The notes below the pieces were generated by a model. That model was not told the DNA's origin. It searched no databases and saw nothing but the letters and a program-made list of their open reading frames with translations. 64,000 bases of DNA from Squalus acanthias (Eukaryota). This document shows, piece after piece, positions 1 through 64,000 of this stretch (its first letter is position 1; each line of letters begins with the position of its first letter). Location of the stretch: the NCBI GenBank assembly GCA_030390025.1, contig CM059432.1, forward strand, positions 64,978,001 through 65,042,000, in the 5' to 3' direction. The position numbers were made by a program, and so were the translations under genes.

Positions 1-60
1 CACAATGTACTGATGGCTCTAGGCACTCAAAATATTAATTGAGTTACTAAAGTCAAATAA

Positions 61-1436
61 TAAGAACATAAGAACATAAGAAATAGGAGCAGGAGTAGGC
101 CATTCGAGCCTGCTCCGCCAATCAATGAGATCATGGCTGATCTTCTGCCTTAACTCCATTCCGCAGCCCTATCGCCATATCCCTTGATGCCTTTACTAGT
201 CAGAAATCTATCGACTTCTGTTTTGAATATACCCAATGACTGAGCCTCCACAGCCCTCTGGGGTAGAGAATTCCAAAGATTCACCACCCTCTGTGTGAAG
301 AAATTTCTTCTCATCTCAGTCCTGAATGGCCTACCCTTTATCCTGAGGCTGTGGCCCCTGGTTCTAGACTCCCCAGCCAAGGGAAACATTCTCCCAAAAT
401 CAACCCTATGAAGCCCTGTAATAATAGCTGGGGCCCAAGCACCGATCCTTGCGGTACCCCACTAGTCACAGCCTGCCATCCTGAATAAGACCCGTTTGTC
501 CCTACTCTTTGTTTTCTGTATGTTAACCAAGTCTCAATTCATGCTAGTATATTACCCCCAATTCCATGTGTCCCATTTTGTTCACCAAAATCTTGTGTGG
601 GACCTTATCGAAGGCCTTCTGAAAATCCAAATACACTACATCTACCGGTTCCCCTTTGTCTACTCCACTAGTTACATCCTCAAAGAACTCCAATAGGTTT
701 GCCAAACAGGATTTCCCTTTCATAAATCCATGTTGACTCTGCCCAATCTTACTATTAGTTTCTAAGTGCCCAGTTATTGCATCCTTTATAATAGATTCCA
801 GCATTTTCCCAACTACTGATGTGAGGCTAACAGGTCTGTAGTTCCCCATTTTCTCTCTCCCTCCTTTCTTAAATAGCGGGGTTACATTTGCTATCCTCCA
901 ATCTGCAGGAACTGTTCCAGAAATTTTGGAAGATGACAACCAATGCGTCCACTATCCCAATGGCCACCTCTTTCAAAACCCTAGGATGTAGGTCATTCGG
1001 TCCTTGGGATTTATCGACTTTTAGTCCCATTAATTTTGCTAGTACTGTTTTTTTACTAATAATAATTTCTTTAAGTTCCTCATTCTCACCACACCCTTGG
1101 TTTTCTCATATTTCTGGGAGGATTTTTGTGTCTTCCTACATGAAGACAGAAACAAAGTATTTATTTAATTTCACAGCCATTTCCTCATTCCCCATTATAA
1201 ATTCTCCCGTCTCTGACTGTAAAGGACCTACATTTACCTTCGCCAGTCTTTTCCTTTTCACATACCTATAGAAGCTTTTACAATCCGTTTTTATATTTTT
1301 CGCTATTTTGTGCTCATATTCCATTTTCCCTTTCTTTATCAATTTCTTGGTCCCCCTTTGCTGATTTCTAAAAAGATCCCAATCCTCAGGCCGACTACTT
1401 TTTCTGGCAACTTTATAAGCTTCCTCCTTTGACTTT
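61..1436 (-). mobile_element. CR1 LINE, 5'-truncated 3' part with internal deletion near 425
   Basis: RT fragments ([30 protein letters not shown]), C-terminal FFTQRVVNLWNSLP, 3' stem-loop and (TTCTTATG)n tail; very similar to the CR1 at 43586-45590. Confidence 0.93.
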
Positions 1437-2453
1437 GATTCAATAGAAGCTTGAATACCTAAACTGATCATGCAGAGGTTCTGATTGTGATAGTGGCCCA
1501 CAGGGTAAAAACTCGGTCACCTTTTTATTATGGGAATCACTAGAGTTCCCACTACCTACAGTATGCACAGGTGACACTGCGGGCCATTAGCAGTGGGAGC
1601 AGGGCCTGTCTGATGTGTAAGCCACCAGATTCAAGAGCAGCTGAGCAGGCAGGGCAGAAGGGGGCAAGCACCGACAGTCAGCATGAACGCTGGCTGTTGG
1701 CATGTAGATGCTTTTTTAAATTGTTTGAATGAAGCATTTAAAACCTGTGTTTTGTGGCATGTTGCATTGGTCAGCACTGCAGAATAAATGCTTATTGTTT
1801 CATTTTCAGTGAGCTTTTGCACAATCATCAGAACTATGCCACAGCAGCAGGGAGCAAGTAAAGGAACTTTACATGCAAATTATCCATCTGGCCCCTAATG
1901 ACAAGTGAGGGGAAGAAAGAAAGTTCTTCAACAATAGGAAGATCATTTGCAACCTTTGCTCAAAGACGGCGAGTAACCGCTACCCTTGGTTGGCGATTGC
2001 CGAGTTTTAACAATAAGTGACAAAGGAATTACATTGACCATGTAATGTCATCAGTACACAAACTTAAACAGGTGTTATTATTAGTACCAGCAAAGGCCTG
2101 TCTATGGAGTTAGAAGTTAAAAACAAAGGTTGCTACAGCATTTGCTGCTGCTTTCATGTCAGTTTTCAGTCTTTGTTCCTCCACAGCACCCCATGACATA
2201 AAAACCTGCACCACTGCTATTGAAAGGTGGCCACAACCTCGCAGGTGAGCAGTAAGCATTCCATCGCACTCCTGGCTTGAGCCTTGTAGTTGGTGAAGAG
2301 GCTTTGAGGGATCAGGATGTGAGCCATTCATTGCAGAATAGTCAGTCGCTTTTCTGCCCTTGTAGCCATGCTATTGATAGGCCACAATTACAGTACTGTG
2401 TGCAGTTTTCTGTGCCCCATTATAGAAAGCATATTAAAGCCTAAGAGAATATA

Positions 2454-4692
2454 GGGGTAAAAATTGGATAGCCTCCGAAAACGGGCATGAGAATCGCGAT
2501 GCGGGATTAACCCGCGCCCGTTCAAAGTAATGCAAGCATCACACAAACTACATGCTGTCTGCTAATTATAATGATAGTGGCATGCAGCCCAGCGCTAAAC
2601 ACATTGCTGAGTGGCTGTATGCTCAGCAGGGGGCCCAAGTTCGTGCGAGGCAAGCACCAATTAAAGCTAGCCTGCAGTTCTTAAAGCCAGCCTGCACCTC
2701 TTAAAGAAGAGGTGCATTCTGGCTGCAGCAGGTACTGGAAGTTGTTGCAGAGGAGTGTGTGACCTACAGGAGGAGTGAAGATGGTGTAACATGACAGAGA
2801 GAGGGTTCCCAGTATTTCTGATCCAGCACTCGAGGCCCTGGTGCAGAAGGGGACAGGAGGTGAGATTTTGTGTATCCACAGGAGGCCTGGAGGCCCTCCA
2901 GACAGATGCTGAGAATGGAATGGGAGCAGATAGCCATCACAGTCAATGCAAGCAGTGTAGCCCCGAGGACCTGGATACAGTGCAAGAAGAAATTTAATGA
3001 CCTCACACAAGTGATAAAGGTCAGTGAATTCATCTTCAAATGCCATATCCCTCAAACTTCAACACTAGCCTCACACACTGCTCAATTCACCACATCCCCA
3101 TTACTCACCTACCAACCATCTCTATCAATCATGACTCATACCTCACATTCATATGCTCCACCTCACCCTCACGTACTTACCACTGTTGCAAGCCTCACAC
3201 CCACATCTCACAGCTTGCACACACTGCCAGCTATTCCACCATGACAGCCACATCAGCCAAATACAGTGAACCACACTCACTGACAAACTTCCCTATCTCT
3301 TGCAGGACAAGGTGGAACACAATCGTAGGCAGCAGCAGCTAACGGGAGAGGGACAGGCGTGCCTCCATATCCTGACCCTGCTTGAGGAGACGGTGCTCGG
3401 CATAACTGGAGTGGCTGTGACTGAGGCAGTGGTGAAACCATTGAATATGACGCTATGCTCATACCTAATCCTCCCTCTCATATTCTACTTCCCCCTTATC
3501 CCACAATCTCTTCTGACTTACAAGCTGCAGATGGTGTAAGCATGCACCTTTTGCTTTCTCCGCCCCCACCCCCCTTACCACAACTCTACCCTTGTGCCTT
3601 TCTCATATCAGAGGCTCAAGAAATCCAACATGGCCAGGCATTGGTGCAAGAAGAAGAGAAAGAGCAGAGTGATGATGAAGAAGAAACACCATCATTCGAT
3701 TTCACACTCCCAGCTACCAGCTCAGATACTGGCATTCCGCGTGCTTTAGAGGATAGGTTAGAGGCGGGATCTGCATGTGGTGAATCACCGGGCATGAGTG
3801 GGCTGCAGCCAGGGCAGGGGCAAAGGGTAGCGCAGGTGCCAACTCCCCGGAGCGTGAGGTTGCACACGAGTTCTGTTCCACAGGACTCAGATGAGGACTT
3901 CGATGGGGCGGCCTACAGAACAAAGCTGATGGGTATGCACAACAAAATGCTTGGTGCATTGGCAGGCCTGCCAGAAATCCTGAATCCAATGCAAAGGGGC
4001 ATGGAGGAGTCCAGCTCCAACCTTGCACAGGGCTTTGTGCAGAGCTTGGAGCCTATCCTGTCCAGGGTGGAAGGGGTGGGCAGATCCATTAGCGCACTTG
4101 TGGACCCAACCATCATACAGCGTCTGATGGCCAATGTCTCAGATTCCATTGCAGCACAAGCAGAAGCCACCCAATGTCTGAGTGCTGCAATGGAAGCTCA
4201 GACTGAAGTCACGCAAGCTTAGCTTGCTGCCACGCAAGCACAGACTGCTGCCATCATGGGTGGGTTCATCAGTGTTGAAAGGGGCTTGCAGGGTATCACA
4301 GCAATCCAGCAAGCTATCATCCAGCAGATTACTAGGATTGCTGAGACACTGCCCCGGGAGAGTGGCAGTGGCTCCGTGGAGGACGAACCTGCTGTCCTCT
4401 TTTAGGATGACAGCATTCGTCCTCCCACCACTGCCACTCCACCATTGCTCTTGCTACTGCCTGTCAGCCAGCCAGCCCAGACTGTATCCGCCCATCCCGA
4501 GGTGGTGCAGTCCGAAACCGGGCCTACTAGGCCCAGAGCTGCTTGAAGTCGTCCTCCAAGGTCATCTGCAGTGTCTTCCACTGAAGATCAGTAGCCTTCC
4601 ATCAGCCATGCTGGTGGAAGCACTGCGTAGGAGCACTAGTACAAGAAAAGGCACACTGAAGACAGGCACTAAGGGAATGCACAAGGGTGATT
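2454..4692 (+). mobile_element. Decayed PIF/Harbinger copy: left end plus Myb/SANT pseudogene; right part absent after a LINE insertion
   Basis: TIR-like GGGGTAAAAATTGG at 2454; WEQIA..PRTWIQCKKKFNDLT; donor at 3020, exon starts at 3306 and 3612, matching the intact copy; stops and frameshifts. Confidence 0.85.
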
Positions 4693-5722
4693 AGCCCATC
4701 CCTAATTACCCTGAGAAGGTGGTGGTGAGCCACCTTTTTTGAACCACTGCAGTCCGTGTGGTGAAAGTACTCCCACAGTGCAGTTAGGTAGGGAGTCCCA
4801 TGATTTTGACTCCGCGACAATGATGGAACGGTGATATATTTAGTATGGTGTGTGACTTGGAGGAGAACTTGGAGGTGGTGGTGTTCCTGTGCGTCTGCTG
4901 CCCTTGTCCTTCTAGGTGGAAGAGGTCGTGGGTTTGGGAGCTGCTGTCGAAGAAGCCTTGGCAAGTTGCTGCAGTGTATCTTGTAGATGGTACACACTGC
5001 AGCCACGGTACGCCGGTGGTGGAGGGTGCAAATGTTTAAGGTGGTGGATGGGGTACCAATCAAGTGGGCTGCTTTGTCCTGGATAGTGTTGAGTTTCTTG
5101 AGTGCTGTTGGAGCTGCACTTATCCAGAGTATTCCATCACACTCCTGACTTGTGCTTTGTAGAAAGGCTTTGGGGAGTCAGGAGGTAAGACACTCGTTGC
5201 AGAATACCTAGCCTCTGACCTGCTCTTGTAGCCACAGTATTTATGTGGCTGGTCCAGTTAAGTTTCTGGTCAATGGTGACCCCCAGGATGTTAATGGTGG
5301 GGGATTCGGCGATGGTAATGCTGTTGAATGTCAAGGGGAGGTGGTTAGATTCTCGCTTGTTGGAGATATTCATTGCCTGGCACTTGTGTAGCACAAATGT
5401 TACGTGCCACTTATCAGCCCAAGCCTGAATGTTGTCCAGGTCTTGCTGCATGCGGGCAGGGACTGCTTCATTATCTAAGGAGTTGCAAATGGAACTGAAC
5501 ACTGAGCAATCATCAGCCAACATACCCATGTTTGACCTTATGATGGAGGAAAGGTCATTGATGAAGCAGTTCAAGACGGTTGGGCCTAGGACATGACCCT
5601 GAGGAACTCTGCAGCGATGTCCTGGGGCTGAGATGATTGGCCTCCAACCACCACAACCATCTTCCTTTGTGCTAGGTATGACTACAGCCAGTGGAGTTTT
5701 TCCCCCTGATTTCCATTAATTT
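4693..5722 (-). mobile_element. CR1/L2-group LINE 3' fragment (second family)
   Basis: ORF pieces MQQDLDNIQAWADKW, ILGVTIDQKLNWTSHI; homologous to 24341-25388. Confidence 0.88.
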
Positions 5723-5724
5723 CA

Positions 5725-8291
5725 GAGGCAGAGACAGTAGAAATTGTAATGGGGAATAAGGAAATGGCAGAGATGTTAAACCAATATTGTGTCTGTCTCA
5801 CAGTAGAAGAAAAAAGAACATATCGGAATATGTGGGGAAGGGGCTAATGAGAGTGAGGAACTTAAAGTAATTAAGAAGGCAAATGGAATGTTGGCTTTCA
5901 TTGCTAGGGGGATAGAATATAAAAATAGGGAGGTATTGCTTCAGTTGTACAAGGTATTGGTGAGACCGCACCTGGAATACGGCATACAGTTTTGGTGTCC
6001 TTACTTAAGGAAAGACATCCTTGCTCTCGAGGCAGTGCAAAAAAGGTTCATTCGGTTAATCCCGGGGATGAGGGGGTGGTCATATGAGGAGAGGTTGGGT
6101 AGATTGGGACTCTACTCATTGGAGTTCAGAAGAATGAGAGGCGATCTTATTGAAACATATAAGATTGTGAAGGGGTTGGATCGGGTGGATGCGGGGAGGA
6201 TGTTCCCAATGACGGGTGAGACGAGAACTAGGGGACATAGTCTTAGAATAAGGGGCTGCTCTTTCAAAACTGAGATGAGGAGGAACTACTTCACTCAGAG
6301 GGTGGTAGGTCCATGGAATATGCTGCCACAAAAAGCTGTAGAAGCTACAACATTAATTAAATTTAAAACAGAAATAGACAGTTTCCTAGAAGTAAAGGGC
6401 ATTAAGGGTTACGGGGAGCGGGCAGGAATTTGGACATGAGTCTAGGTTCGGATCGGTCATGGCCCTGTGGGTAGTGGAGCGGGCCCAGGGACTGTGTAGC
6501 CTGATTCTGCTCCTATTTCGTGTGTGCAATTCTGTTAGATGCAGGAGATGGTTCTGTGATAGATAGTAGATTGGCGGTTAGGATCAGATCAGCCATGATC
6601 TTATTGAATGGCGGAGCAGGCTCGAGGGGCCGATTGGCCTACTCCTGCTCCTATTTCTTATGTTCTTATGTTCTTATGTTAATATTAGTAAAGAAAAAGT
6701 ATTGGAGAAATTAATGGGACTAAAAGCTGACAAATCCCCTGGACCTGATGGCCTACCTCCTAGGGTTTTAAAAGAGCTGGCTGCAGAGATAGTGGATGAT
6801 CTTCCAGAATTTCCAAGATTCTATGGTTCCCATGGATTACACAGTAGCAAATGTAACCCTGCTGTTCAAGAAAGGAGGGAGAGAGAAAACAGGGACCTAT
6901 AGACCAGTTAGCCTGACATCAGTAGTAGGGAAAATGCTAGAATCTATTATTAAGGACGTGGTAACAGGGCACTTGGAAAATCATAATATGATTAGGCAGA
7001 GACAACACAGTTTTATGAAAGGGAAATCGTGTTTGACAAATCTATTACAGTTTTTTGAGTGTATAACTAGCAGGGTAGATAAGGGAGAACTAGTGGATGT
7101 AGAATATCTGGATTTTTAGAAGGCATTCGATAAGGTGCCACACAATAGATTCTTGCACAAGATTAGGGCTCATGGGATTGAGGGTAATATATTAGCATGG
7201 ATTGAGGATTGGTTATTGGACAGAAAACAAGGAGCAGGAATAAACGGGTCATTTTCAGGATGGCAGGGTGTAACTAGCGAAGTGCCGCAAGGATCAGTAT
7301 TTGGGCATCAGCTATTTACAATCTATATCATTGACTTAGATGAAGGGACCAAGTATAATATATTCAAATTTGCTGACAATACAAAGCTAGGAGGGAAAGT
7401 AAGCTGCGAGGAGGACATAGGCAGAGGCTACAAAGGGATACAGACTGGTTACGTGATTGGGCAAGAAGGTGGCAGATAGAATATAATGTGGGGAAGTGTG
7501 AATTTATCCACTTTGGTAGGAAGAATAGAAAAGCAGAATATATTTTAAAAGGTGAGAGACTAGTAAATGTTGGGATTCAGAGGTATTTAGGTGTCCTTGT
7601 ACATGAATCACAGAAAGTTAACATGCAGGTACAGCAAGAAATTAAGAAAACAAATGGTATGTTAGCCTATACTGCAAGGGGGTTGGAGTATAAGAGTAAG
7701 GAAGTCTTGCTGCAATTATATAGGGCTTTGGTGAGACCACACCTGGAGTACTGTGTATAGTTTTTGTCTCCTTACCTAAGGAACAATATATTTGACTTAG
7801 AGGGGGTGCATCGAAGGTTCACTAGATTGATTTCTGGGATGAGTGGGCTGTCCTATGAGAAAAGATTGAGTAGAATGGGCCTATATTCTCTGGAGTCTAG
7901 AAGAATGAGAGGTGATGTCATTGAAAATTCTTAGAGGGCTTGACAGGGTAGATGCGGAGAGGCTGCTCCCCCTGGCTGGGGAGTCTAGAACCAGGGGTCA
8001 CAGTCTCAGGATAAGGGGTCAGCCATTTAGGACTGAGATGAGGAGAAATTTCTTCACTCAGAGGGTTATGAATCTTTCAAATTCTCTTCTCCAGAGGGCT
8101 GTGGATGCTCAGTCGTTGAGTTTATTCAAGACAGAGATCGATAGATTTTTGGGCACTAAGGGAATCAAAGAATATGGGGATAGGACGGGAAAGTGGAGTT
8201 GATGTAAAAGTTCAGCCATGATCTTATTGAATGGCGGAGCAGGCTTGAGAGGCAATATGTCCTACTCCTGCTCCTAATTTTTAATGTTCTA
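5725..8291 (+). mobile_element. CR1 LINE RT region, interrupted by a younger CR1 at 5875-6678
   Basis: Frameshifted RT (KSPGPDG, YRPVSLTS, VPQGSV, KFADNTK, RPHLEY) and 3' tail. Confidence 0.92.
5875..6678 (+). mobile_element. Younger CR1 3' fragment nested in CR1, with duplicated 3' terminal region
   Basis: Open 183-aa C-terminal ORF 5888-6439, (TTCTTATG)3 tail, TTAA on both sides, host CR1 resumes after it. Confidence 0.88.
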
Positions 8292-8557
8292 AGAGAGTGA
8301 GGAGAGAGGTAGAGAGACATCTCTTTTTGCAGAGGGTTGTTGGATCATGGAATTCTTTACCATAGGGAGTAGTTGAGGCACAGACCGTTGCATCTTTTAA
8401 GAGAAAATTGGATTATTATTTGAAGCAGAAGAAGGTGCAGAGATTTAGGGAGAGAGCAGAGCTACAAGATTAGTTTTGGATTGTACTAGCATAGAGCTGG
8501 CCCAATCACGATGGGCTGAATGACATCCTTCCGTGTCATAAACATCTATGGTTCTAT
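8292..8557 (+). mobile_element. Old CR1 3' fragment
   Basis: Degenerate CR1 C-terminus/3' UTR ending CTATGGTTCTAT. Confidence 0.65.
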
Positions 8558-10721
8558 GGCCTAGAAAATGGACATTGACAGAAACCTGCTGATGTCACCA
8601 TGGCCTCGTGTTTACAGCCGCTGAAAATGGCTACAGCGCTACCGGGCAAAGATTCACGCTGGGGGGCTGGAGATTAGTAGCACAACGCTAACTTACAGTG
8701 TAACGCCCTCCTGGTGGTGTTAGTAGAGTCATCGGACCCAAAGATCCCGTCCAGGAGCAGTGTTGCATCTTCTTACAGCCTCTGGGAGCAAGGCTGTGGA
8801 GTTCACAAGGAACTGTGGGCAATTAAAAGGGCTATGAATTACAGGGGCAATGCATTCAGAACTAATAAAAACTAAAATGCAGTGAAAGAATGCAGTTTTC
8901 AGCTCTTACTGCCTTTCAAAAAAAAATTATTGAAAAGAAATCCCAAATGGAAGTCTTCAGCACATAAAGCTGAATTCCCTTCCGAACCTCAAAAAATGGG
9001 AAAACGATTCAGCACTAACACAAATGGCTCAGCAAGCCAGGGAAGGGGCACCCAGGGTCTCGCAGGCAGCACTCCAGCTTTGTGCAGGGGTCAACACTGC
9101 AAGACATGTCCTCTACCCACGGGGGCCAGGAGGCCCTGCAGAAAGAAAGATGTGGGACCACATCACCGAGGTCATGACTGCCAGTAGTATCACCCCCACC
9201 ACCTGGCTCCAGAACCCAAAGAAGCTTCATGACCTCAGACCACTGGTCAAGGTCAGTGAATGCATCTTCAAAAGCTGTCTCCTACCAACTGCATCACTAG
9301 GTTCACACACTGTTCAATGCATAACTCCACCCCCAATCACTTACCTACCAACAATCTGTACCAATCACGTGCACATCTCAGGGGCATGGCTGAGCCCTTG
9401 GCCAGCTGCGGGGCTGAAAGGATACAAAATGCTGGTATCCTCACACATTATCCTCCTTCTGGCCTGCACCTCTTGCTTTCCCGCCCTCCCCTCACCACAA
9501 CCCCAACCTTATGCTTTCCTCATTTCACGCACCCAAGAAATGCAGCCTGCCCAGCCAGTGGTTGGCCAAGAAGAGGGAGAGGAGAGTGAAGAAGAAGGTG
9601 ATTGATTTGACACTCCCAGGCACCAGCTCCTCAAGGTCGACCAGCAAGGCCATTTGCAGTATCCCCCACTGAAAGTCAGCAGCCTTCCACCAGCCATGCT
9701 GCAGCCCCTGGGGTAGCACTGCGTGACATCAATACGATAGGCAAAGGCACACACAAGACAGTCACTAAGAGAATAAATAGGGGTGATGAGTTGATTTCTT
9801 GATGTCACATTGGATACAACATTGGATTGGAAAGTTTGCTTTGTGGTGGCTTTTATTTCAAAGCCAAGGGGATGCTGTGATGGTCAGTAACAAGGGAAGG
9901 TAAGGTGTGGGTCAAATGTTGAAAGGGAAATTGGGGTTGTGGTCACTGGGACCGTAGGCGAATGATTCCATCCCGGATATCCCGGCCAGAAAGGGGCTGT
10001 CTGGGTTGCCTCCTTCCTTCTGCTTCCTCCTCTTCTGCTTCCTCCTCCTCAGCGTCTTCCTCTTCTGTGTCTTCCTCTTCTCTCTGCGAGCGGATGCTGC
10101 AAATCTGAAATGACTGCAAAAAATGCTGCAAATACTCAGCTGGTCAGGCAGCATCTCAACCTGAGACGTGAACTCTGTTTCTCTCTCCATGGATGTTGCT
10201 TGACCTGCTGAGTATTTGCAGCATTTTCTGTCTTCTCAGTTGCTTTCCTTTACCATCTGAGGCCTTGCAAGTGTCCAGCAGCACTCCCTATATACTTAAA
10301 AATCGTTTAACATCTATTGCAGCAAGCCACTACTTCAATAAAATCAAAAACACCCAGTTCAAAAGTTTAAATGCAAACTTACCTGAACGATGTGTGTGTC
10401 TCTTTAAGAGGTGCTGACAGCGCCTCTGTCAGTCTGCTTGAATGTTGAGTTTACCTGGCTTGCTTAGGACCCAGTGCTGAACTCATTGCTAGGGTCAAAG
10501 TTCACCATGGTGACGTTAAGTCGGCACCGCACGCTGACTGACGTCACCACTCCGTCATTTTTTTTTGCAGGGCGCTACTTCATAATGGCAGTGTTACCAG
10601 GACTTCGAAAATGGAGGACGCCGCAGGGGCCCGCCACCAGCTGGCAGAAGAGCGGCGGTGGCCGCTTTCTTGACATTATGTCGCGCTAACAGGTGGCGCT
10701 AAGGTAGGGAATTTCTCCCTC
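8558..10721 (+). mobile_element. Internally deleted Harbinger copy (Myb remnants on +, acidic transposase tail on -)
   Basis: TIR-like GGCCTAGAAAAT ... AATTTCTCCCTC; TWLQNPKKLHDLRPLVK followed by GT; homologous to 13857-15930; GCGCTAA subterminal motifs. Confidence 0.78.
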
Positions 10722-10724
10722 ATT

Positions 10725-10985
10725 ATGCCTGGTCCAGTTAAGCTTCTGGTCAATGGTAATCCCAAAATGTTTCTGCTGGGGGAACTGACAATGGTTGTGG
10801 CATTGAGGGTCAGGAGGAGATGGTTAGCCTTTTTCCTTTTGGAGATGGTCATTACCTGGCACTTACATGGCATGAATGTTATGTGCCACTCTTCAGCCCA
10901 AGCCTGGATGTTGTCCAAGTCCTGTTGTAGGCCATAATAGGCTGCTTCATTATAGGAGGAGCTGTGAATGGAGCTGAACATTAAT
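10725..10985 (-). mobile_element. CR1/L2-group LINE fragment
   Basis: LQQDLDNIQAWAEEWHITF, homologous to 4693-5722. Confidence 0.8.
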
Positions 10986-13164
10986 GCATTCAAAAAGAGC
11001 TTATTTCTGATTTGATTACATATAGCAACCAAAGCAATTCTTCCCATTATAAGTATTAGCCAGAAGCCTTCACTATAAAAAGGACAAGAAAACCTTTTGT
11101 ATTTTAATATGGTGTTAGACTGTGATTTTTACACAATCTATAAATGGTGCTAAACTGTAATAGTTTAAATGGTATGATATTCAGATCAAAGTTTCTACAG
11201 TGTTTGCCCACTGTGTAAATCAATCCATTAAGGACAATTTCTGTTACAGCAAATACAAGGGAGCAAACGGCATAATAGAACAAAAAGTGGCCAGTCCCAA
11301 TTTGAGACTATTTCTGGCAACCAAGGTATCGGGGCAGGGAGTGCCCACTTAACCAGAAGCTTCAGTTGAATGTTGAAATGTGGTTGGGGATGTCCTGCAC
11401 ACAATTTCCTGATGTTTGTGCATGCAGGACACTTAGTATTAATTACATACATCTAAAATGGGCATCCAGGGTTGCTAGGGACTGGAAAAAATATAGAAGT
11501 TCATTTAAAGGGCACAGTAATATAAACAAAGTCTTTTTAGGACATTTCAGGACTGCCTTTCTTTGGATTTTTTCTCCATTGGCATTCAGGTTCTCGTGAA
11601 CTGTTGTGCTGCTTTTTTTCCCATACGCACCATTATTGTCATCAATGGGTTCCTCAATAGAAATCTACCAACTCAGCAGTTAGGCTGCATTAGAGATGTT
11701 ATGTTCTCATCCACTAGACCCTGTGCTGCCATCTTTGCAGATAGAGATGAACATACTTAGCTTCAGCAGTATCAGTACATGTGCAAGCTATTTTCAAAGG
11801 TTGGTTGTGACAGAAGACTGAATGGCACCACCAGCATGCGGCTGACTGTTATACTCAATGGTTCTTGAGAGGCACCCCAATCACAGTACGTCAGGATTTA
11901 CATGGTACTGCATGAAAAATGGCATGCCAAGGTGATCAACAGATAGCAAAACCAGACTGACTGCTTCCAACAAGATGCCACCAACCATACCTGCAGGCAT
12001 TGTTGCACCTACCTGGGAAGTGTCTTGGGATCCAAGTCAGCAAAGAGCCAGAAGAGGAGCTGTGCCATCTGCTGCAAGAGTACTTGCAGCTACCATGCAG
12101 TTTAGGACTGGCACAGCCAGTGACAGGGCTCAAAACCTGCCTCCATCTCCTTTCAGGCATGCTGCAATGCTGATCTGTGGGGGTGGTGGTGTGGTGTAGG
12201 GAAACATGACACCCTTTTTAAAACGCCTATGCAGTGCCACTGCCACTTGGCAAGCCATCAAATGGAGGAACAGGCAGTGGTCAGCTCCATTATTCGCCTG
12301 CAGCCTCATACTGGCACAATGCATATCCTTTTCCTTCATTTTGACTTGTCACTTCATAGCCCTCTCCTCCTACACCCTTGGCAAAGACTGCCAATAGATT
12401 GTGATACCTTTCCAAAGGCTGTAAGTATTTTTGTCCCCTATTCTGCCAGTTCCCTTTAATTGTCTGCATCCCTTTAAATTTCACAATAACCTCTTCCACC
12501 ATGAGTGCACTACCTGCACATCCCCAAATCTGCATCTCGTGCTGTGAATAATTGTGCAAATAGGCTGAGTAACAAATTACTGATATGTCAGGATATGCAC
12601 CTTTCAGAACTGAATTACATCAGGATATGAAAATCTGTGTGTAGAGTGAATATTTTTTAAGGTAGCTGCATTATGCGGACTCTATATGCATGCACTGTAA
12701 ACTGTAGCCATATTTACAGATAAATGTTCAATCAAGATTATATTTCATTAAATCAAAAACCTTTTAGAACAGAAATTAATGGCTGAATAAGACAGATGAC
12801 TGTACAAGCACAATAGATTCCAGTGAATATGATAATGTACTGCAGCTATTTTTATTAGATCAGTACATTTATTTAAATGCATAGCACAGTACTATATATA
12901 AAAAAAACACTTGATTTAGTGTCTCTTTCAAAAGCTAAAATGCCAGTGTCCCAGTGTTGCTGAAGAAAGCAATGTTACAAAATTATTTGTACCTGTACAT
13001 TATTTTGAAGTAATTTTTCCACTAAAGTGGAACTCTGACTTTGAGTGCTCTTAACTCTAGCAATAACCATTATCCAAATTTTGATTTGTCAAGAGGTTTG
13101 TAAGATAAGGAAAGAACTGTGAATAAAAATTTACATAAACAGAGTTTCTTTTTGTTCTACTTAC

Positions 13165-13275
13165 AGGTAGTTGCCGTTCTTTTTCTAGAATAACTAGGAC
13201 TTGTCGCAAGATCTTCCTCCTCACTGCCTGATTGTCAATACCTATAAGATGCAGCAAGTTAGTATTTTCAATAAA
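13165..13275 (-). CDS. Candidate host-gene exon, SAM-domain-like C-terminal helix
   Basis: TGCAG acceptor, GTAAGT donor, 111 nt phase 0-0, FIENTNLLHLIGIDNQAVRRKILRQVLVILEKERQLP in non-repeat sequence; alternative acceptor 5 nt upstream. Confidence 0.55.
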
Positions 13276-13499
13276 CTGCACTGAACAATATAGACAAGAA
13301 ATTATAAAATTCCACTCCCAGTGTGGCATCTCCCTTGATGGAGCACTGACCAGAGATGTGGGTGCTTGAGGCCAGATTGCCTGACTCATGGCATTCCCAA
13401 TTTTCTAGCCATTAAAATCAATGGATGGAAAATTAAGAGCACCACAAATCGAATGTTTTGACCTCCGATACACTTCTCAATTTCAACACTGGGAAGAGT

Positions 13500-13670
13500 G
13501 CTTCAAGATTACATGATTTGTTCTGAGTCAGCTTCCTGAAGGAAGAAAATTTGCAGGGGTAAAGGCGGGGGAGTGGGACTAGCTGAAGTGCTCTTGCAGA
13601 GAGCTGACACGGGCTCGTCGGGCCAAATGGCCCCCTTCTGTGCTGTAACCATGCTATGATTCTATGATTT
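13500..13670 (+). mobile_element. CR1 3' end fragment
   Basis: CR1 3' UTR with (CTATGATT)n tail. Confidence 0.7.
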
Positions 13671-13955
13671 GATTTATTATTGTGCTGTTCTATACAAGGA
13701 CCTGTATTAGGACCTGATACATGAGTTAATAAACTTAACAAAAGCGAGCGTTACTCTTTTTAACCTCTGGTACCTAGTGTTTCCTTCCCAGTAGCAAATT
13801 TGTTTGCCACAATTTTTTAATTACTTTGTTTCATTTTAGTTGAAGAAGCAGACGGAGACCTAGAAATTCGATAAGGCCCGAAAATGGGCGGTGCCATCAC
13901 AGGGCAAGATTTGCTCACAAAAGTAAAAAAATTGCAGGCAGCACGTTATTTTGAT

Positions 13956-14175
13956 AGCAAAATACTGCGGATGCTGGAAAATTGAAACAACAACAGAAAA
14001 CGCTGAAAAAACTCAGCAGGCCAGACAACATCCGTGGAGAGAGAAACAGAGTTAACGTTTCAGGTCGAAACCCTTCGTCAGACGAAGGGTTTCGACCTGA
14101 AACGTTAACTCTGTTTCTCTCTCCACGGATGTTGCCTGGCCTGCTGAGTTTTTCCAGCGTTTTCTGTTGTTTCTG
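13956..14175. mobile_element. Short fold-back (hairpin) insertion derived from a Penelope-like 3' tail
   Basis: Palindrome centred at 14080 (1-nt loop, ~90-bp arms), ~33-nt one-sided extension, 13-bp TSD ACGTTATTTTGAT (13943-13955, 14176-14188). Confidence 0.88.
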
Positions 14176-15619
14176 ACGTTATTTTGATGCTGCCTGTTGA
14201 TTTGAATGATTTCAGTGTACAGCCGAGTGACCAACACACTGCTTCAGGCTGTGCACTCAGCAGGAGGCCCAATGTCTGTAGTGTCCCTGGAGTGAGACAG
14301 CCTTTTTTTAAAGTAAGGCTGTCATTTTAAAAGCAGTCTCGAGCCCTTAAAGGGGAACTGCCTTCTGAAAAAAAAATCATTCAAAACTAGGCAGTCTCTA
14401 GCCCTTAGAGCTCAACTACTTTCTGTTAAAAAAACATTAAAAATCATTCCAAACTAGACAGTTTTCAGCTCTTAAAGCTGAACTGCCTTCTGCATGTAAA
14501 AAATGGTAAAAGTGCTTCAGCACTAACACAAATGGCTCAACAGGCCAGGGAAAGGGCACCCAGGGTCTCACACGCAGAACTCCAGCTTTGTGCAGGGTGT
14601 CAACACTGCAAGAGAGGTCCTCTACCCACAGGGGGCCAGGAAGCCCTCCAAATGAAGGATGTGGGACCAGATCACCGAGGCCATCACTGCCAGCAGTCGC
14701 CACCAGGACTTGGCTCCAGTGAACAAATAAGTTTCATGACCTCAGACCAGTGGTCAAGGTCAGTGAATGCATCTTCAAAAGCCATCTCCTACCAACTGCA
14801 CCATTAGCCTCACACACTGCTCAATGCACGACCTCCCCCCTGCCTCCATCACTCACCTATCAACAATCTCTACCAAACACGAGGCACACCTCACATTCCT
14901 AGCTTCACCTCACCCCCTTGGAGGAGATGGTGCTGGCCATTCTTCGCAGGGGCATGACTGGCCAGTGGCGGGCTGAAAGAATACAAGATGCTGGTATCTC
15001 ATACGTTATCTTCTTCTCACAGCCCACTTCCCATTCATCCCACAATCTCTTCTGATGTACAAACTGCACATGCTGTAAGCATGCACCTCTTGCTTTCCCG
15101 CCCTCCCCTCACCACAACTCTACCCTTGTGCCTTCTTCATTTCACACACCCAAGAAAGGGAGAGGAGAGTGAAGAAGAAGAAGAAGAAACACCGTCACTC
15201 GATATCACACTCCCAGCCACCAGCTCCTCAAGGTCGTCCTGCAAGGCCATCAGCAATTTTACCCCACTTCAAGTCAGCAACATTCCACCAGCCATGCTGC
15301 AGCCACTGGGGTAACACTGTGTGACATCATCAGGATAGGCAAAGACAGTCACTAAGGGAATGCACAAGGGTGATTAATTGATTTTTTGATGTGCTTTTGG
15401 ATGCAGAAACTGATAAAGTTGGATTGGAAAGTTTGCTTTGTGGTGGCTTTTATTTCAGCATTGTGGCCAAGAGGACGCTGTGATGGTCAGTAACAGAGGG
15501 AAGGTAAGGTGTGGGACAAATGTTGAAAGGGGAATTGGGGTTGTGGTCATTGGTACCGCAGGCTGATGATTCGATCCCAGATATCTCAGGCAGAAAGGGG
15601 ATGTCTTGATTGCACATTC

Positions 15620-15861
15620 CTTCCGCTTCCTCCTCTTCCGCTTCCTCCTCTTCCGTTTCCTCCTCTTCTGCGTCTTCCTCTTCTTCGTCTTCCTCTTCTT
15701 CTGCGTCTTCCTCTTCTTCTGCGTCTTCCTCTTCTTCTGCGTCTTCCTCTTCTTCTGCGTCTTCCTCTTCTTCTGCGTCTTCCTCTTCTTCTGCGTCTTC
15801 CTCTTCTTCTGCGTCTTCCTCTTCTTCTGCGTCTTCCTCTTCTTCTGCGTCTTCCTCTTCC
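15620..15861. repeat. 18-bp minisatellite (GCGTCTTCCTCTTCTTCT)n, reading EEEEDA on the - strand
   Basis: Direct tandem array of about 9 near-perfect units plus degenerate flanking units. Confidence 0.95.
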
Positions 15862-15944
15862 CTCTGCTTCATCCTTGTCCCCTTTGCTGCCTCTGCTTCA
15901 TCCCATGTGCCCCCCCAGGACTGTGAGCAAGTTGTCTTCTCAGA

Positions 15945-16048
15945 GGCAAAATACCGCGGATACTGGAAATCGGAAATAAAACCAGAAAATGCTGGAAATA
16001 TGCAGCATCTGTGGAGAGAGAAACAGAGTTAACATTTTTCAGGTCAAC
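15945..16048 (-). mobile_element. Single-arm Penelope 3'-tail fragment
   Basis: Matches one arm of the 13956 and 36297 hairpins. Confidence 0.75.
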
Positions 16049-16216
16049 GGCTAGGGGGGTGCTGGGGATGACTGGAACTGTGAATAATTATGGAAATGAT
16101 CTTAGACTGGAAAACTGAGTCCCTTTTGCACTTGAAATTCAGGCAGGTCTCAACGCAGCATAAACCAAACTAGAACCGAGTTATATCTGAAGACAAAAAT
16201 TGATTAATGACCTAAA

Positions 16217-16523
16217 CGGAGTGACTGCTGCCAACGACTGGAAGCCGCACAGAAGCGTACTGCACACTCCAACCGGAAGCATGATGTCTCTGCTTTGTTT
16301 AAAATGAGCTCGCTAACGAGCCTGCTCCCTTCCCGGCTTTTTTTTTAACAAGCCCGTTCTTTTCCCAGCTTTTTTTAATGAGCCCGCTCCTTTCCCGACT
16401 TTTTTTAACCAGCCCGCTCTTTTCACGGCTTTAAAAAAAAATGTTAACGAGCCGGCTCCCATGACGAACCGGAAGCGCGCATGCGCATAACGCTTCCAGT
16501 TCATTGGCAGCAGTCGCGTCCTT
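16217..16523. mobile_element. Unclassified small TIR element with internal ~30-bp tandem repeats
   Basis: Inverted GACTGCTGCCAA..ACTGGAAGC near both ends; ACCTAAA repeated at 16210 and 16524; 4-5 AAC(G/A)AGCC..T-run units at 16315-16460. Confidence 0.6.
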
Positions 16524-17174
16524 ACCTAAATGAAGAAATTACAACTAATTACCCAGAACATTTCCAATTAGAAAAAAAATGAATTTAAAGAATTCCTGAA
16601 ATTACATCTTGTCTGTAAAATTTAAAAAAAACATTGTTAAATATCAGAAAGGTTATTTGAGGAGTTATCAGAAATAACTGTAGCTTAAGATCATAACTAA
16701 AGTGTGTGCCTTTTGCTCATTATAACTCTGCCAATGTGTCAAAACTGTACTTAGAATGAATGTTGGTGTCATAGAGAAATTCTCTCCTGGCAAGGAAACA
16801 GTAATCTGGTTGAACACAGTCTTAGTGGTCCCATGAAGACAATGATCTATCTGTTCTAAGCAACCTTCCTGCTCCCATTAGAACAGACAGATAGAGAGCC
16901 ACAGTACCCAGCTACATCCTGAGGGCTTAGGCCAGCAACAGAAATTCCGGATATACACTATAAATAGGCTCCTCCATAGAGGAGGGGGCTTTAGGAGAGG
17001 GGTCAGTAATATTTGTGGATTACTATCCAAGGCCAGTTTGTGCTGAACGATTGTTTGACTTCAGGAACTGATGTAGAGTCATAAAAACAAGTTCATCATG
17101 TTTTCTGAATCTTTGGCAATTAGGGTACTGTTTTACTCATTCATGCAGTTTTATTTTATTTTGTTCACTTTTTC

Positions 17175-18240
17175 TAGAGTGCAGTACTGAGAGAGTGCTC
17201 TATTGTTAGAGACAACGGGGGAAAAATTTGGTTGATTTGAGCCTCCAGTTACGGGGCGCAAAGCAACTAGCGCCTGGGCGTGGTGCTGCCAACGCCTCCC
17301 ACGAAATTCAGCAGGAGGTTAGCGGCGGCGGTAACCGTTAGCACCCCGCGGCACTGCACCGCCGGCGATGACGTCATCACCATGCGCAGCGCCCCGCTCG
17401 CACCCTGGCTGCGATCATTGGTATCGCCCCCGACTTACCACCGAATGCTATGTCCGATAGGGTCAGGGGGGCCTACCTGCGGCCGGGGCGGCACAAATTA
17501 AAGGGGAGGTGCCGGGCGGCCATTTTTGTTGCTGGTTGCCTGCCAGCACCTGCCCCCGTTGCTGTCCCCGGCCTTCTGTGCAGCACCCCCCCGCGGGGTG
17601 CCGGCTGCGCTCCATGAGCCCGGCACTTCTCGAGTGCCGGGCTCTTTTGCCGGCACTCCAATCCCTGGTGGCCCAGCTGGGCCCTGGGTCACGCTGCACT
17701 AGGCCCCACCCCTTTAATAAGGGGAGGAAGGCCTGCAGTACCGCGGCGCAACGTGCCACAGCGCATGGCGCTGCGGCACGTAGTGCCGTGATATTCACTC
17801 ACAACGCCCCAAGAGGGAGTCGTGTTGCTTCCAGTAGTGCCCCGCCTCCCTCTTGGTGCGCTAACAGTGAATTTCGGGCACAGGGGCACTAATTTTAAAG
17901 TAGAGCCCTGGCGAAGTTAGCGCCCCAAAGGGGGCGCGACCCAATTTTTCCCCCAGCATTTTTCAGACAAGACAGTGAACCAAGTCCTTGTCAGTGAAGT
18001 GGGCACTGAATAATCCCATAGTCATATTTGAAGAAGAGCAGCAAGTATTCCACCTCAACCAACATCACCGAAATCAAACTAGCTGGTCAGTCATCTCATT
18101 TGCTGTTAGTGGAACCTTTCCTTACACAACTTGGTTACTGTGTTTGGCTCCCTGTCAACGGGGTACATATTTCAAAAATAGCCCATTTGTTGTGGAGTGG
18201 TTTTGGATGTCCTGAGTATATAATAAAGTGCTACATTAAT
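17175..18240 (+). mobile_element. Deu-domain SINE remnant split by the MITE at 17217-17954
   Basis: GTGCAGTACTGAGAGAGTGCT..TGTTAGAG resembles the Deu core and continues after the MITE. Confidence 0.55.
17217..17954 (-). mobile_element. Harbinger MITE sharing ends with the intact element (reverse orientation)
   Basis: TIR GGGGGAAAAATT; one end GGGGGAAAAATTGGGTCGCGCCCC matches the left end of the 55552 element; near-TSD AAC/AGC. Confidence 0.88.
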
Positions 18241-18413
18241 TCAAGTTAATTCATTGATTATTACTTCAATATTTTTTGCTCCTTTTTATTTTTGATAAGC
18301 TACAAATAATGATTGTCCAGCAGATGTAATCAGCTTGATATAGTTGCTTTAAGAAGCATCGATATTGAAGTACCTGTGAAAGAATTGTGTTAGGTATAGA
18401 AATTAAAGGCTAT

Positions 18414-20640
18414 GGGGGAGAAATTGGCTAATCCCCGAAAACAGGTGTGGGGATCGTGGTACGTGATTAACCCGCACCCATTCATTGCGATGCAGACAGC
18501 ACCTTAAATTTATGCTGCCTGCTGTTTAAATGATTGCTGCTTGCAGCCAGCACTCCCCGTGCTGTTCATTGGCTGCCGCATCAGCAGGGGGCTCGACATC
18601 GCTAGTGACTAACAGCAAAGAACTGGAGAAGGACAAGCGTGTCTACATGTTTTGACCCCCATGGAGGAGACAGTGCTGGCCATCATGGGAAGGGGAACCA
18701 GAGGCCATGGCCACTGGAAGGGCTGAAGGGATCGATGATGAGGGTATCTGCATACCCAATCCTCCTTCTCTTATCCCACTTCTCCCTCATCCTACAATCT
18801 CATCTGAATCACAAGCTGCAGATGGTGTAAGCACGCACTTCTTACTTTCTCCTCTCCCCTCACCATAACCCAACACTTTTTCATTTCAGATACCCAAGAA
18901 GTGGAACCTTTCCAGTTAGTGGAGGAAGAGACCATGTCACTCGATCTTACACTCGTAGCCACCAGCTCAGCGACTGACACTGCGCATATCTTAGAGGCTA
19001 GGATAGAGAAGGGATCTGCATGTGATGAGACACCAGGCACAAATGCGCAGGCGCCAGGAAGGGGTACAAGTATAGCGCAGGTGCCAGCTCGCTGGAGGAC
19101 AAGGTCGCACACTAGTTCTATTGCACAGGACTCAGATGAGGACTTCAATGGGCCAGGCTACAGAAGAAGGCTGATGGGTGCACACAACCAAATGCTTGGT
19201 GTACTGGAAAGCCTGCCAGAAAGCCTGCGCTCAATGTCATGGAGCATGGAGGAATCCAGCACCAACTTGGCACAGGGTTTTGCACAGAGCTTGGAGTCAA
19301 TCCTTTCCAACATGGAACAGGTGGTCACCTCCATCAGCAAACCTGTGGAACCCACCATGATGCTTCCATTGCCACACAAACAGCTTCCATCAAAGGTCTG
19401 AATGCTGCAGTGGAAGCTCAGACTGCTGCCATCATGGCTCTGGATACCACTGGGCTTCCAGGGCGTCACAGCAGTCCATCAATCTGTTCTCCAACAGATC
19501 AGTAGGATTGCTGAGGCGCTGTCCCGGGAGAGTGGCTGTGGTTCCATGGAGCACAAACCTGCAGTCCTCCCTCAGGATTACAGCATTCCTGTGGCTGTGA
19601 AGGTGACCGTGGCTCATAACTGTTATGCAGCTGGCTCCTTCCAGGCTGCTGCTGGAGATATAAGCAACATCTCACAGTTTGCAGTATACTGCTGCACAAG
19701 GGAGGTCACTGAGGCTCTCTATGCACAGGGACAGCTTCATCTCATTCCCTCTTGCCAGAGACAAGCAGGTAGAGCGAACATGAACGAGGGTTTGTACAGA
19801 TTGCAAGCTTCCCCATGGTGCAGGGTGCCATTGATTGCATGCAAATTGCCTTGTGTGCACCTCATGTGAGCTCTGCCGTTTTCCTGAACTGAAAGAGGTT
19901 CCACTCTCTCAATGTGCGGCTGGTGTGTGGCCACAGGCAGCGCAGCATGAAGGTGAATGCCCATTATCCTGGCAGTAGTCACGATTCCTTCATTCTGTGG
20001 CAGTCCTCTTGCCAGCTGTATTTGACCCAACACACCAAGTTAAAGCTTGGCTATTGGATGACAAAGGTTATCCACTCATGACATAGCTCATGACTCTAAT
20101 ACGGAGCCCACACACACGTTCAATCAAGCCTACAATGAGAGCCATGCTGCCACAAGGAACATTATAGAGCACACCATCGGTGTCCTCAAGCAATGCTTCC
20201 GCTGCCTGGATGGGGCCTCGCAGAACTCAGCTGAGCGGGTATCATGATTTGTGGTAATATGCTGCACAACCTGGCCATTATGAGGGAACAGCCCTTGCCA
20301 CCACCTATCAGGCGAAAAGCTGAGGAGTAGACAGAAAAAAATAGTCCAGCAAATAGTTCATGATCCCTTTAAATAGCACAGGTGGTGGGTCCTTCATTTA
20401 ATTTAACGCGTGTTCAGCTGTGCAAGGTTAAGACAGGGCGTAGGCTAGAGCATGGAGTTGGAAAATGGCAGCACTGGCATCAAATCAGTTTAGCACAATG
20501 ATTGACGTCATGATCTTTCTGTTCTGCATGCTCCTGGTGGACTTTAGATGTGCGCACACAAACCCCACACATCTCGGACCCCATTTTCGAGCCGCGTTGT
20601 GACTAAAAAACGGATGCTACACAGCCCAACTTCTCCCACA
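18414..20640 (+). mobile_element. Rearranged Harbinger copy with an inverted transposase segment
   Basis: GGGGGAGAAATTGG left TIR, degenerate right TIR, TAT flanks; Myb exon 2/3 remnants, then transposase (VAVKVTVA..GSFQAAAGD..) on the same + strand at 19591-20330. Confidence 0.82.
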
Positions 20641-21333
20641 TATCTTGTACACTGGTTGCTCCGGATATTCACTCCTAAGAACTCTATCAGCCAGCAAATC
20701 GTACTAGTGTGCAAGACGTATTCGGGCTTTGCAGATTATAACATTTCTGAAAATTTGTGTTTTGGTTACATCATGCATATAAAACATTGCTTTGGTCGCC
20801 TATTTCCTAGGAGCTTCTCCACTGGCGTTACTGCGCCAGAAGTGCGGCGGAAGCCCCATTTGCACGCATAGACTCGGTTTCCGCCACACTTCTGCCAAAG
20901 TGGGAGCAGCTCCAAGGAATATCGGGCCTTTGTTTCTGCATATTGTTCAGGTGATACTTCAATGCCATTACAATGCCACCCGGTGGCAAGTACAGTGTAC
21001 CACAGCAATTTTAGTAATGTTACTGCCGGACTGATTTTCAAAAGCAGGATTTTATGCTGGTCCTAATCAAAACATCAGGTTCGGAAATCTGAGCAGTAGT
21101 GGTTTGTTAGAGAAATCACCACATTGTACACAAGTTAAAAATGAGGAAATTAGAAACAGAATTCAAACTGAACATTTTTAAAAGGAAATAGAAGTGTACA
21201 ATAAGTTACAAAAAGGTCTTTGATGAAGACAAATTTTATGGGTATAGAAGACAATTGGATGCATTTCTGCAGAGCGAAGGGATTGAAGGATATGGTGAGT
21301 GATGTTGATCACAAAAAATAAGACAGACTTAGC

Positions 21334-22085
21334 TGCCTTAAAATTGAATGCTGCCACGCCTGTTTCTCAGACACAAAACAGGCATCTAAGCATTCAATAA
21401 GATGGGCAGGATCGCTCATTACGTGTCAGTTTGTGCCGCCTGCCATATTGTTAAAGGCAGAAAAAGAGGTGTTCAGCCTGAAACAGGCATTAGGAGCTTT
21501 GCATCTGCAAATAGGGGGCATAACACATGATTGAGGCCCCCTTTGCAAAATTGGGCTGCCCTGCATGGTGCCAGGCCGGCTGCATTCAGGAAAACTTGGT
21601 ATGCATGAGGCCTAACAAGGGGTATTTAAGGCACCGCTGGAGACCACCACCAACAAAATAAGTTAAAAAAATACTTACCTGAACATGGAGCCAGCAGGAG
21701 CACTCCTCTGGGGTCCACTGCACTGCCGAAGACCACTGTCAGCTCCTGATTGGCCCCCTCCCAATCGCCACTCTTCTTGCCCAAGCGCTTGCACCCTCTC
21801 CTGATTGGCCCCCTCCCAATCGCCACTCTTCTTGCCCAAGCGCTTGCACCCTCTCCCGATTGGCCCCTCCCCCACTGCCCCTGTTCGCTTTGCACCTTAT
21901 CCCAGGACCTATCTGTGGGCTGAAATTTAAGTCCTCTTCACTGGCTTGGGGGTGCCCAGCAGGCATCTGCAGCTCGCCAGTTTAATTTAAATGAGGTCCA
22001 AGGCAAAATGCTGGGTGGATCTCAGGCCTACCCATTCCAGCGCAGGAATCGTTCCCTGCACCCAGTTCATGCCAATTTCTAGGCC
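21334..22085. mobile_element. Harbinger-type MITE with internal 55-bp tandem repeat (21743-21870)
   Basis: Ends TGCCTTAAAATT and AATTTCTAGGCC; flanks AGC/ATC. Confidence 0.6.
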
Positions 22086-24340
22086 ATCATCTTAACTGTT
22101 TAAATACTCCATTTCTTTTTAGAATGCAATGGATAGTATTTACATAACAGAACGTGTAAAATGTCTGTCAATGTACCAGTTCCATTAAACAATTGGGCTT
22201 TAAACTAATGGGGGGGGGGGGGGCTGGTTGGAAGGATTCAGGAAAGGGTAAATTCAAAAGCAGTAAGAGAAATGTCAAGGCTTTAGAGCAGAGTAGAGAT
22301 TTGGGTAAAAATAGGCAGAGTGGGTCAGGAAGGGACAGAGAGTAACAAAGGTAATAGGGCTAAGGTGGTATCAGGGAAAAATAGAAAAAAGTTAAAGCTA
22401 AAGGTACTATATCTGAATGCGCGAAGTATTCGCAACAAAATAGATGAATTAATAGAAATAAATGGGTTTGATCTAATAACCATTTTGGAGGCGTGGTTGC
22501 AGAATGACCAAGGTTGGGAACAAAATATTCCAAAATACTTGACCTTTAGAAGAGATAGGCAGAATGGAAAAGGATGGGGGGGGGGTGGCGGTGGATAAAG
22601 ACAGTAGAGAGAAAGGATCTTAGCTCGGAAAAAAAGATGTAGAATCACTTTGGGTGGAGCTAAGGAACAACAAAGGGCAGAAAACATTGGTAGGAGTTGT
22701 TTATAGGCCCCCAAACAGTAGTTGTAGTGTCAGGCACAGTATAAATCAAGATATTAGAGGGCATGTAACAAGGGAAATACAGTAATCATGGGGGACTTTA
22801 ATTTTCATATAGACTGGGCAAACCAATTTTGTAGTAATAGCGCAGAGGACGAGTTCATGGAATGCATTCAAGATAGTTTTCTAGATCAGTATGTCGAGGA
22901 ACCAACTAGGGAACAGGCTATTTTAGATCTAATATTGTACAATGAGTCAGGGTTAATTAATAACCCTGTAGTAAAGGAGCTTCAGGGGAGCAGTGCTCAT
23001 AATATGATAGAATTTTATGTTGAGTTTGAGTGTAATTTAGTTAAGTCCAAAACTAGGGTCTTAAATCTGAACAAAGCAAACTACGGAGGTATGAAAGGTA
23101 AGTTGGCTAAGGTAGGTTGGAAAACAAGCTTAAAAGATACGATGGCAGATAAACAATGGCAAACATTTAAAGAAATAATTCATAATTCAGAATGAATATA
23201 CACACCCTTAAGGAATAAAAGCCCCAGGGGAAAAATAGTTCAACCATGGCTAACAAGAGAAGTTAAAGATAGTATTAGATTAAAGGAAGAGGCTTATAAT
23301 GTTGCCAAAAAGAGTAATAAGCCTGAGGATTGGGAGTACTTTAGAATTCAGCAAAGAAGTACCAAGAAATTGATAGAGAGAAAATAGAATATGAGTAAAC
23401 CACCAAGAGACATAGAAACAGATCATAAAAGCTTCTATAGGTATGCAAAAAGTAAGGGATTAGCAAAAGTAAACATGGGTCCCTTACAGGCAGAGACAGG
23501 AGAAATTATAATGGGGAATATGGAAATGGCAGAGACATTAAACAAACACTTTTTATCTGTCTTCACGGAAGAAGAAATAAAAAACATTCCAAAAATAGTG
23601 GGGAACAAAAGGTCTACTGAGAACGAGGAAATTAGTATTAGTAAAGAAATAGTACTGGAGAAATTAATTGGACTAAAAACTGACAAATCCCCTAGATCCT
23701 AGGGTTTTAAAAGAGGTGGCTACAGAGATACTAAATGCATTTCTTTTGATCTTCCAGAATTTCCTAGATTGTAGAATCGTCCCTGCGGATTGGAAGGTAG
23801 CAAATATAACCCCGCTATTCAAGAAAGGAGGGAGAGAGAAAACAAACAACTATAGACCAGTTAGCCTGACATCCTTGAATCTATTATTAGGGATGTGGTA
23901 ACAGGGCACTTAGAAAATGATAATATAATTAGGCAGAGTTAACACAGATTTATGAAAGGGATATTGTGTTTGACAAATCTAATAGAGTTTTTTGAGGTTG
24001 TAATTAGCAGGGTAGATAAGGGGGAACCAGTGGATGTAGTGTATTTGGATTTTCAGAAAGCTTCCGATAAGGTGCCACACACACACACGAGGTTATTACA
24101 CAAAATTAGAGCTCATGGGATTGGGGGTAATACATTAGCATGGATTGAAGATTGGTTAACGGACAGAAAACAGAGAGTAGGAATAAATGGGTCATTTTTG
24201 GGTTGGCAGGCTGTAACTGGTGGGGTACCACAAGGATCAGTGCTTGGGCCTCAGCTATTTACAATCTATGTCAATGACTTAGATAAGGGGACTAAGTGTA
24301 ATGTATCCAAGTTTGCTGACAATACAAAACTAGGTGGGAA

Positions 24341-25388
24341 GATGGTTGTGGAGGTTGAAGGTCAATCATCACAGCCCCAGGACATCATTGCAAGAGTTCC
24401 CCAGGGCAGTGTCCTAGGCACAACCATCTTCAGCTGCTTCATCAAGGACGTTCCCTCCAACATAAGGTCAGAAATGGGGATGTTCGCTGATGACTGTAGT
24501 GTTCAGTGCCATCCACAACTCCTCAGATAATGAAGCAGTCCATGCCCGCATGCAACAAGACCTGGACGACATTCAGGCTTGGGCCGATAAGTGTCAGGTA
24601 ACATTCACGCCACACAAGTGCCAGGCAATGACTATCTCCAACAAGCGAGAGTCTAACCACCGCCCCTTGACATTCAACAGCATGACCATCGCTGAATCCC
24701 CCACCATCAATATCCTGGGAGTCACCATTGACCAGAAACGTAACTGGACCAGCCACATAAATACTGTGGCAGCAAGAGCAGGTCAGAGGCTAGGTATTCT
24801 GCGGTGAGTGTCTCACCTCCTGACTCCCCAAAGCCTTTCCACCATCTACAAGGTACAAGTAAGGAGTGTGATGGAATACTTTCCACTTGCCTGGATGAGT
24901 GCAGCTCCAACAACACTCAAGAAGCTCGACACCATCCAGGACAAAGCAGCCCGCTTGATTGGCACCCCATCCACCACCTTAAACATTCACTCCCTCCACC
25001 ACCGGCGTACTGTGGCTGCAGTGTGCACCATCTACAAGATGCACTGCAGCAACTCGCCAAGCCTTCTTCGGCAGCACCTCCCAAACCCATCAACCTCTTC
25101 CACCTAGAAGGACAAGGGCAGCAGGCGCATGGGAACACCACCACCTCCAAGTTCCCCTCCAAGTCACACACCATCCTGACTTAGAAGTATATCGCCGATC
25201 CTTCATCATCGCTGGGTCAAAATCCTGGAACTCCCTACCTAACAGCACTGTGGGAGTACCTTCACCACACGGACTGCAGCGGTTCAAGAAGGCAGCTCAC
25301 CACCACCTTCTCAAGGGCAATTAGGGATGGGCAATAAATGCTGGTCTTGCTAGTGACACCCACATTCCACAAAACTAATTAAAAAAAA
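24341..25388 (+). mobile_element. CR1/L2-group LINE 3' part nested in CR1
   Basis: [29 protein letters not shown]-rich tail; host CR1 resumes at GAAAGTAAGC. Confidence 0.9.
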
Positions 25389-26199
25389 GAAAGTAAGCTG
25401 TGAGGAGGATGTAAAGAGGCTGCAAAGGGATATAGACAGGTTAAGTGAATGGGCAAGAACATGGCAGATGGAATATAATGTGTGGAATAGTGAAGTTATC
25501 CACTTTGGTAGAAAAAGAGAGCAGAATATTTTTTAAATGGAGAGAGATCAGTGGGACCTGGATGTCCTTCTACACGAATCACTGAAAGTTAACATGCAGG
25601 TACAGCAATCAATTAGGAAAGCAAATGGCATGTTAGCCTTTATTACAAAAGGATTGGACTATCAGAGTAAAGAAGTCTTACTGCAATTGTATAGGGACTT
25701 GGTGAGACCATACCTGGAGTACTGTGTATCGTTTTGGTCTTCTTACCTAAAGAAGGATATACTTGCCAAAGGTTTACCAGACTGATTCCTGGGATGGGGG
25801 ATTGTCCTATTAGGAGAGATTGAGGAGACTAGGGGGGAGAAATTCATTATAGCTCAGGAATGGGCACTAACCTCTGAAAAGTTTGAGATTTAGCGCCAGT
25901 TGCTAATGAATCTTGCTGCACACTAAATTAAGTGTTAGCGCTGAAAGAAAGGACTGACCACTAAATCAAGTGCTAATGACCTAGCTCAGTGGCGTTAGAC
26001 TCAAAGTGCTAAGCAATTTCAGGTGCAGTCTAATCGCTAGTCATCATTACCACAGGTTCTTTCCCGTTCTTAAAGGTGAGGTTCAATCATTCTGCAGAAC
26101 CTCATTCTCAGCATTGCTGGTTCTGCAGCTGTCTCAGCAAGCAGCAGAAGGCCAAGGGGAAGGAACCAGACCACTGAAGGAGGTGTCAATATATATATA

Positions 26200-26359
26200 A
26201 TTAGATATAATACTCACAACTCGGGGGATCAAGGGGTATGGCGAGAAAGCAGGAATGGGGTACTGAGGTAGCATGTTCAGCCATGAACGCATTAAATGGC
26301 GGTGCAGGCTCGAAGGACCGAATGGTCTACTCCTGCACCTATTTTCTATGTTTCTATGT
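26200..26359 (+). mobile_element. CR1 3' tail fragment inserted just upstream of the Myb start codon
   Basis: GGGATCAAGGGGTATGG..stem-loop..(TTTCTATG)2. Confidence 0.8.
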
Positions 26360-26363
26360 CATT

Positions 26364-28250
26364 ATGGCAGATCAATGGCCCAGGGAGAGAGCTCGCAGAT
26401 TCTGCGACCAGGCATTGGAGACATTGGTCTTCGCTGTGGAGAGACGGAGGGCTGTTCTCTACCTGGCTCGCCGCAAGTCTTCCACGCCACGTGGAGGCAG
26501 GCAGCCCAGCAGGTCTCGGGCAGCACTGTGGTCCCCAGGACCCACACACAGTGCAGGGAGAAATTTAATGACCTCACTCAGGTTGTCAGGGTGAGTCAAT
26601 TCTTCAACAAATGTTACATACCACCATCTGAACCTCAGTCTGCACACACTGCCCAAAGCACCACCCCCAGCACTTACCCACCAACAATCTCCACCTACCA
26701 ACACGCACACCCACATCTCACACCTTGCACACAGTGACAGCTATTCAACTATGGCAGGCACATCTCCCAAACACATTGCTCCACACTCACTCATACACTT
26801 TCCTTTCTCTTGCAGGTCAAGGTTGCTCACAACAGGAGAAGGTTGCTCACAACAGGAGGGAGCAGGAGCGCACAGGCGGGGGACAACCTGATACCCAACC
26901 ACTTTGAGCTGGAGGAAAGAGTGTTGCAAATCATTGGGTGCCAGGTGGTGGATGCCATGGCCACCGGCGACGTCGACCCCATTGAGGACAACAATGGTAT
27001 GTTCATCCCTACTCCTTCTTCACACATCCCACTTCCTCCTCACCCCACAAGCCTTTCCCACTTTCCAGCTAATCACGCTGTATGCATGCCTTTCTCTCTT
27101 CCTACCCCCCTCCCCTAACCTTAACCCAACTTTTGTGCTTTATGCTTTCAGATAATTAGCAAGCACCTGAGCAGCCTTTCCCTGAGGGCACTGTTGAGAG
27201 CGAGGCGGAAGAAGAGGAGGAGGAAGAACACACCGCGTCACTGCATGTCTCACCCGCAGGCACCAGCTCAGATACTGGCACTAAGCGTTCTTTAGAGGCT
27301 AGTGTAGTAGCGGGATCTGCACAGGGTGATGCACCGGGGTCGAGCGGGCTGCAGCAAGATCAGGGGGAAAGTGTAGCTCGGGAGTCAGCTCCCCAGAAGG
27401 CGAGTTCACGCGTGAGTTCTGCTGCACAGGACTCAGATGAGGACCTCGATGGGGAGGCATTTAGAAGGGGGATGGGCAGGCACACGAAGATGATAGGTGC
27501 AATGGCAAGGGTGCCTGAGAGCCTCTCGGCAATGGTAAGGTGCATGGAGGAGTCCGCCTCCAACATTGCATAAGGCTCTGCGCACATCATGCAGCCCATC
27601 ATTTGCATTCAGCAAAGGATGGTGGACACCCAGAGAGACCGTGGCGACCCAGACCTCATGCCGCGTGTGATGGGCGATGTCACAGCTTCCATTGCAGCAC
27701 AGGCGGAAACTATGCAACGTCTTAATGCTGTAATGCAGTCTATGCTTGGTGCCGTCGATTCTCAGACTGCTCTCATGCAGTCTCAGCTTGATGCCACACA
27801 AGCTCTGACTGCTGCCATCGTGGCTGGGTCGACCACCGTCCACCGGGGCTTTCATGGCCAGCAATCTCTGCTCCAGCAGATTGGTAGTGATGCTGAGGTG
27901 CTGCCCCGGGGGAATGGCAGTGGGTCAGTGGAACAGGAAGCTGTTGTCCTATCTCAGGATGACAGCATTCCCGCTCCCACCACAGGCAGTCTGCCATTGC
28001 CCTTGTCGCTGCCTGTCCTCCAGCCAGCCCAGACTGCTGCCGCCCATGCTGAGGTGGTGCAGTCTACAGCTGGACCTGTCAGGCCCAGAGCTGGTCGAGG
28101 GTGTCCTGCAAGGCCATCTGAAGTCTCCCGCACGGACATTCAGCAGCCTTCCACCCACCATGCTGCAACCACTCGCTAACACTTTGTAGGAGCACTAGAG
28201 TAGGCAAAGGTACTGTATCAAGGAGCACTAAGGGACTGCACAAGGGTGAA
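26364..28250 (+). pseudogene. Harbinger Myb/SANT DNA-binding protein pseudogene (3 exons)
   Basis: RERARRFCDQALETLV..QCREKFNDLTQVVR followed by GTGAGT; exons 2 and 3 homologous to the intact copy; frameshifts and stops. Confidence 0.85.
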
Positions 28251-28413
28251 TAGCTAATATTATTGTTGTAAATATGAGTTCACTAATTATTGATAAATTT
28301 GTTAATTGGCTTGGGATGATTTTGTGGTGTTGCTCATTTCAGCTTTGTGCTGTGATATGCCCTGTGACAGGGATGGAATGATGCAGATGTGGTGAGCAAC
28401 GGGGATCTGGGGT

Positions 28414-29580
28414 TTAATTTATTGGAACCGCAGTCTGATGAGGTTCACGGACCGCCCTCCCAGAAGGCCGATTGAGTGGCTGCCTATTCCCTCGCTCCTG
28501 TTCCCCCTCCTCCTCCTCGTCTTCCTCTTCCTCCTCATCCGAGTCCGCCTCCTCCTCTCCCTCTTCCTCCTCCCCCCGAGGTGGTCCCACAGTCCCTGGT
28601 GGCAAGGGCTGGACCCTCATGATGGCCAAGTTGTGGAACATGCAGCAGACCACCACGAAATGGGACACCCACTCAGCCAAGTACTGGAGGGCTCCTCCTG
28701 AGTGGTCAAGACAGCGGAATCGTTGCTTGAGCACCCCGATAGTCTGCTTGATTATGTTCCTGGCGGCAGCATGGCTCTCATTATATGAGTGCTGAGCAGG
28801 AATGTTGGGGTTGCGGAGGGGCATGAGCCAGGTGAAGAGCAGATAGCCCTTGGCTCCGACCAGCCAGCAGCGAGCTTGATGTGGTGGCTGGAAGAGTGCT
28901 GGCACACCGGTCTGGAGCAGGATGAAGGCATCGTAGCTGCTGCCAGGATAGCGGGCATTCACATTGAGGATTCACTGTCTGTTGTTGCACACCAACTGTA
29001 CTTTAAGTGAGTGGTAGCCTTTGCGGTTACGGAAGATCTCAGGATTGTTATGCGGTGCCCGCAAAGCCACAGGTACCCTGCACCATGGGGAAGCCCGCTA
29101 TTCTGGCAAAGCCACATACATGTTCGTCCTGCTTCTCTCTGGTGATGGGGAAGGAAATGTAGTCCCTTTTTCTACTGTAGAGAGCCTCTGTGACCTCCCA
29201 GGTGCAGTGATGGATGGCGAACTGCAAGATGTTCGCTATATCTCCTGTTGCAGACTGGAAGAAACCATTGGCGAAGAAATTGAGGGTGACGGTGACCTTG
29301 ACTGCCTCTGAGAGAGCCGTGGTCGACCTGATCTGAGGCTCGCGGTCCGGATGCAGGAGGTGGCAGAGTTCGGTGACCACATCCTTGCTGAAGTGGAGCC
29401 TTCTAATGCACTGCTCCTCACTTAATTGGAGGTAGGAGACGTGCAGGGTAAGGCCTCCTGTTGAGAGCCCTGATGGCCCTCCACTTCCCTCTGGCCACAT
29501 CTTGCAATCTTTCTCGCTGCCTCCACTCCCTCTGCAGTAGATCCTGGAGGGCGAGGTCGACTGCCAGTACAGCCCCCATT
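28414..29580 (-). pseudogene. Harbinger DDE transposase pseudogene
   Basis: AVKVTVTLNFFANG, NARYPGS, IKQTIGVLKQRFRCLD; frameshifted, catalytic motifs damaged. Confidence 0.9.
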
Positions 29581-30839
29581 AATGTAACGATGTGTAGCAC
29601 TTTGAAATTTTGTCAGAATAAATGTAACAAATTTTTAGTAGTCATAACACTCCTGATACTAAAGAACCTTTCAATGACTAAATTAAACTCTTGCACAATC
29701 GCAAACGGACAGGGAAGCAGCGAAACAGCACTAACCTGACAGCTGCGACTCATCCCTTTAAATATCGCCCCTGGAGCCGCCATCCGCCTGCTTCACGCCT
29801 CCTCTTCCTGTCGTTGTCAGGGCGAGGCACTAAGGCAGGGGCCGATAATCAATTTGGCAGATCAGGCGCTAAAGCCACAGGCGCTAACGGTTAGTGGCGG
29901 CGCTAAGGGGCAACTGGATTTGACGTGTGGCGCTGGATTCACCTCGCCCCGGCGCTACTTCATTAGCGCCCCGGCCAGGCACTAACCAATCAAATTTATC
30001 CCCCAGGCCTATATTCTCTGGAGTTTAGAAGAATGAAAGATGATCTCATTGAAACATATAAAATTCTTACAGGGCTTGACAGGGCAGATGCTGGGAAGAT
30101 ATTTCCCCTGGCTGGGGAGTCTAGAACAAGGGGTCACAGTCTCAGAATAAGGGGTCGGCCATTTAGGACTGAGATGGGGAGAAATTTCATCACTCAAAGT
30201 GTTGTGAATCTTTGGAATTCTCTACCCCAGCGGGCTGTGGAGGCTCAGTCATTGAGAATATTCAAGACAGAGATCGATAGATTTTTGAATATTAAGGGAA
30301 TCAAGGGGTATGGGGATAGTTCAGGAAAGTGGAGATGAGGTAGAAGATCAGCCATGATCTTATTGAATGGCGGATTAGGCTCGAAGGCCCAAATGGCCTA
30401 CTCCTGCTCCTATTTCTTGTGTTCATATGTTCTTCTTGAAATTTTCACTGCCACCTGTACCTCCTTTTAACATGATTAATTTATAGGCCATTGGGCCTAA
30501 TGGCCTATTACTGTTGCTAAATATTTAGATGGTTCTTTGAGTCTATCTTACTTTTTATTATTTATCCCATCTTCACCGAATAAATAGGTCAATAAATTCT
30601 TCAGACCTGCTCCCGCTCCGCTGTTGTTACATCATCGGAAGTGTGTTGGAAATCCTATTTACGTACATTATTTTGTCAGGTTAATCTGTTGGATAAATAC
30701 GGCATCAAACACAGCCCATGCTATGCATCTTCTATTTACTCAGGGCATGTCATTAAATATTGCTGGTATGTCAATACCATTTAACAGCACCAAATTATGT
30801 GTTTAATCCACCACCCCTCCTCTTATTAGTGACAGATGA

Positions 30840-32158
30840 CATGTCACACCATATTGGGTTAATAAGGGACAGCCAGCACAGATTTGTTAAAGGCAAATCA
30901 TTTCTGACTAACCTGATTGAGTTCTTTGATGTAGTAGCAGAGAGGGGTTGATGAAGGTAGATGTTGTATATATGGACTTTCAAAAGGCATTTGATAAAGT
31001 ACCACATAACAGACTTATTCGAAAAATAGAAGCACATGGTATTAAAGGGACGGTGATAACTTGGGTACGTAATTGGCTAAGGGATAGGAGGCAGAGAGTA
31101 GGGGTGAATGGATGTTTTTCTGACTGGAGAGAAGTATGCAGTGGGGTCCCCCAGGGCTCGGTATTAGGACCATTGCTTTTCTTGTTATATATAAATGACC
31201 TGGACTTGGGTATAGGGAGTACAATTTTGAAGATCGAACGATACAAAACTTGGCAACGTAGTAAATAGCGAGTTGGACATTAGCAGACTTCAGGAGGGCA
31301 TAGACCAACTGGTGAAAAGAGCAGACACATGGCAGATGCAATTTAATGCAGATAAGTGTAAAGTTATGCACTTTGGGAGGAACAACATGGAAAGGCAGTA
31401 TAATCTAAATGGTATGATTTTGAGGGGGGGGGGGGTGGTGGTGGTGTGCAAGAGCAGAGGGACCTGAGGTTGTATATTCACAAATCTTTGAAGATGGCAG
31501 GGCAAGTTGATAAAGCGGTTAAGAAAGCATATGGGATACTTGGCTTTGTAAATAGTTGCACGGAATACAAAATCAAGGAAGTCGTGCTACACCTTTACAA
31601 ATCACTGGTTAGGCCTCAGCTGGAGTATTGTGTACAATTCTGGGCAGCACACTTTAGGAAGAATGTCAAGGCCTTGGAGAGGGTACAGAGGAGGCCCACC
31701 AGGATGATACCAGGGATGAGGGACATCGGTTATGTGGATAGATTGGAAAAGCAGGGATTGTTCCCCTTACAGCAGAGAAGATTAAGGGGAGACCTAATAG
31801 ATGTATTCAAAATTAGGAGGGGTTTTGATAGAGCAAATGTTTCCTCTGGCAAGTGAGTCGGTAAACAGAGGTCACAGATTTAAAATAATTGCCAAAGGAA
31901 TTAAAGGGAAATGAGGAGATACTTTTCACAAGAGAGTTGTTAAGATCTGAAATGCACTACCTGAAAGAGTGGTGGAAGCAGATTCCATAGAAACTTTCAA
32001 AAGACAATTGGACATGTACTTGAAGAGGACTAATTTGCAAGGTTCTGGGGAAAAAGCTGGGCTGTAGGACTAAATTGGAAAGCTCTTTCCAAGACCGGCA
32101 TAGGTATGATGAGCCAAACGGCCTCCTTATGTGCTGTAAGATACTATGATTCTATGAT
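30840..32158 (+). mobile_element. CR1 LINE RT fragment
   Basis: [33 protein letters not shown]; (CTATGATT) tail. Confidence 0.9.
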
Positions 32159-33354
32159 AGTTATTAAGTGGAGAAACATTGACGAATGCATCTTAGAAAA
32201 CATCCGCAATCAGATTTTTCATTTTTGTTCCTTTTTCGCAGCAATTTTCTCTCCCTCCCTCCTTGCTGAGATATGGTTCCATACATTGCAGGCATCCTCT
32301 GGTACCTCACCCAGGAGGCTATTATTTACATGTGAGCCTTGACAGTGAAGGTCATTAGGTTATTTGATCCTATGGGGAATTACAACAAACCTGGCACTAT
32401 CCTTAGCTGGGAACCCATGCACACTTCCAGCAGATGTCACTGGCTAGCAATCAGATGCAAGCACTGGCTGATTTTTCCCTCACTCACCCAGTAGTGCTAA
32501 GACCAATACGACTGTGCCAGCTAATGTCAGCTAGCTCAGCACAGATTAGGAATTGATCCGGAGACCACCTTGATTTATATAGTTTGGTTACTCACTGCCT
32601 TAACCAGCCGAGCAATAGTCGGAGCCATTAAAGACTAAGACAGAATGGTTATTCATTGTGATTTTTTAAAGAGGAGTAAGTGAATTCCAGCACTTAATTT
32701 GACTATTTTTCAAAGTATTATACAATCAATTACTCACCATTTAATTGCTCAGCATTCAGTCTGTTTGGCCAATCTCTCTCACAAAGAGAACAATATTAAA
32801 TTACTTACTATATATAATTATTTTTCATTTCCAGGCTTCTCGTGACATAGGAAACTAAATAAACATTTCCCCTGAACATGTTCAGACAGACACCGCAATA
32901 CAGTAAAGAAACCAGTTACTATAGCAATGAAAAATAACCCTTGGCAAGCAAGCATCAGTTGTTCACTTCTATGGAAGCCAATGGTTACTGACAAAGATAT
33001 TTAATCCCCTGATTTTTGAACATATCTAGAGACAGAATAACTTACAAGAATTATTTCTTTAATGTAACTACACCAATCAAAAGTGGTAGAGAAGAAAATA
33101 GAACAGTGTTCCGATAGATGAGTTCTTAATTGTCATCATTTTCAATTGTAATGTCAGCTTTTACTGAATTCCAACATCAAAAATTGTATTTTAACAACAA
33201 TCTCTAATTGTACAGCAGAGTACTAAAGATGCACTGATTAATAAGTTGAAGGAAGCATTTAAATAAAACTGCCTAAGGAATTACATTGCTTTATCGCATA
33301 GAAATACTCTACTAAATATTCCCTATACCATGAGCATTGGACTGAAATTACACC

Positions 33355-34166
33355 GGGCTGGATTTTGCCAATGGGGAGCTTTTGGAGGCGGGACTCCCAC
33401 TTGTCGAGTTTCAGTCCCACCTTCATCAACTTCTGGCCAACCCACGCTATTTTCCCTTGATTGACCTTGTTAAGCCCGCCCAGCGGGCTTAGCAGGCCAA
33501 TTAAGGCAAAGCTGGTTACAGAGAACGTCAACGTAGGACGTTTCATCTGTCAAAAACTCTGAAGCTGTCAAACACTGACATTCTCTGTAGTTTGATGAGT
33601 TCTTGAATTCAAGACTCATCAAACCTCTTTATTTAGCAGAAATTAGATGGTTGCTGCATTGGAGAATGCAGCGGCCATCTACCATCTCTGCCGCGGAGGT
33701 GCGAGACTCTCCGCATACCCAACTCTTGAAGTCTGCAGGAAGAAACAAAGGTAGGTAAACTTTTACTAATACTTTCCACTTACCTCACATACTTACCTCT
33801 CCACACTTGCACCCATCACTTACCTTCACAGCGCACTTTTGCACCCCTCTGACCCCCGCAGACCCAGTGCTCACCTCAGTGACCCTGGCGAGGTTCAGAG
33901 CCTTCAGGAAGCCCACACTTGTGTGGGTAAAATGGGGATAATCCTCTTATCTGCCTGTTAACTACCTGTTAACAGGCAGATAAGTGGTACTAATCCCCTT
34001 CCCGCCTCCAAGGAGACGGGACCCGGGGCAGGTCGGCAACCCGCCTCCTGGTAAGATGGCACGCAGGCGGGTTGGGAGCGGGTTGGGCACCCGCCCCCAG
34101 ATTCTGCCATTTTCCCGGCAGTCCCGCCACCATACCCACCTCCCCAGGGCTGGCAAGATCACGCCC
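33355..34166. mobile_element. Harbinger-type MITE
   Basis: TIR GGGCTGGATTTTGCCA versus GGGCGTGATCTTGCCA; perfect 3-bp TSD ACC. Confidence 0.85.
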
Positions 34167-35879
34167 ACCATTTTGCAATTTATCGTATCAGTACTATCTG
34201 AAATTTCTTTTTGCTATGAGATACTTATTTGGCCTCAAATACCTTTTCAGCATTTGTTTCAATTCAATGAAAATCCTCTACTTAAATCATTGAGGAAAGA
34301 GCAACATTTTGGTAAATGAGCATGTGCAATTGTGAGATGACCTTTTACTGGTAGCTCAATTAGCAGATCATCATGATAGAGAGGTACAGATGAGCAAAAA
34401 CGGGGTGGAGATTTTGTCAAGGAGATAATTACCATGGGAGCACAAAAATATTTTTTTATCCTAGTTATGTGGAAAACACTAATTAGCAAGAAAATGAATT
34501 TACAGAAAAGTTACGTTTAAGGTACTGAACCAAAATGATCAAAAATAAATCGAAGTTATTTATGGGGCTTTTCCAGAGAGTGTAATCTGCTTTAAAACGC
34601 TACATAACTAAAAAGAGCCCTGCAGTTGGTCCATTTTTATGTACAATAGAAGTCAATTCTACAAAGCAATCTCTGTATTCTATTTTACATTTCTCACAAA
34701 ATTATTATTTTTGATGTCCTGTTTACATGCAACATTTTATACTATTACAACTATAATTTATAGCATACAGGGAATAACAGATAGTGAGAACTGTGCTACA
34801 AGGTTGCAACATACTTGAGAGCGTCAGATGATATCATGAACCATTACAGTAAAGACTTAAGATTTGTACTCTTTATCTTATGCCTGAAAGCGGTGCGAAG
34901 TAATAAATCAGTGACATGTCTCAGTTCTGAAATACCATTTTCCTCCGCAGTGATCTATAGACATAAAAACAATTATGCTGGTCCTCTGTTGAAAGATCTA
35001 ACTGGTCCGTGGGAACCGCATAGCTATCATCTCTGAGTGCTGATTGGTCACAGGTTTCCTCTTGTGATTCAGCGAGTCCAGAATGACTTGTGCGTGAAAT
35101 GGAAATGCTGCATCACCGCACTGCAGGGTGTTCTTCCGATACTGGAGCTTTGGTACTTGTTTGGGGAGAGGGGAGGCTTTTCCAAGCCATCACTAACTAC
35201 ACACCCCAAACATTTTATCCTAATAAGTACACTTTGAAAAAGACAATAAATTAATTTTGTCTCAAATTTCACAGCACCCAATTCTAAATGTGAACCTAGA
35301 TGATGTAGAGTAGCCCCTGACTGCCTCCAACTGACAACTCCCATCACCACCCTCACTACTCCCCACAGTCACCATCAACAAAACATCTGGATCCTGAAAC
35401 ATTACATACAACTCTGGCACAAAACTCATAAATATGCACACCTGGAAAAGGCATGCAATTAAAACGGACAAGTGTAACTGCATAAAAATCATGGTTAAAA
35501 ATAAAAAAGGAGATCATAGAAAAAAATATTACAATTATAAAAGTGAATGTCACTAGCATGAAGAATGCAACTTCCTAAGTTATCAGCTATTGGCACAAAG
35601 TACACTGTTAGCCCCAAAGATACAGCGAATAACCAATTCTATGAGATTAGTAATGGGCTTTTATAAATTATTCAAGTTTGCTTGTACACAGGTATGCTAT
35701 CCTCAACAAAAATTTTCTATACAAGTGGAATTATATTTAAGCAGGAGATCTTTCAAATCTCAATTACTGTTCAGCCTCCTCTGTTCCAGTCCTCGACTCA
35801 CCTGGTTACTGATACTGGTTTTACAGCTAGCTTTATTTTTCTTTCTCCCTCCCTATCATGAAACCATAGTGTTAATAGA

Positions 35880-36282
35880 CCTTAAAATAAAAGCAGATAA
35901 TACTGGAACTACATAGCGGGTCAGTCAGCACTTTAAAGAGAAAGACAGGTTAAAGTTTTGGATAAGACCCTTTAGGAGGGAGTTATGACACAAAATTTCG
36001 AATCTCAATGTTCTGACTAGAAGACTGAAGATGCCCAGAAGGAAGATGAGATGCAGTACTGTTTGAAGTTGATGGTGATCTGGATTAGAGAAATGTAGGA
36101 GGCCAAAGTCAGAAAAAATAGAAAGGGAATAGAAGGGGAGTGGAAATATTGAGCCATGGGAAAGATAGGACAATTCCTATTTACGGACTGGGGATAGTTG
36201 GCAATCTGTATTTGGTGTCACCGATATAGAGGGAACTGTACCGCGAAAAGCGAATGCAGTATACTAGATTGGAGGACCCAAG
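35880..36282 (-). mobile_element. Old Penelope-like element 3' fragment (GIY-YIG remnant plus tail)
   Basis: - strand 36279-36198 reads GSSNLVYCIRFSRYSSLYIGDTKYRL; degenerate tail like the hairpin family. Confidence 0.7.
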
Positions 36283-36296
36283 TATAAATATGTCAG

Positions 36297-36513
36297 AAAT
36301 AACAACAGAAAATGCTGGAAACACTCAGCAGGTCAAGCAGCAGCTGTGGAGAGAGAAACAGAGTTAACGTTTCAGGTCAGGCAGCACCCTTCGTCACAGA
36401 CCTGAAACGTTAACTCTGTTTCTCTCTCCACGGCTGCTGCCTGACCTGCTGAGTGCTTCCAGCATTTTCTGTTGTTATTTCAGATTTCCAGCATCCGCAG
36501 TATTTTGCTTTTC
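36297..36513. mobile_element. Short fold-back Penelope-tail insertion
   Basis: ~80-bp inverted arms, 33-nt one-sided extension, 14-bp TSD TATAAATATGTCAG (36283-36296, 36514-36527). Confidence 0.88.
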
Positions 36514-36527
36514 TATAAATATGTCAG

Positions 36528-36760
36528 CTTGTCTCAGTTGATTGTAATTTCATCCCTGAGTCAGAAGCTCCACTCCAGGGTTTAGCACACAGGCTAGGCT
36601 GACAGTCCACTGCTGCACTGTCGGAGATGCAGTCCTTCAGATAAGATGTTAAACTGAGGCCCTGTTCTGTTGTTCAGGTGGATGATAAAAATCCTTTGGC
36701 AGTCTACAAAGAACAAGGAGTTCTTCTGGATTGTTAGAGCTGGTTGCTCCATTTGCTGAC
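36528..36760 (+). mobile_element. tRNA-head/Deu-type SINE remnant
   Basis: GCTGCACTGTCGGAGATGCAGTCCTTCAGATAAGATGTTAAACTGAGGCCC resembles the Deu core. Confidence 0.6.
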
Positions 36761-36890
36761 AAAAGTATCACTACACTGGCTTGGTTGAGTCTAAAGGCTT
36801 GGATTCAACCACAACTCTAGAACTACAGCAAATAGTCTAGCCTGACACTTCAATGTGACACTGAGGGAAAGCTGCATTCTCAGAGATTTA

Positions 36891-37845
36891 GGGGTAGATA
36901 TTGAACTACGTTGCACCCAATTTTATGGGTGTAAAACGGGTGCAACTAGGCCCAATTTTGGGGACTAAAGTCCTGTGCCCCAAGGACGCCTGAAAAACAT
37001 CCAAGCCAAAATTGGGTCGGGTCATTTTATTAGAGATCTGGGAATGACCATCTAAAACAAGCATTAGGACGCTTTCATATAATAAAGAGCGGCTTAACTC
37101 CTTGATAACATTGAGATGCTTAGTAACCTCCATCCATGCTGCTCTGGTGTCCCTCTCCTCTGTATAAGGCTACACTTTGGTGAGGAATCTCCTGCAGCAG
37201 GATCTCCAAGGTTTGATTGCTGAGTAGGGCCATTCTGCCCCCAGCCATGTTTTTGCCCCAAGCACAAGCACTATCTTAAGAACAGCCAGCAGCCCTGTAA
37301 GAGTTGCTGGCATAGGAAATCCTGCCCCTGCCCAGCCTTGGCACATCATTAAACTATGCAAATGAACTGGCCTCGCATTGTAGTCTGACATCAGCTCATT
37401 GACCCATCCGCCCCTATAAAGCTTATATACATTTGAGATTTGCATCCAAGTGCAAATATATTTGCGAATAAGTTGGCTCGACTGTAAGTTATATACAGGA
37501 AACTTTCGTTTATCCGGCACCGACGGGACCGGCGTGGTGCCGGTTGATCGAAAGTGCCGGATTACAGAGAGGTATACTTACCAAGGTACGAGAGACCCGT
37601 ACACGGCCACAGGCTTAACAATTGGGACCCGGAGAGGGAAAATAAACGAGACTCCGGCTTTTTCCTCCGTGGCGGCGACAGGTCCGAGTCGGAAGAAAGT
37701 TGACCCCCCTTTCGTGGGGGCAAAAGGTCAGAATCGGGGTCTTGTCTGTACAATAAAACTTACCTGATTTTTGCCGGTTAAGCGAGAATTCCGGATATTT
37801 GGGTGCCGGATAAACGAAAGTTTCCTGTATAGCAATTTCACCTGA
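36891..37845. mobile_element. Old Harbinger-type MITE hosting a Tigger-like MITE
   Basis: GGGGTAGATATT left end after TTA; degenerate right end CAATTTCACCTG. Confidence 0.5.
37496..37827. mobile_element. Tc1/mariner (pogo/Tigger-type) MITE
   Basis: Perfect 26-bp TIR CAGGAAACTTTCGTTTATCCGGCACC and TA TSD. Confidence 0.92.
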
Positions 37846-38316
37846 GACTCTCTACATTATATATTCTGTTTGAGAAAGCTCATGAAATAAGATGAACATC
37901 AGTCATGCAATTTTGCATGCGTACCTAGAATGAAATGAAGCAGGTTTATGCTAAGCATTACAAGTCAGATTGAGGAGCTGCAGAAATTATTCCACACGTC
38001 TTCAGTTGCTTATGAATATTTCTGCATTCACCTACACAAGATACTAAGAAATTATTCAGTTGTAGTACTGATTAATTTAACAATAAATTTCAATTGGGTT
38101 CAAATTGTTTTAGATGTAATAATGCTTTGAAATTATATGTTTTTGTAACTTAATACAAAGAAGCAGTACTGCCATCAATATAAATGCTCTTTTGTTGTGG
38201 AGACTGTAAGAGACAGGTAGTTATTTACAAGTTTGATTCCCATCTTGTCTGAAAGACATCTTGTATTCTGATACTTCTTGTTTGTTTTCTTCCCTTCTTC
38301 CTTTCCTGAAGGCATT

Positions 38317-39314
38317 GGGGGCGATTTCCCCGGATACTTTAGGCGATAAAGAGCCTCCAAGGTAACCAAGCTGAGGTCTTAAGCTGAACCGTCGGTTTAT
38401 CCTGCGTTTAGCGCAAGAAGCCATCTTGGTAAAGGAGTTGAAGCACGTGCTAAGAATGGCCGCCTGGAAGATCGTCAAGTAGCTGATTACCACTTAAATT
38501 GCCTTCCAATGCTCATTAAGGAGGTTGCATGGCATTTTGGTGGCTAGCACTTGCCCTAATGCCCTCTCCTAACAGTGACCAGCTGATTGAGTAAACTAGT
38601 CGTTGCAGAGGATTTTGAGCGTTATTTAAAGATAGATCACCTTTTACTGTTTGCTTGCTGCTGGAGGTTTTAAGAGGGCTTTTGAAACACATCGGGAGAC
38701 TTTCTGGGACACTTAGTCAAGACTTCACCAACACTCGAGCAACATTTATTCTGGAAATTCTCTGAGGACTTCAAGTGCTGTGCTATTTTACTTTATTGGC
38801 CACCTTATGGGAGTCACCAGGAGAAAGAGAGTGCTAGGTCAATGGCACCTTGCTAGGAGCCACCCCTTGGTCTGCAGAAGGACATGAGACCAGTCAGAGC
38901 AGCACCAGCTGCTGCAGGAGAGAGGGACAGGAGGGCAAGGTGGAATCTTTCCCCCCTGTGGGTACAGGACATCCCTCCTCCTCTGGACCTCCTCCACCAG
39001 GAACGTCCAAGAACCTGTGCACCCTCACTCAGTCCCTGAACCATCCTGAAACATGCCGCTGTGTGTCAGCCAGCACAATCCACACCTTCAGTGGATGGAG
39101 CCCACTTATAGTGCTCCACGAAAATTGTGTCTATTCAGCGCTTGAGTGTTAAACCTGCAGGTGTCTCCTTTAGCACCTCCAGGCAAGTTCAAATTATAGT
39201 GATCAGCAATTAGGACTAAAATTGCATGCTAAAACCAAACTTTCAAACAGGCGTGTCTAATTCGCACAGCAACCATTTAGCGCCTGTTTTAACCCTTTCA
39301 CCAAAATAACTCCC
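38317..39314. mobile_element. Harbinger-type non-autonomous element
   Basis: Ends GGGGGCGATTTC and AAAATAACTCCC, TSD ATT, TTTAGCGC motifs. Confidence 0.7.
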
Positions 39315-39488
39315 ATTGATTCTTTGCTAGGTTGCAGTTCTCACCAGATATCCACACATGATTACTTCCAGCAGGGGTCTCTGGCTAACAATTGAGGTCA
39401 TGATGCGGAGATGCCGGTGTTGGACTGGGGTGGACAAAATTGAGAGGTCGCACAACACCAGGTTATAGTCCAACAGTTTTATTTGAAA

Positions 39489-39526
39489 TCACAAGCTTTC
39501 GGAACTATCGCTCCTTCCTCAGGTGA
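39489..39526 (-). ncRNA. Minimal type I hammerhead ribozyme motif (mirror copy)
   Basis: Reverse complement of 43055-43092. Confidence 0.72.
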
Positions 39527-39861
39527 AGTAAATTGGATACAGAATCGTCAGAGCATATATAGATGGAAAAAAAAGCATGTGTACTTTACAATTGCAGACC
39601 AATAAATTAAATCATCCTGACTATCTGCCGAGGTGTGATAAAGTTAATTAAGTCAGCCAGGAAGGTACCACATCAAAAGACATAGCAAGATACAACTGAG
39701 ACAATGAGGTGAAGTCGCAGGGGTTCTAACGTGTCAAAAGCTGCCGTCTGTATGTAAAACGAAAAGCTTTAAAAAAAATTTTTACTTTTTTACTGGGAAA
39801 ATTTTTACTTTTTTACTGGGAATCACATCTGTGAACAAGCTAACGACGACTCGAGTCCGGA

Positions 39862-41289
39862 TCACGTCATGTATCGTGACATAAACCCAAGATCCCGATT
39901 GAGACCGTCTTCATGAGTGCAGAACTTGGCTATCAGTTTCTGCTCGATGATTTTGCGTTGTCGTGTGTTTCTAAGGTTGCCTTGGAGAACGCTTACCCGC
40001 AGATCCGAGGCTGAATGTCCTTGACTGCTGAAGTGTTCCCCGACTGGGAGGTAACAATCCTGCCTGGCGATTGTTGCGCGGTGCTCGTTCATACGTTGTC
40101 TCAGTGTCTGCATGGTCTCGCCGATGTACCATGCCGCGGTGCATTCTTTCCTGCAACGTATGAGGTAGACAACGTTGGCCGAGTCACATGAGTATGTACC
40201 ATGTACCTGGTGGGTAGTGTCCTCACGTGTGATGGTGGTATCTGTGTTGATGATCTGGCATGTCTTGCAGAGTTTGCCATGGCAGGGTTGTGTGGTGTCG
40301 TGGTCGCTGTTATCCTGAAAGCTGGGTAATTTGCTGCGAACGATGGTACTTCTGAGGTTAGGCGGCTGTTTGAAGGCAAGTAGTGGAGGCGTGGGGATGG
40401 CCTTAGCGAGGTGTTTGTCGTCATCGATGACATGTTGAAGGCTGCGAAGAACATGTCGTAGTTTCTCCGCTCCGGGGAAGTACTGGACGACGTAGGGTAC
40501 CCTGTTGGTTGTGTCCCGTGTTTGCCTTCTGAGGAGGTCTATGCGATTTTTCGCTGTGGCCCGTCGGAACTGTCGATCGATGAGTCGAGCGTCATATCCC
40601 GTTCTTACGAGGGCGTTTTTCAGCGTCCGTAGGTGTCCATCGCGTTCCTCCTCGTCTGAGCAGATCCTGTGTATTCGCAGGGCTTGTCCATAGGGGATGG
40701 CTTCTTTAACATGGTTAGGGTGGAAGCTGGAGAAGTGGAGCATCGTGAGGTTGTCCGTGGGCTTGCGGTAGAGTGAAGTGCTGAGGTGTCCGTCTTTGAT
40801 GGAGATTCGTGTGTCCAGGAATGAGACCGATTCTGAGGAGTAGTCCATGGTGAGTTTGATGGTGGGATGGAACTTGTTTATGTTATCGTGTAGTCTTTTC
40901 AGTGATCCTTCGCCATGGGTCCAAAGGAAGAAAATGTCGTCGATGTATCTGGTGTACAGCGTTGGCTGGAGGTCCTGTGCAGCGAAGAAGTCTTGCTCGA
41001 ACTTGTGCATGAAGATGTTGGCGTATTGGGGTGCGAATTTGGTCCCCATGGCTGTTCCGTGTGTTTGGGTAAAAAAATGGTTGTCGAAGGTGAAGACATT
41101 GTGGTCAAGGATGAAGCGGATGAGTTGTAGGATGGCGTCTGGAGATTGGCTGTTGTTGATGTTGAGTACTGAGGCTGTTGCAGCGATGCCGTCATCGTGG
41201 GGGATACTGGTGTAGAGTGCCGATACGTCCATCGTGGCAAGGAGTGTTCCTGGTTCAACTGGTCCGTGGGTGCTGAGTTTCTGTAAGAA
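39862..41289 (-). CDS. Penelope RT + GIY-YIG endonuclease, 5'-truncated (frame open up to the fold-back point)
   Basis: MDVSALYTSIP, GTAMGTKFAP, RYIDD, VYLIRC..WYIGET; 456 aa from the first Met at 41232. Confidence 0.93.
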   Translation of the reverse strand, partial: FLQKLSTHGPVEPGTLLATMDVSALYTSIPHDDGIAATASVLNINNSQSPDAILQLIRFILDHNVFTFDNHFFTQTHGTAMGTKFAPQYANIFMHKFEQDFFAAQDLQPTLYTRYIDDIFFLWTHGEGSLKRLHDNINKFHPTIKLTMDYSSESVSFLDTRISIKDGHLSTSLYRKPTDNLTMLHFSSFHPNHVKEAIPYGQALRIHRICSDEEERDGHLRTLKNALVRTGYDARLIDRQFRRATAKNRIDLLRRQTRDTTNRVPYVVQYFPGAEKLRHVLRSLQHVIDDDKHLAKAIPTPPLLAFKQPPNLRSTIVRSKLPSFQDNSDHDTTQPCHGKLCKTCQIINTDTTITREDTTHQVHGTYSCDSANVVYLIRCRKECTAAWYIGETMQTLRQRMNEHRATIARQDCYLPVGEHFSSQGHSASDLRVSVLQGNLRNTRQRKIIEQKLIAKFCTHEDGLNRDLGFMSRYMT

Positions 41290-41291
41290 AC

Positions 41292-42719
41292 TTCTTACAG
41301 AAACTCAGCACCCACGGACCAGTTGAACCAGGAACACTCCTTGCCACGATGGACGTATCGGCACTCTACACCAGTATCCCCCACGATGACGGCATCGCTG
41401 CAACAGCCTCAGTACTCAACATCAACAACAGCCAATCTCCAGACGCCATCCTACAACTCATCCGCTTCATCCTTGACCACAATGTCTTCACCTTCGACAA
41501 CCATTTTTTTACCCAAACACACGGAACAGCCATGGGGACCAAATTCGCACCCCAATACGCCAACATCTTCATGCACAAGTTCGAGCAAGACTTCTTCGCT
41601 GCACAGGACCTCCAGCCAACGCTGTACACCAGATACATCGACGACATTTTCTTCCTTTGGACCCATGGCGAAGGATCACTGAAAAGACTACACGATAACA
41701 TAAACAAGTTCCATCCCACCATCAAACTCACCATGGACTACTCCTCAGAATCGGTCTCATTCCTGGACACACGAATCTCCATCAAAGACGGACACCTCAG
41801 CACTTCACTCTACCGCAAGCCCACGGACAACCTCACGATGCTCCACTTCTCCAGCTTCCACCCTAACCATGTTAAAGAAGCCATCCCCTATGGACAAGCC
41901 CTGCGAATACACAGGATCTGCTCAGACGAGGAGGAACGCGATGGACACCTACGGACGCTGAAAAACGCCCTCGTAAGAACGGGATATGACGCTCGACTCA
42001 TCGATCGACAGTTCCGACGGGCCACAGCGAAAAATCGCATAGACCTCCTCAGAAGGCAAACACGGGACACAACCAACAGGGTACCCTACGTCGTCCAGTA
42101 CTTCCCCGGAGCGGAGAAACTACGACATGTTCTTCGCAGCCTTCAACATGTCATCGATGACGACAAACACCTCGCTAAGGCCATCCCCACGCCTCCACTA
42201 CTTGCCTTCAAACAGCCGCCTAACCTCAGAAGTACCATCGTTCGCAGCAAATTACCCAGCTTTCAGGATAACAGCGACCACGACACCACACAACCCTGCC
42301 ATGGCAAACTCTGCAAGACATGCCAGATCATCAACACAGATACCACCATCACACGTGAGGACACTACCCACCAGGTACATGGTACATACTCATGTGACTC
42401 GGCCAACGTTGTCTACCTCATACGTTGCAGGAAAGAATGCACCGCGGCATGGTACATCGGCGAGACCATGCAGACACTGAGACAACGTATGAACGAGCAC
42501 CGCGCAACAATCGCCAGGCAGGATTGTTACCTCCCAGTCGGGGAACACTTCAGCAGTCAAGGACATTCAGCCTCGGATCTGCGGGTAAGCGTTCTCCAAG
42601 GCAACCTTAGAAACACACGACAACGCAAAATCATCGAGCAGAAACTGATAGCCAAGTTCTGCACTCATGAAGACGGTCTCAATCGGGATCTTGGGTTTAT
42701 GTCACGATACATGACGTGA
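41292..42719 (+). CDS. Penelope RT + GIY-YIG endonuclease, 5'-truncated, identical to the mirror copy
   Basis: Same 456-aa translation from 41349; frame open from FLQKLSTHG at 41292. Confidence 0.93.
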   Translation, partial: FLQKLSTHGPVEPGTLLATMDVSALYTSIPHDDGIAATASVLNINNSQSPDAILQLIRFILDHNVFTFDNHFFTQTHGTAMGTKFAPQYANIFMHKFEQDFFAAQDLQPTLYTRYIDDIFFLWTHGEGSLKRLHDNINKFHPTIKLTMDYSSESVSFLDTRISIKDGHLSTSLYRKPTDNLTMLHFSSFHPNHVKEAIPYGQALRIHRICSDEEERDGHLRTLKNALVRTGYDARLIDRQFRRATAKNRIDLLRRQTRDTTNRVPYVVQYFPGAEKLRHVLRSLQHVIDDDKHLAKAIPTPPLLAFKQPPNLRSTIVRSKLPSFQDNSDHDTTQPCHGKLCKTCQIINTDTTITREDTTHQVHGTYSCDSANVVYLIRCRKECTAAWYIGETMQTLRQRMNEHRATIARQDCYLPVGEHFSSQGHSASDLRVSVLQGNLRNTRQRKIIEQKLIAKFCTHEDGLNRDLGFMSRYMT

Positions 42720-43054
42720 TCCGGACTCGAGTCGTCGTTAGCTTGTTCACAGATGTGATTCCCAGTAAAAAAGTAAAAATTTTCCCAGTAAAAAAGTAAA
42801 ATTTTTTTTTAAAGCTTTTCGTTTTACATACAGACGGCAGCTTTTGACACGTTAGAACCCCTGCGACTTCACCTCATTGTCTCAGTTGTATCTTGCTATG
42901 TCTTTTGATGTGGTACCTTCCTGGCTGACTTAATTAACTTTATCACACCTCGGCAGATAGTCAGGATGATTTAATTTATTGGTCTGCAATTGTAAAGTAC
43001 ACATGCTTTTTTTTCCATCTATATATGCTCTGACGATTCTGTATCCAATTTACT

Positions 43055-43092
43055 TCACCTGAGGAAGGAGCGATAGTTCCGAAAGCTTGTGA
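43055..43092 (+). ncRNA. Minimal type I hammerhead ribozyme motif in the Penelope 3' UTR
   Basis: TCAC-CTGAGGA-A-GGAGC(GATA)GTTCC-GAAA-GC-TT-GTGA: core CUGANGA/GAAA, 5-bp stem II, palindromic AGCT stem III, 4-bp stem I. Confidence 0.75.
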
Positions 43093-46000
43093 TTTCAAAT
43101 AAAACTGTTGGACTATAACCTGGTGTTGTGCGACCTAACAATTGAGAGCAGGAATCTAGGTGGATTTTCCCCTTCCTAACCTTGTTATCAGTTCTCCTGG
43201 GAGGGAATTGTGAATTTGGCTAACAATCTGTCTGTGTGAAAAGGGACTTGTTAAGGAAACAGCCCAGAGAATGCTGGGCATAAAACAGTGGAAGAAATGG
43301 GTTGCCTCATATGCCATTAGGCATGGAAGAGAAGAACCACCACTGGGCACTGAGTCTAATTGTAGAGCTGCTACGACTGCCTGAGATCAGCTAATCCAGC
43401 ACATAGAGTGGAATGAACCTGGGGCCTTCCTAATCTACACTACTCAGCTACTCACTGCTTAAGCCATCACACGAGCTCTCGTAATGATAATTTGGCTGCC
43501 CCAATATTTAGTATTGTACTCTAATAGCCAAATCTACAGTATATACCAATCACATTAGTGATGTAGGGTTAGTTGAAAAGAATAAAAACATAAGAACATA
43601 AGAAATAGGAGCAGGAGTAGGCCTTTCGGCCCTTCGAGCCTGCTCCGCCATTCAATGAGATCATGGCTAATCTTCTGCCTCAACTCCATTCACCGGCCCT
43701 ATCGCCATATCCCTTGATGCCCTTACTAGTCAGAAATCTATCAACTTCTGTTTTGAATATACCCAATGACTGAGCCTCCACAGCCCTCTGGGGTAGAGAA
43801 TTCCAAAGATTCACCACCCTCTGTGTGAAGAAATTTCTTCTCATCTCAGTCCTGAATAGCCTACCCTTTATCCTGAGGCTGTGGCCCCTGGTTCTAGACT
43901 CCCCAGCCAAGGGAAACATTCTCCCAGCATCCACCCTATCAAGCCCTGTAATAATTTTGTATGCTTCAATGAGATCCCCTCTCATTCTTCTGAATTCAAG
44001 AGAATACAGGCCTAGTTTACTCAATCTCTTCTCATACGACAGTCCTGCCATCCCAGGAATCAATCTCGTGAACCTTCGTTGCACTCGCTCTATGGCAAGT
44101 ATATCCTTCCTTAGGTAAGGAGAGCAAAATTGTACACAGTACTCCAGGTGTGGTCTCACCAAGGCCCTATATAATTGGAGTAAGACTTCTTTACTCCTGT
44201 ACTCAAATCCTCTTGTAATGAAGGCCAGCATACCATTTGCCTTCCTAATTGCTTGCTGCACCTTCAGTGACTCATGTACAAGGACACCCAGGTCCCTTTT
44301 GAGCATCTGCATTCCCCAATCTTTCACCATTTAGGAAATACTCTGCCTTTCTGTTTTTTCTACCAAAGTGGATAACTTCACATTTATCCACATTATATTC
44401 CATCCGCCATGTTCTTGCCCACTCACTGTGCCTGTCGAGATCCCCCTGAAGCCTCTTCACATCCTCTTCACAACTGACGCTGCCACTTAGCTTTGTATCA
44501 TCAGCAAATTTGGAAATGTTACATTTAGTCCCCTCAACCAAATCATTGATATAGATTGTGAATAGCTAGGGCCCAAGCACCGATCCTTGCAGTACCCCAC
44601 TAGTCACAGCCTGCCATCCTGAAAAAGACCCGTTTATCCCGACTCTTTGTTTTCTGTCTGTTAATCAATTCTCAATCCATGCTAGTATATTACCCCCAAT
44701 TCCATGTGCCCTAATTTTGTTCACCAACCTCTTGTATGGGACCTTATCGAAGGCCTTCTGAAAATCCAAATATACCACATCTACCGGTTCCTCTTTGTCT
44801 ACTCCACTAGTTACATCCTCAAAGAACTCCAATAGGTTTGCCAAACAGGATTTCCCTTTCATAAATCCATGTTGACTCTGCCCAATCTTACCATTAGTTT
44901 CTAAGTGTCCAGTTATTGCATCCTTTATAATAGATTCCAGCATTTTCCCAACTACTGATGTGAGGCTAAGAGGTCTGTATTTCCCCGTTTTCTCTCTCCC
45001 TCCTTTCTTAAATAACGGGGTTACATTTGCTATCCTCCAATCTGCAGGAACCGTTCCAGAATCTATAGAATTTTGGAAGATGACAACCAATGCGTCCACT
45101 ATCCCAATGGCCACCTCTTTCAAAACCCTAGGATGTAGGTCATCCAGTCCTTGGGATTTATCGACTTTTAGTCCCATTAATTTTGCTAGTACTGTTTTTT
45201 TATGATAATAATTTCTTTAAGTTCCTCATTATCGCCACAACCTTGGTTTTCTCGTATTCCTGGGAGGTTTTTTGTGTCTTCCTCCGTGAAGACAGAAACA
45301 AAGTATTTATTTAATTTCTCTGCCTTTTTCTCATTCCCCATTATAAATTCTCTCGTCTCTGACTGTAAAGGACCTACATTTACCTTTGCCAGTCTTTTCC
45401 TTTTCACATACCTATAGAACCTTTTACAATCCGTTTTTATATTTTTTGCTAGTTGGTGCTTATATTCCATTTTCCCTTTTTTTTTAAATCAATTTCTTGG
45501 TCCCCCTTTGCTGATTTCTAAAAAGATCCCAATCCTCAGGTTGACCGCTTTTTCCAGCAACTTTATAAGCTTCCTCCTTTGACTTTAATTTCTTTTGTTA
45601 GCCATCGTTGGATCACTTTTCCTTTTGGGTGTTTATGCCCTATGTTTGTTGCAAATTATGCATTATTTCCTTGAATGTTAGCCATTGTATGTCCACCTTC
45701 ATAACTTTTAGTGTAGTCTCTCAATCTACCATGGCCAACTTGTCCCTCATACCCTTGTAGTTTCCTCTGTTTAGATTGAAGACCTTAGTTTCAGATTGGA
45801 CTACATCACTCTCAAACTTAATGTAAAATTCAATCATATTATGGTCACTTGTCCCTAAAGGCCCCTTTATCACAAGATTATTGATTAGCCCTTTCTCATT
45901 ACACAGTACCAGATCCAGAATAGCCTGTTCCCTGGTTGGTTCCTCCACATACTGATCCAGGAAACCATCTTGCATGCATTCCAAGAATTTGTCCTCCACA

Positions 46001-46764
46001 CCATTAGTGGTAATTTGATTTGCCCAGTCAATATGTAGATTGAAGTCCCCCATGATTACTGTATTGCCCTTGTTACATGCACTTGTAATTCCTTGATTGA
46101 TACTGTGCCCTACATTACCACTACTGTTTGGTGGCCTATACAAATCCCACCAATGTTTTCCTCCCTTTGCTGTTTCTTAGCTCCACCCAAACTGATTCCA
46201 GTTCTACATCACGATCTGCCGAGCCAAGATCTTTTATCTCTACCATACCGATCTCATCCCTTATTAACAGCACTCCTCCACCTCCTTTTCCTTTTTATCT
46301 GTCCTTCCTAAATGTTGAGTACCCTGTAACATTCAGTTCCCAGCTTTGGTTACCCTGCAACCATGTCTCTGTAATGGCAATTACATCATACCCATTTACT
46401 TCTATTTGTGCTATTAATGCATCCACCTTGTTGCGAATGCTACATGCATTTAGATAAAGTGCCTTCAACTTTGCCTGTTTAATATTTTTCTGCACTTTGA
46501 CCCTCTTTACTGTTGGCCTTTGTTTCTGCTCCCTATTAGTTTTGCTGACTACTTTTCTAACTTGCACTGCCAGCTTTGTTTCTCTCCGTTCTGGGCCCAC
46601 ACTTAAGTTCCCAGCCCCCTGACAAACTAGTTTAAATCCTTCCCAGCAGCACTAGCAAACCCCCCTGTGAGGATATTGGTCCCGGTTCTGCCGAGGTGTA
46701 ATCCGTCCAGCTTGTACAGGTCCCACCTTCCCCAGAATCGGTCCCGATGCCTCAGGAATTTAAA

Positions 46765-47557
46765 TCACTCCCTCCTACACCATCTCTCTAGCCACGCATT
46801 CATCTGGTCTATTCTCCTATTTCTGCTCTCGCTAGCATGTGGTACTGGGAGTAATCCTGAGATTACTACTTTTGAGGTCCTGCTTTTTAATTTATTTCCT
46901 AGCTCCCTATATTCTGCTTGCAGGATCTCATCCCTCTTTCTACCTATATCGTTGGTACCAATATGGACCACAATCTCTGGCTGTTCACCCTCCCCCTTCA
47001 GAATGTCCTGCAGCCGCTCAGTGACATCCTTGACCCTGGCACCAGGGACGCAACATACCATCCTGGAGTCACGTCTATCTGTTCCCCTTACGATAGAATC
47101 CCCTATCACTATTCCTCTCCCACTCTTTTTCCTCCCCTCCTGTGCAGCTGAGCCACTCGTAGTGCCACGGACTTGGCTCTTGCTGCATTCCCGAGAAACC
47201 ATCTCCCCCAGCAGTATCCAAAATGGAAAATCTGCTGGAGAGGGAGATGGACCCAGGGGACTCCTGCACTACCTTCCTAGTTCTTTTACTCTGTCTGGCA
47301 GTCACCCATTCACTTTCTGCCTGTGCACTCTTTACCTGCGGTGTGACCACCTCATTAAACGTGCTATCCACGTAGATCTCAGCCTCGCAGATGCTCCACA
47401 GTGACTCCAGCCGCAGCTCCAGATCCAAAACGCGGATTTCGAGTAGCTGCAGTTGGAGCCACTTCCTGCACATGTGTTCGTCCTGGACACCGAAAGTGTC
47501 CCTGACTTCCCACAATGCACAGGAGGAGCACTCCACGCTGCCGAGCTGCCCTGCCAT
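46765..47557 (-). pseudogene. CR1 ORF1: zinc finger/leucine zipper plus SGNH/GDSL esterase, frameshifted
   Basis: CSSC..HMCRKW..LQLLEIRVLDLE; IVIGDSIVRG, PGARV, HIGTND. Confidence 0.88.
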
Positions 47558-47870
47558 GTCCTACTCTTAATTTACTCCCTTTACTTCCTCTAAATTAAAG
47601 ACTATTAAATACACTAGGGACCTTACTTCACTTTATACACTACTTACTCTAAACTAGAGACCTTACTTTTATATGAACGACTGGACAGTAGAAATACTCA
47701 CCAGGTCCTACTTACCAATCAGCTCCTTCCCTGGTTGTGACGTCACTTTAGCGGTTTTGCAGTTGTTGTTGTTGTTTGACTGCTCCTGCCCACTGACTCT
47801 TTCCTTGGTGTAAAGTAAGAACCAATTCCTACAGGGTGAAAAGTTAGGAGAAGCAAGGGAGCTCCTCCTT

Positions 47871-47914
47871 TCACTCACTCACTCACTCACTCACTCACTC
47901 ACTCACTCACTCAC
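47871..47914. repeat. (CACT)n microsatellite
   Basis: About 11 tandem units. Confidence 0.95.
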
Positions 47915-48532
47915 CCAACTCCCAGCACTCTATGCAAACCACACTCAGTGCAAATCACAATGCGAAGCCTGTTTTTATAGGCCCTGAAACAAAGGAGCTG
48001 TCTGAGCCCTGCTACAAGAAAACCAGTTTAATCTAGTTTCCCTAATTAACTGCCTTCATCTGCTCTGAATTGTAGGCCTTGTATATCCCTGTTTATCCCT
48101 GCTTAAGGCCAACTCCCAGCACTCTGTTCAAACCGCACTTATGTTTAATTTTATGTGAAATATTGTAATTTCCTTAATAATCTTACATATGCTCCTCCTA
48201 CTTATATTTTGTTCATTCTTTCAAGAATCTTCCACATCTGTATGTTTGTCCTAAACTAAATCCAGAGTAATTCAAATGCATTCAATGTACCAAAAGATGA
48301 TTATTTTCCTAACCCAGTATATTAAAATTATATAAATATCCCTTGAAGTAATATAATTTGCTGATTATAAATATACAAATTATAACAAGTGGAAACGAAC
48401 AGATTTCATACATCAGATAATTACAATAGTAAAAACTATTATCACAATAATTTGCTACTTGTATTTGTATCAATAATTAACAAATTAATGAATTTTGTCA
48501 GGTAAGATTTCAACCTTAAACATTATGCTTTT

Positions 48533-48635
48533 AAACAAAAACAGAAAATGCTGGAAACACTCAGCAGGTCAGGCAGCATCTGTGGAGAGAGAAACAGAGT
48601 TAACGTTTCAGGTCGATGACCCTTCGTTAAAACTT
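48533..48635 (-). mobile_element. Single-arm Penelope 3' tail with mutated hammerhead core
   Basis: - strand AGTT-TTAACGA-AGGGTCATCGACCT-GAAA-CG-TT-AACT. Confidence 0.75.
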
Positions 48636-48894
48636 TCAACAGTTGTTCTAAAGTGAAGCGACATCTAAGCTCAACAATATTCTAAATATCTACCTCATAA
48701 ACAGCTCCCAGGAGTACTGCTCAAACTGCACTTTTACATTTTTATTGCACTTTCTCCAGAAAGATGCATCACCAGCTCCACTAAGTACAACAGCACACTT
48801 GACAGATTGTAAAAATGGCCTCAGGCAAAGGCCTTTGCAAGCATGCCACAAATCAGAATACAAAGAAGAAAAAAGACATTTCCCAAGGAGTAGA

Positions 48895-51330
48895 GGAGAT
48901 AGATTAGGCCTGTTTTTGGGTGCAGAATAGATGGCATGCTCGTAGTATGCACCTGATCACGTGGGTGCAAGGAAATCACCAAATTGGTCCGCCATCCTCC
49001 TTTGCCTAGCGTAGACGGAATGCCAGCACTGTTCGTGCTGTTGAATGCCAATTTGCCTAATGAGAGCGGGTATATAGGGCATCCCTGAGGCCATTTAAAG
49101 GCAGTCTGCACCTCTTAAAGGGGAGGTGCACTTGGCTGCAATCAGCTGCAAGTACCGATTAAAGTAGCAGGCGGAGGAGAACCTAGAAGGGCCCCCTGTT
49201 TTTTGAACACAGCGTTGGAGGTGCTGGTGGAAAAGGTTGGCTAGATCAGGGACATCCTATTTCCTTCCAGTGGTAAAAGCTCTCCAGGCAAGTTTTTCAG
49301 CAAGCAGTCTGAGGTGGCAGAGTGGGTAAGCGCAAGGAGTATTGCACCCAGGATATGGCTCCAATGCAGAAAGAAATTCAATGATCTGACAAGCGCTGCT
49401 AAGGTAAGGCTCATAACTTATCCCTCTCATTACTCTCTGCTTAGCCCTGCACTACCTGTAGCACCAGTACTCAGAACCGTTCACACCCCGTCTCCCCATC
49501 ACTCTCCTCCAACCACAGCAGCACACGTCCCTCAACCTCCTTTTGCTGCTACTGCAACACTCTACACATGCTATTGTCCTCATTATTACTTCACTCACAC
49601 CCACACATCTGTGCCATCTTTCACACACCTCTTATACTACTCTGATATGCATCTCCTCAATAAATCTCATTAGGCTATTGCTACACAAACCAACTTCACC
49701 ACACTGCCTTCTTTCTTGCAAGACAAGCTGGCATGCAGTATGAGGGAGCATGCGAGGACAGAAGGAGAGGGAGTGATCATCCATGTGCTGTCTCCACTGG
49801 AAGACCAAGTAATGGATTAGTGGATGGGGCATTAGGAGCCTGCTGACTGACGAGGTTGGAGGACACGTCATACAGGGTTTCCCACCATCTTACCCTTGTT
49901 CCTCCTGACTGAAATCTAACCTTCACACATGATGCATGACAAAGAGCTGCTGCTTTCAGCAGCCTTAAGAATGTAAGAACATAAGAAATAGGAGCACGAG
50001 TAGGCCATTTGGCCCTTCAAGCTTGCTCCGCCATTCAATAAGATCTACTACCTCAACTCTACCTTCCTGCACTATCCCCAGATCCCTTGATTCCCTTTGT
50101 ATCTAAAAATGTATCGATCTCTGTCTTGAATATACTCAACGACTGAGCATCCACAGCACTCTGGGGTAGACAATTCCAAAGATTCACAACCCTTTGAGCG
50201 AAGAAATTTCTCCTCATCTCAGTCCTAAATGGCCGACCCCTTATTCTGAGACTATGACCCCTACTTCTAGACTCCCCAGCCAGGAGAAACATCCTCCCAG
50301 CATCTACCCTTTCAAGCCCCTTAAGAATTTTATACATTTCAATAAGCTCACCTCTCATTCTTCTAAACTCTAGGGAATATAGGCCGGGTCTACTCAATCT
50401 CTACTCATAGGACAATCCCCTCATCCCAGGAATCAGTCTAGTGAAGCTGTGTTGCCATCCCTCTATGGCAAGTATGTCCTTCCTTAGCTAAGGAGACCAA
50501 AACTGTGCACAGTACTCCAGGTGTAGTCTCACCAAGGCCCTATACAATTGCAGTACGACTTCTTTACTCTTGTACTCCAATTCTTTTGTAATAAAGGCTA
50601 ACATACCATTTGCCATCCTAATTGCTTGCTGTACCTGCATGTTAACTTCCTGTGATTCGTGTACAAGCACACCGAGGTCCCTCTGAATAGTGACATTTCC
50701 CAATCTCTCACCATTTACAAAATATTCTGCTTTTCTATTTTTCTTACCAAAGTGGATAACTTCACATTTCTCCACATTATATTTCATCTGCCACGATTTT
50801 GCCCACTCACTTAACCTTTCTATATCCCTTTGTAGCCTCTTTGCGTTCTCCTCACAACTTACTTTCCAACCTATGTTTTGTATCGTCAGCAAATTTGGAT
50901 ACATTACACTCGGTCCCCTCATCCAAGTCATTGATATAGATTGTAAATAGCTGAGGCCCAAGCACTGATCCTTGTGGTACCCCCCTAGTCAATCATCTGT
51001 TTCTGCTTACACTTGCCACTAAATGCGAACCATTGTCCCTCTCTTCCATTTCTGTTCCAGAAGTTTGACAGGGACCTGAGGGAGCAAATGAAGAGGAGGA
51101 CAGGACACTAGATGATGAAGCAGCACTCAAACTTATCCTTGCAGGCACCAGCTGAGAGACTGGCACTCCATGTAGTTCAGAGGGTGGACTAGAAGGGTCG
51201 GCACTGGGAAATGCACCCAGCACTAATGTGCAGGAGCAAGGAAAGGGAAATAGAATGGTTGAGGAAGCAGCTCTACATGGAGAGCTCTTGCATCCTAGCC
51301 TTGCTGCAGGGTCCCCGGCTGCAGTCTCCT
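48895..51330 (+). mobile_element. Old Harbinger Myb-gene remnant interrupted by CR1
   Basis: APRIWLQCRKKFNDLTSAAK followed by GTAAGG at 49404; exon-3-like sequence at 51060-51320; boundaries approximate. Confidence 0.72.
49965..50992 (-). mobile_element. CR1 3' fragment
   Basis: RT C-terminal ORFs and tail. Confidence 0.92.
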
Positions 51331-51988
51331 GCAGCTCAATTCCCACTCCTGGCCAGATAGTGAATCTGGCTGGGTATTGGGCGGGAGTCTGGGAAGTTTT
51401 ATTTAAGTGGGCCTCCACATCACCAACCTGTCTGGCTGCGCTGCCTACTACCGAGCTTGCACATTCCCTTCCCACCCCACCACCCTCCTCCCCTCCTCCG
51501 TAAAAGTCGAAGCTTTAGGCTCCAGTCGACAACTCAGTAGCAAAACTTCCCATGTGCTGAACTACAAATCACTGACAAAATCAGCATCTACTATTCTGTG
51601 ACACAGCATATCGCAGACGTGGTCTATTAAAAATCACTGGCAACAAGACAAATCACAATTCTCTTTTACAGAATGATTACACTTCCTGTAATCCTCAGAG
51701 TTACAGGCTGAAATATGGCAAACCAACACTCCTAAAGGGAAATGACAAAGTATATCATCAACGCTCAGCTTTCTTGGAAGTTCAAAGTATAGTTAACCAT
51801 AATAATTCTGTGCAGTCACTTTTCCTTCTTTGTGTCGCAATCAGTTGTATTGAAGGAATAAAGGACAGAGGAATTTCAGGAGAATGCAGTAAACATTCTG
51901 CACTAATATTTACACAGCTTAATTTCAATGCCTGTGTGTGAGAGATTCGAGAACATACACTGCCGAATCCCTTTCGATGTTTACTTAC

Positions 51989-52038
51989 ACAATAGGTTCA
52001 TCCACATACTGATCTGGGGACTATTTGCTTTGCCAGAC
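51989..52038 (-). CDS. Candidate host-gene exon (SGKANSPQISMWMNLL)
   Basis: Pyrimidine-rich TGTAG acceptor, GTAAGT donor; only the phase-2 frame is open. Confidence 0.45.
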
Positions 52039-52116
52039 CTACAGTGTGAAGGGGGAACCCTCAGTTACCCAACCACAAATATTTTTGTTGACCACCTTGT
52101 GCTGACCAGCAAATAC

Positions 52117-52178
52117 CTCTGCAGAATTCTTGTGATAGTTTCTCTTCTTGCATCTCCTTTTGCTTTTCTGGTAAGCGC
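52117..52178 (-). CDS. Candidate host-gene exon (ALTRKAKGDARRETITRILQR)
   Basis: AG/GT bounded, phase 0-2 fits its neighbours; weak acceptor. Confidence 0.35.
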
Positions 52179-53134
52179 CTAGACTGAGTGTCATCTATCA
52201 AGAGAGCCTCATGGTATGGAGACTATGATTGCCGGTAAGTGGGTGACAAGCTGACAAGCTCAGAACCCAGCTATCAAGTGCACAAACGAGACAACACAGG
52301 TTTGAATCTGATTATACGTCACTGACTATTTGGCTTTATCTATGCTTGAAAGGTCTAAAATGTGTTTTAGCTTACTAGTTTTCTCTTTCAAGTTCATTTT
52401 GAACTCTTAATAAAAGAAAAACCAGGAAGATGGAAGAATTCTATACAAAAGAGTTAAATGTGTTATTGCTATATAGAAACAAATCTGTGAAAGAAATGGT
52501 TCGATAAATTCATCCCAATGCACAACAAAAATTCTTTTACTATATAAACCAAGAGAGAAATATGCATCGCAGACAACAGAGTACAGAACGACTACTTTTT
52601 AGCATCTGATATCCCTTTCCTATTTCAAATACCAATTAGTTATTGAATAATTTTCTGCTTGCAGCATACAGTTTTCCAGATGCACCTATTTATTATGCAT
52701 TTAATTATTTAGCATGTATTTAACCACACATCTATTCATGCTGTTTGGTAATCAAAATGTGCTTGAGTTAATGCTACTGAATCAGCTAAGGCATTCAGTC
52801 AAACAGAAGCTTAACCTTTTCTCTAAGATTCAATTCATTACTTCTTTTACAGCTAAAATCGTGCCTAAAGACGACGGTTTTACAAATGCTATAGGGCTCA
52901 TTAGGTGAGATCATTCTTCAGCTGCATCTTCTAGCCATTCACATTTCCATTCATAGGCATTATAATTTATAAGGGAGAATCTTTGTTTTTTTGTCCCATC
53001 AGTAAAAGATTTTTAAAATTCCAATTGTTACAGGAAACATTGAGCACAAATTCCTCATACTCCGGAACAGCTGATGCATCACTGTGCTGATGATTTATAT
53101 TAGGTTCCTCAGCAATTAAATGTTCAGGGATGTC

Positions 53135-53355
53135 CGAGGTAGATTCTTTACTCAGAGAGTGGTTGGGGTGTGGAATGGACTGCCTGCTGTGATAGTGGAG
53201 TCGGACACTTTAGGAACTTTCAAGCGGTTATTGGATAAGCACATGGAGCACACCAGAGTGATAGGGAGTGTGATAGCTTGATCTTGGTCTCGGACAATGC
53301 TCGGCACAACATCGAGGGCCGAAGGGCCTGTACTGTGCTGTACTGTTCTATGTGT
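53135..53355 (+). mobile_element. CR1 3' fragment
   Basis: FFTQRVVGVWNGLP-like C-terminus and 3' stem-loop. Confidence 0.8.
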
Positions 53356-53506
53356 TCATGGTCCCTCCATTCCAAAACCACTTGAGATGGGACAAATATA
53401 TTTTGCCTTCCTCATCTAAACTGCAGAGAACATTAAAACATACTCAGAAGGCTGAGGGTCAAGAGACTACTACTACCACTTTGCTAGCGAATGGGTATGT
53501 ACGCAC

Positions 53507-53540
53507 CATCCTATACAAGACTGCATAGATCACCAAGAGC
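53507..53540 (-). CDS. Candidate host-gene micro-exon (RLLVIYAVLYRM)
   Basis: TTTCAG acceptor, GTGCGT donor; only the phase-2 frame is open, matching the upstream exon. Confidence 0.4.
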
Positions 53541-53644
53541 CTGAAATTGATAGGAATCAGAAACCCTAGGCCCGACTGATTAGTAGCAGATAAATACAAA
53601 CCACCACTACCTACAGACCCACGGAGAACAGACAGTAAATTGTA

Positions 53645-55388
53645 TAAGAACATAAGAAATAGGAGCAGGAGTCGGGCATTCGGCCCCTCGAGCCTGCTCC
53701 GCCATTCAATAAGATCATGGCTGATCTGATCTTGGCCTCAACTCCACTTTCCTGCCTGTTCCCCATAACCCTTGACTCCCCTGTAGCTCAAATATCTGTC
53801 TATCTCAGCCTTGAATATATTCACTGATTAAGCCTCCACAGCTCTCTGGGGTAGAGAATTCCAAAGATTCACAACCCTCTGAGAGAAAAAATTCCTCCTC
53901 ATCTCCGTCTTAAATGGGCGGCCACTTATCCTGAAACTATGCCCCCGAGTTCTAGATTCCCCCATGAGGGGAAACATTCTCTCAGCATCTACACTGTCAA
54001 GCCCCCTCAGAATCTTATGTTTCAATAAGATCACCTCTCATTCTTCTAAACTCCAATGAGTATAGGCCCAACCTGCTCAACCTTTCCTCATAAGACAACC
54101 CTTTCAGCTCAGGAATCAACCTAGTGAACATTCGCTGAACACCCTCCAATGCAAGTATATCCCTCCTTAAATAAGGTGACCAAAACTGTATGCAGTACTC
54201 CAATGTACAATGCCCTGTACAGTTGTAGCAAGCCTTCCCTACTTTTATACAACATCCCCCTTGCAATAAAGGCCAACATTCCATTTGCCTTCCTAATTAC
54301 TTGCTGTACCTGCATGCTAACTTTTTGTGTTTCATGTACGAGGACACCCAGATCCTTCTGCAGCATTCTGTAGTCTCTCTCTATTTAAAAAATATTTTGC
54401 TTTTCTATTCCTCCTACCAAAGTGGATAACCTCACACTTTCCCACATTATACTCCATCTGCCAAATTTTTGCCCACTCACTTGACAGGGTAGATGCTGAG
54501 AGAATGTTTCCCCTCATGGGGGAATCTAGATCCCTTTGCAGACCTGTGTCCTCCTCACAACTTGCTTTCCCATCTATCTGTGTATCATCAGCAAATTTGG
54601 CTACAGTACACTCGGTCACTTCATCCAAGTCATTAATATAGATTGTAAATAGTTGAGGCACCAGCACTTATCCCTGTGGCACCCCGCTAGTTACAGTTTG
54701 CCAACCTGAAAATGACCCATTTATCCCGACTCTCTTTTTTCTGTTAGTTAGCCAATCCTCAACCATGCTAAATATTACCCCCAACACCGTGAGCTCTTAT
54801 CTTGTGCAGTAACCTTTTATGTGGCACCTTATCGAATGCCTTTTGGAAATCCAAATACACTACATCTACTGGTTCCCCTTGATCCACCCTGCTCGTTACA
54901 TCCTCAAAGAACTCTAATAAATTTGTCAAACACGATTTCTCTTTCATAAAACCATGTTGACTCTGCTTAATTGTATTATGATTTTCTAAACGTCCTGCTA
55001 CTACTCCCTTAATAATGGATTCCAGCATTTTCCCAATGACAGATGTTCGGCTAACTAGCCTATAGTTTCCTGCTTTCTCCCTCCTTTCTTGAACAGGGGC
55101 ATTACATTTGCGGTTTTCCAATCCACTGGGACCTTTCCAGAATCTAGGTAATTTTGGAAGATTACAACCAATGCATCCACTACCTCTGCAGCCTCCTCTT
55201 TTAAGACCCTAGGATGCAGGCCATCAGGTGCAGGGGACTTCTCAGCCTTTAATCCCATTAGTTTGCCGAGTACATTTTCTCTAGTGATAGTGATTGTTTT
55301 AGGTTCCTCCCTCCCTTTTGCCCCTTGATTATCTACTATTATTGGGATGCTTTTAGTGTCTTCCACTGTGAAGACAGATACAAAATAT
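53645..55388 (-). mobile_element. CR1 RT region with a 51-bp templated inverted insertion
   Basis: RT motifs ([19 protein letters not shown]) and tail. Confidence 0.92.
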
Positions 55389-55909
55389 AGCACTGTTAAC
55401 AAAGTAAAAGTATCATGGTACTTTAGAAAAGGGATTGGACACTTAGACACAAGCTTTGGAGGGAGGGTTAGGGAACTGGACCGAGGGTGCAGTTGAAGAG
55501 CTAGGTTTTGAGAAGGCTTTTTGAAAGTGAGGAGACATGTAAAAAGACAAGGGGGTAGAAATTAGGTCGCGCCCCATTTGGGGCGCAAATATCGTCCGCG
55601 CGCAAATATTAGCGCCTGGCGCTAATTATCGGCACTGACAGGAAACTTCACTTTTACCGCCCCGGGAGGTGAGTGGAGCGCTAAATTAGGCGCTGCACAC
55701 CTCTCTTAAGGCGCAAAGGCCTAGGAGTGAGGCGCTAACTCAGCGCACGAGCGCAGCGCAGCTGCTGCCAGTTAGCGAGGGAACACAGACACACTGGCGC
55801 CGGACACTTCTTAAAGCGGGGGGGGGCCACTTGCTCCCCAGCCACACCCTGCTCATTGCAGCCTTGAATCTCAGCCTGGAGAGACCTGTAATCCATTTTG
55901 CTGCCAAGC

Positions 55910-57906
55910 ATGGAGAGGGTGAGAGAACGCGCTCATCGCTTCACCGAGCGGGCCTTGGATGCTCTGGTTGACGCAGTGGAGCGCAGACGATGCATGCTGT
56001 TCCCGGAGAGTGGCAGGAGGCCTTTGCCACGCGAGTTCAGAAGAGTGTGGAGGGAGGTGGCTCAGAGCGTCTCCTCCAGGAGCATGGTGCCCAGGACCCA
56101 TGTCCAGTGCCGCAAAAAGTTCAACGACCTCACTCGGGTCGTCAGGGTGAGTGGCTTTTTCTCAATACCTCTCCATCCCTCCATCTCAACCTCACTCTAT
56201 GGCCAGAGGGTCTTAAAACCCCAATGCACAACACTCATGCAACACCTATGGCCCTTTCATCAAACACACACACACATTCCACACTTTGCATACAGTAAGG
56301 GCTATTCAGCTATGGGAGGCACATCAGGCAAGACCATGGCTGCATACAGTAAGGGCTATTCACCTATGGGAGGCACATCAGGCAAGACCATGGCTGTATA
56401 TTGACTCAGATGCTGTCCTTTTTCTTGCAGGCTAAGCTGGCTCATAATCGGAGACAGCAGCAACGGACGGGTGGAGGGCGGCTTCAGCTGCAACCCCTCA
56501 GCGATCTGGAGGAGCGCGTCCACAGGATTGTGGCAAGCCGGGTGATCGGTCCCGTCGCCACTGGAGACGCCGACCCCGTTGTGGACAGCAATGGTAAGGT
56601 CATCACCTTTTTGTCCTCTGTCCTTCCACTTGTCCCTCACAATACCAGCCTTTGACACTTTCAATCCAACTTGCTAACTCGCTGCACTTATTCCTCCCTT
56701 ACTGCCACCCTGTCCTCACGCTAAAGCCACTCTTGTACCTCCCTGCTTTCAGATGGTGATTCACCAGCTGAGGAGATGGTCCCTGAAGCTGCCACTGGGA
56801 GTGATGCTGCAGCTGAGGAGGAAGAGGAAGCCGGAGCATCAGTGCCACCCTCTCCCGAGGAAGCCCATGGCCACACTGGGAACACGCCTTCCCCGGAGGG
56901 GAGCAGGGGGGAAGGGGCTGATGATGGTGAAGTTCCAGGACCCAGCGGGCTGCAGCAACGCCATGGGGGGGGGAGGGAAGAACGGGGGAGCAGGGGGGAA
57001 GGGGCTGATGATGGTGAAGTTCCAGGACCCAGCGGGCTGCAGCAACGCCATGGGGGGGGGAGGGAAGAACGGGGGAGCAGGGGGGAAGGGGCTGATGATG
57101 GTGAAGTTCCAGGACCCAGCGGGCTGCAGCAACGCCATGGGGGGGGGAGGGAAGAACGGGAGCCTTCTCCCCAGAGGGAGAGTATGCCAGACACTCCTAA
57201 TGCAATGGACGCAGAGGAGGAGCGGCTGATTGCAGAAATGAACAGCCAGGCGGTGGTCATGCACACTGAGCTCATGGGTGCAGTGGGAAGGGTGCCCGAA
57301 TGCATTGAGGCACTGGCAAGGAGTGTGGAGCACTTCGCTGTAGCACAGGCGGATGCCACACTAAAGCTTACTGCTGCAATTCAGTCACTGGCTGCCAGGA
57401 ACCCATCTGAGCCTGCTCTCATGCAGACTCAGATTGAGGCCATGCGAGCACTGACCGCTGCCATCCTCGATGGTTCGTGCACATGTCCCCGGGGCTGTCA
57501 CCGCGCCGCAGCAGGCCAGCAATCTGTTCTCCGGCAAATTGCTCCGGATGCTGAAGTGCTGCCCCGTGGGAGTGCCAGTGTGTCGGGCGAGCAGGGAGTT
57601 GCTGTCCTCTCTCACGATGACAGCATTCCTGCTGCCAACACTGTCACTTCTCCACTGCACTTGCCACCGCCTGTAGGACAGACTGCTGCCGCCCATGCAG
57701 AGTTGGTGCAGTCTGCAGCCGGGCCCTCCAGGCCCAGAAGTGGTCGAGGCCGTCCTTCAGGGGCATCTGCAGTGTCAGGGTCTGACAAGCAGCAGCCTTC
57801 CACCAGCCTTGCTGCAGCCACTGAGGTCCCATTACGGAGGAGCAGTAGGGTTAGAAGGGGGGAAGTGCGCAAGGGAAGGAGATCACCCTCGAAGGGCAAA
57901 AAGTAG
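55910..57906 (+). CDS. Harbinger Myb/SANT-like (trihelix, NAIF1-like) protein; exons 55910-56146, 56431-56593, 56753-57906; 517 aa
   Basis: RFTERALDALV..WREVA..RTHVQCRKKFNDL; GT-AG introns of phase 0 and 1 join into one stop-free 1554-nt frame; basic C-terminus. Confidence 0.9.
56287..56400. repeat. 54-bp tandem duplication in Myb intron 1
   Basis: TGCATACAGTAAGGGCTATTCA.. at 56287 and 56341. Confidence 0.92.
56899..57159 (+). repeat. In-frame 87-bp x3 tandem repeat
   Basis: GSRGEGADDGEVPGPSGLQQRHGGGREER three times. Confidence 0.95.
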
Positions 57907-58200
57907 GAGGTGTGCCAAAATGCTGGTCATTTTTTTATTAAAGGCCGAGGTTCATGGCCCAACTTTTGTTTAGTGTTTTGGACATTATCTCCAGGTTGTG
58001 AGAACCAGTTATGTTATTGACTGTTTTTTTGTGTTTATTTCTATGAGTTTGTCATGAGGAATTGACACACACAGAGTTTGTACAATAAATAAGTTTCTGT
58101 ATTCAAAATATACATGGCTGGTGGTTGGAATTATTGGTGCCTTGGCCGGCTTAGGGGTTGCGTGCTGGGTTGATTCGTGTTTGTAGCACTGGCAGGGGCC

Positions 58201-59361
58201 CTAGAAGCGGCTTGCTATTAGTCGTTGACGGACGGCCCTTGCAGTTTGACCATTGTGGGCCGCCCTCCTGCCTTGGTGCTGCTGCTGATCATCGTCCTCG
58301 GCCTGTTCCTCCTCTTCCTCCTCCTCCTCTTGTGGTGCTGCAAGGCCTGGTGGCATTGGCTGCGTCCTGAGGATTGCCATGTTGTGCAACATGCAGCACA
58401 CCACTACGAATTTGGAAACTTGCTCAGGCGAGTACTGCAGGGCTCCTCCGGAATGGTCCAGACAGCGGAATCGTTGTTTGAGCACGCCGATTGTGCGCTC
58501 AATAATGTTCCTCGTTGCTTGTTGGCTTTCCTGGTACCGCAGCTCAGCAGGGGTGTTTGGCGCACGGAGCGGTGTCATCAGCCAGGTGCTCAATGCGTAC
58601 CCCTTGTCCCCCAGAAGCCAACCAACTGGCTGATGCGGTGCCTCGAAAATTTCTGCCACAGTACTCTGGCGCAGGATGAAAGCATCGTGGCAGCTGCCCG
58701 GATAGTGGGCATTGACAGCGAGAATCACCTGTCTGTGGTCACAGACCAACTGCACATTCAAGGAATGGAACCCCTTTCTGTTCCGGAACTCCTCTGCATT
58801 CTCTCGCGGAGCACGCAAAGCCACATGCGTGCAGTCAATGGCGCCCTGCACCATGGGGAAGCCCGCTACCCTCGCAAAGCCCATAGCACGGTCATGCTGC
58901 TTGTCTGGGGTCATAGGGAAGGAGATGAAGTCTCGTCTCCTTGTGAAGAGGGCATTGGTGACCTGCCGGATGCAGCGATGCACCGCAAACTGGGAGATAT
59001 TGGCGAGGTCCCCAACAGCAGCTTGGAATGAGCCAGTGGCGTAGAAGTTCAAAGCCACTGTGACCTTCACTGCCACCGACAGAGACGTCCTGGACCTCAG
59101 CTGAGGCTGCAGATCTGGCTGCAGCAGGTGGCAGAGCTCAGTGACCACCTCCTTGCTGAATCGCAGCCTTCGCAAACACAGCTCCTCGGACATGTGGATG
59201 TAGGAGAGCTGTTCACGATATACCCTGGGAGGGTAAGCTCTCCTGTACATGCGCCTGATGGGCCTCCTCCGTCTGGCCATCATTGCCACTCTCTGTCTGC
59301 GTCTCACTCTCCTCCGATTGAGCTGGAGCAGGACGACGCCCCCAATCATTGCAGCCCCCAT
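58201..59361 (-). CDS. Harbinger (HARBI1-like) DDE transposase, 386 aa
   Basis: GAIDCTHV, YPGSCHD, LLGDKGY, IERTIGVLKQRF; no stops; TATTTAAA upstream near 59560. Confidence 0.96.
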   Translation of the reverse strand: MGAAMIGGVVLLQLNRRRVRRRQRVAMMARRRRPIRRMYRRAYPPRVYREQLSYIHMSEELCLRRLRFSKEVVTELCHLLQPDLQPQLRSRTSLSVAVKVTVALNFYATGSFQAAVGDLANISQFAVHRCIRQVTNALFTRRRDFISFPMTPDKQHDRAMGFARVAGFPMVQGAIDCTHVALRAPRENAEEFRNRKGFHSLNVQLVCDHRQVILAVNAHYPGSCHDAFILRQSTVAEIFEAPHQPVGWLLGDKGYALSTWLMTPLRAPNTPAELRYQESQQATRNIIERTIGVLKQRFRCLDHSGGALQYSPEQVSKFVVVCCMLHNMAILRTQPMPPGLAAPQEEEEEEEEQAEDDDQQQHQGRRAAHNGQTARAVRQRLIASRF

Positions 59362-60044
59362 CTTCTCTTTGCCAGAAAAGTAATGAGGTACAGCAACGAA
59401 AGTAGCAGCAAAGTTAGGATGAACTAGGCAAAACTACCTCACAAAGCGTTGAGTCAATGTAGAAGTCTCTCTCTCTCTCTCTCCGAATCTCTCTCTCTCT
59501 CTCAGAACGAGTGGTGCATAAATGTCGACCACAGAAAAAGACAGGAAGAGGCCCCCTTTAAATAGCGCCCCCCCCAGCCCCACACCGATTGATAACGTTC
59601 CAGTCTTCCGGTCGTTGGAAGCGCCAGGCGGTAAGGCAGGGGGCGCCACTCAATTTCCGCTCCGGGGCGCCCCAAGGGCGTTGCACCACGGAATGACGTC
59701 ACAATCTGCGCGCGCAGGTGGTCGCAGCGGTAAGTTTTAGCGCCGCCGCACAATCTCAAGTTAAGTTCTCGAGCGGCGCAAACAGCGCTGCGCCCGGGCG
59801 TTAGCGCCTTAACGCCCCATTAGCGCCCATTTAAGGCGCTAACGGGAGGCGCAACCAACTGAATTTTTACCCCAAGGGCTTTCAGAAAAGAACTAAAAAA
59901 TGCTGGGTAGGGCATGAATACTGAAGGCTCTAACATTGATGGTGCAGCAGAGCGATGCATATAACTAACGGCAAAAAAGCAGAGGATGCAAGCTGGGACT
60001 TAGGGCTGAAGGTGGTTGCAGAGGAAGAATGCAGTAAAGTCATA

Positions 60045-60798
60045 GGGGAAGAAATTCACTATCGCCCCGTCTGGGGCGCTAATTTTTTAAAGTTTGAAAA
60101 GTTAGCGCCAGGCGCTAACGATTTCAAACTTTTGAAAAATTTGCCGTTTGCACTCCAAGAGGGAAGTGGAGCATTAAATCAAGCGCTCCACTTCATTCTT
60201 GGAGCGCAATCAGCAGCAGTCCGGACGGAGACTTCAGCAGCGCCACACACTGGGCCGTGCAGCGCTGCCGTGTTCAAAGGCTCCTTCCCTCCTTTAAAGG
60301 GAAGGGCCATCGCTGCAGGTTCTGCAATAGAAAAATTACCTACCTGGACCACCAAGGCAGTCGTGATCCAGTGCGATCAGCCCAGCACTCAAGCAGAGTG
60401 CCGGGCTGATCGATCATGGGCAGAAACCCGCGAAAAAAACTGGAACAAGAAAGGTAAGTTTTTTTTTACTTACCTCGGCCACCTTGCCTTTAATCATCAC
60501 CCCCGAAGCGGCCGGCCGCCCGATGCACGCCTCCTGCAGCTGTCGGTGTTTTCGACCGGTGCTGCTGCAGGGGGTGGAAGTCAATTTCGGGTCCGGGGCG
60601 CTACTGGGGCGATGCGCACGGCGATGACGTCACGATCTCCAGGCGATGGTGATCGGGGCGCAACGCCATAGCGCCGCTGCAAAACTCCTGCCGAATATGG
60701 CGGGACTCGATGTCAGTGTCGCGCCCGGTTGCAAAGCCATTTGTGCCGCATTAGCGCCCGCGCTAACGGGAGGTGCAAAGGCACGGAATTTCACCCCC
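60045..60798 (+). mobile_element. Harbinger MITE related to the intact element
   Basis: TIR GGGG(A/G)(A/T)GAAATTC, near-TSD ATA/ATT, shared subterminal GCGCTAACGGGAGG. Confidence 0.87.
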
Positions 60799-60801
60799 AT
60801 T

Positions 60802-60968
60802 GAATCATAAAATCATTGAAATTTATGGCACAGAATGAGGCCATTCGGCCCATTATGTCTGTGCCGGCAGAAAAAGAGCTATCCAGCCTAATCCAGCTCT
60901 TGGTCCATAGCCTTGTAGGTTACAGCACTTCACGTGCATATCCAAGAACTTTTTAAATGTGATGAGTC
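60802..60968 (-). mobile_element. CR1 3' end fragment
   Basis: 3' stem-loop and ATGATT-type tail on the - strand. Confidence 0.7.
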
Positions 60969-61360
60969 CTAGGAACAATACCATGTCAGCATGTTGGGAG
61001 ATTTTACTGAGTTAAAGGCTTTATAAAAGTTGTTGTCTGTTCCTTGCAGGTCAGTATACACATCCAGTACCAGACATTGCAGCAAGGACAGAGGTAATGG
61101 GTCAGCGGGACTTGGTATGAAATAAGATGTGGACAGCAGAGTCTTACATGAGTTAGAATTCGTGTAGGGTAGAGCTAGAGTGGTCAACAGGAAAGCAGTG
61201 GAGAAGTCAAGTCTACAAAGGATGAAGACATGGATGAGGGGTTTGGCAGTGGTGGAGGTGAGGCTGGGGTGAAGGTAGGCAATATTATAAAGGCAGATGT
61301 AGGCAGTCTTGGAGTAAGGTTGGAAGCTCAGCTCAGGACCAGTTTGGGGTTGTCTTTGTC
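60969..61360 (-). mobile_element. L2 LINE RT C-terminal remnant
   Basis: AYICLYNIAYLHPSL..LIHVFILCRLDFSTAFL resembles L2 ..LIHAFVTSRLDY.. Confidence 0.7.
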
Positions 61361-61430
61361 TCCAAGATGATCCTAGAGCCAGACACAACAGTGGATGATC
61401 AAGCCAATCAAACAACATGTACATTCCCAC

Positions 61431-61570
61431 CTGCCACCCTCGGATCGGAAGTCACAGGGCTGCTCATTATACATGGGGAAATAATAAGGCTGCAAGACCA
61501 TGGTGGGGACAACAGCAAAGATGCTGATGAGCAGGTTGATGGTGGAAGTATTGTTGCGGTAGGTGAAGGG
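61431..61570 (-). CDS. Candidate host-gene exon with a hydrophobic (TM-like) segment
   Basis: TCTTTTTTAG acceptor, CAG/GTGGGA donor, C-ending codon bias; PFTYRNNTSTINLLISIFAVVPTMVLQPYYFPMYNEQPCDFRSEGG. Confidence 0.6.
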
Positions 61571-61844
61571 CTAAAAAAGACACATACCCAAACTCAGTTT
61601 ATCGAGGATTAGCTGTTTCCAACTAAACCATAAGGGATCAAACAAATATGCATCTCCTCTGGTTTTCTAGATAAGAAAAAACTGCCAAGGAAGGTTATTG
61701 GATACTTATCGCAAGATACATGTACATTATCTCCACTGCAGCAGAGACAAAATTTCCCCATGTCTCCTTCCTCCCTGAAAATTATCTTTGGGCAATTTTA
61801 TTAGTTTCAAAAGTTAAAAAAAAGTTCTTATCTATCAGGCACTC

Positions 61845-62220
61845 TAGATTAATCGAAAGATACAGCACAGAAGGAGGCTATTCAGCCCATCGTGCCTGTG
61901 CCAGCTCTTTAAAAGAGCTATCCAATTAGTCCCACTCCCCTGTCCTTTCCCCATAACCCTGCAAATTTTCCACTTCAAGTATTTATCCAGTTCCCTTTTG
62001 AAAGTTATCACTGAATTTGCTCCCACCACCCTTTCAGACAGTGTATTCCAAATCACAACAACTCAGTGCGTAATTTTGTTCCCTTGTGTCGCCTCTGGTT
62101 CTTTTGACAATTACCTTAAATCTGTGTCCTCTGGTTACCAAACCTGTGCCACTGGAGACAGTTTCTCCTTGTCTATCCTCTCAAAACGCTTCATGATTCT
62201 GAACACCTCTACCAAATCTG
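61845..62220 (-). mobile_element. CR1 3' fragment
   Basis: IWNTLSERVVGANSVITFKRELDKYL. Confidence 0.8.
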
Positions 62221-62389
62221 TTTTCCTCATGCTTCAGTTCCTTTTAATACCCACATTTTGATGGTGTGGGGAGTGGGGGAGGGAATTAAAATCACTTTAT
62301 TTGATTTTAATTTTGTTTTCGTTGAGTCCAGCATTTCAATGTATCACATAGCTAAATATTAAACAGACAAGATTAGAAAGATCTTAGAA

Positions 62390-62620
62390 AGATCTTGCAT
62401 TCATATAGTGTCTTTCACAACGTCAGGATGTCCCAAAGCACTTTACAGTCAATGAAATACTTTTGAAGTATAGTCATTGTTGTAATGTAGGAAATGTGGC
62501 AGTCAATTTGCACACAGCAATGTTCCACAAACAGCAATGTGATAATGACCAGATAATCTGTTTTAGTAATATTGGTTGAGGGATAAATATTGGCCAGGAT
62601 ACCAGGGAGAACTCCCCATC
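62390..62620 (-). mobile_element. SINE 3' (L2-derived tail) remnant
   Basis: CTTGCATTCATATAGTGTCTTTCACAAC..CCCAAAGCACTTTACA is a typical tail on the - strand. Confidence 0.65.
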
Positions 62621-63470
62621 TCAGAAGTTTATGGTTTGCAAATTCCTGTGTTTACTAAACTGCATCCTGTTCAAATGCAAGAACTTTTGATTTGCAACTC
62701 AAGAACAACAAAATCTCCCAACAAATCCCCTTTGAGTAAGTGCTCCCAATTTATTAGTAAAAGGTCAAATTCTGCAGGTTAAAATATACATACTTACAGC
62801 TTTTATCTTCAGAAAAATTATATGTAATAAATGATTTTAGGAGCTCCCTCATATTGTTTCACTGAGAACCTAAGCGAAAGCAGTAAAATATATCAGCACT
62901 TTAAACCAAAATCGCACAACTGAAGCTTTTCACTGGTGATAATGTTACCTTTTATAAGGGAGTGTTACTTGTATCACTAGGTACATGCCCACAAAAATCA
63001 AAGGTTTACACAGATGAAGATGCTCTGATGTGCTTCAATATATTTGTTTTCAAAAGCAAAGGAAGATTCCTATCACATTTAAGGAGTTAGAGCATGGGAT
63101 TGAAACTCCGAACCGATCATCATTATCCATGCAACATAATTCCATGAATATTCAGAAATCTGTCAAAAAATAGTGAAGTGATGCACATGAAGGCTATTTC
63201 ACTGGTGATTGTTTACTGTGATTCCTTTGATGAGTGTAAATTAGTGTTTGCATTCATTATTTACAATGCAGACAACTGAAAATGATCAGCTTAAAGAGTT
63301 ATTGCAACACATCACGATTGTAGAGTTCCATTGATCATGTTTGTGTCTTTAGAGAACAAATTAAAAGATAGAAAAAATTAGCTGTGAGACATAGATTAAA
63401 GGGAGTGAATCACAGCAGTGGAAAATGTGTTTATGATCAATTGATCTCCTGTGACATTGCTATTGTATTT

Positions 63471-63553
63471 AAGGGGCGACAGCTCCGAAAGCTTGTAATT
63501 TTAAATAAATCTGTTGGACTATAACCTGGTGTTGTGCGACTTCTCATTTTTGT
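63471..63553 (+). mobile_element. Penelope 3'-tail fragment of the 39-43 kb family
   Basis: CTCCGAAAGCTTGT..CTGTTGGACTATAACCTGGTGTTGTGCGAC matches 43066-43135. Confidence 0.85.
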
Positions 63554-64000
63554 ATTTATAAGGATTGGGTTCTTGCTTCTCCCCACTGCTGCAGAAAGGT
63601 GGTGAACCTTACTCTCTGAGCTTATTCTTTCTGCCTCCAACCATTTCTTCCCCCTCTCTGAGCAAGCTCATTCCCTGCCCCTATCCTTGTCCCTGGTCTT
63701 TCTGATATTATGTTATCTCATAATTCCTCCTCTCCACTTAAGTTATATTATAACTCACTTCTTCTAGCCTGGTTGCTATAGTACTCTGCTTTCCAATCAT
63801 TTTCCTCATCCAATTCAGCTGGTCAGTTTGATCATGTGTGGAAGCTCCAACCAGGTCGTGATTCCTGGGAATTGTGGGCTAATTGTGAGTCAGCTGGCCG
63901 GAAGACACCAGAAGGCCTCTGAATGTCAGAACCCAGCTGGCTGGTTTGTACATCGGGAATAAATCAGTGACCAATTTCTGCATTCACTGGAGCTTTGGGT

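Follow-up and report, generated by a model that had tools for sequence, protein, structure and literature searches.

A spacer-less palindromic insertion of a young Penelope-like element in Squalus acanthias and the probable priming of both target strands

Background

How does a Penelope-like element (PLE) place two inverted copies of itself, head to head, in a single target site? A 3.7-kb palindrome in the genome of Squalus acanthias raises this question. The formation of inverted and tailed PLE insertions is called undefined in PMC8557442, and the steps that follow priming are described as unvalidated in PMC11167929. Inverted-pLTR insertions of PLEs with endonuclease (EN+) are documented in the accessible text of PMC8557442, PMC3846280 (Pen2a/Pen3a, Adineta vaga) and PMC8969392. 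As far as these parts go, they share with the shark locus an inverted, 5'-truncated copy at the 5' end in head-to-head orientation, one target site duplication (TSD) around the whole, a tail of 30-40 bp at one end and a palindrome at the inverted junction. Unlike them, the shark arms extend over kilobases, and their starting points nearly coincide. Self-priming is proposed for such junctions in PMC3846280. A comparable system is PAc, a Poseidon element of Anolis carolinensis, which in vitro nicks and extends both strands, uses two start sites bounding the tail and is a predicted dimer; the available text of that report (PMC11167929) offers no explanation of inverted insertions.

Results and discussion

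Anatomy of the palindrome

The window, i.e. the whole stretch of DNA analysed, comprises 64,000 nt (GCA_030390025.1, contig CM059432.1, 64,978,001-65,042,000, forward strand). In the insertion studied, two 5'-truncated copies of a very young PLE, presumably of Neptune type, meet head to head. The features are as follows.

39385..39396, plus strand: left TSD copy, 12 bp, CTAACAATTGAG; single copy in the empty allele
39397..41289, minus strand: left arm, 5'-truncated and tailed PLE copy, element positions -1887 to +5
39397..39444, minus strand: one-sided tail, spanning the interval between the upstream reverse transcriptase (RT) start site and its downstream counterpart at the ATG of the next unit
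39862..41289, minus strand: left truncated ORF, residues 418-892 including stop; C-terminal half of RT, CX4CxxC linker, GIY-YIG with CCHH
41276..41292, plus strand: 7-bp hairpin with 3-nt loop at the left-arm end
41290..41291, plus strand: central AC, blunt head-to-head junction with an offset of 2 nt
41290..43134, plus strand: right arm, 5'-truncated and tailless PLE copy from -1889 to the upstream RT start site
41292..42719, plus strand: right truncated ORF, identical to the left ORF, including stop
42802, plus strand: sole mismatch between the arms (partner 39779)
43059..43084, plus strand: putative hammerhead core with a short stem, mirrored in the left arm
43135..43146, plus strand: right TSD copy, 12 bp, CTAACAATTGAG; single copy in the empty allele

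Self-comparison of the window pairs 39445-41289 with 41292-43136 and thus bears out the 1845-bp arms, reverse complements about 41290/41291, of an initial annotation made from the sequence alone. That annotation had seen no mismatch; there is one, between 39779 and 42802 at an A-run/T-run boundary (A5T8 versus A4T9). Positions 43135-43136 are common to the right arm and the TSD, and the extra 3' end of the left arm, formerly given as 48 nt, measures 48-50 nt depending on how these 2 nt are counted. No further copy of the TSD occurs in the window. What had been read as a 2-nt loop is native right-arm sequence (GAC TTC in the element), and for this reason the arm starts lie 2 nt apart, at element positions -1889 and -1887 as counted from the ATG of the next unit; the join is blunt and microhomology is absent.

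The two translations agree from the same RT residue onward, as had been noted. The two RT/GIY-YIG ORFs are present and identical, but each covers only residues 418-892 of 892 aa and is devoid of the N-terminal domain and the DKG motif. The insertion at 39397..43134 is a dead fragment without promoter; taken alone, the locus is an ordinary one of known architecture. Among 147 non-repeat frames scanned with Pfam (of 189) there were no matches, and no host exon was found, which lends no support to the intronic position assumed in the initial annotation. Over the insertion, Rfam returned only sub-threshold matches of hairpin type at the palindrome centre, which we dismissed as an effect of symmetry, and no hammerhead match; the motif CUGANGA...GAAA at 43059..43084, with its short stem, may be a hammerhead core, a ribozyme of this type in the pLTR being a trait of EN+ PLEs.

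The element and its classification

Full copies (L033, L040, L049) carry a single 892-aa ORF with matches to RVT_1 (E=1.4e-8) and GIY-YIG (E=1.5e-4; 22.5 bits against a cut-off of 22.6); no solved structure matched the protein. Read from the translation, two Cys lie between residues 790 and 809 with two His downstream, and a CX4CxxC linker at residue 753 stands between RT and EN. According to PMC8557442, EN+ PLEs are marked by a CCHH motif whose two Cys lie between GIY and YIG, and a zinc-finger-like CX2-5CxxC RT-EN linker defines the Neptune and Nematis clades. Further EN+ PLE traits are a tandem 3138-nt unit (L054), a pLTR (L033), 5' truncation, one-sided tails and TSDs. Judged by these motifs, the element is a C-terminal EN+ PLE, probably of the Neptune or Nematis clade; the choice of Neptune follows motif and host. 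RT, linker, GIY-YIG with CCHH, the GxKF and DKG motifs, tandem units, pLTR and tail are common to PLEs of these clades, from which the shark family differs in being very young and abundant. The label 'Poseidon' was dropped, as the Penelope/Poseidon clade is defined by absence of the linker zinc finger present here.

Internal 39-mers have 4158 and 2722 exact matches in the genome; the family is young and has thousands of copies in this shark. A terminal 39-mer has 42,267 matches, but this figure does not serve as a copy number, since older families and other species also carry the last ~55-130 nt.

Empty and filled alleles

A search for the empty-site allele, which the initial annotation had suggested, succeeded in contigs of another sample. 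A 283-nt contig of run X1 joins both flanks (record 168-283 equals window 39281-39396, record 1-179 equals window 43135-43312) with an overlap of 12 nt, which is the single TSD and confirms that one 12-bp TSD flanks the whole. The insertion is therefore recent and polymorphic. Together with arms of one template lineage, the single TSD and the empty allele sustain the earlier claim of one very recent PLE insertion event. A 625-nt contig of run X6 (organism B) breaks off from the left-flank sequence at 39394 and does not continue into the element; a match of this contig to the right flank was not seen at 95%.

The filled allele was seen in no public run searched (X5 was covered to ~55%), no RNA run with the locus was listed, and a second haplotype of the locus was not found in the assembly. 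The missing filled allele and second haplotype would fit an artefact in which a fold-back read or a mis-join had mirrored one copy. Such an artefact is nevertheless very improbable: at both outer junctions the sequence is an exact fit to the empty allele about a single 12-nt TSD, the outer ends of the arms are the start sites peculiar to the family, one base distinguishes the arms, and the same architecture recurs in old copies whose arms have diverged by up to 2.7%.

Inverted insertions across the family

A genome scan, likewise suggested earlier, returned further palindromic copies; the structure is not unique. Arm starts lie at most 25 nt apart in 49 other fetched insertions, one of them a perfect 3.3-kb palindrome. 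Near-symmetric junctions (≤25 nt) account for 49/127 of those mapped, a sample enriched for such cases by design; over half of the inverted events have offsets above 25 nt, reaching kilobases. Pairs with arms below 300 nt stand outside the offset statistics because their families are not mapped by the reference used. Complex or secondarily interrupted loci (L089, L091, L108, L114, L131, L227) stand outside the tail and microhomology counts, L227 being retained in the second fixed-sum set.

The outer ends of inverted insertions fall on the two RT start sites, and 110 of the 112 with both ends mapped carry exactly one tail. Tails are absent from 19/22 mapped single insertions, and in none of 41 single insertions does the 5' end carry an aborted inverted tail. 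Full TSDs (at least 11 nt) surround 98/112 inverted and 17/41 single insertions, counts obtained by differing detection methods; a higher share in inverted insertions is expected if both target ends are primed. TSDs are 71% AT.

Could such pairs go back to two independent insertions, or to recombination or gene conversion that took place afterwards between copies lying close together? The abundance of the family speaks for it. Yet one TSD encloses the whole, and the arms are concordant at 3099/3112 diagnostic sites (13 discordant, versus 32% between insertions). Among the first 100 matches listed there was one tail-to-tail pair only versus many head-to-head, and arm divergence shows no difference between near-symmetric and spaced pairs (p=0.73). 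We give this origin hardly any credence.

Arm nesting bears on the route proposed in the initial annotation, in which a nascent cDNA folds back and is recopied across the full length of the insert; in a self-priming variant, an antisense template would serve as its own primer. At the locus itself the arms are near-identical and of one haplotype, and the right arm would fit inside the left apart from 2 nt, which could match by chance (1 in 16). Fold-back demands nested arms, however. Among 110 events the tailed arm is 5'-shorter in 59, longer in 45 and equal in 6; the demand thus fails in 59/110, here by 2 nt only. Fold-back also leaves unexplained why a second end lies at the other RT start site, with full TSD, in 110/112 events. 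With a stem of at least 2 nt and a loop of 3 nt as junction criterion, the geometry needed for priming is missing at 9 junctions, this locus included. Given the one-tail rule, the non-nested arms, the junctions too tight for a priming hairpin and the coupled truncation described below, fold-back of a single cDNA fits the family poorly and is largely refuted at that level; for the present locus we rate it as most unlikely. The family data contradict the self-priming reading of PMC3846280.

The two arms of an event tend to be truncated together. In a fixed-sum test, the two arm starts lay within 25 nt of each other in 30/50 events versus 4.0 expected (50 of 73 sites fetched); at a second position it was 12/30 versus 1.6, and an independent sample gave 8/17 within 50 nt versus 1.5 by permutation. 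Coupling is weaker in long arms (1/5; 4/23 within 40 nt versus 1.2, p=0.02; 1/2). A truncation hotspot near -700 was rejected as cause of the spike at small offsets because the spike returns at -780 and at scattered positions. Where the offset is 60 nt or less, the shorter arm is the tailed one in 35 versus 16 cases (median +7 nt; p=0.011, post hoc). Lockstep synthesis of equal lengths on two RNAs was also rejected: it predicts offsets near +40, which only 8/57 small offsets fit. Neither coupled truncation points nor a strict one-tail rule was found in the accessible text of PMC8557442, PMC3846280 and PMC8969392.

Junctions and the hairpin question

Insert-free junctions show microhomology of at least 2 nt in 48/84 cases. 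The perfect palindromes L093, L151, L158, L230 and L236 (1.64-kb arms) are centred on native self-complementary 4-6-mers, from which it follows that two separate ends must anneal.

A combined route, in which both strands are primed, the longer cDNA folds back or switches template and its sense copy anneals to the second cDNA, would derive the inner arms from one cDNA. It accounts for the single tail, for arms that are not nested, for small offsets and full TSDs, and for the near-absence of differences between arms; 16 of the 49 near-symmetric junctions have a geometry compatible with hairpin priming (28 are uninformative, having an insert or less than 2 nt overlap), and a 7-bp hairpin is possible at the present one. 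At 9 junctions including 41290/41291 (offset 2, overlap 0), with L236 as a tenth, the offset is nevertheless smaller than microhomology plus 3 nt, and if the local hairpin had been extended, the centre of the palindrome would lie at 41283-41285 instead of 41290/41291. We consider this route unlikely, though less so than the alternatives above. A 3-nt snap-back at the left-arm hairpin could have preceded joining, a weak suggestion made post hoc.

Probable twin priming

Both nicked strands probably prime RT, one per start site and in all likelihood on one RNA, with the cDNA ends joined afterwards. At this locus both outer ends lie at RT start sites and the TSD is intact. A haplotype common to both arms of an event (13 of 3112 diagnostic sites discordant; no difference in 12,078 nt of 13 young events) speaks for this reading. 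The enzyme, probably a dimer, would nick both strands ~12 nt apart. Each 3'-OH would then prime one cDNA, either at the upstream start site (~-40, tailless) or at the downstream one (~+1, giving the tail). Most likely a single RNA serves as template for both cDNAs, the tailed one behind the other, and the two may often halt at nearly the same place, at an RNA break or a stall. Joining of their 3' ends would be blunt, through microhomology of 1-7 nt or by way of a short insert, after which gap filling would finish the palindrome.

In LINE-1 twin priming, both ends of a staggered cut prime RT and microhomology serves to join the resulting cDNAs; because the second primer starts at an internal site, the product is an inversion without duplication. 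Both shark cDNAs would start at the 3' end instead and leave a duplicated palindrome. Twin priming would have the enzyme extend both target strands in one event; for PAc, extension is documented per strand (PMC11167929). Like the shark element, PAc has an RT start site on each side of the tail and AT-rich targets; it differs in clade, in the absence of the linker zinc finger and in start sites inside the ORF rather than at or just before the ATG.

Several observations weigh against twin priming. It was with a member of the Poseidon clade, and not with this family, that the in vitro data were obtained. Thirteen young events show 0 arm differences in 12,078 nt versus 0.17% (L043, with 1 difference, is left out of this count), which may be fewer than two independent RT passes leave. 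The weaker coupling in long arms, the offsets above 25 nt in more than half of the events, the lack of aborted inverted tails (0/41 single insertions), the 16/49 junctions compatible with hairpin priming, the 7-bp hairpin possible at the present one and the absence of the filled allele from the runs searched point the same way.

Carried further, twin priming may make PLE integration an obligate division of labour, in which one RNA carries an RT active site at each of the two start sites, each primed by one cut strand; the two would run in file and stop together, with spacer-less palindromes reaching several kilobases as a routine product. We regard the chances of this extension as slightly short of even. 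If it were true, tail, inverted pLTR and junction palindrome would share one mechanism in place of self-priming, and about a hundred or more palindromes with arms above 550 nt would persist in the shark genome.

The head-to-head architecture is already published. The coupling rule, coupled arm lengths and PLE twin priming were not found in the literature searched, in which subscription papers were few. Quantitative rules drawn from the family, namely a single tail for each event, non-nested arms, coupled stops and self-complementary junction centres, speak for twin priming and against self-priming; an in vitro system already exists in which to test them, and the coupling rule makes the open question of PLE mechanism testable.

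Such palindromes had been thought exceptional and short-lived. The share of near-symmetric junctions given above and zero-offset insertions with arms diverged by up to 2.7% do not support this for the shark. The family is a natural set of long spacer-less palindromes, both polymorphic and old, useful for questions of tolerance, dsRNA or breakage in vertebrate genomes.

Structure of the insertion and its element

The palindromic insertion at window positions 39397-43134 consists of two head-to-head arms of a Penelope-like element (PLE), flanked as a whole by one 12-bp target-site duplication (TSD). The arms pair over 1845 bp about an axis at 41290/41291; the perfect complementarity proposed in the initial annotation is broken by one mismatch (39779 vs 42802), located where an A-run meets a T-run, a boundary that is variable within the family. 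Arm positions were referred to L054, a real full-length tandem copy (unit 3138 nt, ORF 892 aa), and counted from the ATG of the next unit. The left arm runs from -1887 to +5 and the right one from -1889 to about -45, the coding part of each being residues 418-892 only. The two bases at the centre, AC, belong to the native sequence of the right arm, so the supposed 2-nt loop is a blunt join with an offset of 2 nt between the arm 5' starts.

Pfam identifies reverse transcriptase (RT) and GIY-YIG domains, and the protein carries GxKF, DKG, YIDD, a CX4CxxC linker and a CCHH motif. PMC8557442 gives this linker as a mark of Neptune/Nematis and its absence as a mark of Penelope/Poseidon. The nearest named proteins are from sharks (81-94% identity). 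The family is young and abundant: a search gave 1378 candidates, of which 40 were scored, with 100% identity after rounding among the matches listed, and two internal 39-mers match exactly 4158 and 2722 times. The ORF is intact in copies L033, L040 and L049. In one shark epn2 gene model (P0015) a piece of the element protein is fused in (94% identity over 29%), probably through exonisation or as an annotation error.

A recent, polymorphic insertion

The empty allele is present in sequencing run X1 as a single 283-nt contig (depth 15.9), which matches 39281-39396 and 43135-43312 with an overlap of 12 nt and thus carries the TSD once; run X3, from the same sample, has the identical break point. 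The insertion is therefore recent. The assembly holds no second haplotype of the locus. An artefact fits poorly and is most improbable: each outer junction agrees with the empty allele, the arms terminate at the two sites characteristic of the family, and the architecture recurs in old copies whose arms have diverged. It is almost certain that the feature is a genuine, recent and polymorphic insertion of known architecture, its filled allele being seen in the assembly and in none of the runs. In the right flank, runs X1 and X5 have a one-base insertion at 43247 relative to the window.

Palindromes are common and persist

Minus/plus pairs numbered 18 among the first 100 matches of the -550 motif. 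In the 17 analysed, arm starts lay at most 25 nt apart in 4 (1.0 by permutation) and at most 50 nt apart in 8 (1.5 by permutation). We further searched for a motif and its reverse complement at set spacing, where truncation points independent of each other should scatter the offsets evenly. With a spacing of 300-330 nt, offsets were at most 25 nt in 30 of 50 sites fetched from 73 (4.0 expected), and at 460-490 nt in 12/30 (1.6 expected); long arms gave a weaker spike (1/5, 1/2 and, at most 40 nt, 4/23; p=0.02). Separate insertions of the two arms are a poor fit and very hard to credit.

Further palindromic copies are thus plentiful, including the near relatives L064 (arms 2.66 kb, offset 20) and L236 (arms 1.64 kb, offset 0, centred on native TCGA). 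Extrapolating from 4 per 100 matches to 4158 gives, as a very rough estimate, 50-400 near-perfect palindromes genome-wide whose arms are >550 nt, and the present locus is near the long end of a class common in Squalus acanthias. Such palindromes had been regarded as normally unstable; many persist here, as some zero-offset copies have arms up to 2.7% diverged and arm divergence is alike in symmetric and spaced pairs (p=0.73).

Loci L227 (G000:C2295) and L108 each show two mirrored inverted junctions, a palindrome of palindromes that may be real or mis-assembled. Among loci L031-L146 (e.g. L061, L070, L074, L100) there are a great many head-to-head pairs only 100-250 nt long; they belong to an older or related family with only the last ~100-130 nt in common, and are likewise one-tailed with TSDs of 12-13 bp. 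The terminal ~55 nt are abundant also in data from two other species.

Family-wide rules and mechanism

The tail, an extra 3' stretch between the upstream and downstream RT start sites, is on exactly one arm in 110 of 112 inverted events, absent in 2 and on both arms in none; 19/22 single insertions lack it. Arms end in two zones, roughly -46 to -33 and -4 to +5. A full TSD flanks 98/112 inverted and 17/41 single insertions, determined by differing methods. Unrelated loci have the same TSD sequence (L042/L095/L103/L105; L068/L069; L035/L040/L082), a hint that insertion favours certain targets within other repeats, CR1 for example.

Non-nested arms are the usual case: at its 5' end the tailed arm is shorter in 59 events, with 45 in which it is longer and 6 in which the two are equal; at small offsets it is shorter in 35 vs 16 (median +7, post hoc). 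Both arms always share a haplotype (13/3112 diagnostic sites discordant vs 32% between insertions), and in young events they differ at 0/12,078 nt vs 0.17%. Microhomology of at least 2 nt occurs at 48/84 junctions without insert. At 9 junctions the offset is below overlap + 3 nt, and 4 of these are perfect palindromes centred on self-complementary 4-6-mers.

The 59 shorter tailed arms require a second priming, since a folded-back cDNA copies only what it already holds. Pure fold-back of a single cDNA, the mechanism first envisaged, therefore fits poorly and has very little probability, and the family-wide rules favour twin priming, in which both nicked target strands prime RT. According to PMC11167929, a Poseidon protein nicks and extends both strands, uses two start sites bounding the tail and is a predicted dimer. 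Probably, and most simply, each target strand would prime at one of the two sites; the upstream-site cDNA would lead, both cDNAs would copy the same RNA and halt at one break or stall, and joining of their ends would create the palindrome. A variant in which one cDNA additionally folds back or switches template before annealing to the second is consistent with the near lack of differences between young arms and with a hairpin geometry allowed at 16/49 symmetric junctions; a 7-bp hairpin can form at the present junction, but its extension would place the palindrome centre elsewhere, and we consider this variant unlikely.

The architecture is like that of PLEs already described with an inverted truncated copy, one-sided tail and junction palindromes (PMC8557442, PMC8969392, PMC3846280), which PMC3846280 reads as self-priming. 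The portion seen of a retrozyme preprint adds nothing on inverted or tailed PLE insertions, and within partial literature coverage, main texts only, we found no publication that treats twin priming in PLEs or a coupling of their truncation points. What makes the case interesting is the set of family-wide rules, which favour twin priming and are testable.

Other features of the window

140-1343, 43590-46176, 49973-50988 and 53644-55561: LINE fragments ending in (ATAAGAAC)n, 73-96% alike, presumably CR1-type
58201-59433 (-): uninterrupted 410-aa frame, in our assessment resembling a Harbinger/PIF transposase
28414-29578: degraded relatives of the 410-aa frame
55892-57906 and 3425-4694: frames which we take to be Myb-like partners
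15593-15902: array of 9-nt units, reading EEEEDA on the minus strand

Follow-up and report, generated by a model that had tools for sequence, protein, structure and literature searches.

We consider a segment of the window (the whole 64,000-nucleotide stretch of DNA analysed here) that runs from 55552 to 59873 and that we identify, with high confidence, as a PIF/Harbinger DNA transposon of autonomous type, present at full length in the genome of an elasmobranch, one that arrived by cut-and-paste and has decayed little since. This confidence belongs to the identity and the origin of the element only. The two convergent genes both have open frames: one encodes a DDE transposase that belongs to the DDE_Tnp_4 (HARBI1/IS5-like) family and keeps its acidic residues, the other a protein with a Myb/SANT trihelix domain. 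Together with the TIRs, the 3-bp TSD and the preference for a 15-bp palindromic target, these are the features by which a two-gene PIF/Harbinger is recognised. An earlier sequence-only reading had proposed such an element, apparently intact, and the ends, the frames and the Pfam domains bear it out, no inactivating lesion being visible. The identification is further strengthened because an empty site, a joint across intron 2 and a match to a known target site are found. The features are collected in Table 1.

Table 1. Positions in the window of the element's parts and of its surroundings
Feature	Position	Strand	Basis or remark
Half-sites of 15-bp palindromic target	left 55543..55548, right 59877-59882		Harbinger3_DR consensus
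Left TSD, AAG	55549..55551		single copy in empty-site contig
Left TIR, 12 bp, pattern GGGG-NNN-AAATT	55552..55563	+	11/12 identical to right TIR
Left subterminal CpG-rich region	55564..55801		four GGCGCTAA motifs: 55609 (-), 55618, 55731, plus 7-mer 55678
Myb gene exon 1, Myb/SANT trihelix domain (aa 1-79)	55910..56146	+	Pfam Myb_DNA-bind_5 PF13873, E=1.3e-9
Putative intron 1, GT-AG, 284 nt	56147..56430	+	homologues, decayed copies
54-bp tandem duplication inside intron 1	56287-56400	+	repeat analysis
Myb gene exon 2	56431..56593	+	joined frame, decayed copies, homologues
Intron 2, GT-AG, 159 nt	56594..56752	+	joint in presumed RNA contigs
Myb gene exon 3	56753..57906	+	acidic linker, 87-bp units, middle block, RGRP, basic tail
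Three identical 87-bp units, exon 3	56898-57160	+	100% identical
Conserved middle block, exon 3	about 57214-57475	+	homologue comparison
RGRP motif, exon 3	57745	+	role inferred
Basic tail, exon 3	57835-57903	+	candidate nuclear localisation signal
Shared 3' spacer of convergent genes	57907..58200		polyadenylation-like hexamers 57937, 58084 (+); 58034, 57934 (-)
Transposase, intronless, 386 aa	58201..59361	-	open frame, Pfam, residues, tree, model
Transposase acidic residues	D176 (58836), D226 (58686), D252 (58608), E288 (58500)	-	all four present
Right subterminal CpG-rich region	59624..59861		four GGCGCTAA motifs: 59737, 59801, 59820 on minus strand; 59835
Right TIR, 12 bp	59862..59873	-	end-to-end comparison
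Right TSD, AAG	59874..59876		flank letters, empty-site contig
Neighbouring non-coding MITE-like element	60045..60798		same TIR pattern, GCGCTAA motifs

Ends of the element

When the two ends are compared, they agree at 11 of their first 12 bases and at 14 of 18 overall, and the likeness drops beyond; AAG lies on both sides, and the TIRs and the AAG duplication named in the earlier reading are confirmed. These TIRs are shorter than the 25-50 bp usual for Harbinger elements (PMC9179366). Across the window their pattern is seen 12 times, where shuffles give 0.65, and 10 of the 12 occurrences lie at Harbinger ends; the TIR-like matches at 41047 and 41534 are excluded as such ends, as they lie inside a reverse-transcriptase palindrome. 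As to the length of the TSD, a 5-bp reading with a TIR one base shorter fits the letters of this one site equally well, and two older elements have as TSDs triplets that match at two of the three bases.

The transposase gene

The transposase frame contains no stop and matches Pfam DDE_Tnp_4 (PF13359) at E=5e-38, and its four acidic residues, which we take to be catalytic from their conservation, are all in place, as the sequence-only reading had claimed for the D-D-E motifs. Only 39 of the 104 database matches covering these positions keep all four; at least one is missing in the other 65. Among 40 of 182 variant rows listed, four substitutions affect the transposase and none falls on a catalytic or invariant column. 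The closest transposases belong to sharks and rays, the best matches being 60-66% identical (e.g., P0001 of Pristiophorus japonicus), and in a tree of 29 sequences chosen from 120 matches the transposase falls in a group of 24 whose other members are all elasmobranch (support 100/99).

The predicted structure is confident (pLDDT 82). A sequence search of the PDB gives no match (one at E=0.77), and a fold search gives none at E<=0.001, its weak rows being mostly other DDE transposases and integrases. Given that no solved Harbinger transposase is found by sequence or fold, the protein is a structural candidate. A complex prediction for transposase residues 40-345 and Myb residues 282-430 scores 0.01, which gives no answer either way.

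The Myb/SANT gene and its splicing

The three exons of the Myb gene, all with GT-AG borders, join into a frame of 517 aa without a stop, the sole open one of the 2 GT-AG combinations tested, just as had been read from the letters. A word-index search with exon 1 finds 1 match, and a full HMMER scan finds 74 homologues. The exon 3 protein gives no word-index match at E<=0.001 and no Pfam match, and 5 of the 74 aligned homologues extend into its second half. One chordate cluster appears for exon 3 in the Atlas at 0.78, as a lead only. The 58-aa tandem expansion in exon 3 is absent from the database homologues and some family contigs skip two of the units; with a single 87-bp unit the protein has 459 aa. 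That the triplication is private to this copy is unsupported, the evidence being only that single-unit copies exist. The middle block is ~45 aa shorter than in the decayed paralogue at 27.3-28.2 kb, and this short form is common to family contigs in organisms A and B.

Intron 2 is spliced in family transcripts, a family-level observation from contigs in presumed RNA runs. The predicted joint (56593/56753) appears exactly in both probable RNA runs (three contigs of X17 and one of X19, runs whose RNA status is a guess) and in neither of the two DNA runs (X1, X2). The contigs of X17 and X19 come mostly from other copies of the family, which differ by 0-6% in the listed pieces, and introns and ends are covered by them as well. 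Intron 1 is predicted from homologues and decayed copies: of 74 homologues compared, 53 reach across the join of exons 1 and 2, and 47 of these show no gap there. Its joint (56146/56431) is not among the 15 of 60 joints listed, so that one of the two RNA joints named by the earlier reading is found; one X17 contig reads unspliced through the intron 1 donor. The recurrence of the splice positions in decayed copies holds for donor 1 (3/3), acceptor 1 (2/2) and acceptor 2 (2/2), while donor 2 recurs in one copy of two. Reading through intron 1 yields a Myb-only product of 164 aa; its retention as a means of regulation, with this product as a repressor, is unsupported, since contigs without splicing are found over every part of the element.

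The empty site and the target

A contig of 364 nt and depth 7.8 from another DNA run (X2 record 26) passes from 55359-55547 straight into 59873-60034 with one AAG left. The element thus entered a site that had been empty before, duplicating 3 bp. The insertion is comparatively late because another animal lacks the element at this site. The empty allele, which may be that of a conspecific or of a sister species, differs from the window at 6 of 351 flank bases; in the case of a sister species, published shark rates would put the age of the insertion at about 8-53 My.

The insertion site matches the target of zebrafish Harbinger3_DR at 12 of 15 bases, a score reached by ~2 of the 64,000 positions of the window. 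Over 10 Harbinger ends the half-sites match at 39 of 60 bases against 17.7 expected, and the eight ends outside the present element still give 28 of 48 against 14.2 (P=3e-5). By sequence comparison, the element sits in a 15-bp palindrome like that targeted by Harbinger3_DR.

Both flanks join in the window exactly as in the independent empty-site contig, which argues against the idea that the assembly has merged many damaged copies into one clean-looking consensus. Such a collapse would be in keeping with the great abundance of the family and with the listed contigs, none of which spans the element; the copy nevertheless keeps minority letters as well as tandem expansions of its own, both of which would vanish from a consensus, and we give the idea a slight chance at best. 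That the two genes are a domesticated host pair of the HARBI1/NAIF1 kind rather than a mobile element is hardly credible because an empty site exists: although relatives bear the name 'putative nuclease HARBI1' in databases and several short-branch cross-order pairs among the matches look domesticated, those pairs mostly lack the catalytic residues, all four of which are kept here, and the TIRs, the TSD, the very high family depth and the insertion beside a CR1 relic differ from the single copy, fixed syntenic position and missing TIR and TSD that the accessible part of PMC9392472 gives for domesticated HARBI1/NAIF1/MSANTD genes.

Subterminal regions and proposed mechanism

Within the element, the GGCGCTAA motif is found 7 times, always in the terminal 250 bp at either end and never in the interior, and its arrays are candidate binding sites of the Myb protein; the left subterminal region is also a putative promoter region of the Myb gene. 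By analogy with what is described for zebrafish and rice, the spliced Myb protein would bind the arrays beside each TIR, and would also bind the transposase and carry it into the nucleus via the basic C-terminal tail. The D/D/E site of the transposase would then cut at the TIRs, and the element would be excised cleanly and integrated at a new palindromic target. Short elements sharing the same ends could be moved in trans, and the neighbouring MITE-like element is a possible substrate of this kind.

The CpG o/e at the two ends is 1.03 and 1.21, against 0.48 inside the element and 0.27 in the flanking CR1. The retention of CpGs noted earlier is therefore real, but as a mark of a recent copy it is rejected: among eight older Harbinger ends measured, five have 0.81-1.18 and three 0.44-0.69. 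The measure cannot separate young from old copies because the ends of decayed ones also reach high values.

State of the copy and of the family

The Harbinger family appears very abundant. The unique flank has a depth of 4-12 and the interior of the element one of ~3-10 x 10^5, a ratio that is a rough sign of high copy number. Harbinger-derived sequence makes up about a quarter of the window (15,684 bases), with one copy complete. At many family sites the letter of this copy is that of the minority (e.g., 55599, 57412, 57443, 58411, 59262), and the Myb variant rows listed are mostly amino-acid changes. When neutral decay is simulated, both genes come through in 13-22% of runs at 1% divergence and in <1% at 3%, so that this copy probably lies no further than ~1-2% from a working parent. 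We rate the chance that both of its proteins still work as about even.

The same element may instead be a well-preserved fossil of a family burst millions of years ago, kept intact by chance under a slow shark clock while the copy or the whole family became immobile. This changes the state and not the identity, and we place it just short of an even chance. About half of the family contigs in X1 (12319 of 28096) are only 90-95% alike; about half of the sampled words also occur under four further organism codes (C-F), so that the family may predate the splits among these organisms; 1% of decay needs 9-63 My at published shark rates, and the simulation at that divergence leaves the stated share of copies intact. 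In the window, every other two-gene relic examined is broken. Against a fossil, a fifth of the family contigs are at least 99% alike and some presumed RNA pieces of 123-139 nt are identical, the three 87-bp units have not diverged, and the empty-site run has the same organism code as the run in which the sequence is best represented.

The earlier proposal of a candidate naturally active vertebrate Harbinger stands in its structural part (full length, two genes, a spliced Myb gene), to which the empty site and the target match add; present-day activity is no more than a possibility, given the minority letters, the slow shark clocks and the uninformative CpG. Continued movement of the family in the germline is somewhat doubtful, and an intact copy is the expected chance pick from a very large family. 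A fuller picture we advance tentatively and consider unlikely as a whole: a very large elasmobranch family, still on the move and numbering ~thousands to tens of thousands of copies, with this copy working, unreconstructed and polymorphic in its own species, and with a target close to the Harbinger3_DR palindrome. If true, the target preference would be a deeply kept property of jawed-vertebrate Harbingers, and the element a natural site-selective vertebrate transposon in a group described as LINE-dominated with few DNA transposons. Judged by its sequence, the copy is a good unreconstructed candidate for an activity assay.

Comparison with known systems

Harbingers were undetected in the elephant shark, and testing of other cartilaginous fish was urged (PMC9179366); in a reef-shark genome DNA transposons make up 1.58%, with Tourist/Harbinger the commonest class and no element described (PMC12498223). 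In the literature searched, an intact elasmobranch Harbinger is nowhere described; Repbase and Dfam, like supplements and subscription papers, lay outside the search and may well include the family. The elasmobranch 'putative nuclease HARBI1' proteins are of the same clade as the transposase at the identities given above, but carry automatic names without an element description, and no database match is close enough for the same family. In one of these proteins, P0006, a transposase is fused to a Myb domain whose exon 1/2 join is the same as here.

Rice Ping/Pong-mPing, in the available portion of PMC2836001, shares the two-protein requirement, clean excision, MITE partners and an extended target preference proposed here, but these are plant elements with a 9-bp preference and a TTA-type TSD. 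The coelacanth, a slow-evolving fish, has Harbingers with ongoing accumulation and expression (Smith et al. 2012, as cited in the accessible text of PMC5381603 and PMC9179366); it is of another lineage and is likened by description only. Closer in kind is Harbinger-Snek of sea kraits, for which the part of PMC8437027 at hand reports 269 intact copies in one species and 1 in another, reads over both genes and possibly continuing movement; that text mentions no empty site, splice joint or target consensus for it. It too is a natural vertebrate two-gene Harbinger of high copy number with intact copies, so that, on that partial text, intact and expressed natural vertebrate Harbingers are already known and the present element is not the first such candidate. 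Harbinger-Snek is a reptile element gained by horizontal transfer, however, whereas the grouping of the present transposase with elasmobranchs would fit vertical descent.

The accessible passages of PMC2836001, PMC9392472 and PMC3016246 describe zebrafish Harbinger3_DR (Sinzelle et al. 2008) as reconstructed from a consensus, and this rebuilt element is the vertebrate Harbinger that they name as shown to move in cells. It likewise has a transposase as well as a Myb-like gene, a 3-bp TSD and a 15-bp palindromic target, but its TSD is CWG and not AAG, and the likeness is by description, not by element sequence. Here, by contrast, both frames are open in a single natural copy. The element is an additional two-gene Harbinger and not a new kind of system; new are the empty site, the intron 2 joint, the Harbinger3_DR-like target, the end-limited motif and the shark and ray relatives. 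The natural pair is intact, its ends are defined, there is a candidate for the binding motif and the empty site is known, which makes two-component transposition and the choice of a 15-bp target directly testable.

Anatomy of the element

We begin by considering the two-gene PIF/Harbinger transposon itself, which is listed in the table with the other features of the window. The first 12 bases of its terminal inverted repeats (TIRs) agree at 11/12, and AAG stands immediately outside both ends. The acidic residues D176, D226, D252 and E288 are all found in the transposase when it is aligned with its relatives, and its structure model is confident (pLDDT 82); sequence and fold searches gave no significant solved-structure match. 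Exon 1 of the second gene is a Myb/SANT domain (Pfam, E=1e-9), and the one other GT-AG combination tried for this gene gives six stops. The 294-bp spacer between the convergent genes has polyadenylation-like hexamers on both strands. The sequence-only reading, which had described TIRs, AAG flanks, a stop-free DDE transposase and a three-exon, 517-aa Myb/SANT gene, is borne out, and the testable sequence features of an autonomous PIF/Harbinger are all present, except that the TIR is short. The element is genuine; its kind is ordinary, its completeness unusual.

Features of the window
Feature	Position	Strand	Description
Element	55552-59873		inverted-repeat ends, two convergent genes
Transposase	59361-58201	minus	386-aa open frame; Pfam DDE_Tnp_4, E=5e-38
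Myb gene exons	55910-56146, 56431-56593, 56753-57906	plus	all GT-AG; joined, 517 aa
Decayed full-length Harbinger, other family (~70% identical)	25833-30004		both genes, both TIRs, same splice positions
Further Harbinger relics	2454-4695, 8934-9790, 14187-15698, 18414-20303, 49095-49412		mostly Myb-gene parts
Two non-coding MITE-like elements, ~750 bp	60045-60798, 17217-17954		same TIR pattern, GCGCTAA motifs
Palindrome, 3.7 kb	39438-43143		near-perfect (99.8%), CpG-rich
Short piece related to the palindrome	63471-63553

Ends, target and empty site

All 7 copies of the motif GGCGCTAA in the element fall within its terminal 250 bp on one side or the other, the intervening 3.8 kb having 0. The 7-mer core of the motif is found close to the ends of older elements as well, and of the neighbouring MITE. 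In Harbinger3_DR, the reconstructed zebrafish element, the ends are bound by its Myb protein according to the available text of citing papers, and by analogy the arrays are likely Myb-protein sites.

The target of Harbinger3_DR is reported as a 15-bp palindrome (PMC3016246, available text). The empty site of our element (55543-55551 joined to 59877-59882) agrees with it at 12/15, a score that about 2 of the 64,000 positions in the window attain. Elsewhere in the window, at eight further Harbinger ends, two false ends having been removed beforehand, the half-site matches at 28/48 positions against 14.2 expected (P=3e-5), so that the preference seems common to older families too. The value of the element lies in its two genes, which needed no reconstruction, together with its verified empty site and conserved target palindrome.

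The stretch is present in 20 of 24 listed sequencing runs, under six organism codes, and four of these runs were compared in detail with the window. A contig of the DNA run X2 (364 nt, depth 7.8) matches 55359-55547 and then jumps to 59873-60034, with mismatches at 5/189 and 1/162 bases. Since positions 59873 and 55548 each hold a C, this contig reads as left flank, single AAG and right flank, that is, as the empty site. Should X2 come from the same species as the window, the insertion is polymorphic. Should X2 instead be a sister species, the 6/351 differences would correspond to about 8-53 My at the six shark rates in the available text of PMC9826928, a rough range that rests on six differences. 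A cleanly excised site is indistinguishable from a never-filled one (PMC2836001, in the text available).

Splicing of the Myb gene

We turn our attention to the two introns. The joint of intron 2 is found in X17 (3 contigs) and X19 (1 contig), runs under two organism codes taken as RNA by guess, and is absent from both DNA runs. It is reported as 56592/56752 and, shifted one base to give GT..AG, is the same as the junction 56593/56753 of the sequence-only reading, which is thus seen at family level, as the spliced contigs are family copies, possibly other than the one studied here. The other proposed junction, 56146/56431, is absent among the 15 of 60 joints listed, and one X17 contig reads across the intron 1 donor unspliced. 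The recurrence of splice positions claimed earlier does hold for this intron, with donor (3/3) and acceptor (2/2) retained in decayed copies. Among 74 homologues compared, the exon 1/2 join is aligned gap-free in 47 of the 53 spanning it, and in 5 the alignment carries on past the midpoint of exon 3. Decayed copies and homologues together lend the predicted intron 1 strong, indirect support. The frame of exon 1 continues through most of intron 1 (55910-56404), so an unspliced transcript would encode a predicted 164-aa Myb-only protein.

The element carries both genes, intron 2 is spliced at family level, and the insertion duplicated 3 bp of a palindromic target. By analogy with Harbinger3_DR and the rice Ping/Pong system, the Myb protein would attach to the subterminal arrays and to the transposase N-terminus and bring the transposase into the nucleus; the transposase would cut the element out cleanly and integrate it at a new target, and MITEs sharing the same ends may be mobilised in trans.

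Intactness and age

All four acidic residues are kept in this copy and in 39 of the 104 database relatives covering those positions. Among the 40 of 182 variant rows listed, 9 fall in the transposase (five silent; replacements P34A, I238L, A256P and K317N, all outside the invariant columns) and 25 in the Myb exons, where 20 change an amino acid. At position 256, where the copy has A, the commonest residue is P (72 of the 120 best matches; A in 7). Exon 3 holds three identical 87-bp units; the extra length is missing from homologues, and two of the units are skipped in some X2 contigs.

In a simple neutral-decay simulation, where a copy counts as intact if both genes, the splice sites and the catalytic residues persist, 67-73% of copies survive intact at 0.2% divergence, 13-22% at 1%, 4-8% at 1.7% and <1% at 3%. 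Given this low survival at higher divergence, the copy is probably close to a working parent. At the shark rates in the available text of PMC9826928, 1% divergence corresponds to 9-63 My. In a large family, moreover, it is the intact copies that catch the eye. The CpG-rich ends noted earlier are real (1.03 and 1.21), but five of eight older Harbinger ends also give 0.81-1.18. It is possible, though less likely than not, that the element is active at present.

Family and neighbouring elements

The closest transposase matches, 60-66% identical, are from sharks and rays, and elasmobranch sequences make up most of the best 120 of 364. In a tree of 29 chosen matches, midpoint-rooted for drawing only, the transposase falls inside a 24-row group whose other members are all elasmobranch (support 100/99), from which we infer an elasmobranch host and, probably, vertical descent. 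In each of the two DNA runs, contig depth summed over the element interior exceeds that on the unique right flank some 10^4-10^5-fold; this is a rough sign and not a copy number, and we read it only as a family with copies numbering at least in the thousands. Of the family contigs, about one in five is 99% or more alike and close to half are 90-95% alike, so the family mixes young copies with old ones.

Harbinger elements or relics occupy 15,684 of the 64,000 window bases (~24.5%). The decayed full-length element is nested in a CR1-like relic, with CR1 halves on either side, and the relic at 18414 has Myb and transposase pieces brought together across deletions. Both MITE-like elements have CpG-rich ends and flanking triplets matching at 2/3; the left end of our element is 87% identical over 38 bp to the end at 17954. 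Each arm of the palindrome has a 480-codon open frame with an RVT_1 match (E=1.5e-8). We take it to resemble a young Penelope-like element in inverted arrangement; it may be a fold-back assembly artefact.

Five sets of database proteins of the 'putative nuclease HARBI1' kind (P0004/P0005, P0009/P0012, P0039/P0040, P0019/P0023/P0063, P0008/P0017) keep 70-90% identity between distant sharks and rays, on mostly short branches, with the catalytic residue lost at E288 in 9/11 and at D226 in the remaining two. They have the look of Harbinger transposases domesticated several times within elasmobranchs. E to K is the commonest change at E288 (18 of the 120 best matches; also the decayed copy at 28.6-29.4 kb) and may reflect CpG decay in those sequences in which the codon before it has C as its last base.

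Comparison with known Harbingers

In the available text of PMC9179366, no Harbinger was found in the elephant shark and tests of other cartilaginous fish are called for; that of PMC12498223, on cartilaginous fish, names Harbinger merely as a repeat class. In the published articles searched, no intact elasmobranch Harbinger is described. Elsewhere among vertebrates, the sources as available report Harbinger expression in a newt as well as in teleosts (PMC9179366), ongoing accumulation in coelacanth (cited in PMC5381603) and, already published, natural Harbingers both intact and expressed in sea kraits (PMC8437027). Beside these, the element is an unreconstructed two-gene copy suited to an activity test.
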